A stretch of 64,000 nucleotides of DNA from contig NC_052160.1 of the NCBI RefSeq assembly GCF_902713615.1, forward strand, positions 130,919,738-130,983,737, in the 5' to 3' direction. The notes beneath the pieces were generated by a model. It was not told where the DNA came from. It made no database searches and saw only the letters and a program-made list of their open reading frames with translations. This DNA comes from Scyliorhinus canicula. Its lineage: Eukaryota. A program made the translations under genes and the position numbers. Positions 1 through 64,000 of the stretch are shown here, piece after piece; within the stretch, counting starts at the first letter, position 1; each line of letters starts with the position of its first letter.

Positions 1-429
1 CTCGTCAAAGATTAGGGATTAGAAACTGCACTTAATCAAATTACTCAGTATGTATTGATAATTCTTTTCAGTCTCTCAATGTCCTCTTCTCCCTCTGGCC
101 TGTTAAAGTGGAATTAATTCAACACACTGCTCACCCTGAAAGAGTGATGACTTTCCACGATCAACTGGAAGTTGATGGCTTGAGTTCACACGAAAACGCA
201 CCTGAGGCAAGCACTTGGTCTGCCAGGGGAAACTGTTTAGAAACCCCAAACTTTTAATTGAAGTATTTTCGGAAATGTTCCGGGCATCCCGATGATGGAC
301 TCTGCTCCCTTAGAATCCCAGAGTGTACTGCACAGCACCAACAACAGGAATAAAGATTGCAGGTTAATATTGGGAATGCTGTACCGATGCTTTGATCTGT
401 CACCATGTCTAGCTGTTTTACCTTAATGG

Positions 430-726
430 TGTCATTGTTTTGCTTCACACACCCAGTCAGGCACAGGGCATATTTTCATTTGTTCCCACAGCGAGGTTTT
501 TCCTGGATCAGACTGCTAATCTGTTACCAGGCGCCATTTCACATCAAGTCTCCCAGGAGTCTTCCCCACTCTTACTGTCTGCCGTTGGTATGTGTCCAAC
601 AGATTTTGCAGGTTGCTATTCAATCTGTAGGGCCGGGTTATGAACGGCCGCCAAGTCCTGGGTTGGGTCTCGATCACGGCACTGCTGGCTGAGAGGCAGC
701 AATGCCAACCATTGCGCTGCAAGACC
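430..726 (-). mobile_element. Degenerate tRNA-derived SINE
   Basis: Minus strand opens with a tRNA-like head carrying A/B-box-like motifs (ggtcttgcagcgcaatggttggcattgc...gatcgagaccc). Confidence 0.55.
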
Positions 727-862
727 TTCTCTTATCTTGATGAAGCTTTGCTTATTGTGTGAGAGACCTGGGATAGTTGGTGTATAGTTTTATTCATAAA
801 GATCTCAGGGTATGCACATGGTTTCCAGGACACAGACTGTTCCGCATGTTGTACTCTAGGAC

Positions 863-1115
863 GGGAGATGGTGGTGTTGTGTTAATGGCATTAGATTAGC
901 ATTGGCATTAGAGGCCAGCCTAATGCTCTGGTGATCTTAAGTCCTGAATATAAAGTTAGTCAAAGTAATGATGACCTTGACAACTTATCATTGTTGTGAA
1001 AACCTATCTGGTTCATTAATGTCCTTTAGGGAAGGAAATCTGCCATCCTTACCTGGTCTGGCCTACATGTGATTCTAGACCCACAGCAATGCGGTTGAAT
1101 CCTAAATGACCTAAC
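863..1115 (+). mobile_element. tRNA-derived SINE, probably MetaSINE-type central domain
   Basis: Core ctggttcattaatgtcctttagggaaggaaatctgccatccttacctggtctggcctacatgtg recurs at about 31900 and 34940, and on the minus strand at about 35850. Confidence 0.75.
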
Positions 1116-1204
1116 AAGCTATGTAAGATCAACAAAAGGAAATGCGGTTCGGTGTCAACCTTTGTTTGATAAAGGTTCTTGGAGCACCTTAAGATGTTTC
1201 AATA

Positions 1205-1370
1205 GATTGAGGAACATACAAGCAGGAGTAAGCCATTCAGCCCCTCCAGCCTGCATTCAACTAGATTATGGATGATCATCTACCTTACTTCGACTTTCCT
1301 GCACTATCGCCATATCCCTTGGTGTCATTCTTATCCAGAGATCTACTGATCTCTGCACTGAATATATTCT
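1205..1370 (-). mobile_element. CR1 LINE 3' tail fragment
   Basis: Pattern gaacatacaagcaggagtaagccattcagcccctc is shared with other CR1 tails in the window. Confidence 0.6.
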
Positions 1371-1388
1371 CCCTACACAGTTCACGTA

Positions 1389-2070
1389 GGGCTAGATCGA
1401 ATGGCCTCATTACGCCTCACTCTATGACACAACAAGGCTGTTAAATCTTGCGAGGGGCCTCTGGATCTGTCCTTCACTGGGCGAGATCCAGATTAACATA
1501 TTTAAGTGGGCCATTAAGCTTATTTAAAATGACAGCGCCCGATTCTCCCTAGGTCTGGGAACTGACTGGGAGACCTGGCCATGGTGCCATTTCGCACTGG
1601 TCCGCACAAACATGGTCTCTCAGAGGTGCGGGTTGTTGGCCTCTGGGCAGGGTGGTACCCTGGCACTCCTGCTGGCACCCAGGCACCTTGGCACTGCCAG
1701 CCTGGCAGGGGCACTGCCAGGTGCCAGGTTGCTCGTGCCAGGGATCGGGCCTGGGGTTCTCTGTCCTGAAGAAGTGGGCTGGGGGGTGGGGCTCGAGGAC
1801 CCTTAAAAGGTAAGTTGGTGCAGTGGGGGAATCTGAAAACCATGGTGGGTTGTCCGAGGAAGGTTGAAAGATTGGGGCGGCATTTAAAAATGAAGGGCCG
1901 ATCTCTTCCTGCACTGAGGAGCTCAGAAAGTGAGGCGTTTCTGACTGAGGCCAAAAAATACCAGAGTCCTTTTTGATAGTGACGTCATTCTCGCCGCTGC
2001 AGGTGAAGAGAAAGACTCTGCTATAGACGCCCAAAACAGGACTCTATTTTTTGAGCGTTAAATTGAACCC
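1389..2070. mobile_element. Old Harbinger-like MITE with GGCACTGCC motifs
   Basis: Degenerate TIRs gggctagatcgaatg / cgttaaattgaaccc; 3-bp flanks gta/ata, consistent with CpG decay. Confidence 0.6.
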
Positions 2071-2629
2071 ATAGTCTTATTGTCCTTTCTTTTTGAAGAA
2101 GGGTGGGTGAGGCTCATGTGGAGCATAAATACCAGCATGGATTATTCAAGCTGAATGGCCTGTGTATGTGCTGTAAAATGTCATCTAATGTCCCAGTTAA
2201 CATTCCTCCCTCAACATCTACCTCTGAAACTAACTGTTAATCCAGCTGAGAGTTGTAATAGAATAGCTAACCCAATTGGCCGCATAACAAGCCTTCCACG
2301 AGCGAATTCACTGCATGAGGTGATTGGGCTCTTTTAAAGTAATAAACCACCTTATAATGACGCTATGTCACTGTTGACACGGTGCCAAGACTGTAATATA
2401 AAGACGATGACAATGTCAGGCTAAACCTGTGTCACTCTTTTGTATTCTACTACCCTCTAATGTTCCCTCATACTCTCCAAACCCTCGTCACACTCTGATT
2501 CAGCCACTGCCCGCCTCTTACCTTCGCCTCATTTTTAGCATTCCATGGCTCAGAGCTTTTAATCTCCGTCACGTCGTCTCACCCCCACCCCCCCTCCCTC
2601 CACCTTCCCCTCCCCACACAAGATGCTGG

Positions 2630-3250
2630 GGGCCCCGAGAGGTCTACATGCATTGACTACGTAAGAATTGCCCAGGAAGTTTGAATATCAATTGGATAAT
2701 TCCCCTGCATCTGAAACATTCCAAAACTTGGATTTTAGGTTGGCAGCATGGGATGGTTTTCGTTTACTTATCAGAAGAGTCGCCTGGGAAAAGCTAGAAG
2801 GACTAAAACCAGTTTGAACGTCCGGATAACTGTGCTGTAATATCCCGCGCGGGACCTGTGGGATATCTTAGTTACCCAATGTATATAAGGTCGGCCAGTA
2901 AGGCACCGACCAAGCAGGAGCACAGCGGGATCTACTGGGTAGTGTATATATCGTTTATATAAATAAAACTTTGTTGGGTGTGGACTCCCCATGTCCTTAT
3001 TAAATATGCTAATAAGCCCCAACTCTCCACTGGATCCTGCGACTGCTCCTCTGACCATTCCGACTCGACTAGACCCTCCCCAACCCGACTAACCCCCAGC
3101 CCTTGACTACACTGACCCCACCACACTGGCTACTTCCATGAACTACCCTATCCTCTCAAACACCTGCCACCCTAACCCCTCACTCACCCACCTGCCACCC
3201 TAACCCCTCACTCACCCACCTGCCACCCTACCCCTCGCCCACTTACCTTA
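2630..3250 (-). repeat. Unclassified dispersed repeat with C-rich tandem part (28-bp unit x3 at about 3160-3245)
   Basis: Reverse complement shares a (t)cctgggcaattct...gtcaatgca block with 13590-13850 and 55200-55480. Confidence 0.5.
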
Positions 3251-3393
3251 CACATTTACCGTCACTCTGTAACTTCTCATAGTGGCTATGGGACATTTTA
3301 ACTTCCCAGAATATCAGGGTGTCCAATATCTGTTATTCTAGATACTAACTATTCAAACTCTTTGATTTGATTCCAGTCTGTAACTCACTCCAC

Positions 3394-5801
3394 GGGCTGG
3401 ATTCTCTGACCCCCGCCGGGTCGGAGAATCGCCGGGGGGGGGGGGGGGGGGGGGGCGGCGTGAATCCTGCCCCTCCCGTCTCCCCAAGTCTCTGGCACCA
3501 GAGATTTGGCGGGGGCGGGAATCGCGCCGCGCCTGGCGGCAGGCCCCTCCGGCGAATCTCCGGCCCGCGATGGGTCAAAGTCCCGCTGCTGTCATGTCGG
3601 TCCTGTCGGCGGGAATCAAAACACCTCCCTTACCTGCGGGACAGACGGCACGGGCAGGCTCAGGGGTCCTGGGGTGATCTGGCAGGGGCGCAGGGCGATC
3701 TGGCACCGGGGGGGGGTGACCCCACGGTGGCCTGGCCCGCGATCGGGGACCACTGATCGGCGGGAGGGCCTGTGCCGTGGGGGAGCTCTTTTCCTTCCGC
3801 GTTGACCATAGCCTTCACAATGGCGGAGGCGGAAGTGACCCCCTCCCCTGCGCATGCGTGGGGATGATGTCAGCAGCCGCTGACGCTCCAGTGCATGTGC
3901 GGACTTCTGCCAGCTGGCAAAGTCCCTTCAGCCCCGGCTGGCATGACGCCAAAGGCCTTTGCCGCCGGCCGGCGGAGCGCCAACCACTCCGGCGCGGGCC
4001 TAGCCACTCAAGGTTAGAGCTTGGCCCCTAAAGGTGCGGAGGAGGATATGGGGGAAGGGGGGATATAGGGGAATGGGATATGGGGGTAGGGGGGAAATGG
4101 GGGAATGGGATATGGGGGTAGGGGGGATATGGGGGAAGGGGGATATGGGGGAAAGGGGGATGGGGAAGGGGATATGTGGGAAGGGGATATGGGGAAGGGG
4201 GAATATGGGCAAAGGGGGATATGGGGGAATGGGATATGGGGGTAGGGGGGATATGGGGGAAGGGGATATGGGGAAGGGGGATATGGGGGAAGGGGGATAT
4301 GGGGGAAGGGGGGATATGGGGGAAGGGGGGATGGGGAAGGGGGTTGGGGAAGGGGGATATGAGGGAAGGGGGATATGGGGAAGGGGGAATATGGGGGAAG
4401 GGGATATGGGGAAGGGGGGATATGGGGGAAGCGGGATATGGGGAAGGGGGAATATGGGGGAAGGGGATATGGGGAAGGGAGGATATGGGGGAAGGGGGGA
4501 ATATGAGGGAAGGGGGATGGGGAAGCGGGAAAGGTGGGCAGGCATTGGGGGTTCTCACTTGGCGCTGCGCGGCGGATGACCATTTTGCCGGGTCTCCGGG
4601 GGGGGGGTGTCTTTTGTGGAGTGACGGGTGACGCCGACGCGAATGGCGACACGCTGTTACTAGTCCATTCCGGGCTGGAGAATTTGCGATGCTTCGGGGT
4701 GGCCCGAGTGGCGGAACAGGGGGGAAGGGGGATAAGGGGGAAGGGGGGATATGAGAAGGGGATATGGGGGAAGCGGGATATGGGTGATGGAGTATATGGG
4801 GAAGGGGTTATGAGGGCAGGGGGATATTGGGGAAGGGCGATATGGGGAAAGGAGATATGGTTAAGGGGGAAGGGGGGATATGGGGGAATGGGGTATGGGG
4901 GTGGGGGATATGGGGGAAGGGGATATGGGGTAGTGGGGATATGGGGGAATGGAATATGGGGGTAGAGGATATGGGGGAAGGGGGGATATGGGGTAGGGGA
5001 TATGGGGGAAGGGGATATGGGGGAAGGGGATATGGGGAAAGGAGATATGGTTAAGGGGGATGGGGGGATATGGGGGAATGGGTATGGGGGTGGGGGATAT
5101 GGGGGAAGGGGATATGGGGGTAGTGGGGATATGGGGGAATGGAATATGGGGGTAGAGGATATGGGGGAAGGGGGGATATGGGGTAGGGGATATGGGGGAA
5201 GGGGATATGGGGGAAGGGGATATGGGGGAATGGGATATGGGGAAGGGGGATATGGGGGAAGGGGGATATGGGGGAAGGGGGGATATAGGGGAAGGGGGAT
5301 ATGGGGAAGGGGATATGGGGGAAGGGCGATATGGGGAATGGGATATGGGGTAGGGGATATGGGGGAAGGGGATATGGGGAAGGGGGGAATATGGGGGGAA
5401 GGGGGTATGGGGAAGGGGGGATATGGGGAATGGGATATGGGGTAGGGGGATCTGGGGGAAGGGGGATATGGGGGATATGGGGGAAGGGGGGAATATGGGG
5501 GAAGGGGATATGGGGGAAGGGGGGAATATGGGGGAAGGGGGTATGGGGAAGCAGGAAAGGTGAGCAGGCAGTGGGGGGTCTCACTTGGCGTTGCGCGGCG
5601 GGTGACCATTTTGCTGGGTCTCCGGGGGGGGTGTCTTTTGTGCTGTGATGGGTGACGCCGACGCGAATGGCGGCACGCTGCTACTAGTCCATTCCAGGCC
5701 GGAGAATTCGCAATGTTTCGGTGGGCCTGACGCCAGAGTGATTTGCGCCATTTTTGGCGCCGGGTTCGGGCCATCGTGCCGATTCATGGAGAATCCCACC
5801 C
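3394..5801. mobile_element. Composite Harbinger-type MITE containing a G-rich minisatellite
   Basis: Left TIR gggctggattctc at 3394; right TIR ggagaatcccaccc ends at 5801; flanks cac/cct do not match. Confidence 0.75.
4040..5555 (+). repeat. G-rich minisatellite (about GGGGATATGGGGGAA)n in two blocks (4040-4525, 4720-5550)
   Basis: Many near-identical 15-17 bp units are directly visible. Confidence 0.95.
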
Positions 5802-6602
5802 CCTGATTAGATTCCAGTCTGCAACTCATTCCAAGATTTGTTATTCTTTATATAAACCACTCAAACCCTTTAATTAGATCCCATCCTGTAAGTCACTCCT
5901 GGGTATGTAATCCTATATATAAACAGCCGAACCCCCCATTTAGATTCCAGCCTGGAACACACTCTTGCATATTTATGACTAAATATATAAAGCTACTGAT
6001 TACATCCTGTGACTCAGCTCCAATTATCCTTTGGACCATATTTAATTGTGGAGTAAAACGTGTGTTGCTTTTCCTGCCAACCGATCCTTTGTCACAATGC
6101 AAGCTGGATCAGAGATCAATGTATCGATGTTCTCGCCATTCTGATGTGTCCTCTCGCTGCCCTTGTTTTAGATTAGAAAACTGTGATTTAACATTCACTG
6201 TCTGTTCTTGGGGCTGCAACAGGCCCTCCTTGTTGCTACACAAGAACAAGAAAAAACCTTACAGCTACAGCCAGTAAGGAATCCTGTTCCACTGTCAAAA
6301 TTCACACCATAAAAAAACCTAAGAGAAAGGAGCATGGGGGCGGCCAGAGGGCCCTTCAACCTGTTCTACCAATCAGCAAGATCATGGCTGAACCTGACCT
6401 CACCTCTTCCTTGCTCAACCCCCATGGTTCCCATAAAGTCCAAAAAAATCTATAGATCTCAGCCTTGAATATATTTAATACTCGAACCTGCACAGTCCTC
6501 TAGAGAATTCCAAAGATTCGCAACATTCTGGGTGAAGATATTTCTCCTCATCCCAGTTCTAAGTGGCCAGCACCTACCCTGTCAAACCCTCTCAGGTTTT
6601 AC

Positions 6603-7341
6603 GGGCGCGATTCTCCCAGACAGGGAGTAATCGTAAGGCTGGCGTCAAATCCGGGCGGGTTTGACGCCAGCCTCCCCCTCCCCGACCGGGAACCGATTCT
6701 GGTCCCCGGTCGGGGCTAGTATGCCGCGGCCGTGAACTCCGGCATCGCGGGCTTAATGAATTTCGTTAAGCCCGCTTGCCAGAGTTTGCGCCGGCTGACG
6801 CGTCACATGACGTCAGCCACGCATGCGCAGATTGGAAGACTCCAACCCGCGCATGCGCCGACGACGTCATCGCGCATTTGCGCGAAACCCGCGCATGCGC
6901 AGTCCGGGATGCCCCTCAGCCGCCCTGCGAAGTGATACAGCGGGGCGGCGGAAGGACAAAGAGTGCGCGGGAATCGGACCTGCTGACCGCGATTGGTGGG
7001 CACCGATCGCGGGCCCATGGCACCCTTGGCACGGCCGTGGTACTGCCGTGCCAATCGGTGCCATGGTTTTCAAAATCGGGACTTTACGGCCGTTTTTACG
7101 AACGGCCAGACCAGGTGTGTTTGCCGTTCGTAAAAACAGCCGTAAAGGGCTTGGACTTCGGCCCATCGGACAGCTGAGAATCGCTGCTGGCCGTAAAAAA
7201 ACGGCGGCAGCGATTCGTGTCAGGAGTCGGGCGTGGGGGGGGGGGGGGGAGAATAGCGGGAGGGCATCAGACTAGAGTGGCCGTAAAAATTTACGAACCC
7301 CGCTATTCTCCGCACCGTCGTGAGTGCGGAGAATTGCGCCC
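6603..7341. mobile_element. Harbinger-type MITE
   Basis: TIRs gggcgcgattctcc / ggagaattgcgccc; perfect 3-bp TSD TAC. Confidence 0.92.
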
Positions 7342-7384
7342 TACATGTTTCAATGAGATTGCATTCATTCTCATGGAGAATAAG

Positions 7385-8072
7385 GGGCGAGATTCTCCGA
7401 TCCCGCGCCGGGAGAATCGGGGGGGGGGGGGGCACGAATCCCATGACGTTGCTCTGACGCCGGTCCGCCGATTCTTCAGCGACCGGAGAATCAGCGGCAA
7501 TGGCGCCGGCGCGGTTGCTACAGCGCCAGTCGGGGGCCGCCCACCGCGGCTCCCCCGGCGATTCTCCGACGGGCCGAGTGCCCGCCGAGTTCGGCCGAGT
7601 CCCGCCGCCATCGTTCGCTTGTGGTCCTACCTGGCGGGACTTCGGCGTTCATGCTGCGGGGGCCGTCCTGGTGTGGGGGAGGGGGATCTGACTTTGGGGG
7701 TAGGGGGGCTCCACGGTGGCCTGGCCCACGATTGGGGCCGACCAATCGGAGGGCTGGCTAATCCGGGGGGGGGGGGGGGGAGGGCTTACGTTCCTCCGCA
7801 CCAGACCCCATGTCGCCCGGGGGCCGGCACGGAGAAGGCAACCCACGCGCATGCACGGACTCGCGTCAGCCGCGATGCGCATGCGCGGACCTGCGCCGCC
7901 CGTGTTGCCACCCGTGTCGACAGCTGGACCTGCATGAAGCGCTCCATTGCCGTGCTGACCCCCTGTACGGCGCAGGGTCGCTGCTCCTAGGGGCCAGATG
8001 ACACCGTCCTTAAAACGCTCCGCCATTTATGACGCCGTCAACACTTAGCCCCAGGATCGGAGAATCCCACCC
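7385..8072. mobile_element. Harbinger-type MITE
   Basis: TIRs gggcgagattctcc / ggagaatcccaccc; perfect TSD AAG. Confidence 0.92.
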
Positions 8073-8331
8073 AAGGACTCTGGAGAACAGTGACCCATTC
8101 TAATCAATCTCTCCTCACTAGAAACTCTCTCATTCCAAGGAATCCACTTATTGAATCTTTGATGTGCCCTCTCTTTGAGGCAAATTTATGCTTCCTTTAT
8201 TACAGAGATCAAAATAGTACACGATACTCCAGGTGCGGACTCACTAAAGCTCTGTATAATTGTAGCAAATCTTTTTCACTCCAACCCCTTCCAAACTGGG
8301 CCAAATACTATTTGTCTCCTTCATTACTTCC

Positions 8332-8573
8332 TGTCGAAGTACCATCAGGAACAGTCTTAGGGTATGCTTAATAGGCACCATTGCAAGCAAGGCCTTCAGA
8401 AACTTTCAAACATTAACTAGACACAACTATGTACAGGGATAGATAAGCAAAGGCTCCTTCCAGAACCATCTCTCTCTGAGTTCCAGAGACGTGACTGATA
8501 TAATTGATGATATATGTTATCTGATAACGTACTTGCTATTAACCCTTATACTACACCCCCCCCCCCCCCCCTC
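8332..8573 (-). mobile_element. Gypsy 3' LTR (8332-8555) with polypurine tract (8556-8573)
   Basis: On the minus strand a G-run precedes tgtagtat...cttcgaca; the preceding peptide SRIKDFAEGGGG resembles a Gypsy pol terminus. Confidence 0.7.
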
Positions 8574-9460
8574 CGCAAAGTCTTTTATTCTACTCATCAA
8601 ATATTTACACATCCTACGTCCGCCCCCACCTTCCCAGTCTGTTCCACCAGGGTTATCCATCTCCAACTGTGTTCTCAGCTCTCTTAAATGTAGTGTAGGC
8701 TCTATGTTCCCTATATTCTTCCTGGATAGCACTTAAATCAGTAGACAGCGATTCCTGTTTCTAACGTACAGCATAAAGATGATGAACGCATGTTCTTTTT
8801 ATCTTCTTTTTCGTTCTCCCTTTAAAGATCACGCCGCTGCCTGCTCTTTCCCGAAGGAACGAGACTTGACCAGTTTCCATTAAGGTTTGCACAGCTGTAT
8901 TGGGTCTGCTATATTCCGATCCAGCAGCTCCATTGTCTGGCCAAAGTATCTGTTGTTTAAGTGCGTTCCATGGTTCCTGTACCCGTAATCAGATGCTGGG
9001 CAATCCCAAAGTACATTCAAGAGTGGAACTGATGGACAAACAGAAGAACAAAGATATTCTCAAGCGGAGTTGATGCTGCCTTTGTTAATACAGTAGGGTT
9101 TTGTCTTTCTGAATGCGGCTGTTTTGCATGTGCACAAAGTCTGCTTTCGCATTTGTGTGGGTTTGCTGTTCATTAGGTTTTGGCATCTCGAGAGCTTCAG
9201 CAGTCGAGGCCACATCTGAAATAGAGCTGAATGTCACCTCAGGTCCTGTTACTATGCAGTGTTTTAGTGTGTTATGGTGTTGTTCAGCTGCCTCCACTAG
9301 ATTTGGAAGAGGTATACTTCCATGTGCATCTGAAATGTGTGCGAGATCAGTATTTAATACATCAGAAATTTCAGTCGATTCCTTTTCAGTCTTGACATTG
9401 GAATTTGGGGAGTCAGTCTTGTGTTCCACAATTGCCTCACAAGTCATTGTTGGAGATTAT

Positions 9461-9898
9461 GGGCTGGATTCTCAGATCCTGCGGCTATGTCCACGCCACC
9501 CCCTGCACCGATCCTCCGGCCGTTGGGGGGGGCTAGCAGCCATGCTGCGTAAAGCCCCCGGCCTGCCCCCCTGTAGCCAGCCCCAGTCCTTGCTGAAGCC
9601 CTCCCTGCCAGCGGAATGGCTCCACCTGGACTGCGGCGCTGCTGGACACAGTCCGCAGCCGCCACGCGAGGTCCCCAAACGTTGTGAGCACACGTGTGCC
9701 ACGCCGTCGGGGACTAGGTCCATCGGGGGGGGCATCATGGGCGGGCCTCAGGTGATGTTCTGAGGCCGCCCATACGGCGTGCGGTGCACTCGCCAAGCAC
9801 GCCGTTTTGGAGGGGGCGGAGCATCGCAAAGACAGCACCCCCCCCGATTCTGGCGGAAACGGTGATGCCTCGGCATTGGCCATCGGAGAATCCCGCCC
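9461..9898. mobile_element. Harbinger-type MITE inside a Gypsy relic
   Basis: TIRs gggctggattctc / ggagaatcccgccc; flanks tat/tgt. Confidence 0.85.
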
Positions 9899-10646
9899 TG
9901 TGTTCCTGGTTTCTCTCTGTGAGAGTCAACAACTGCCCCAGACTGTTTTACCAGAATAGTCGGTGTCTTTATGAGAATGGTCAGGCCGATTGGCACCCTG
10001 CTCACACTCATCAGGAATATTCTGGTCACACACATTTATGTCATCGGGTTATTGACTTCATCAACCCTCTCTTCAAAATGTCGCGTGAGGTCGAGGGTTT
10101 CCACCCCTGGCTGGCCACTGCGGTCAGTGGCGTTCACGTCTCCGTCTTTAATCAACTTCTCCTCAAAGAGAAATGCAAATCCCAGAATGACCTCCTGAGG
10201 CTGTGGAGCTTCCTCTACGCAGACTGGTTCAAACCACTGTGGGTTAACTTGGGTTTCCACTGCTACTGGTGAGTAAGGAAGCTGCTAAATATACAAGCTT
10301 TTCCACTTAATAAAGAGCAATCTTGGGTGCGAATAACGTAGACAATGTCGGTAAGTTCACTTTCCTCACATTGAGGTGTGGCCGTCACCTGCCCTTAGCA
10401 CCAGGAGCAGAGTGTCCCGGACCGTGAAGGTGAGTCGCATATGGTTGGAGAAACCTGGGCTTCAGCCACTGTGCTGGACACACGGGCTCCTTTGTCCAAC
10501 TTAAAATTGATTTTGTGGCCGTTGATTAAGGTATCTGTTCTCCAACAGTTCTCCTTGGATTTTGCAACTTCATCCAAGAAAGACCACTTTGTATCCCTCG
10601 GTATCTTCTTCTTCTTGGAACCTGTCATAAAATACATCCAGGTATA

Positions 10647-11025
10647 TGATGGTGTGCAGATGGCAGTGATTGACACACAGGATGACCAATGAACACAGAG
10701 AACACAGCAGCCAATCACCAGACAGGACACGACCACTATAAAGCCAGAGGGCACTAGTTTTCCCGCTCTCTCGGGATGCAGCCTCTGAGACAGTCAGAGC
10801 TTGTGACCAACAACTAGAACATACACCATGTGGTAGTGAGATAGTCTGGCCAGGTTAGCCTCAGGTCTCCAGTCAAGTCAGCATAGTGTCAACCCACAGT
10901 TAAAGCACGTATGATAGTTAAGAGTTCAATAAAATCGAGTTGCATTTCTTCAAGTGTTGGAAGCCTGTCTCTCTCACCACTGCAGTAAACGCAATCCTCG
11001 CAGGCCCAGCTTACCCAACACATCA
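10647..11025 (+). mobile_element. Solo LTR
   Basis: TGATG...CATCA termini; two CCAAT boxes, TATAAA at about 10737 and AATAAA at about 10928; no clear TSD. Confidence 0.8.
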
Positions 11026-11657
11026 GATCCGATTAGTCTTCCTTTAAATTTTGGACTAAAAAGGGTTGTGCTAAGGCATACCGCTTTGAAATGGCCTCAC
11101 CTCCTGCAGAAATCTCACTCTTCATGTGTGGTGCAATAGCCTTCGTGCCTGTAATAACTTGAGGGAGGAGCAGGTGAATACGAGACTCTTGCTAACTTGT
11201 CGTATAGATCTTCAATTTTGGGAATGGGGTATTTGTCTAACTTTGCTGCTCTGCTGACAGTCAGTTTGTAGCCACCACATAGACATAGGGTCTGGTGCCG
11301 CTTGGGAACTGGGACGATGGATGTGGCCCACTCCGAAAACTGGACAGGCTGAATTATTCCCAGGTTTCCCAACCTACATAACTGTGTTTCCATGTTTCTT
11401 TCAGTGAGTAAGACATTGGCCTAGGTTTGAAGAATTGTGGGGTTGCCAGGGGATTGACGTGTATTTTAGCTTACATGCGCTCCAGTTCTCCCAATTCATC
11501 TGGAAAAACAGTGTCATATTTCTCCAAGACCTCTGTAATTCTACCAGACTTCAAATGGAATATTTCTAACTAGTCTAGTTTGATATTTGGAAGCCAAACC
11601 CAAAAGGGAGTGCTCCTTCTCTCAATGGCCATCACAGGAGGCTGGGCTATATGCTAT

Positions 11658-12002
11658 TCATAGAATTATAGAATCTCTGCATGCAGAAGGAGGCCATTCG
11701 GCCCATCAAGTCTGTATCAACCCTCTGAAAGGGAGCGCCCTACCTAGACCCATGTCCCCCATCACCCTATCCCTGTAACCCCACCTAACCGTTGGACACT
11801 AATGAACAATTTTAGCATGGGCAATCAACCTATCCTGCACGTCTTTGGACTGTGTGAGGAAACCGGAGCGCCCGGAGGAAACCCACGCAGACACGGGGGG
11901 AACGTGCAGACTCCACGCAGATAGTCACCCGAAGCTGGAATTGAACCGGGGGCCCTGGTGCTGTGAGGCAGCAGTGCTAACCACTGTGCCACCGTGCTGC
12001 CC
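11658..12002 (-). mobile_element. HE1-type V-SINE, full length
   Basis: tRNA head gggcagcacggtggcacagtggttagcactgctgcctcacag, V-domain tgcgtgggtttcctccggg and CR1-like tail. Confidence 0.93.
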
Positions 12003-23870: not shown

Positions 23871-24469
23871 TAGCCAATCCTTCCCCTTTTCTCATTCTAA
23901 CTGCCCATCACCACTGGATAGAGTTCAGACTTGGGAACCCTGGCAAAAGGTGCCCCGTCGTAATAGATTAAGGATGAAATATGAGGTCTTCCTATTGGAG
24001 CAAAGGAATAAGAAGAGGCCATTTAACCTCATGTCTGTCCTGTCATTCACTGAGATTGTGTCTGATCTGCAGATCAAGTGCATCTACTCACATTTGCTCC
24101 ATATCCCTTGCTCCCTATTGTATATTTTATATATATGATTTGCCTCAGAGCAATACATAGATGACTCTCGTTTCTAAGGTTTATTTACAAAAGTTTAAAC
24201 ATTTCTCTGCGATCACAAGGTGTCTGCAATTAAGCTTGCAGTTCAGCTTCTAATAGTTCCTGTGGCTTTGGTTTAATTTGCTCTGTGTCCACACCCAGAC
24301 TCAGATAATCAAACACAGAAAAATTGAACCATTGAACAGTACAATACCATTACCCAACAAAAATCTATCCACTTCGGTCTTGAACCATTTCAACTGACCT
24401 CCAGCATCCATGTTTTTTTGTGGAAGAAGTTCTAGATGTTCGCTACCATTTTAGAGTAATTTTGATGTT

Positions 24470-24685
24470 GCAACGATGTGCCGGTTAGGTGGATTGGCCA
24501 TGTTAAAATTTCCCCTTAGTTTCCAGGGATGTGCAGGTTAGGTGGGGTTATGGGGTTAAGGGGATAGGACGGGGGGTGGGGGGTGGGGGGTGGGGGGGAG
24601 AAGGCCTAGGCAGGGTGCTCTTTCAGACAGTCGGTGTGGACTAGATGGGCTGAATGGCCTCCTTCTGCACTGTAGGAATTCTGTA
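24470..24685 (+). mobile_element. HE1-type SINE 3' half
   Basis: gttaggtggattggccatg unit and CR1-like tail. Confidence 0.85.
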
Positions 24686-25353
24686 GTTTAGTGCTTCAGT
24701 TGAATGTCAGACCTGACACCAATTAGACACCTTTCTCAAGGCAGGAGAGATATATAACAGGTGGCTGAATAAATATTGCCCATTTTATATGATAAATCAA
24801 AGTTAAAAAAAGTTTCAGGATTTCACTCCCAACAGGCCAAGCTACAATTTTGAGATTGCCCATTTTATTTTATATTTCTGATGTGCAGAATACCCACAGC
24901 TGCCTCTTGCACTGTGTGAATCTATGCTGCAGTAACCCTGGGTCTTTGATGAAGTTCCTCAATTATTTTGTAATTAACTTTTGATTTACCAAGAACCCAA
25001 ACCTATCTACCAGAAGTGTGACGGAATTATCTTCAAAGATAAAACCTCTTGTTATCCCTTCTCACAGATCCACATGACTTGAAAATTGTCAGAATTATTC
25101 ATGTCTAACCTCCGGCAATCTGTGATCAGAAGTGTTACGGAATTTGGACTTACATTCTTCAGAAGGGAGAAGATGTTTTCTTACTTTGGCAAGGGAGTTG
25201 TGCCATTAGGAGGTTGTATTGGAAGGTCGGGCACGGCTTGTACATGCTTTTCTACCCTTTCAGCTTTCTGGCTCTTGGCTTAGTTCAAGACGTCCCCTGG
25301 ATTTGATAGTGGGGGCCAGATTCGATCAGCGGAGCTGGATTCCGCCCAGTAAA

Positions 25354-25387
<34 letters not shown>

Positions 25388-25656
25388 GTATGCAGAGTGC
25401 ATCGAGTTCTGATTGCTGAACGCAGCATCTCCACGGCCATTGAAAACATTTCCTTTGGTAAGGCCACACTTGGAGCACTGTGTTCAGTTTAGATCTCCTA
25501 ACCTAAGGAAAGACATACTTAGCTAAGGTGGAATGCAACAAAGGGTTCACTACATCGGTTCTTGAGATGAGGGGATTGCCTTATGAGGAGAGATTGAGTA
25601 GAGTAAGTTCCCTCGAGTTTAGAAGAATGAGAGGAGTTTTAATTGGAACATATAAA

Positions 25657-27417
25657 AGGATGGAATCGTCGGTACTCGCTGCCAGTAGCAGGGTTTGCGA
25701 TCCAGCGGAGAATCAGGCTCAAAACGGATTTGGAGCCGAGAGCCAGACTTGTTGAGATGCTCTTCTGTCCCACCGGCCATGTCCCTCAATGTCCAGCCAA
25801 TGTTTGTGATGTCCTCAGCCAAGAGCCTTTGTGACTGGGCCAAGCTCTGGAGCGCCACAGCAATGTCCATCTGTGCCTGGGGCATGTCCACCTGTGCCTG
25901 GGACATCCTGACACATGGCTCTGATATCTTGCCCCAGGCCTTCCACTGCGGCTGCCAGCCTTTCAGTGTTGGCCTGGATGCTATGCATTGTCGGCAACAT
26001 CTCCTGCGCCTGAAGGATGGTGCACTCCTCCAGCTGACCCTGCAGGTGCTGGTATGTCACTGACACTCCCTCCTGTAGATTCTGGCCTAGAGTGTGCATC
26101 TGCATGAATGCTGGGATCACCTTTTCCAGAAGCCCAACATCTGTCTGGACAACAGCTGTTCTCCAGGATCGGGCAGCCCATCGACCCGTCCGCTCCCTCG
26201 GGAATCCTGCCTCCATCTGATGCGTCGCAGCATGTGTGTGTGGTGCTCACCAGAGGATGATCCAATGACCCTGACCGCTACCATTACCCTGAGGTGACAG
26301 TCTCTGTGATGGTGGATGGTGCAGGTGACAGCGGTGCCAAAATTTCTGTGTCATCCCGGGAGTTGTGCTTCGGGATGTCTTGAGGGTCTCGCTGGGGAGC
26401 AGCGATCCCAGACAACCTGGCCTTGTCAGATGGTGATCCTGCAAGACAAAAGCCAAGGGTTGAGGTCTTGGAAAGGACAGGTTTATGGGAGATGATAGAC
26501 TCATTTGCTACAGGGTATCTGGGCTGCATTGACCTCTCAATTCCTTGGCTCATGCTGAACTCCATTCCAACCACCGCCCTCTTCTCTACCTCCCCGGAGA
26601 TTTGGAGTGCTCGTTCTTCAAACTGTTGTGGACCCATAGGTCGAGGATGCCCTCTCCATTCTTCTCCCGTTCCTGGCGTTTTGGGCTTTTTTATCCTTGG
26701 GGACACCGAAAGGACATATTGAGATGCTGGGTTGTCAGTTTGATGGGAGCTTTGTAGCTGTTGGCATTGGTGTGCAAGGCTCCTAGCCAAGGACGGCAAT
26801 ACATTATTGGGGGTTCATGGAGAGAAATGCAGGCAGGTGGGATGGTATTAGCTTCCAGGGGACTGGGGGCTGGTGTGAGGGGTGAGGGACAGGAGTGATG
26901 CCAGGGGAACAGAGTTGGTTACTCACTTGAGTTTCGTAAAGGAGGTCGTTGACCTTTTTATGGTATTACGTTGCCGGTCCTCTTGGTTACGCCGGCAGCA
27001 TCGATGGTCTGTGCACGTCATCCCAAGCCTGATTGAGAAGGCCTGGCTTGGGTCTCCGCCCCACCCTGGGGAACAGGGTGACCCCCCTCTCCTTGATAGC
27101 AGCCAGCAGTGTATCGATGTCGGCATCCAATAAACGAGGTGCAGCTCTTCTAGTCGCCATCTTCTTGCTGGAATGAGGAGTGGTGTGAGTGGAGCACTTA
27201 CCCCGCTGCTCCAGCGTCTCAAGCTCGAAGGGCTAATCCCACCCCCAGCGAATCTGATGTCAGAGGGGCCGGGAAACGCGTGGCCTGCACGTTGCCCATG
27301 TGCTGGCAATTTTCATGTCCTGAATAGCTCGTCGCCGGCGTTTCCAGCGGCAGTGTGCATTTCGAACGTTCCTCTACCGACGAGAGAACCTAGCATCTCG
27401 GACGAAGAGTCCTGCCC
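25657..27417 (-). mobile_element. Non-autonomous PIF/Harbinger element retaining its Myb-like gene
   Basis: Degenerate TIRs aggatggaatcgtcgg / gaagagtcctgccc; TSD AAA; internal Myb/SANT exons; no transposase recognised. Confidence 0.82.
25760..27160 (-). pseudogene. Harbinger Myb/SANT-like DNA-binding protein (NAIF1/MSANTD-like), three exons, frameshifted
   Basis: Exon 1 (27160-26927) reads MATRRAAPRLLDADIDTLLAAIKERGVTLFPRVGRRPKPGLLNQAWDDV..HKKVNDLL then GTGAGT. Exon 2 (about 26695-26534) reads DKKAQNAR..QFEERALQI. Exon 3 (from 26438) is Ser/Pro-rich then coiled-coil. Confidence 0.85.
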
Positions 27418-28456
27418 AAATTTCTTAACAGGCTTGACAGATTAGAGGCTGAGAAAACATTTCCTCCCACTGGGGAGTTCTGTTCACAAGATAGTCTTAA
27501 CTGGGGTCTGTCATTTAGCATTGAGATGAGGAGAAATTTCTTTACTCAAAGGGTTGTATATTTTTAAAATTCTCCATCCCAGTAAGCTGGGAATGCTCAA
27601 TCATTGAGCATATTTGAGGCAGAGGCCAGTCGATGTTTGGTTAGAGGGACTTGGGGAATGTGAGGGGCAGTGCTGGAAGGTGGAAATCAGGTAGACTACC
27701 AGCCATGACCTTGTTGAATAGAGGAGCAGTCTCAAGGGGCCGAGTGGCCTAATGCTGCTCATGTTGCTTAGATTCTTGTGTTCTATGTTTCGTGGTGTGT
27801 TGCAGGTTACTATGGTGGATTCCAGTTGAAGAGATTGCTTGCCTGTGTCACATGAAAGGGATTTCAATGGGCCTTATCATTCAAAGTGCGACAAAACTGT
27901 GGAATAAATGCTCGTAAGGTAATTGAAGGAGGCCGTAACATAGATTCAAGGGAAAATACTTTTTCGCTAGAATATCAAAGGAGTTATGGGCCGACCTCAC
28001 AAATCCTAGTTCCAAAGTACAATAAGAGGAAATCGCACTCTGAAAAGGGCAGACGAGTCTCTGTCGATGAGAGGACAAAAAATGGCAGCTTTGTGCATTA
28101 AGGGCTTTTCTGAGTCTGGGCCTGAAGCACATTGGTGAGGCAGAGTAGAACTAGTTTTACTCATCCGAATCATAATTTGATACAACACAGAATTGGGTCA
28201 TTCAGCCCACCCTTGAAAGAGCATTCCAATCGATCCCACTCCTCTGCACCAATATCCTTGAACAAACGCTGGCTACACCTGACGTGGGAGGGCTGATAGG
28301 CCTACTAGTCAGAAAGAAGAGAAAAATGTTTTATCACCTACCTTCTAAAACTCTGCCCGATCACTCTGGAACCTCTCTCGTAAGCAAGACAAGTCACGTC
28401 AGTGGAACCCAAGCTACTCCTTAACATCTTAAAAGAAGAATCCATTAACTGCAAAT

Positions 28457-28793
28457 CCATAGAATCCCTACAGTGCAGAAGGAGGCCATTCAGTCCATTG
28501 AGTGTGCACTGACCCGCTGACTGTGCACTCTACCTATGCCCTTTCTATCGCCCTATCCCTATAACTCCACCCAGCCTGCACATCCTTGGACATTAAGGAG
28601 CAATTTAGCATGGTCAATCCACCTAACCTGCATGTCTTTGGATTTTGGACTGTGGAGGAAACCGGAGCACCCGGAGGAAACCCACGCAGAGACTGGGAGA
28701 ACGTGTAGACTCCACACAGACAGTCACCCAAGGCTGGAATTGAACTCAGGTCCCTGCCTCTGTGAGGCAACAGTGCTAACCGCTGTGCCACGT
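28457..28793 (-). mobile_element. HE1-type V-SINE
   Basis: Head, V-domain and tail are all recognisable. Confidence 0.9.
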
Positions 28794-28802
28794 GAACCCT
28801 TA

Positions 28803-29295
28803 GGCGGGCTTTTGCCAATATGTTTGAGGTCTTGAAATGCGTGTCAGTAACTCAGGTGGGCAGTCGGTGAGATCTCTATCCTGATTTTACGGGGAGCAGT
28901 TCATTCAGGTGTCTGCTGCCACAAGTACGATTCTTCGCAAGATGAACCCTGAAGGTTTCCAGCCCAGCAGAGGACAGGCAGCTCACCAGCGCCACCAGAT
29001 GCCCGTGGCCACTGCCGAGGCATGCAGGGGACCTGCAGCATTGAGGAGGGATGCAGAAAGAAAAAGAATAAAAAATAAATGTTCAGGTGCACAAGGGACA
29101 CCCTTCCGAGGAAATCGCTGGGATGGCGAGGCTGTGTTCCTTGCCCGTGGAGCTCTTTGTGGTTCTAAAAACACAGTAGCCTGCCCCTTAGCCCCCAATC
29201 TGCTGGTGGTATGGCTTGGGTGTGGGGATGGGGGGGGGGGGGGGCAGGGTCGATCCTTGAAAATGCCTCCAGTGGGCTGGTAAAATTCTCCTGCT
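28803..29295. mobile_element. Old MITE-like element
   Basis: Degenerate ends ggcgggcttttgcc / ggtaaaattctcc with an internal G-run. Confidence 0.4.
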
Positions 29296-29569
29296 TTCCT
29301 TTTGAGAGTCTTTTACATAAACGGAGGATGCAAAAAGGTTTGAAAGTGTTCGTCAGGAAACTTCTTTCCTGAGCGCATTAAAGTAATTAAAATCAGTGAA
29401 AAATTATTCAGTACTAATGGGCTTTCATCACTTCAGTAGATAAATAATACATTGGTTTAGTCGCACAATACAGACTTCATTTAATTATTAACAGAGGTGA
29501 GGAAGTTTGCTGTTTTTCCTCCTGCATTAATACGGGGCATTATATAATTTAGTAACTAATTAAATGCCA

Positions 29570-29980
29570 GACTTAGTGCAACGCACAACAATTTCACCTC
29601 TGAGTTGGAAGGTTATGGGTTCTCTGCGTGACTTCAGAAACCTTGAGAGCGAGATATAGGCTGATGCCTCCAGTGCACGACTGAGGGAATGCTGCACTGT
29701 CAGAGGTGCCACCTTATAAAAGGGATGTTAAACCGAGACCTTGTCTGCCTTCTGAGGGAGACGTAAAAGATTCCAAGGCTGCATTTCAAAGAAGAGCAGG
29801 ACTGTTTTGCATGATATCCGGGTCAATATTTGTTCCTCAACCAACATCAGTCATTATTACATTGCTATCTGTGGGAGCTTGCTGTGCGAATATCGGTTAC
29901 TGGGCTACCTACTATGCAACAGTAACTCGACTTCAGAAAGTACTTTGTTGGACTTCCCTGAGGCCGATAAAGGTGCTCTC
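29570..29980 (+). mobile_element. SacSINE1-like DeuSINE
   Basis: Deu-domain cagtgca.gactgaggga.tgctgcactgtcagaggtgcc...ttaaaccgag...gacgtaaaagat. Confidence 0.85.
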
Positions 29981-30756
29981 TCTTCCCCAGAAAATAGTGG
30001 AGGCAGGGTCATTGCATATTTTTAGATAGATTCCTGACCATCAAGGGAGTCAAAGGTGATATGGGGCGAGGGTGGAGTTGGGGGTCACGGTCAGCACAGC
30101 CAAGATCTTCTTCAATGGTGGCGCTGGTTTGAGGGGCAAAATGGTCAATTCCTGCTCCTAATTTGTACGTTTGTAACTAAATTCAAGTATTTCTTCTCAG
30201 TTGGGAATCGTTCAACTTGCCTTAAAACCGATGTTGTGAATCGGCGCCCATAACAGAAACCGCCTGTTTTTTTAGCGCCATTCTATAATGTCAGTTTGAC
30301 GCACTGCTGCCAAGTTAATATCCTGCAGCAGCCATTTACTAAGATTGTTTCATCAAGTTACATTGAGTGAATAGCCTTTCGGACCAATTGGTCTATTCAT
30401 GCTCCAGAAGATGCCTCCTCTCACCTTATTTCATTGCACCCTATTGGCACATTCTTCTACTCCACTGTCTCAAAATTGTTCATCTGGGCCCCCTGAAATG
30501 CCTCAGTGCGAGTCACCTCAGGCATTCCTTGTGGTCGTGAGTTCCACATTCTCGCTACTCTTTGATAAAGAAGTTTATCCTGAAATCCCCATTATATTTA
30601 TTTGTATATTTATATTTATAGCTAACATTTATGAACTTTAGTTTTGAATTAGACTGGGTTCTTATCCTTTGGAGCTGATGCGAGTTGGGGACGGCAGATG
30701 GTTGCTTGGGATAAAGGTGCTGGATTTTATGTCTATGTTTTTATTTTCAGTGCTTA

Positions 30757-31010
30757 AGAAGGAGTGTTAGGACTGGGTTAGGTTTTAAAGCTCAACGTGT
30801 CGTTTTGTGCAGCTTGGAGCTAAGGAGGGTAAACAGGGTTGAGGTACTGTGCTGTTCAACTAGTTTGTGTTTGATTGTGTGAGTCTGGTTACTTTTGATG
30901 CTAACTGTGCTTGACTGGGTGTGGACTCAGAGTAAACCAGCTGCGAAAAGAGCTGGAAGCTAGAGCTGAATCAGGAAGTAGACATTTTAAGTAGACATGA
31001 TAAAGTTTTG
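30757..31010 (+). mobile_element. LTR fragment preceded by a purine tract
   Basis: aagaaggag precedes TGTTAGG; the block tgtgtttgatt..tgagtctgg..ctgggtgtggac is also on the minus strand at about 24140-24345. Confidence 0.45.
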
Positions 31011-31404
31011 GCAAATAGAATTCCTCCACACATGGAAACTAGTGTCATCTCTGCATGGATCTGACATAAAATGTGTAACAGGTACAGATTAGCTACAATC
31101 GAAGTGGACAGTGGAACAGCCTCAAGTTCTAAATGGTAGGACAAGCTTGGGGGCTGAGTGGCTTATCCCTCTTCCTATATTGCGATGAAAGACAGTGATG
31201 GTTTCTAGTTTAAGATACTGAAGCTGATTTTATCCACTAATCGTTACAGTAAATAATCCCTCTCTTATTATCCTCAACGGACTCTAAAGTATTTTGGCAC
31301 CGCACTGCCTCCCAAAAATAGACAAAGGATTCAGGAAACATCCCAAAAGTGAGAAGAATTATATAGAATGCACAGTGCAGAAATCGGCCATTCAGTCCAA
31401 TCAC

Positions 31405-31727
31405 TCCACAGTGGTTAGCACAGTTGCTTCACAGCTCCAGCGACCCAGGTTCGATTCTCGGCTTGGGTCACTGTCTGCACGTTCTCACCCTGGCTGTGCG
31501 GGTTTCCTCTGGACACTCCAGTTTCCTCCCACACTCCAAAGATGTGTAGGTTAGGTGGATTGGCCACGCTGAATTGTCCCTTAGTATCCAAAAAGGTTAG
31601 GTGGGGTTACTGGGTTATGTGGATGGAGTGGAGGTGTGGGCTTATGCGGGGAGCTCTTTCCAAGTGCCGTTGCAGACCCGTTGGGCAGAACGGTCTCCTT
31701 CTGCACTGCAAATTCTGTGATTCTATA
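31405..31727 (+). mobile_element. HE1-type V-SINE
   Basis: Head, V-domain and tail. Confidence 0.88.
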
Positions 31728-31744
31728 CTGTCACAAGCTTAGTA

Positions 31745-32095
31745 AAAGAGAAGTCCAGGCTAATGCTCTGGGGACATGTGTTCAAATCCCACCAAGGCCA
31801 CTGGTGGAATTTAAATTCAATGAATAAATCTGGAATTGAAAGCTATCCTCAGTAACGGTGACCGTGGCAACTATCATTGAATGTAAATTTGAACCCATCT
31901 GGTTCACTACCGTCCTTTAGGTAGGAGGAAATCTGCTGCCCGTAACCTGGGCTGGCCGATATGTGACTCCGAGCCCACAGCAACGCGGTTGACTCTTAAA
32001 TGCCCTCTGAAACGGGCCAGAAAACCACTCAGTTCAAGGGCACTTTGGGATGGGCACCAAATTGTGGCTTTGCAAGAGACACCCGCATCCCATGG
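31745..32095 (+). mobile_element. MetaSINE-type SINE, near full length
   Basis: B-box gttcaaatccc, conserved core and LINE-derived tail. Confidence 0.82.
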
Positions 32096-32719
32096 AAGGG
32101 GAAAATAAAAGCAGTCCCACGTTTTAAGCATTCCCTGTGCGGAGAAATGTCTCCTAAATTCCTCATTGGGATTATTATCGACGATCGCAAATTTATGGCC
32201 CGGAGTGTTTTGGTCTCCTTCACAAGTGGAAATATCTTCTCTAAGTCGAACGTATTAAACGATGACATAAATAGCTTCCAGCAAATAAAATCTTCTCAGC
32301 CCTTGTCACTCGATGTTGTTTTTGTAGTGACCTGATTTTTGACTGTTAAAGGCTTACCGATCATGGTGTATAGTTTGCCTTTCTGTGATGTAGGGATCTG
32401 GTCTCTTCCGTTGCACTGATAATGAAATGTGAAGGGTAAGATTTATGTAAATGATAACCTAGTTTCTATTTTTGGCTGCAGCCGTTTATGGGTGTGACAA
32501 AGGAACGCTTATATATCCAGTAATCCAACCGGGGCAGATGCATTGCCGGTGATTCGAGACGTTCAGCCTGCATTTTTGGGTTAAAACGAAAAGAAAAAAA
32601 AATACTTCAATCCACTTCTGATGAGCCAGATGATGAGGGTCAAGCCACTAAGCGATTCATCTCACTGAAGAGATTAAACAGCCAAAACCAGCCTGGAACA
32701 GTTCCCAGAGAAATTAGAA

Positions 32720-32955
32720 CCTGTTGCTATGACGGCGGGATTATGGGTAGGGGAGGGGGGAGGTCGGGGGTTGGGGTCAATTTTCTTCAGAGGCCCAATG
32801 ACCCCACGAATCTGGGATCTTTCTGGTTAACAATTCTGGTCTATTTATAACAACTGGACAGCTTGCCATAGTTTCTATGGCAATGACCAGTGGGCCCTGC
32901 TGTGATTATCGGTTGCCTTGGAAACTGTGGCCTGCCAGTCCAGTGCTAAAAATAG
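32720..32955. promoter_or_regulatory. Candidate enhancer: RFX X-box and MEF2 motif cluster
   Basis: MEF2 CTATTTATAA at 32841 and CTAAAAATAG at 32946; X-boxes GTTTCTATGGCAAT at 32871 and GTTGCCTTGGAAAC at 32912; half-site GTTGCTATG at 32723. Confidence 0.5.
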
Positions 32956-33226
32956 ATAAAAGGTGCATTTATTTTTTTTTTTGATTCCCCTCCCCCCACC
33001 GTGTTGACATTTCACTGCGCACCACTCTAATTAGTAATTTATTTGCTCATGGTCCCAATGTCCAATTCCTGCCCGAATTAAGAGAATCTCACAGCTTCTG
33101 AGCACAAAGTCTCAACTGTTGTTTGTCCGCTTGTGAAACCTGTTAGATGCCGACAGGTTCAGTGGCAGTTAACCCGCGATTGCTGTGATAGGTTTTCCTT
33201 ACTTGAGTCGCCAACTCTCTCCTGGA

Positions 33227-33566
33227 GGGGCTGGTTTTGCACACGGGTCTAAATAGCTGGCTTTTAAACCAGACCAAGGCAGGCCAGCAGCACGGTTCAA
33301 TTCCCGTACCAGCCTCCCCGAACAGGCGCCGGAATGTGGCGACTAGGGGGCTTTTCACAGTAACTTCAATGAAGCCTACTTGTAGGGGCCGGTTTAGCAC
33401 AGGGCTAAATCGCTGGCTTTGGATGCAGACCAAGGCAGGCCAGCAGCACGGTTCAATTCCCGTACCAGCCTCCCCGAACAGGCGCCGGAATGTGGCGACT
33501 AGGGGCTTTTCACAGTAACTTCATTGAAGCCTACTTGTGACAATAAGCGATTTTCATTTCATTTCA
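33227..33566 (+). mobile_element. Head-to-tail dimer of the short tRNA SINE (33227-33383, 33385-33566)
   Basis: Two near-identical units; only the second has the (TTTCA)n end. Confidence 0.93.
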
Positions 33567-34091
33567 GTTCCGGCGTTGCCATGGAGAGTCTTATTAAAAG
33601 ATTACTCTGCTGGGCAAGGATGGTTGAGGAATTGAAAATAAGAAAGTTTTCTTTGAACGCTTTTATTGATTGCTAATGCAACTACCGGAGCAAGGCGCCA
33701 TTTTATTGGCTGGATCAGCTAAGTGGTGAAACTAGGGCTGTCGATCCTGTGGGATTGGCCTGGAGTCTCCATTTTGGGGGGGGAAACTATCCTCCTGAAC
33801 ACCACTGTAAGCGACTCAATAGTTAGAAAACTTGGCAATGGCAAATTCATTTTTAGGACTGAGATTCAGTTGGATCAATTAAAAGTCTTTCCGCTTTCCA
33901 GTTGATCGTGTGAGGAAAGGGCATCCGTGGGTACGGGGGGCCAATGGTGATGACTATTGTGGGTTGTGGTTGGAGGCGATGAAACCTCCAAGAACGCGTC
34001 CATCTAGAACGAGCAACCCGTATGTGTTGTGATAGGGTGCAGGAATGTCGAAGAGAAGCCTGGACCACGGGAGGTGCCAATGTAGTAAATG

Positions 34092-34457
34092 ATCAAAGAA
34101 TCGCTACAGTGCAGGAGGAGGCCATTCAGCCCATCGAGTCTGCACGACCCTCTTTCAAAGAACACCCTACCTAAGTCCACAACCCACCCTATCCCCATAA
34201 CCGAATTACCCCACGTAACTTTTAAAATACTGTGGGTAATTTAGCATGGCCAATCCATCCATATCTTTGGGCAGTGGGAGGAAACCGGAGCACCCGGAGG
34301 AAACCCACGCAGACACAAGGAGAACGTACAAACTCCACACAGACAGTGATCCAAGGTGGGAATTAGACTCGGGTGTCTGGGTTTTTGAACGGAGTGAGAA
34401 TTTTTCATTTGGCGCTGTGAGACAGCAGTGCTAACCACTGTGCCACCGTGCTGTCCC
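34092..34457 (-). mobile_element. HE1-type V-SINE with a small insertion in the head
   Basis: Complete element plus extra sequence at about 34375-34410. Confidence 0.9.
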
Positions 34458-34679
34458 AATGGACGATTAAAATTTTAAAAAGGGTTCACAGCGTCAAGAT
34501 TGTTGCCGAAAGGGAAGCGTGAAAGGGGCAAGCCGTCTGACCCTTTGAGGACATGGGCATAAGTCCGAGTGAAGAGAGAAGTTTGATTTATAGCACCTTT
34601 CACAGGATACCCCAAAGTGTTTTACAGCCAATGAAACACAATGGAAGCCTAGTACTCGAGGCAGCATAGTAACCAATTA

Positions 34680-35010
34680 GCGGAGATGGTGGCACATTTG
34701 AATTGTCACTAGAGCACTGATAGATCCAGGCTAATGCCCCCACAGGGACATGAGTTCAAATCCCACCACGGCAGCCTGTGGAATTTTAAAGATTAAACTA
34801 CTAACTCCGGAAAACTTGAAAATTGGTCTCAGCTATGGTGATCATGAAACTATAATTGTTGTCATTAACATCCATCTGCTTCACAAATGTCCTGTTTCCA
34901 GTGGGAGGGGTAAGGGCGGAGATGAGGGATGGTGGAACCTGCCGCGTTTACCTGGTCCAGCCTACATGTGACTCCAGACCCACAGCGACGCAGTGAGCTA
35001 TCCTCTGAAA
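34680..35010 (+). mobile_element. MetaSINE-type SINE
   Basis: Head ggagatggtggc..gagttcaaatcccacc and conserved core. Confidence 0.75.
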
Positions 35011-35044
35011 GGACTTTTTTTTTTCCTCTTTCTTTCATGGGATG

Positions 35045-35651
35045 TGTTATGGGTCAGGGTTTAGAGAACCCCAAAGTGTATCATGGAGTTCACCTGACCC
35101 ACAACTTTTAATAGATTGTGATATGGCGAGCACACGGCCCACTCTGCAGGTGTGGTACAGCAGAAATGGAAAAGTATTTTTTAAAGCAAAACAGTGTTTA
35201 TTCTATGAACTCAAGTTAACCTTTTTAAAACATACAGTGAACATCTTAGCAACCATTAATTCAAATACAACCCCCAAAGAATACATCACTAAGTAATCAT
35301 TTAAGCTTTCCTTTTTAACATCCATAAGACTTAAAACACCTTTTACCAGAAGTACACCAGGTTAAAGTCACTACTCAAAACAGTTATAATTCTGAATTCA
35401 CCAAATGATCAAGAGAGAATAGAGTACACCTGCTTGGTCTGGCTTCAGCTCCAACACAGAAAACAAAACTAAAACACACCCTGCAGCCTGCTCAAAAACG
35501 AAAGTAAAAAACTGACAGGCAGCCCAGCACCAGCAACTCTCTAACATCACTGCAGTAGTAAACACCCTTTCTTAAAGGTACCCTCACTACAGATATTTAT
35601 ATGCACACCCATTTATAAACACCCAATTCTGAAAGGTACTCTCAGATGACA
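35045..35651 (-). mobile_element. Solo LTR (607 bp) inserted in a SINE tail
   Basis: TGTTAT...ATGACA termini; perfect 4-bp TSD GATG. Confidence 0.92.
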
Positions 35652-36075
35652 GATGGCCAGCATTTATTGCCCATCCCTAATTGTCCTTGAGGGGCAGTTA
35701 AGAGTCAACCACAATGCTGTCTGGATGTGGGGCATCGGAGACTGTGCCAGAATTTATTGCCCACCCTTAATTGCCCTTTTCCCTTGAGGAGGCAGTCAAG
35801 AGTCAACCACATTGCTGTGGGTCTGGAGTCACTTGTCGGCTAGAGCAGTTAAGGACAGGTGATTTCCTTCCCTAAAGGACATTAGTGAACCAGATTGGTT
35901 TTTACAACAATGGGCAATTGTTTAATGGTCATCTTGTACTCTTAATTCCAGATTTTCATTGAATTCAAATTTCACCATCTGCCTGGGTGAGATTCCAACC
36001 TGCATCCCCAGAGCAGTATTCTGGGTTTCTGGATTATCAGTACATTAATAATACCGCTATGCCACCGCCTTCCCC
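35652..36075 (-). mobile_element. MetaSINE-type SINE with duplicated tail segment
   Basis: Reverse-complement core ttccttccctaaaggacattagtgaaccagat; tail block appears at about 35655-35720 and again at about 35750-35820. Confidence 0.82.
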
Positions 36076-36117
36076 AGACACTCGGTTCAAGGGAAATGAG
36101 GGACGGACAACAAATGA

Positions 36118-36448
36118 GGGTGGCACGGTGGCACAGTGGTTAGCACTGCTGCCTCACAGTACCAGGGACCCGGGTTCAATTCCGGCCTTGGGTGACTGTC
36201 TATGTGGAGTTTACACTTTCTCCCCGTGTCTGCGTGGGTTTCTTCCGGGTGCTCCGGTTTCCTCCCACAGTCCAAAGATGTGCAGGTTAGGTGGACTGGC
36301 CATGATAAATTGTCCCTTAGTGTCCAAAAGATTGGGTGAGTTTACTGGAGGAGTGTGTCTCTAGGTGGGGCGCTCCTTCCAAGTGTCGGTGCAGACTTGA
36401 TGGGTTGAATGGCCTCCTTCTGCACTGTAGGGATTCTATGATTCTATG
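36118..36448 (+). mobile_element. HE1-type V-SINE, full length
   Basis: Head through (gattctat)n tail. Confidence 0.93.
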
Positions 36449-37286
36449 AGATGCTGGCCTTGCCAGTGATGTCCACATCAGAAATTGTGCACTGCAAGCT
36501 CCCACAAACAGCAATGAGATGAATGATTAGATCATTGCTTTTTTGAATGATGTTGGTTGGAGGATTGTCATTGACCCGGGACACGAGGAGAAGTTCCTTG
36601 CTCTTCTGCAAAATAGTGGTCATGAGGACTTTTGCATCAATTTAGGCAGACAAATGGGAGTCTCTGGAATTATCGGCAAAGCAGGAAGTAACACATGTCT
36701 CAAAGAAAGATAATAGAGGGAGGAGGAAGAACTTGGAAGAGGGTGAGATGCAACATAGGAGGAGGGAGGGAGGAACAATAGTGCTGTACCTCCTCTATCT
36801 CTGCAACAGGTATTGCTGAGCTGTACATCTAAGCGTTGTCAGAGGCTGGTCTGTCTCTCCGTGTGGGAGTCTGTGTTTCTGTTTCTGTCTTGTCTGCACA
36901 ATGCATTAAGAGGTGATTCATTCTTGTACAAATACAAAACCAAGTGACTCATTTTAGGCTGAGCTGTTACTTTGCTCATTATTTTTACATAACTCAACTA
37001 AATCTGAACTTTGCTTCACCTCAAAAGATTCAGTAGTTCTCAGCCGTGTTTTCTTTTTAATGATTATCTGATGGATAAATGGCCCTACAACAAATTGAAT
37101 ATTCTCTCCTTTATTTGGCTGCTTGTAACACTCAAACGAGCGATGGCTTCTCAAGTTGCAACAGCTTTCTTTCTCGGCGATGCACTCAGAAATATTGGTA
37201 TCACTTGTGTACAGATACCAAATTCCATTTTAGCTTTTCAATGTGCCGGGTTGTGGAATGGATTGTATGCCCCCCCACCTCATCTG

Positions 37287-37911
37287 TAGCGGGATTCTCC
37301 GCGAACCGGCGGGGCGGGCCACTCCGGTGCCGAGGAGTGGCGTGAACCACTCTGGTGTCGGGCCACCCCAAAGGTGTGGAATCCTCCGCACCTACAGGGG
37401 CTAGACCAGCGGTGGAGTGTTTGGCACCACGCCAACCGGCGCCGAAGGGCCTCCGCTGGCCAGCGTGAGTTGGCGCATGCGTGGGAGCGCCAGCGTGGGC
37501 TGGCGTCATCTCAGCACATGCGCAGGGGGGTTCTACTCCGCACCGGCCATGGCGGAGGTTGACAGCAGCCGGTGAGGAGGGAAAGAGTGCCCCCACGGCA
37601 CAGGCCCACTCGCGGATCGGTGGACCCTCATCGCGGGCCAGACCACCGTGGGGGCACCCTACAGGGCCAGATCCCCCCCGCGCTCCTGCCCCCGAGGACT
37701 CTGCAGGCTGCCCGTGGAGCCAGGTCCCGGCGGTAAGGACCTGTTGTGATTTACGCCGGAGGGAACCTCCGAAAACGGGCGGCCACTCGGCCCATTGCGG
37801 GCAAGGAGATTCACCGGGGGGGGTGGGGGCGCGAATTCACGCTGCCTCACCTCCCACCCCCCCCCTCTCGGCGATTCTCTGACCCGGCGGGGGCGTCGGA
37901 GAATCCCGCCC
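37287..37911. mobile_element. Harbinger-type MITE (same subfamily as 15938-16586)
   Basis: Ends gcgggattctcc / ggagaatcccgccc; interior is colinear with the 15938 copy. Confidence 0.88.
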
Positions 37912-38259
37912 AAAATTTCTATTTGATTCTCCAGCAGCTGATGATTGTTGCTGGGAGCCTGTTACACTGTTTACCCTCTGATATCTTGCCAAGTTTGCAT
38001 TCTTGGCTTGCAAGCCTAGACAGTTAATATTGGCTGACAATTATATCTGAGAGCAACACAGCCAACCTCTTACACGATTGCCAATTGGAGGGTTATGGAC
38101 AGAATTCCAGAACTTAGGGCCTGGGCAGAAAATTCCAAGTGATGGAAATCGGGATGCCCAGGAGAGCAGAACTGGAAAGGTGGAGAGATCTCAGAGGGTC
38201 ACGGGGTGAACCTATTGGCGGCGCTTGTGATCTCCCAGTGATTGATTTTAATCCAGTTT

Positions 38260-38500
38260 GGGCTCAGTGGGTTGCACTCGCACCGGGGTCAGAGGGCAGA
38301 GGGCCCGATCACCACTGCAGAAAGTTGAACACACAACCGAAGCTGACATTCCCAGTGTGGTACCAGAGGAATTGCTACATTTCCAGAGGTGCCAGCTGTT
38401 GAATGAGGCATTAAACTGAGACACCTGTCCACCCACTTGGGTAGATGTAAAAAAACCTGTGGTGTTGTTCAAAAATGCAAGGTGTGTCCTTGGCTGATAA
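38260..38500 (+). mobile_element. DeuSINE 5' fragment
   Basis: Deu-domain remnant agaggtgcc...ttaaactgag...gatgtaaaa. Confidence 0.7.
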
Positions 38501-38524
38501 AGTATCGCTAAAGCAACACTACTT

Positions 38525-39190
38525 TGAGTACCGTGCATACCATCTACAAGATGCACTGCAGTAACTCACCAAGATTCCTTAGACAGCACCTTCCAAACCC
38601 ACGACCACTGCAATGCAGAAGGACAAAAGCAGCCGATATTGGGAACCTCATCACCTGGAGGTTCCACTCCAAGTCACTCACCACCCTGACTTGGAAATAT
38701 ATCGCCGTTCCTTCACTGTCGCTTAGGCAAAATCCTGGAACTTATAATATAATAACCTTTATTGTCACAAATCGGCTTACGTTAAAACTGCAATGAAGTT
38801 ACTGTGAAAAGCCCCTAGTCGCCACATTCAGGCGCCTGTTCGGGTACACAGAGGGAGAATTCAGAATGTCCAAATTACCTAACAAGCACGTCTTTCGGGA
38901 CTAGTGGGAGGAAACCGGAGCACCCGGAGGAAACCCACGCAGACACGGGAAGAACGTGCAGACTCCGCACAGTGACCGGGAATCGAACCTGGGACCCTGG
39001 TGCCGTGAAGCAACAGTGCTACCCACTGTGCTACCATACAACATCCCTCCCTAACAGCACTGTGGGTGTACCTACACTTCAGAGACTGCAGCGGTTCAAG
39101 AAGACTTTTCACCGCCACCTTCCAAAGGGCACCTTGGGATGTGCTGGCCTAACCAGCGATGCCCACATCCCGTAAATGAATAAAGATTTT
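38525..39190 (+). mobile_element. CR1-clade LINE 3' end interrupted by a chimeric SINE
   Basis: IYKMHCSNSPRFLRQHLPNP peptide; same family as 14752-15800. Confidence 0.85.
38742..39035 (-). mobile_element. Chimeric SINE (HE1 head with alternative tail)
   Basis: Same structure as 21915-22226. Confidence 0.9.
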
Positions 39191-39962
39191 AAATTCACTG
39201 GTCGTTGTTGTTTCAGGGACCTTGCTGAGCGTGCAAGAATTTGCCTGCCTTCTAACCGGGATTCGAAGGCAGTGTGCACGATGGTGGATGTGTCGGATGA
39301 TCAAACGTGGGAGTTCGCCCGGGGGCGGGGTGTTCAGAGGTGGGAGGTCATGTGAGAAAATCTCTAGGAATATGTTCAACCAGCATTGGAAACATGAACA
39401 CCCTGAGTGAGGGCTGAGGTTGCTCAATCTGGCTGAGCTTCACTGTATTAAATAGCAGCTCTTCGAAATAGGAAGGGTCATTTTGCACTGATGTTGAAAG
39501 AAATATTCTTTATTCGCACTGATTTTTAATGCCAAACCCTAACATTAATTATAATAAATTGGATTATTGTAGTCTTCATTTTCAATTTTGAATGTTAATA
39601 TTAAACTGAAGCAGGTTGCTAAAAGCCATCAAATAGTTCATTGCCATTTCTCAAGGTCAGAACCAATTGAATTCAAACTACAATCTACCTCAAATGAGGT
39701 AAATTAAATGAACAACGGGATTTTGGCTGTGAGATGCAATGTTGCTGTCATGGCAACTCCTTGGTCCCAATATCCAAAGAGCAGAAGTTACCACCAGCTC
39801 CATTCCTGTGCAGATATGATCATAGAATTGCCTCTGTGCCATTAACAGAACAACAACTTTCATCGTTTGCACCTATAACACAGAAGAACAACCCAAGATC
39901 ATTCGCAGAAGCATTATCAGACAGGATTCAACGACGAGCCATGTAGTTAGATATTGGGACGG

Positions 39963-40189
39963 TGATGCACGATCAATTGTGGAAAAACTAAGGTTGGATA
40001 CAACTGTGGCTTTATTGCAGTAAGATGCGTGGCCTCCCACAGCAGCTGGCGAAATGGCTGCCGAATAGAGGACATGCATATTTATACTCCTCCTACTAGG
40101 TGGAGCCAGCAGGCAGGGGCTCCCGGCAAACCTTTAGTACAGGTCCTACCTTACATCACCTAATATAGGTGTAACAGTGGTTTACCACA
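39963..40189 (-). mobile_element. Solo LTR (227 bp)
   Basis: TG...CA termini; perfect 5-bp TSD GACGG; TATAAA and AATAAA on the minus strand. Confidence 0.9.
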
Positions 40190-41105
40190 GACGGGTGACC
40201 ATAAAGCTTGGCCAACATGACAGCTTCAAATGAGCCTTTCAAGGAGGATAGAGGGAAAGAGAGTATTCCAGAGCTTATAACCTTGGCAGTTGAAGGCACG
40301 GCTCCTGATGGTGCAGTGAAGGATACTTAAGGTGCCATAATTGGAGGAGAGTGGAGATCACAGGGAGCTGGAGAGCTGGGAGAGGTTACAGAGGTAGGGA
40401 GGCTGAATTTTGTGATGAGGGGTTTCAATCCTGTGAGTGTTCTCCTGGTTATTTGCCATAGCTTGGGAAAATCCTGGAGGGATGGTGTTAAAATGTTGGT
40501 AACCCTTTGGAATTTTCAGCCTTCCACTAAATGGCAGATGAAGGGATATAAGCCCAGTGGAAGCAAAGTGGTTACAACAGAGCAACTCTGCAAATAATTT
40601 CACCCGTTAATATCTTTACTGACCCAAGATGTAGTCCACTGCCTCTCAATACATCATTCTAGTAAAATGAGATGCTCAGCTTCAAATTCGTTTTATTTTT
40701 ATAAAGCAGAGGGATAAAAGATTTCTTGGCATGTGCTTTAAGATTCAAAGAATAATTCCATGAATAAACACTCCATGCGAGGAGCTGTGCTCATCGCTAA
40801 ATGCTTAACCTTATCTCTGAACTGTGCTCATTTCACGTCTGGCATCTTCTGCTGGGTGGTTTGACCTGACCCCCTCCAATGCTGATGGAATTTCATGAAA
40901 AACCCTTTAGTTGTCTTAATAGTAGATAGGCAGGACCTCTGGTTGACAGTGACTAGTCAATTCAAACTCCATTTTTTAAGTTCAAATTCATAACTAACCT
41001 GTGGAAATATTATTTCAGTGAGCCAATGATCAGTCTATGCATCAGGCTGCAAAGGGAGATGATGGACACAATTAGAAGAATTAATTCAAATGCAGATTGG
41101 ATCAG

Positions 41106-41426
41106 GGGCGGGATTCTCCTACCCCCCCCCACCAGGTCGGACAATCGCTGGGGGGGGGGGGGGGGGGGGGGGGGGGGCGTGAATCCCGCCCTGCTGACCT
41201 GACGTCAGCTGCCGAATTCTCTGGCGCCAGGGTTTTGGCAGGGGCGGGAATCGCGCCGCGCGGGTCGGGGGCCGCTGCTAGCGGCCCTCCCCCCCGGGGA
41301 TTCTCCGGCCTGCGATGGGCTGAGCGGCCGCCCGTTTTCGGCCAGTCCCACAGGCGTATATCAAACCGCATGCCACTCCTCGGCGCCGGTGCAGCCCCCC
41401 CCACCGGTTAGTGGAGAATCCCGCCC
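41106..41426. mobile_element. Short Harbinger-type MITE
   Basis: Perfect 14-bp TIR GGGCGGGATTCTCC; long G-run; TSD not evident. Confidence 0.88.
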
Positions 41427-41943
41427 ATGACCTTTTTCAGAAAGCAGTCCTGAGGGATACAGTATCTGAGTAATTTGAGACATGACATGAGGATGCAAAG
41501 GCTTCAGAGAGGTTGCTGGTGAGATTTACGAGAATGGTTCCAGGGATGAGGGATTTCAGGTACGCAGGTAGATTGGAGAAACTGGCATTGTTCTCCTTGG
41601 AGAAGAAAAGTCTGAGAGGAGATTTGATAGCGGTGTCCAAAATTATGAGACACCTGGACAGGGTAGGTAGGGAGAGACTGTCCCGATTGGCAAAAGGACC
41701 CAGAACCATAGGGCACAGATTTAAAAGCATTGATAAAAGAACCCAAAGGTGGTACGAGGAAAATCTTTCTCATGCAGGGAAGGGTTAGGATGTGGAATGA
41801 ACAGGCCACTGTGTGATGACGGCAGATTTAATACAAAAGGGCATTGGATAAGCACCTGAAGGGCAAATGTTTTCAGGGCAACAGGCGGATTGGTATCAGC
41901 TAAACCACTTTTGCAGAGTTATGTTCCTCCCGCCAAAGTCGTA

Positions 41944-42152
41944 GGGCGGGATTCTCCGGGAACCGGTGGGGCGGGCCGTACCGGCGCCCAGGAGTGGCGT
42001 GAACCAATCCGGCGCGATCCCCGCCCCCACCCAAAAACCAACACCGGAGAATTCGGCAGCCGGCATTGGAGCGGCAGGGCGGGATTCACGGTGCCCCCCC
42101 CCCCCTCCCCCGGCGATTCTCCGACCCAGCGAGGGGTCGGAGATTCCCGCCC
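41944..42152. mobile_element. Minimal Harbinger-type MITE (209 bp)
   Basis: TIRs gggcgggattctcc / ggagattcccgccc; flanks gta/gga. Confidence 0.88.
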
Positions 42153-42384
42153 GGAGTGTTGACAAAGAACATAAAGCTATATGTTTAAATCAAAGCTTTT
42201 CAACACTAATTGTTACATTATTACAAGTAACACTAACGTGTTACATTATTACACTACTTGAAATGGTTCACACACTCCACTGATTAACAGCTAACAAAAT
42301 AATAGTATTGAATCTATGTTGCAGTAATTAATTATCTCACTTTAATATAACCTACACTCTAACTCGCCCTCACACTATCCTTCC

Positions 42385-42567
42385 AGGGGCTGGTTTAGCA
42401 TAGTGAGCTAAACAGCTGGCTTGTAAAGCAGAACAAGGCCAGTAGCACAGGTTCAATTCCTGTATCAGCCTCCCCGAACAGGCACTGGAATGTGGCGACG
42501 AGGGGCGTTTCACAGTAACTTCATTTGAAGCCTACTTGTGACAATAAGCGATTTTCATTTAATTTCT
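42385..42567 (+). mobile_element. Short tRNA-derived SINE
   Basis: Same family as 33385. Confidence 0.88.
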
Positions 42568-43459
42568 TCATCAACTTCTCCAACAACTTCTCCCAGAATA
42601 CCTAGAGATGCAGCCTTTTGTAAGGCTACTCAGTGATGCCATCTAGTGTTGATATACATGAACATCATCTCCTGAAATTATACATATCATTACACAGAGA
42701 GCCGGTGTGAGCAAGGAGGCCTCATTCTGTGCTGTGGCAATTTTATGATTCTACCATTCAATGGTGAGTATAATGTGCTGGTGAAGAACAGGTGACTTTG
42801 GATCTATGGTTCCCACCACAGCAAATTTTCTGCACCTATATCTGGGTGTGTTGTGTCCCTCATTGGGCAGGATTATCCGGCTCCGTCATTGTGGGACCCG
42901 AAACAGGGGATGCAGCCGGCCAGCCGAAAGTCCGATAAATTGCAATGGGACCGGAAGATCCCAGCGGTCGACTGGGCTGGAAAATCCCGGCTATTAATAC
43001 AGATTGATCAATGTGATTAATCGATTGAAGTATGTTATGATCAGGAATAGAAGGTGGACATTGGGCTCAAAAGGAGGCCATTTGGCCCATCCAATCTTTG
43101 CTGGCTCTCTGAAGAGCAACTCAGTCAGTCACATTTCTCTGTTCTATCTCTACAATTCTGCAAGTTTATTTCCTTCATATGCCAATCCAATTTCTTTCTG
43201 AGATAATTGATCATCAAGCTGATGACCAAAATCCCAGTTGTTCCCACAAGATTCCACCCCTGAGTGTTTTTCAAAGCTTTACCTGTCTACTACTTATGAG
43301 AAATTGGAGGAGGGATCAGTACCATGGATGAGGGAATTCAGTAAAGCTGAGAGACTAGGTAAAGTGGGATTTTCCTCCTCTGAGCAGTAGAGGAGCATTT
43401 AACACAGGTTGTCACAGTGGTGAAACACCTGGAAAGAGTAAATAATGTAAAACTGTTTC

Positions 43460-43664
43460 TGTTATATATGTGGGTTCTTGCAGTTGTGCGTAATATCTCT
43501 TTAAGAACTGAGTCACGTGACGTGTGACATCATTGGCTACTTTGCGGGTTTTTGGGGGAGCCAACCCTTGTACAGTGAAGGCCTATTCAATAAACCTCTG
43601 TCGATCTTGCATTAAACCCAGGTGGATCCAGTTTTCTTGCTGTTGTCAGTCTAAAGGTACAACA
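43460..43664 (+). mobile_element. Solo LTR (205 bp)
   Basis: TGTT...AACA termini; perfect 5-bp TSD GTTTC; AATAAA at about 43589. Confidence 0.9.
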
Positions 43665-43867
43665 GTTTCCACTGGCAGAAATATCAGTAACCACGGAATT
43701 TTCCTATCCGGGGCTAAGTCCCGTGGCAGAAGCGGGAATGTGGAGTGTTTGCTGTTGCAGAGTCTTCCAGCCCCAACCTCATTATTTATGCACCCAGGGG
43801 CTGAGTGCCACATTCCACGGCAGGTTGAGCATGAAGCTGCCCATCCCGCCATCATCTCTGGGTGCCA

Positions 43868-45238
43868 TTTTTTTTTTAAAAATAATTTTTATTGGAATTT
43901 TTTACAGAAAATATAAAATATAATGACAAACAATGAAATGCAACAAAATAACCCATAATAACTGTAACACCCCCCAGACCGTATCAACACATGTATCACA
44001 TCCCCCCCCCCCAACCCCAATGAACAACAAGAGAACTTAAAAATAAATTAAAATTAAATAAACAAACATAGTCTTCGTCCCCCCCCCTTTCCCCTCCCCT
44101 CCCCCCCGGGTTGCTGCTGCTACTGTCCCCGTACCCTATCGTTGAGCCAGAAAGTCGAGGAAAGGTTGCCACCGCCTAAAGAACCCTTGTACCGATCCTC
44201 TCAGGGCGAATTTGACCTTTTCTAGCTTAATTGAAACCCGCCATGTCATTGATCCAGGTCTCCACGCTTGGAGGCCTCGCATCCTTCCATTGTAGCAAGA
44301 TCCTTCACCGGGCTACTAGGGACGCAAAGGCCAGCATACCGGCCTCTTTCGCCTCCTGCACTCCCGGCTCCACCCCAACCCCAAAAATCGCGAGTCCCCA
44401 GCCTGGCTTGACCCTGGATCCCACCACCCTCGACACCATCCTCGCTACCCCCTTCCAGAACTCCTCCAGTGCCGGGCATGCCCAGAACATATGGGCATGG
44501 TTCACTGGACTCCCCGAGCACCTGACACACCTGTCTTCACCCCCAAAGAGCCTACTCATCCTCGTCCCAGTCATGTGGGCCCGGTGCAGCACCTTGAATT
44601 GGATGAGGCTAAGCCGCTCACACGAGAAGGAAGAATTAACCCTCTCCAGGGCATCAGCCCATGTCCCGTCTTCGATCTGTTCCCCCAGTTCCCCCTCCCA
44701 CTTAGCTTTCAGCTCCTCTACTGCCGCCTCCTCTGCCTCCTGCATAACCTTGTAGATATCAGATATTGTCCCCTCTCCGAACCAGACCCCCGAAAGCACC
44801 CTGTCACTCACCCCCCTCGCGGGAAGTGAAGGGAATCCCTCCACCTGCCGTCTAGCAAATGCCTTTACCTGCAGATACCTGAACATGTTTCCCGGGGGGA
44901 GCCCAAATTTCTCCTCCAACTCCCCCAGGCTCGCAAACCTCCCATCAATAAACAGGTCCCTCAGCTGTCTGATGCCCGCTCTGTGCCAACCCTGAAATCC
45001 CCATCAATGTTCCCCGGGACGAACCTATGGTTCCCCCTTAACGGAGCCTCCCCTATGTCGCCTCCACTGCCCTCAAATCTTGAGGGTAGCCGCCACCATC
45101 GGATTGGGTAACGCCAGCCCCCCCCCCCCATCTCTACCCCGCTCCAAGAAGACCCTCTTCACCCTCGGGGTCCCATGCGCCCAAACAAAGCTCATGATGC
45201 TGCTAGTCACCCTCCTAAAAAAGGCCCTAGGGATAAAT
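43868..45238 (-). mobile_element. 5'-truncated L1-clade LINE (ORF2 C-terminus), inserted in an older MITE (about 43690-45725)
   Basis: ORF 44305-44919 contains LIQFKVLHRAH...CVRC...HMFWACP (L1 zinc-binding region); 3' UTR has AATAAA and poly-A at 43868-43877. Confidence 0.93.
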
Positions 45239-45729
45239 ATTTAAAAGACGGCGAATATCACTGACCCACCGTTGAAAAGAAAGAAGCTGGACCTCCTGAC
45301 AAAGAAGATGGATCACCAGGAATGCTCTGAAGCTGGAAGATGGACCCCATCGATGGCACTGACTCCGGAAGATCCACCGGTAGTTGCACCCTCCCAACCA
45401 TTGCTGTGGTGTTCCGGGGTCTAGGATTGCTGGTGGTCTCCGTACCGAACTCCAGATGCTGCCCGAGGCATTGTTCAGGTAAGTTCTGACTTCTGCATGT
45501 CACGTTGCTCCATACGAGCTGGCGTCACGATCTGCACCCAATTAATGGGATGCAAATCAGTTTCCCGCTGCCGTTCAGTGGGTTTCCCAATCCCCCATGG
45601 CAGGCACCAATGAGAGGTCCCACGAGAAATTCACCCCGGCGTAAAACCGATTTTTGGCCTCCTGCCAAATACTCCCTCCCCGCCCGCGATTCAACCCAGC
45701 GGCGGGGAAGAATTCCACGGGACGCAATG

Positions 45730-45995
45730 TAAAATAATTGGCAGAAGAAGCAAGTTAGAATTTTTTTGTTTACTCAGTAAACTGTTATAATCTGGGAAGT
45801 GCAGTCTGAAAGTGTACTGGAGGCAGGTTCTGTGGTGATTTTCAAAAGGAAAACGTATAAATATTTGAAAAGGTCAAATTGGCACAGCTATGAGGAAAGA
45901 AAAGTGGATTGCAATTAATTGGGCAGTTCCTTCAGCTGCCATCAAACACATGGTGGGCCAAATGGCCTCCTTCTGTACTCTGAGATTCTATCATC
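45730..45995 (+). mobile_element. CR1 3' fragment
   Basis: Tail gggccaaatggcctccttctgtac. Confidence 0.65.
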
Positions 45996-46720
45996 CTGTG
46001 CCGCTGCCCAACAAAGAACATATGGTAATTAAAGACTAACATATTTAGTAAAAGTGGAGAGCAGAAAATATCCCATTACTTCACATTTCAACAGTTTAAT
46101 TAAACAATGTTTAATCACTCATTTAATCAATGAGCATTTTAGGGGGGGGATTAATTTATGTTGGCGTTTCCAATAATTACCCTGGAGATTAAAAGGGATT
46201 TTAAAAAATATCAGGTTCCTCACATCAAGCCTTGTTGTGACAAATGTCTCATGACTCGATGTATCACTGCCAGTCCTGTACAGCGATGATAGAGTTAGGG
46301 ACAAAGAAGTAAATATTTGAAAAGTGGTGGGGATTAAGTTAAATTAAGTTGAAGATTCCCACAGGCGCTTCACCTACCACCTTAACACTTCATGCATTTT
46401 GAAGGAACTGAGGTTGGTGGGGCATCGATTGAGGTATGATCAGGTGTTGTGAAAACAAGTTCCATTAATTTCATTCACTAATCTGTGTAGAGTAGCACAA
46501 TTTTGAGCACTAACACACGAGAAGTCTACTCTCTAACAGGATAGCAGGGATCCCGTACACTCCATCTAGTTTGTGGCGGCTCTTTGAAGGTCCAGCTCCT
46601 TTAACACCACTTGCTCATTCTTTCCCTATAGCTCTGTAAATATCTCCTTATCAACAATATTTATCTCTCACCACAACAAGATTTCCTTTCAGGTCAACAA
46701 TCATACCAGTGTTATTTTCT

Positions 46721-46952
46721 CTACCCAAATATACCCTAATCTACTTTAATGTACCCTAATCTACCCTAATTTACCCTAAACTACCCCAATTTACCCTAAT
46801 CTACCCTAATCTATGATAATTTACCCAAATCTATCCTCATTCACTGTAGTCTACCCTAATTTAACCTAATGTATCCTAATCCACTCTAAGTGACACAATT
46901 TTACCCTAATCTACCCTAATTTACCCAAATCCACTCTAATTTACCCTAATTT
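46721..46952 (+). repeat. 10-bp minisatellite (TACCCTAATY)n
   Basis: About 20 degenerate units; the reverse strand contains TTAGGG. Confidence 0.9.
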
Positions 46953-47019
46953 GCTTTTGTTTATAAAATACTTTACTGGTTCCTTTTTTATGTTCCTCAG
47001 TGATTTTTGTTTCCATCTA

Positions 47020-47600
47020 CAGCAACAACTTGCATTTAAATAGTGCCTATAACATAGTATAATGCTGCGAGGCAATTTACAAGAAGGCTATCAAACAAGA
47101 TTTGACACTGAGCCACACAAAGAGATTATTGGACGTGTGAACAAATGCCTTGTCAAAGAGAAAGGTTTTAAGGAGCATCTTAAAAGGGGAGCGAGATCCA
47201 GAGAGGTGGGACGATTTGGGGAGGGGATTCCAGAGTTTAGGGTCTTGGCAGCTGAAGGCACGGCCACCAAAGGTGGAGCAATTCAAACTGGGGTGGCTCA
47301 ATGTAGAGGCCCACACCGGGCCTGTGGGGCGTGAATGATTATCTTCCCCAAGGCCCTTGTGAGGTACATGCAACCCAAGGAGATCTCTCTTGACTTCTGT
47401 CTAAATGGTCGACCAGTAAGGCTTTGACCAGAGAGGAACTGGGCTGTGTATATATTGTGGTGAAAATTAAAAAATGCTGCTTCTTTATTTTTATCTGGTG
47501 TGGACTTGTGTTCTTATTAAACTCAAGATGCCAGAATTGGAGGGGTGAAGAGATCTTGGAGGTTTGTCGAGCTGGAAATGGTTACAGGGATAGGGAGGGG
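47020..47600 (-). mobile_element. L2-like LINE 3' end
   Basis: Peptide GGRAFSCQDPKLWNPLP...FKMLLKTFLF matches the L2 ORF2 terminus. Confidence 0.8.
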
Positions 47601-47605
47601 AGAGG

Positions 47606-47936
47606 TCATAGAATCATAGAACTTACAGTGCAGAAAGAGGCCATTCGGCCTATCGAGTCTGCATCGGCCCTTGGAAAGAGCATTCCACTCAAGCCCATGC
47701 TTCCACCCCTTCCCCGTAACCCAGTAAACCCACCTAACCTTTTTGGACACTCAAGGCCATTTAACATGGCCAATGCACCTAACCTGCACATCTTTGGACT
47801 GTGGGAGGAAACGGAGCACCTGGAGGAAACCCATGCAGAAACAGGGAGAAGGTGCAGGCTCCGCACAGTGACCCAAGCCGGGAATCGAACCGGGGACCCT
47901 GGAGCTGTGAAGCAACTTTGGTAACCACTATACTAC
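47606..47936 (-). mobile_element. HE1-type V-SINE
   Basis: Head, V-domain and tail. Confidence 0.92.
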
Positions 47937-48879
47937 CGTTCTGCTCATGTTGCTGTTTGTGGGAATTTGCTGTGTATAAATTGGGTGCCATGTTTCCTAT
48001 CTCACAACAGTGATGCACTTCAAAATTACTTCATTAGCATTAAAGTAATTTGAGGTGACCGGAGTTGCTATCTAAATGCAGGTTAATGTTTTTTAGGCAT
48101 ACTACCCTCAGGCATGCATCCTGAGGAGCTACATTCCATCTTATTAAGGCTGTAAGATGTATCTAAAATATTGACAGTCTGTGTGTATTTAATGAATGAT
48201 CCAGCAAAGCTTTGTGACCTTTCTTGGGCCATGCGCTGATTGTATCAAAAACTATTAACCTTCGACCAAAGCAGTACTTTCATGGAAATCACAAGATGGA
48301 AACAGACCATTTGGCCCTGTTAGTTCACTTTGTTGTTAACCTTGAGACATTTTATATATTAACGCTGCTATATAAATACAAATTATTTTTATGAAAACCC
48401 ACTGCACCACACCACTCTGCCAGGTTACTTTGATTCAAATGATTCTCTCCCTCATTGGTCTCCCTGCGGCTGACTGTAAATGGCCTCCAGCAATACTGCT
48501 CCAAATCTAAACAACAATATTGAATTGACTCCTTCACTTCTACGTAGCACCTTTCACTAACTCAGGACGCTTTCCCCCTCTCTCAGCAATCCCTCCGTCT
48601 GCTCGATTGGACAGTACATTTCTAGTACATTCAGTCGTTGTGTGAAATGCAATGACTTAAACCCACCAGTCGGTCCCTTTCAGGAAACAAGGACTCTTCG
48701 GGTCATGAATGCAAGTTCAATTACGTCATGGGACAACCTTTGAGCTCTTACCTTAATACCCCAAATATTGTCCAACTATTGTCCTGGCCACAGGGATATG
48801 CATCATTATTGTTCTGTTTGCCCCACTGTGTCTCTGCTTCGGTAATGTATCAAGAGCTCCAGTTCTATATTTTCTATTT

Positions 48880-49160
48880 ATTCTTTCATTCACTGGATGC
48901 GGACTTCACTGGTGAGACCATTGCCCATTTCTGATAATCCTCAAACCACCTTCTTGAACTGTTGCATTCCTCAAAAGTGAAGATGCTCCCATAATGCTGT
49001 TAGGTAATGTGTCCCTGGATTTTGACCCAGGGCCAATGAAGACATGGTGATATACCTACAAGTTAGGGTGGTGTGTGACTTAGAGGGGAACTTGGTGATG
49101 TTCCCATGCGCTGTTGCCCTTGCACTTCTAGTTGGAGGTGATTGCAGGTTCTGGATAAAT
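48880..49160 (-). mobile_element. Old CR1-clade LINE 3' end
   Basis: Matches 14752-15050 (ccttcttgaac, ggattttgacccag, gtgacttagagggga). Confidence 0.7.
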
Positions 49161-49850
49161 GTACTAGTACAATGGAAACTGCTCCCAGGGTTACGGTTAG
49201 CTGAGGATCATAGAGTCACTGAATCCCTAGAATGCAGAAGGAGTCCATTCGGCCCATCCAGCGGGAGGTTGCTTCTACGTCAACAAGGAAGTAAATAACT
49301 CATTCAGTCGTTGTGTGAAATGCAATGACTTAAACCCACCAGCAACCCCGCTCCCCAACCTCCCCTCCTTCCCCGAGAGGCAAGAGTGCTACCTACTGGA
49401 ATAGTTCCGAGGATACTTTGCCGTTTGTGTAACCTGGACTGTTTTTCCTCAGTACTGTTTAAAGCAATTATTGGTGGGTACTTGGTGAAACTCTCCTTCA
49501 TTCCATTGCATTTCTTACCTTGCTTAGTGGGCAAAAGATCCCAGGAGAAACGAGAAAGTTGAAAATAAATAATTTATATATATATCATATATATATGTAA
49601 AATTAGAGCAAATGCCACCTAACATTTCCCATGTCACCTCATGCCCCCTCAGATTCCCCATGCCGCCTCACATTCCCTGATGCCTTCTCACATTCCCAAT
49701 TCGTTCTTGATGCCCCACCCCTATGTATCCTCCATTAGAACATAATCAGTATGCACGATATGTAGTTTGCAGGAGCCATTAAATAGCCATGGGAATTATT
49801 GGGCAACTATTAAACCACTAAAAATCTAAGAAATTGAATAGAAACTCACG

Positions 49851-50185
49851 ATCATAGAATCCCTACAGTGCAGAAGGAGGCCATGCAGCCCATCGCAACG
49901 ACACCGACCCTCCGAAAAAGCACCCTCCTAGGCCCCTCCCTGCTCTATTCCCCGCAACCCCGTAACCCGAGGTGACCTACACAGCAGTGGACACGAAGGG
50001 GCAATTTAGCATGGCCAATCCACCTAACCTGCACATCTTTGGAGACAGGGGGAAAATGTACAAACTACAGTTACCCACAAGGCTGGAATCAAACCTGGGT
50101 CCCTGGTGCTGTGAGGCAGCAGTGCTAACCACTGTGCCACCCTGCCGCCCCCATATGTGCAAACTCCACCCAGACAGTCACCCAA
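49851..50185 (-). mobile_element. HE1-type V-SINE with internal deletion and small duplication
   Basis: Part of the V-domain is missing; caaactccac.cagacagtcaccca recurs after the head. Confidence 0.85.
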
Positions 50186-50285
50186 TGTCATTGATACTGG
50201 ACCAAAAAACACAAGTGAAAATAGTCGTAATCCTTTGAGTGCCTATTAGGTTTGTAAACAAACAAGAAACCACATCAAAAACATG

Positions 50286-50502
50286 GGGTGGGGTTTTACC
50301 GCCAGGCCCCCACCCCCGGGGACATGTTTGCTCGTGGGAGAGAGTGCTCACCATTGGGTGCCGGTGGGATGTTCTGATCCTGCCACAGTTTATGCTGTTT
50401 TGCATGGCTCGCATGTCACATTTCCAGGGAACACGCCACAGGAGGTCAACATGAGTGGGATCGGAATATCTCGCCAGTGGAAAGAGCTGGGAAATCCTGC
50501 CC
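50286..50502. mobile_element. Short old MITE
   Basis: Ends gggtggggttttacc / ggaaatcctgccc; flanks atg/ata. Confidence 0.6.
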
Positions 50503-50777
50503 ATAATTTGTTGTTAAAGGCTTCTAAATGTTTGAATCATTCTTAGATCGACAAAATCAGCTGTAGAGTTGAAGCCTTTGAAACCCAGTAGAACGAAGAG
50601 GTGTGGGAGACGATTCATGTGGAATACAGACACCAGTGTGGACCAGAAGTGTTGAATGGACTGTTTCTGTGCTGGAATTGCTATGTAACTTCAGAACAAT
50701 TGGTCCTGAGTTGATCCCTGATGCGTGTCAACTGTTGCCAAAGAATATGTGAAGAAATTACCAAAATTCAATACTAT

Positions 50778-52525
50778 GGACGAAATTTAATAATAATAAT
50801 AATAATCGCTTATTGTCACAAGTAGGCTTCAATGAAGTTACTGTGAAAAGCCCCTAGTCGCCACATTCCGGCATCTGTTCGGGGAGGCTGGCTCATTTGC
50901 TGGAGGCACTAATCCCATTATGACTGCTAAATCTTGTGAGAGGGCCATATTGGGATTAGCGCCGGAGGGATCTTTCGGTTTGAGAACTCCCCCCGCCCCC
51001 CCCCCCCCCCCCACCCCACCAGTGACATGATGGGCGTAACCTGACTTCCACAAATTTATATGCATTTACATATCATTAAAGTGCTTAATGCTCTTCCTTC
51101 CGGACCCATTGAATGCCCCCCCCCCCCCTCCCTCCGTGCGGGTGTGATGTCATGCCGGCAGGAATCGCTACTGGTTTGAAAATGAAAATCAGTTGTTATC
51201 AGGGGCGCAGAGGAGAGTATGGTTCCTAGATGCTGGGCGACATGGGACACGGCCCCCTGGTACCCTGGCAGTGCCAATGTAGCAGTGGCAACGTTGCAGT
51301 GCCAGGTTGGCAGTGCTAGGGGAGGCCTCTGTGGATCCCTGTTGGGGGTAGGCTTTCCCTTATATGTGAGGGGAGGCCCAATGTTTGGTGGGGAGGTTGA
51401 TTGTGCCTGTATTGGGGTAGAGGGAGCGGAGACCGTTAAGAGGGGGTGGGCACGGAGACCGTTGGGGGGGGTGACCCGGTTCCAGCAAAGTTGGGTGGGG
51501 GAGTCGGGTCACCCTGATGCATGCATGGTGTGATAGGGTGCTCCTATCTTAGAATGGTGGGGGGGGAGGGAGGGGGGGGGGGAGGGGGGGGGGGGTGGGG
51601 GTGGTGGGTGAGGGTTGGGGGCATTTCCCTTGTCTCTCAGGGCTCCGGATGTCCGTGGGTGTGGGATCCCCGTGCCCATGGTGGGGGGATGGGGGGGCCT
51701 CTAAGTTAAATTTGAGATCGGGGTGCCGGTTAGAAAAGAGAGAAACACACCGGTTTTCGGTCAGAATCTAAATCTTTGGGTGCAATCTTACTGCCTCGCC
51801 GCGCTCAATGTAGCCAGAGGCACTGCCAGGGTGGCAGTACCAGTGTATCCAGGCACTGCCAAGGGTTGGGAGCCTGAGTGGGACCATGCCCATGAATGTG
51901 GGTAGGGGTGAGGGGGTTTGAAGGGTGGGTGGTCACCCCTCACTGCCAGGTCACCCTTCACAGCCACACATAATGCAACCCCCAGCCCCACCATCCCAAA
52001 ACACTGTCCCTGACACAGGTTGGCACTGCTCCCAGCAGGGTTTGGCACTGCCCCGGCACAGGTCAGCATTGCTTCAAGTGCAGGTCGGCACTTCCAGGTT
52101 TAGGCAGGTTGGCACAGTGGCAACCTGGCAGTGCCAGCCTCTGCCAGGGGCACTGCCTGGGCATGTCCCTCTCCACCCGGGTGTGATAATTACCTTGGCT
52201 ACCCCAGGCAGGGATCCCTTCGACTGTCTCCCGTCCTCTCAGAGCTGTTGTGAACCTCGTCGACGCAACGTCATGTCGGCGAGGTTTCAATATTCCCTGA
52301 GGTGTGGGGTGGGGGTAACCATCCGGCCTGGAGGCCTTTTAATCACAATTAAATTCACTGAGATGGATTCAAGGGCGTGAACCTCGTTACAATACCGGAG
52401 AAGGACAGAGGAAATCGGGAAACAAGATCCCGCCAACAAGAAACCCATTTCCTGACTCTCGTGAGAATTTGGGTCCATGTCGCCGTTCCCACTCCCCGGC
52501 GAATGGAGGAGCAAAACCTCCGTCA
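50778..52525. mobile_element. Two adjacent old Harbinger-like MITEs rich in GGCACTGCC/GGCAGTGCC, with a SINE tail at 50790-50892
   Basis: Blocks taaatcttg.gag.gg and ggcactgcc are shared with 1389-2070; junction near 51778 (gggtgcaatctta). Confidence 0.55.
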
Positions 52526-53089
52526 TTATTATGCACAATACGCCATTCAACTCAACCTCCTGCAGTAAGTGCATTGTGAACACAATAAGGCTACTCTACC
52601 TGGAATGCACTGTGCCAGGAAAGAGGGGCGGTGTGTAAATATGGTGGACGGGATTCTCAGCCGCTCGCCCTCTGCGTGTCCTGCGGTGACGGAGATGGCT
52701 CCGCCCGATAACTAAGGCTGAATTTGAGCACAGCTCACAATTTAAAGGATAATTTTACCTTTGGCCTATCCCCAGGTGACATCCCCGGGGGGAAGTAGAA
52801 AATGGGCAGCACTGCGTGCTTTTATTGTCTTTTGGATCATTGATTTTGGCAAAAGAAATCACACTTTAAGCTTGGAAAGGTCAGAAATTTATCTTTAACA
52901 TGCTGTGCTGCCTGTACACAAAAAGAACTGGCTTGAGCTTGTTCTGTTGCACAGCACATCAGTCTCCAGTGGAACCGTGAAATGTGCCCCCCTGGAACAC
53001 TTACACATAATAATTAGTACCTAGCTCTTTACAGATAATGCAACACTGTAGAACAGACAGTGGGTCCAATGTTGTCCAACCTTGGTTAC

Positions 53090-53600
53090 CTCTAGGCTCC
53101 ACTCTTGGAATGCTCCACTGGCTGGCCTTCTATCTCTGTAAGCTTGAGAGTATGCATAATTCCGCTGTTCCTTTCTGACCTATCACAAGCCCCTTTTACG
53201 CGTTACCCTCTGTGACCCACATTGGCTCCTGATCAGGTAATGTCTAAATTTTAAAATTCTCACCCTTGTTTCCAAAACCCTCCATGGCATCACCCCTCCC
53301 TAGGTCTGTAATATCCTCCAACTCTCCAAGAGCTCTGCCTCTTGAATATTCCTGATTGTCATCGCTTCGCCATTTGCAACCTTGCCTTCTGTAGCCTGGT
53401 GCTTAAGTTCTGGGATTCCCTCCCTAAATCACTCCACCGTTAATTCCTCGTTAAGATGCTCATTAAAACCACTTTGATCAAACTTCTGTCACCTGTCCTG
53501 AATATCTCCTTACATGGGTTGACGTCAGATTTTGTTCGGTAACATTGCCGTGAAGCACGTTGGGATGTTTTACTGCGCTGAAGGTGCTAAATTAATGAAT
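53090..53600 (+). mobile_element. L2-like LINE 3' end
   Basis: Colinear with the reverse complement of 47020-47600. Confidence 0.75.
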
Positions 53601-54411
53601 GTTATGCACTATTGTTGAACGTCAAATTAGTCAGTTTCTGTTACCTATTTTTGGATGTTTTTCAAGAAAAGTTACGAGAAAAATCAATGTTACGATGGGG
53701 TGGGTGGAGAAGTCGACGGGGAGTGGGTGAAGAGAGAAATTAGAGCTCAAAATCTAGGGCAAATTTGGAGAGAATTAACAAAACATTTTTTATTATTATT
53801 TTGAAAATTGCTAAGCTTCAAGAAATCAGTAAGAGTGTTAACATGGAACAATTAAGCTAAATGATAACCTGCAATTATTTAGACAGTTCAGACACACCAC
53901 ATTAATGGCCCTCAGTGGCAGCTCTAAATGTAATGTAATATCAGTTTTGATCATTGCAAAATATTGTCAAGCTATTTCCAGGTTTAAAATACATTTATAG
54001 TCCTTATGAATAGACTGAAAAGTGGGAAAAGTTCAAATTGAAGTAGCTGATCATCACCCATAATATGGTGGAGCAGAAAAGTTTTATTAAAATCTGCCTA
54101 AAATATGAAATAGTTATTGCTAAAGTTTAATTTCGCAATTATGCACTATCAACAATCTTGTTCAATTACTGTCCAAAGTGTCATCATTTTATTAATAACA
54201 TTGCTATATTATTATAGTACTTCCGGCATGCATCCTGACATCCCAGTCATAGTAGACACGCTTCTCCAGTCTGGATTGTTGGCCAGAATTCCTGGGGTAA
54301 ACAGTGGAGTCTATATATAAAACCATGGAACCCTACAGCAGAGAAGGAGACCAAACAGTCCATCAGGCGATGCTGGTTCTTTGAATGAGCTATCGAATGA
54401 TGACCATTTTC

Positions 54412-55485
54412 GACCTGGATTTTCCGAGGAGTAATCATCATTTCTCCTCCCACTCCATATTTCTTGCCGGGTCTTCCAAAGGCCAGCTTTCCCAGAAAGG
54501 CGGAGCACAGCATTCCCTCCTGGAGCTCAGTTGCAGCACAGTAATGTTGGTGACAGGGGATGGTGGGGGGGGGGGGGGGGGGGGGGTGAAGATGGAGAGA
54601 GGGGTGGACATAACCCTTTTTACAGCTCTAGCGGTCGTACGTTAAGTTTAAAGGTTGATTTGAATGTCGGTGAATGGGTGAGTGGGTGAATGGGTGAGTG
54701 GGCGGTTGGGTCACTGGGTAGGGTGGACCAGTGGTTGTTGGGTGAGGTACGTGAGTGGTTGGGTAAAGTGGGGGAGGTGATAGATGGATGACGCGGCTGG
54801 TGAGTAAAGTGGTAGATGGATGGAATGGCAGGTGGTTGAGGTGGGTAGGTGGGTGAGATGGTATGCGGATAAAGTGGAAGGTGGGTGGGCTGGGTGGGTG
54901 AGGTGGGTACGTGGGTCAAATGGTACATGGATAAGTGGAAGGTGGATGAGCTGGGTGGGTGATGTGGATAGGTGGGGGTTGTTAGATTAGGGCGGTGGGC
55001 TAGTCAGGTTGGGTTCCGGAGTAGTTGGATGGTGGGTGTAGTGTGTTTGGGAGGAGTAGTGGGGGTGGCAGGGATTGTGGTGGAGGCAAGGGGTTTTTTG
55101 TTTGGGAGTCAAGGGGCTAATTTAAGGATTGAGACATTGTGGGGCAGTCAGCGGGTCAAGGGGTGAGTTGGGGGACCAAGGGGTAGATCTGGTGGTTTGG
55201 TTGTAAATTACCCAGGAGTTAGACTAGGATTCTTCTGTCTATCATTTCCTGGGGAACTATCCAGGGTGAGTAGCTCAGTATGTCAGAACTGTCCGAAGTC
55301 TCTGACTCTAACTCAGAGTTGCCAACATTTGTGGAGGGTCCCGGGGAGCAGGGAAATTGCCCTTCGGAAATTGAAATGTCCTGGGCAATTCTCATGGAGT
55401 CAGTGCATCAGGACATCCGCGGGGTCCAGAAGCGCATTTTGGGGGTTATGTCCGAATGTCCGATTTCCGATGACCCAGAGACCTT
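54412..55485 (+). repeat. Unclassified dispersed repeat with GGGTGA/GGTGG tandem region
   Basis: G-rich array at 54660-55190 followed by a block shared with 13590-13850. Confidence 0.5.
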
Positions 55486-56199
55486 TGGGCCATTTGCACC
55501 TGATTTACTTTATCAAAGCCCCTCTTAGTTTGAAAGCCATTAAATCTTTCCTAAACCTCTCCACTGTAAAGAAAAACTCCAACGTCTCTGGTCTGTTTGC
55601 CTTTTGTAACTTTCACAAGGGAAATTTCTGGTGAAAACTCCATTGATTTATTAAAGAGCAGTTGCCATTCTAACTGTGAACAGTTCAGTTTACTCAAATT
55701 AAGGATCAGACCTGGAACCTCCTGGTCTTTACAAATTCATTAGTAACTGAATAAATTCTCTGGGCTGCCTGGGAAGCCTCTCCACTTTGTTTTATATATT
55801 TGTGGGGCAGTACAATGTATTGTGTGGCATGAACAACTGACAGGGTAGATAACTAATCAGTTTAACCCTCATAGCTGATCTGTATCCTAACTTGATCTAC
55901 CTGCCTTGTCTCTCTATTATTCCTTTATACTCTGGGTATACAAAAATCTATCAATCTCAGATTTAAGAGAAATTGAGCTAGCATCTGCTGTTTTTTTTGT
56001 GTGGGAGGGAGTTTCACATTTATACAACCTTTTATATGAAGAAGTGTTTCTGAACTTTTCTCCTGATAGGTGTGGTTCTGATTTTGTTATATCCCCTTCG
56101 CAACCAACAGAAAATATGTCTCTCCAGCTACCACATCAATTCCTTTCAATATCCAAGAAGCGTTTAATCAAATGTTGAGTGTATGTAGTCGCGCCTCAT

Positions 56200-56520
56200 G
56201 ATCATAGAATCCCTTCGGCATTGCAGGCGGCCATTGGGCCCATCGGGTCTGCACCACCCTCTGAAAGAGCACCCTACCTAGGCCCCCTCGCCCTCCCCAT
56301 CCCTACAACCTCACATGCCTACCTTTGGACACTCAGGGGTAATTTATCATGGCCAATCCACCTCACCTGCCCACCTTTGGACTGTGGGAGGAAGCTGGAG
56401 CACACAGAAACCCATGCAGATAGGGGGAGAACGTACAAACTTCACACAGATTGTCACCCAAGGTTGGAATCAAACCCAGGTCCCTGGAACGATGAGGCAG
56501 CGGTGCTAACCACTGTGCCT
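56200..56520 (-). mobile_element. HE1-type V-SINE
   Basis: Head, V-domain and tail. Confidence 0.88.
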
Positions 56521-58420
56521 CAGTGCCTCTGCTGGGTCCCTGGTTATATTTTAGTGTGAGGGGACCAAGATCACATATGTATATTTTTGTAATATATATA
56601 TATATATATATATAAAAATATCCTCAAGGATAGTTCTAAAACTTTCAAAACTTGACAAAGACCTTTAAAATGGCTGAATCTTTGGCTCTCTGTGACCCCC
56701 TTGAACAAGAGAAACTGCTTGGCTTTTACAGGGAAGCTTGCTCATTGTTATCTCTGCCGGAGCCACTCGCGACCTGTTGTGGACTACACAGGCCAAATGC
56801 AGACAGGATTAAGTGCTTTCCAATCACCTCCCTTCATGGTTGAGTGATTTTGAAGTGGTCAGCTTGAAATGAACAGCACTTAACTCTGTTTGAAGTGGAC
56901 CAGGAGCTGTCAATCAAAGCTTGATTCTTATAAACAGTGAGGTTAGAGCACTTCAGAATTACTCAACCGTGAAGTGAGATGAATGGAACAATGCTGACAG
57001 CTGTGTGTATGCGTGTAGTAGCTGTCAATCACAGCCTAGTAAAATCAATATCAAAGTGAAATGAATGAATGGCTTGCAAATCAAACATCTGAGGGCATTT
57101 AAACACAGCTGACTGGTTGTCTCTTTCCAGGAATTGATAGGTGCAGCGTCCTCTGCCTGAGTCAGCAGGTGTATGGCCCAGGTGAGTTTTTTCTCTGCCT
57201 CTGTCTGGACTGCTCTCTAGCTTCCAGACAGGAGTTTCTCTTCTGGTTAACTTCCTGACAGGAGTCTCTTTTCTGCGGGCGGGGGGCGGGGGGGTCTACG
57301 GGGGATTTCTGTATTTAAGGGTCTCTGTGGGGGGGATCTCTATTTAGAGGGTCTCTGGGAGGGTCTCTTTATTTCAGGGGTCTTTTGATTTAGGGAGTTT
57401 CTGGTGGTGGGGGGGGGGGGGGGGGGGGGTCCGGGGAGCTCAGTGCATTAAAGAAACTGAAAGACAGATGCCAAAAAAAACTGTAAAGTTTTCTGGCAGA
57501 GTCAAAGGTTTTAAAAAGAAACTTACAGAGAAAATAACCACGCGGAGCAAAAGCTATGGTTTGAAATTTAAAAAGGAAGGAACTTGCGTGAAAGGAAAAG
57601 AATTGCTGCCGTCAAAAAAGTTCAAAAGCTGAGAAAGAGGCAGGCGTTAGAAAGCAGCGCTGCAACTTTAAGAGTAAACAAAAAATAAATGCTTCAGAAC
57701 ATTCTGTACCTGCATTGATGCATTTGTTGCAAAATGCACCTGAATAGGGAAGCCGACTGTATCCTAGCAACTAAAGGCTGTGTGGGGGAAAAAAGATGAT
57801 CATGCAATCTTAAAGCGGCAATACCCTACAAGAGGTGATACACTTAAAGCTGAAATCACAGGAAGAAACAAACGGCTATGAACAGGAAAATTACAGAAAG
57901 CCCCAGATAGATGGCAACTCTCAAAAAAGGTCCACAGGTTGGAAATACCTCAAAGAAGAGGCAACAGTAGATCTCAATTAAGAGGCAATAAAGACCTCAA
58001 ATGAGAGGCAATAAAGATTCCCAGAAAGGAAACAAGGTAAAACCCCAGAAGGAGGGGCCCCGAAATACACCAAATGGCAGGCATAAGGGGGAGGGAGCCA
58101 AATGACCAAGTGAAGGGAAACCAAAGATATACAGAATGAAAATAAGTCTACTCTTCACCAGAGACAGACCTGGTCAATAGCGAAGCCAAAAGCATTTGGC
58201 TGAAGTTAAGACAAGTGGAAACGAAGGTTCGATTTGTGAAATGTACGCATTCTCAGAAGATACGCAGAAATTAAAGACCTCAAAATAAACTAGAAATAAT
58301 TGAACATCAAGATGGATCAGCAAAAAGAATGAAATCTCTGGAGAAGACATCAAAAACAAGATGAAATGGCTGAAGGTAAAATTGGAGAAAAACAGTTGTA
58401 AAATTTTACAGAATTATGTT

Positions 58421-58733
58421 AACATAGAACAGTACAGCACAGAACAGGCCCTTCGGCCCTCGATGTTATGCTGAGCAGTGTCCGAAACCAAGATCAAGCT
58501 ATACCACACCCTGTCATTCTGGTGTGCTCCATGTTCCAATCCAATAACCGATTGAAAGTTCCTAAAGTGTCCGACTCCACTATCACACAGGCAGTCCATT
58601 CCACAGCCCAACCACTCTCTGAGTAAAGAACCTACCTCGGATATCTCTCCTATATCTCCCACCCTGAATCTTATAGTTATGCCCCCTTGTAATACCTACA
58701 TCCGCCCGTGGAAATAGTCTCTGAACGTCCACT
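58421..58733 (-). mobile_element. CR1 (HER1-like) 3' end inserted in the SYCP1 copy
   Basis: Tail aacatagaacagtacagcacagaacaggcccttcggccctcga and peptide LLREWLGCG. Confidence 0.88.
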
Positions 58734-59052
58734 CGAAGAAGGAGAACTTAGTGAGACAATGGAGAATAAGCTGAATGACAGGAAAATGCAACTTGAAAAT
58801 AAGAACGAGTCCAGTGATGAATTGAATCAGGAGAATAAAAGTTTGAAGAAGGAAGCTTGGCAACAGGAAATTAACTGAAGAGGTAATAGCATTGAAATTG
58901 ACGCAGGATCCGCAATTCAGACACAGAAAGAAAGTGATTACAGAACAAGATTGCTCAAATGGTCTGGCTGATGGAAAAGCACAAGAACCAATATAATAAA
59001 ACGTTGGATGAAAAAGATGCTGAATAGAAATGCTGGAAAGAGAAGAAACATT

Positions 59053-59287
59053 GGCCGCAATTGTCAGGCCATTGCTGGTGGTGGAATTCTCTGATCCCAC
59101 CGGCAGTGCAGTCCCGCCTGTGGGTTTTCCAGCCGTGTGGGGTGGCTTCATTGGGAATTCCCATATTCCCATTGACAGCGGCGGGATCCGGCCACCAACA
59201 AACGGCCACCCCCCCCCCCCCCCCCCCCACCCCCCCCATCCCCCCACCGCGAGAAACATGCGACTGGGGGGCTGGAGAATCATGCCC
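59053..59287. mobile_element. Short MITE inserted in the SYCP1 copy
   Basis: Ends ggccgcaattgtc / ggagaatcatgccc; flanks att/act. Confidence 0.75.
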
Positions 59288-59392
59288 ACTACCACACATC
59301 CTAAGCAACAGAAACAGATGACAAAACTATTCCCTCACATGTGACAGACCGAGATTGTGAAAGAACTGTAACGACATATGACTGTGTTTTAT

Positions 59393-60000
59393 TGTGATAT
59401 ATGTGCCTTCGTGCATTATAGGATGGGAATAGAGGGATACGGACCCCGGAAGTCTAGAAGATTTTAGTTTAGATGGGCAGCATGGTCGGCGCAGGCTTGG
59501 AGGGCCGCAGGGCCTGTTCCTGTGCTGTACTTTTCTTTGTTCTTTGTTCTATTATATAAGGTGCTTGGAGAGGAAGGATCAACATGGGACTGGAGAGTGA
59601 CACCACCCAGAGAGTGATGCACGTAGTCACATGGCGAGAGAACAGCCTGGGACTGGACTCAGTAAACAGCTAGCCTGCATGGAACAGCTCCTTGCAAGAC
59701 CATACGTGGAATGGCACCTCGTATTAAGTACATAGTATGACATGGTGTCATAAGAGGAAACTTCGGAATTGGATCAAGTTGGATCCGTGGAATTATTGTC
59801 GCTAAGATTGGACCTCTGTCCCTACCAAGTGGACGTGGAGGGACAGATCCTTCGTAAACACGTGGACCACTTGAGGAGAAGAGAGATGCTGCAGCAGTCA
59901 GTGCTCCCATCAAGAAATGCTTTAGAACCTGTAAGCACCAAAGTACCTTGTCGACCTGTAGAAGACGGAACTGGTGAATCGTAGAAGCAAGTCGTGATGA
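59393..60000 (+). mobile_element. Internally deleted Gypsy element: LTR (59393-59742, with CR1 tail at 59420-59550), PBS and integrase C-terminus
   Basis: TG...CA LTR, PBS-like TGGTGTCATAAGAGG, then WIRGIIVAKIGPLS..YQVDVEGQILRKHVDHLRRR. Confidence 0.8.
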
Positions 60001-60015
60001 GCTATCTGGTTCATC

Positions 60016-60234
60016 AGGGGCTGGTTTAGCACACTGGGCTAAATCGCTGGCTTTTAAAGCAGACCAAGACAGGCCAGCAGCACAGTTCAATTCCCGTACC
60101 GGCCTCCCCGAACAGGCGCCAGAATGTGGCGACTAGGGGCTTTTCACAGTAACTTCATTTGAAGCCTACTTGTGACAATAAGCGATTTTCATTTCATTTT
60201 CATTTTCATTTTCACTTTCATTTCATTTCATTCA
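60016..60234 (+). mobile_element. Short tRNA-derived SINE with expanded (TTTCA)n tail
   Basis: Same family as 33385. Confidence 0.93.
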
Positions 60235-60663
60235 TGTTCAACTATCTGGGCCAGAGGAGAAGCCGTTATTGCAGTTCTTATTAACGTCAATCCTGTGGAA
60301 GCATTTCAGTAACTAAACTACAGTGCTCTGCAAGCAATAGAAAACCCCCTCAAAGTCTCAATTTATAGTTGTTCAACTCATGTATATAGGGCACAATTCT
60401 CCGTTCTGGAGACTAAGTGTTACTGCCGGAGTAGAATTGCTTCTGGTCTCTGCTAGTGCTAGGAGCGGCGTCCAAGAGCGACACACTCTCCTTTACCATG
60501 GGGTATGATGGGAGGCAGCTGGGGTGGAGGGTTCTGATGGAGGGCGGGAGGTCTGTGGAGGGGGCAGGGGAAGTCTGATGAGGGGGCGAGAGGGGTTTGA
60601 TAGGCAAGGGGCAGGACTTGCATTGTGGGGGGGAGGGGGCCTTATGATGGACTTTGGGGAGGC

Positions 60664-60905
60664 TCCTAATAATCTTTTATTATTGTCACAAGTCGGCTTA
60701 CATTAACACTGCAATGAAATTACTGTGAAAAGCCCCTAGTCGCCACATTCCGGCGCCTGTTCGGGTGCACGGAGGGAGAATTCAGAATGTCCAAATGACC
60801 TAACAGCACGTCTTTCGGGACTTGTGGGAGGAAACCGGAGCTCCTGGAAGAAACCCACGCAGATACAGGGAGAACGTGCAGACTCTGCACAGACAGTGAC
60901 CCAAA
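60664..60905 (-). mobile_element. Chimeric SINE, 5'-truncated, inside a MITE remnant starting at about 60389
   Basis: V-domain joined to the alternative tail. Confidence 0.88.
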
Positions 60906-61139
60906 CCGCAGTGATTTATAGAGAGCCACCTGGTAGTTTTATGCCCCAAGAAAATTACGCTGTTGCATGTTTACTGTGTACCCCACCCAGAAGTCCACTC
61001 TGTCCATATCCCCCTCCTCCCCAACTCAGCAGAGGCCTTCTCTTTGCCAATTATGGCTAAGTTCCACATTGGGAAGCTGGTGAATCAAGGGGAGAAACTT
61101 GAGAAAATAAGAAAAAGTATCAAGGATTTAGATCAAAGG

Positions 61140-61560
61140 GCGACATTGCATTTATATACAGCCTTTTCTGACCTTGGGCTTTACACTTTACAGCCAATAA
61201 AGGATCTTTTGAAGAGTTGGAATGTAAGAAACATCACAGCAATTTACACACAGCAGAACCCCACAAACAGCAACGTGATAATGAACTGATGATCTGCTCT
61301 GGTGATATTGGATGTGATTTACATTGTCCACGTTCACCTTTGCCTTTTTTTTTGAGGACGTGCCACTTGATCTTTTATGGCCCCCTAAGCAGCCAGTAGA
61401 GGCCTCATTTTCATGTCTCATTTGAAAGACGACAACTCTGATAGTGCAGCACTCCATCAGTCCTACATCAAAGTATTATCCTGGATCTTGAGCTCAAGCC
61501 TCTGGAGTGGGACTTGAAAGCAGAACCTTTTGATTCAGAACCAAGAGTGTTCACACTGTG
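61140..61560 (-). mobile_element. SacSINE1-like DeuSINE, near full length
   Basis: Reverse complement of the 29570 family, including the L2-like tail. Confidence 0.85.
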
Positions 61561-62319
61561 GTAATCATTGTAGAAATAGCAGGGAGAATAAAATAATGAC
61601 ATAGTCAATAGAGAAAACCAATCATTCTACTTCAAGACCAAATAACCTTGCATTGTTCATTTACAGATAATCAATAATTGATGTTGGAGCTTGTAATATG
61701 AATTGGCAAAATGACTTGTATGGCTGAACCATCCCCCCCCCCCCCCCCCCCCCCCCCCCCAAATACATCCCACTATTTAACTTGTAACAATTGACCACAA
61801 AGTGAGTGAAATCACAATGGAGGAGAAAGGGTTGCCGTTGTCTACGATTCGAATATTGAAACTTGATGCTGTTAAGCAAGAATTGGCTTTTGATGAGCCC
61901 CTAGCATTTCAGTGACAAAAGGTAGAGGTAAGGGGAAGCAGGTGTTTGATATTTTGCTGGTAGAAGGCCATGTTTCACTTGCTGAAAGCTGAGATAAGGA
62001 TGGTTCCTGCTGCATAAAACCCCGCATGGCTTTATTTAGTGTATTGAACATTTAGCATTCACTTGACGTGCCATGGAATTTGATGTTTAATACACGTTAA
62101 GAGCAGACAAAGGGATGTTACCAAACACACACATGTATGAAAATACTAATGTTGCTCCAATGCATGCTTTCATACAAAATGCAATAGTCCCAGACATACA
62201 TGTTATTCTTCTGCAAACATGTTGAGGTCACACAAACTGTCTGGCAAACACGCCAACACCATACAAGCATACGGGAAATGAATTTTCTTGAAGCTTTCCC
62301 ATTAACAGAAACATGGAAA

Positions 62320-63112
62320 CATATAAAATAGGAGTAGCAGCAGGCCATTCACCCCATCAATTCTGCTCTGCCATTCAAAGAGATCATGGCTGATCCTCTA
62401 TATCAAAGCCAAACACTCGCTCCCTCCTTATACCCTTTGATGCCAATAGTGTTTAGAGACCTTATAAGGTCTTTCTTAAATATGTTCAGTGATTTGATCT
62501 CCACAGCTTTCTTTGGTTGAGAATTCCACCTTCCAAGTGAAGAAATTTATCCTTATCTCAATCCTAAATGGCCTACTCCATACCCTGAGAAGTGACCCCT
62601 TGTTCTAGACTCCACCACCCCCCCACCCCCCTCCAGCCAGAGGAAACAACATCCCTACGTCCAGTCTGTCCAGCCCCATCAGAATTTTAAACATTTCAAT
62701 GAGATTCCATCGCATTCTTCGAAACTCCAGTGAATACAATCTCTCCTCACACGACAATCCTGCCATTCGAGGAATCAGACTGGTGAACATTTGCTGCACT
62801 TCCCCTACGGCAAGTATATATTTTCTTAGGTAAGAAGACCCAAACTGCACATAGTAGTCCAGGTGTGGTCTCACCCAGGCTCTGTAAATTTGCAGTAAGA
62901 CATCCTTGCTCCCGACTGAAATCCTCTTACAATGAAGACCGACCTACCATTTGCCTTTCTAACTGCTTGCTGCACCTGCATGCTTGCTTTCAATGGCTGG
63001 TGTACAAGGACAGCCAGGTCCCTTTGTACATCCACATTTCCTAATCTATCTCTATTTAAATAAAACTCTGCCCTTCTGTTTCTCCTACTGAAGTGGATAA
63101 CATCACACTTTT
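62320..63112 (-). mobile_element. 5'-truncated CR1 LINE
   Basis: RPHLDYYVQFGSSYLRKYILAVGEVQQMFTSLIP...EFRRMRWNLIEMFKI. Confidence 0.9.
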
Positions 63113-63874
63113 CAGGGCAGCATGGTGGCACAGTGGTTAGCACTGTTGCTTCACAGCGCCAGGGAACCAGAGTATGTTAAATGTACAAGCAATGTTTCCT
63201 CAGCTACCTTTGGACAAAGTCCTACACTTTTGATCTAATTCTTGGAGGATAAAGGTTATATTAGACCATGTACTCACATATTCCATCGACTTTCCTAACT
63301 TTGTACCCAGCTGTGAAGATTCTCTTTCAATCTCACTGACTCAAGTTAATGTTTTATGTCCTGTTAATCCAAAATTGCGATGATGTTTGACTCAGATCCA
63401 TCCAATGCTTGTGTTGGAAGTACAAACAGACTCTCTGTTCATCATCACTTGGTACATATTCCCTTACCAATTTACCATATTTTGCTTTATAGTTTGCCCT
63501 CTGTCACGGGTGGATATTGCTGCCAATCCAGTAGGGAACAGGGAATCTACTGCAATGGAAACAAGGGACAGAATGTTCCTGAGAAGCACTGTCAGAAATA
63601 TATTGCTGTTGTGAGCCTGACATCAAAGATCAGCATCTCTACAGGATTGTGTAGGATTCTAAAACTATAATGAAAACATGATTACATTGTGATCCGAATA
63701 ATAAGGAGGACATTCGCTTTTGGTGGCAGTGTCAAAGTGAGTGATGGTGAATAATTCACCTATTTTAGACCGTATTCCATTATATTTTCTATTGCCACGC
63801 CATAAGGAGTGGAACATACACTTACTTGAATGATACTTGGATTCCGAGGTTAAACTATGTGCAGAGAGCAAACA

Positions 63875-64000
63875 AATTAGGCTTGAAGCTCTGAAAGTTT
63901 AGATGGTTAAGGGATGATTTGATTGAAATTTTCAAGATATTGAAGGGAACAGATGAGGTAAATAAAGTGAAACTATTTCTGCTGGTTGGGGAATGTAGGG
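63875..64000 (+). mobile_element. CR1 RT fragment running off the window
   Basis: KFRWLRDDLIEIFKILKGTDEV motif. Confidence 0.75.

What the first reader, a model, noticed from the sequence alone, without database searches (positions are those of the whole stretch)
57450..59390. Hidden intronless SYCP1 retrocopy missed by the ORF track
Seen: hand translation of the A-rich plus strand gives colinear coiled-coil pieces. These are KMIMQ..IHLKLKSQEETNGYEQENYRK (about 57790-57900), EIKDLKIN and KMKWLKVKLEK (about 58265-58390), MENKLNDRKMQLENKNESSDELNQENKSLKKE (58759-58854), KLTEEV..AIQTQKESDYR, QNKIAQMVWLMEKHKNQYNKTLDEKDAE* (58941-59027), and possibly DDKTIPSH (about 59315-59340). Knowledge: they follow the order of recalled vertebrate SYCP1 segments, and SYCP1 is a multi-exon meiosis-specific gene. 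Inference: contiguity without introns means germline mRNA was retrotransposed, then decayed through deletions and CR1 and MITE insertions. It would record the germline SYCP1 transcript of this lineage, or be a once-functional retrogene.
Basis: partly seen in the sequence, partly recalled or inferred. Interest (0 to 1): 0.8.

Follow-up and report, generated by a model that had tools for sequence, protein, structure and literature searches.

The report
Decayed SYCP1 cDNA fragment, many copies
This shark-like genome holds a dead, intron-free scrap of the meiosis gene SYCP1, but it is one of dozens of similar copies of a repeated unit, not a lone retrogene, so it is a fairly ordinary piece of genomic debris with one mildly unusual feature.

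Summary
Partly confirmed. About 300 nt (58750-59048, + strand) derive from SYCP1. Two pieces hit Pfam SCP-1 in the right order (E 3e-5 and 3.5e-7). Read with X at two breaks, 58912-59048 aligns without gaps to human SYCP1 residues 695-742 (E 1.2e-11, 26 of 48 identical). That alignment crosses one frameshift and one in-frame TAG. Distant parts of the protein lie 87 nt apart with no intron, so the source was cDNA, and the copy is dead.

No tool supported the upstream pieces (57450-58420). 'DDKTIPSH' straddles the edge of a later insertion and is not SYCP1.

The new result concerns copy number. Contigs from public runs show 18-53 distinct copies, 80-90% alike, over these segments in the same species, and more in two relatives. 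These copies lack this locus's three TE insertions. They share the point where SYCP1 homology stops (59049) and the non-SYCP1 sequence after it, which leads into an integrase-tail-like remnant. No poly-A tail or target-site duplication was found. The best reading is a chimeric cDNA fragment, made once and then amplified. It is neither a lone retrocopy nor a former retrogene.

The scan's first readers noted four other 'SYCP1-like retrocopies' elsewhere in this genome. Interest is low to moderate.

The parts
57441..58420 (+). A-rich upstream part of the repeated unit.
   Evidence: Base composition matches the verified part (A 43%, C 16% against A 45%, C 12%) and AT skew is 0.33-0.5. It is multi-copy at a lower level: 4-18 contigs over 57610-58152 and 21-38 over 58174-58315. 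One other copy joins 58330 to 58735 without the CR1 insertion (table 5c). No Pfam SCP-1 or PDB SYCP1 match was found for the pieces tested.
58421..58733 (-). 5'-truncated 3' end of a very abundant CR1-like LINE, inserted later into this copy.
   Evidence: Depth is 1e5-1e6 and hundreds of contigs end at 58421. The minus-strand ORF ends in ..FFTQRVVGLWNGLP, and tblastx finds a relative at 18673-18825. The element is absent from another family copy (table 5c). The CR1 label rests on my knowledge of LINE tails; Pfam was blank.
58750..58857 (+). SYCP1 piece 1, in the frame of 57451.
   Evidence: Pfam SCP-1 PF05483 profile 589-624, E 3e-5. At 58807 and 58818 this copy's residue differs from human SYCP1, as I recall the human sequence, while 24-27 other copies carry a letter that gives the recalled human residue.
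58868..58944 (+). SYCP1 piece 2. KLTEEVIALKLT is in the frame of 57452, then AIQTQKESDYR in the frame of 57451. The two are split by a frameshift near 58902.
   Evidence: AIQTQKESDYR aligns to human SYCP1 695-705. Six other copies (five contigs in X1, one in X10) have one more A after 58902 (table 4). About 46 codons of the Pfam profile (624 to about 677) are missing between pieces 1 and 2. Contigs that bridge this gap show other copies share the shortening (table 8, records 6, 8, 14).
58941..59048 (+). SYCP1 piece 3, in the frame of 57450, with an in-frame TAG at 59025-59027.
   Evidence: Pfam profile 699-726, E 3.5e-7. PDB 6f63 positions 32-67, 35.9 bits when read through the stop. Joined with piece 2 it scores 47 bits, E 1.2e-11.
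59050..59331 (.). Later insertion of an unclassified element bearing a poly-C tract. It is private to this copy or a subset of copies.
   Evidence: Nine X1, four X10 and one X15 contigs join 58993-59049 directly to 59329-59335 (table 5). The flanks read AAACAT and AAACTAT.
59332..59385 (+). Shared non-SYCP1 sequence that follows the SYCP1 fragment in other copies too.
   Evidence: The joints listed above continue 28-43 nt into it. The PDB alignment gains nothing from it. A content drops to 33%.
59386..59568 (+). Later insertion that contains a second CR1-like 3' end (59418-59550).
   Evidence: Five X1 contigs and one X15 contig join 59360-59385 to 59569. It is 90% identical, in reverse orientation, to 58421-58461.
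59569..59950 (+). Shared downstream segment with a remnant resembling a retroelement integrase C-terminal (SH3-like) tail at about 59700-59900. This assignment is a lead only.
   Evidence: Contig counts of 8-39 resemble those of the SYCP1 part. Two contigs join 59049 to 59722. Atlas feature hits were IN_DBD_C, MLVIN_C, Integrase_p58_C and SH3_Tf2-1 at 0.76-0.87. Pfam and PDB were blank.

Best explanation
Window 58750-59048 (+ strand) is a dead, intron-free fragment of SYCP1 coding sequence, equivalent to human residues of about 597-742. It is broken by at least two frameshifts and one in-frame stop.

It sits inside a repeated unit of about 1.7 kb (about 57441-59950 once three later TE insertions are removed). 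That unit is present in dozens to more than a hundred copies, 80-90% alike, in this species, and it also occurs in two related species.

Many copies share two features: the point where SYCP1 homology stops, and the unrelated sequence that follows, which appears to carry the tail of a retroelement integrase gene. I therefore infer this history:
1. A piece of germline SYCP1 mRNA was reverse-transcribed once into a chimeric copy, probably by reverse-transcriptase template switching between SYCP1 mRNA and a retroelement RNA.
2. That chimera was then multiplied as a passenger of a mobile unit.
3. The copy in this window was later hit by two CR1-like LINE fragments and one other element.

It does nothing now.

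Shown: SYCP1 homology, the breaks, the absence of introns between distant protein segments, multi-copy status, the private insertions, and the shared 3' junction.

Inferred: a single chimeric origin, the mode of amplification, the integrase identity, and the SYCP1 origin of 57441-58420.
For: SYCP1 identity:
- Pfam SCP-1 hits in colinear order.
- A gapless 48-residue alignment to human SYCP1 695-742 across a frameshift and a stop, E 1.2e-11.

No introns:
- Profile positions 624 and 699 lie 87 nt apart.
- Vertebrate SYCP1 genes have 24-33 introns in transcripts of 2.5-3.4 kb (PMC5803294, Table S1).

Many copies:
- 18-53 distinct X1 contigs carry the same alternative letter at 57900, 58193, 58818, 58887 and 59002, in a data set that holds only 45% of this locus's words.
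- Listed paralogous contigs differ from this copy by 9-20% (table 8).
- Four other first-reader notes describe SYCP1-like retrocopies in the same genome.

Shared 3' junction:
- 14 contigs from three data sets join 58993-59049 to 59329-59335.
- Six contigs join 59360-59385 to 59569.
- Two contigs join 59049 to 59722.

Homology ends at 59049:
- The PDB alignment does not extend past that point.
- A content falls from 45% to 30-33%.

Age: the orthologous copy is near-identical in organism B (1-2 differences in 151 nt) and 97% identical in organism C.
Against: - No other copy could be fetched, so the ends of the unit, its flanks and its target-site duplications are unknown.
- Contig depth is not a copy number.
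- Copy counts are uneven along the unit: 57404-57706 and 58010-58110 are nearly low-copy.
- The integrase assignment rests on a language-model lead (0.76-0.87) and my memory of the motif. Pfam and PDB were blank.
- No LTR-like direct repeats flank the region.
- The shared downstream sequence could instead belong to an alternative SYCP1 transcript.
- No tool supports SYCP1 origin for 57441-58420.
Confidence: 0.6

Rival explanations
1. There were many independent LINE-mediated retrocopies of an SYCP1 transcript that is abundant in germ cells. The transcript may be an alternative or aberrant isoform whose 3' part is the shared non-SYCP1 sequence. This locus is one such processed pseudogene.
For: SYCP1 is germline-expressed and has produced retrocopies repeatedly in mouse, amphioxus and Ciona (PMC5803294). 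Copy counts tend to rise from 5' to 3' across 57400-59050, as expected from 5' truncation.
Against: All bridging contigs share one breakpoint at residue of about 742, followed by sequence that is not A-rich. About 230 residues of C-terminal coding sequence are missing, as are a poly-A tail and a polyadenylation signal. Counts do not keep rising over 59600-59950.
Confidence: 0.2
2. One reading: a single processed pseudogene, or former retrogene, of SYCP1 spanning 57450-59390.
For: Confirmed intron-free SYCP1 pieces with later TE insertions.
Against: Dozens of paralogous copies exist. Only about 300 nt are verifiably SYCP1. There is no start codon, C-terminus or poly-A tail. The last claimed piece lies across the edge of an insertion.
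Confidence: 0.05
3. The resemblance is only that of a generic coiled coil. The region is a LINE ORF1 or another K/E-rich protein, or simply A-rich DNA.
For: The DNA is 43-45% A, and every frame reads K/E/N-rich. The upstream pieces and the atlas control returned only generic or no matches.
Against: In PDB, SYCP1 chains are the only matches below E 0.01. Pfam returns only SCP-1, at the right profile positions and in the right order. Identity is 54% over 48 residues in SYCP1's conserved C-terminal coiled-coil end.
Confidence: 0.05
4. These are genuine exons of the SYCP1 gene or of a paralogue.
For: None beyond the homology itself.
Against: There is an in-frame stop, and frameshifts lie inside continuous homology. 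Segments 75 profile positions apart lie 87 nt apart with no splice sites. The sequence is multi-copy.
Confidence: 0.02

Closest known systems
Mouse Sycp1-ps1 and Sycp1-ps2 processed pseudogenes (Sage et al. 1997, as cited in PMC5803294)
   Same: These are intron-free copies of the germline SYCP1 mRNA. Sycp1-ps1 is likewise old, mutated, carries deletions and is silent.
   Different: The mouse has one or two copies. Here dozens of copies share an internal 3' breakpoint and a non-SYCP1 tail, and no poly-A tail was found.
SYCP1 retrogene replacement in amphioxus and Ciona (PMC5803294)
   Same: An SYCP1 cDNA was inserted back into the genome.
   Different: Those copies are intact single-exon working genes. 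This one is a broken internal fragment.
Chimeric retrocopies made by reverse-transcriptase template switching (the U6-L1 type), and host-gene fragments carried and amplified by retroelements. From my own knowledge.
   Same: A host cDNA fragment is fused in the same orientation to unrelated, apparently retroelement-derived, sequence. The junction is shared by many copies.
   Different: The partner element, its ends and the amplification mechanism were not identified here. No LTRs were found.

Membership tests
SYCP1 (Pfam SCP-1, PF05483) | Significant sequence match to the family profile. | tested here: met
   Scores were 29.1 bits (cut-off 23) at profile 699-726 and 22.7 bits at 589-624. Against human SYCP1 in PDB the E-value was 1.2e-11.
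SYCP1 (Pfam SCP-1, PF05483) | A full-length open reading frame with the N-terminal region, the long central coiled coil and the C-terminal tail. | tested here: not met
   Only about 100 codons are verified. They are broken by frameshifts near 58860, 58902 and 58944 and by a TAG at 59025. No match was found to N-terminal structures or to the C-terminal continuation.
Processed pseudogene (retrocopy) | No introns: segments from different parental exons lie contiguous. | tested here: inconclusive
   Profile 589-735 is packed into 300 nt with no intron-like spacer. Vertebrate SYCP1 has 24-33 introns with a mean exon of about 100 nt. Exon junctions could not be mapped because no shark SYCP1 gene could be fetched.
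Processed pseudogene (retrocopy) | Includes the 3' end of the mRNA with a poly-A tail. | tested here: not met
   Homology stops at residue of about 742. No A-tract or polyadenylation signal follows.
Processed pseudogene (retrocopy) | Target-site duplications flank the copy. | tested here: inconclusive
   The 5' edge abuts a poly-G tract at 57403-57430 and the 3' edge lies near 59950. No matching short repeats were seen by eye.
Host fragment carried by an LTR retroelement | LTR direct repeats around the unit. | tested here: not met
   A self-BLAST of 48000-64000 found no flanking direct repeats.
Host fragment carried by an LTR retroelement | The host-to-element junction is shared by many copies. 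| tested here: met
   14 contigs join 58993-59049 to 59329-59335, and two join 59049 to 59722. The retroelement identity of the partner sequence is only a lead.
LINE ORF1 protein | A match to ORF1 domain families such as Transposase_22. | tested here: not met
   No such Pfam hit appeared for any + strand piece between 57300 and 60100.

The most novel reading that the evidence does not exclude
A fragment of the synaptonemal-complex gene SYCP1 was fused to a retroelement tail in an ancestor of these elasmobranchs and then spread to more than 100 copies as a new composite mobile family. If some copies are transcribed in the germ line, they could supply antisense or small RNAs against SYCP1 itself.
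Probability: 0.3. Interest if true: 0.5.

Novelty: new member of a known kind. Interest (0 to 1): 0.3.

Why it matters
SYCP1 retrocopies are already known in mouse, amphioxus and Ciona, so one more dead copy adds little. The multi-copy status is the part worth noting. Non-mammalian vertebrates generally carry few retrocopies (VGP preprint PMC13320880). A family of about 100 copies derived from one meiotic gene would be an outlier and a handy marker of past reverse-transcriptase activity in elasmobranch germ lines.

There is also a practical point for the scan. At least five first-reader notes in this genome probably describe the same repeat family under different gene names, so they should be merged and not scored as separate discoveries.

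Tried and rejected
- The search of protein representatives with the 46-aa SYCP1 piece returned 0 hits, so no full-length SYCP1 could be fetched.
- The search for homologous proteins with the 61-aa SYCP1 piece and with the 76-aa integrase-like piece found no candidate sharing words.
- Because of these two failures, a frameshift-aware alignment to a shark SYCP1 and mapping of exon junctions were not possible.
- The protein atlas failed its own positive control: the confirmed SYCP1 piece returned only generic coiled-coil families. Its blank result for the upstream piece therefore means nothing.
- Pfam on all + strand pieces of 20 aa or more between 57300 and 60100, plus three short X-joined read-throughs of upstream frames, found nothing except the two SCP-1 hits.
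- PDB searches on upstream pieces and on the sequence after the insertion found no SYCP1 match and no extension of the alignment.
- No second SYCP1-like copy lies elsewhere in the 64-kb window.
- No LTR-like direct repeats were found.
- No listed RNA run holds the exact words of 58734-59052, so none was listed. This is not proof that the locus is silent.
- My own matches of the upstream frames to human SYCP1, recalled from memory, were dropped as evidence. Two of them used the same nucleotides in different frames.

Full report
**1. The observation**

The stretch is strongly A-rich on the + strand, with AT skew of 0.33-0.5 from about 57450 to about 59050 and A at 43-45%. Any frame therefore reads as a K/E/N-rich 'coiled coil', and hand-made resemblances need a statistical test.

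**2. What is SYCP1**

- Pfam hmmscan placed 58750-58857 on SCP-1 (PF05483) profile positions 589-624 (E 3e-5).
- It placed 58941-59024 on positions 699-726 (E 3.5e-7, above the curated cut-off).
- The second piece matches human SYCP1 in PDB 6f63 and 4yto (31.3 bits).
- Reading on through the TAG at 59025, with X at the stop, raises the score to 35.9 bits.
- Adding AIQTQKESDYR from the neighbouring frame, with X at the frameshift, raises it to 47 bits, E 1.2e-11. This is a gapless 48-residue alignment to human residues 695-742 with 26 identities.
- SYCP1 chains are the only PDB matches below E 0.01.

So 58750-59048 derives from SYCP1 and is broken. The breaks are frameshifts near 58860, 58902 and 58944 and an in-frame stop at 59025.

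**3. Intron-free**

Profile positions 624 and 699 lie 87 nt apart, on one strand and in order. The intervening DNA is itself alignable coding sequence. About 46 codons of the vertebrate profile are absent. Vertebrate SYCP1 genes have 24-33 introns in transcripts of 2.5-3.4 kb, including 24 in elephant shark (PMC5803294, Table S1). About 150 residues of parental coordinates must therefore cross several exon junctions.

I could not map the junctions. No full-length SYCP1 could be fetched.

**4. What is not shown**

- Every + strand piece of 20 aa or more between 57300 and 58420, and three short X-joined read-throughs, gave no Pfam SCP-1 match. The four upstream pieces sent to PDB gave no SYCP1 match.
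- This includes the region where the conserved N-terminal motif, which is present in solved structures, should have been detectable.
- The central coiled coil of SYCP1 is poorly conserved, so this is weak evidence against an SYCP1 origin. It does mean the upstream 1 kb rests only on composition, strand and contiguity.
- 'DDKTIPSH' lies across the edge of an insertion (see section 5).
- After that insertion the PDB alignment gains nothing, and A content falls to 30-33%. Verified SYCP1 homology therefore ends at 59049, at about residue 742 of about 976.

**5. Copy number and anatomy from public reads**

Two independent samples of the same species hold the locus. Contigs of one DNA run of that species (X1), two related species (X9, X10) and one possible RNA set (X15) were laid on 57000-60000 at 80% likeness or better.

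*(a) The locus is real.* Near-identical contigs cover it and bridge the TE junctions (records 2, 3, 7).

*(b) Many other copies exist.* Many further, distinct contigs cover the SYCP1-like parts at 80-91% identity. Between 18 and 53 X1 contigs agree on a letter different from the window at each of these sites:

| Position | X1 contigs with the other letter |
|---|---|
| 57900 | 18 |
| 58193 | 38 |
| 58818 | 27 |
| 58887 | 32 |
| 59002 | 53 |

X1 holds only 45% of this locus's words. The same pattern appears in X10 and, more thinly, in X9.

At 58807, 58818 and 58887 the letter carried by the other copies gives the residue that I recall for human SYCP1. At 58139 and 58143 this copy has stops in one frame where the others have sense codons.

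*(c) Other copies lack this locus's three insertions:*
- 58421-58733, a CR1-like 3' end on the minus strand.
- 59050-59331, an element bearing a poly-C tract, flanked by AAACAT and AAACTAT.
- 59386-59568, which holds a second CR1-like 3' end.

*(d) Other copies share the sequence after the SYCP1 breakpoint:*
- 14 contigs join 58993-59049 to 59329-59335.
- Six join 59360-59385 to 59569.
- Two join 59049 to 59722.

Contig counts over 59600-59906 (8-39) resemble those over the SYCP1 part.

*(e) The copy is old.* Organism B has this same copy with 1-2 differences in 151 nt, and organism C with 5 in 151. Most listed paralogous contigs differ from this copy by about 16%, so the amplification long predates the split of these species.

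**6. The downstream partner**

The + strand of 59700-59900 reads like the SH3-like C-terminal tail of a retroelement integrase. I recall the GPLSY.V...G....R+H.D.LR pattern from memory. The atlas feature search gave IN_DBD_C, MLVIN_C, Integrase_p58_C and SH3_Tf2-1 clusters at 0.76-0.87, which is a lead only. Pfam and PDB were blank. No LTR-like direct repeats flank the region. A SINE follows at about 60016-60232.

**7. Reading**

The shared internal breakpoint, the shared foreign tail and the missing poly-A argue against many independent classic processed pseudogenes, and they argue strongly against a lone one.

The best fit is a single chimeric reverse-transcription product, in which a fragment of SYCP1 mRNA was joined to retroelement RNA, and which later multiplied.

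An alternative remains open: repeated retrocopying of an unusual SYCP1 transcript that carries this tail.

The uneven copy numbers along the unit are unexplained. 57404-57706 and 58010-58110 are nearly low-copy.

**8. Context**

SYCP1 retrocopies are documented in mouse, as Sycp1-ps1 and Sycp1-ps2. SYCP1 retrogene replacement is documented in amphioxus and Ciona (PMC5803294). Non-mammalian vertebrates usually carry few retrocopies (PMC13320880).

The scan's first readers logged four other SYCP1-like retrocopies in this genome. They also logged a 'mosaic SMC1B + SYCP1-like + RABGAP1-like' insertion and a 'CCDC158-like' intron-free pseudogene of similar length. I suspect, but did not test, that these are members of the same family.

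**9. Verdict**

This is a real SYCP1-derived cDNA fragment that is dead and interrupted. It is one copy of a multi-copy composite repeat. It is ordinary in kind and mildly unusual in copy number.

Noticed in passing
window 4014-5774 (-): A 586-codon open frame with no Pfam match. It is a proline/tyrosine-rich low-complexity repeat (PYPLPPYPPSP...), with overlapping open frames on both strands. It is probably a minisatellite and not a gene.
   Followed up: partly
window 57000-57302: A high-copy repeat, with summed contig depth of 5000-7000 in X1. It contains an exon-like 52-nt segment (57131-57182) bounded by ...tttccag and gtgagt.
   Followed up: no
window 57285-57430: A G-rich tandem motif of about 27 nt (GGGTCTCT..TATTTAGAG) runs into a 23-nt poly-G tract directly at the 5' edge of the A-rich unit. 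Similar poly-G or poly-C tracts recur at 25354-25389, 41148-41181, 51556-51604, 54556-54586, 59206-59248 and 61729-61761.
   Followed up: no
window 60016-60232, also 33226-33578, 19027-19232, 42375-42590, 50797-50891, 60680-60765: Several copies of one tRNA-like SINE with a (TCATT)n-type tail. The pair at 60107-60159 and 60713-60765 forms a 53-nt inverted repeat that is 96% complementary.
   Followed up: partly
window 58041-58271 (+), frame of 57450: In other copies of the family the two stops at 58139 and 58143 are sense codons, which gives a 77-codon open frame. Its first half has prolines and glycines and is not coiled-coil-like. This hints that this part of the unit may not be SYCP1.
   Followed up: partly
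run X15 laid on window 58111-59120 and 59626-60000: A data set guessed to be RNA holds contigs 80-90% like the unit, including one that skips the private insertion (59049 to 59329). If the set really is RNA, some family members, or the parental gene, are transcribed.
   Followed up: no
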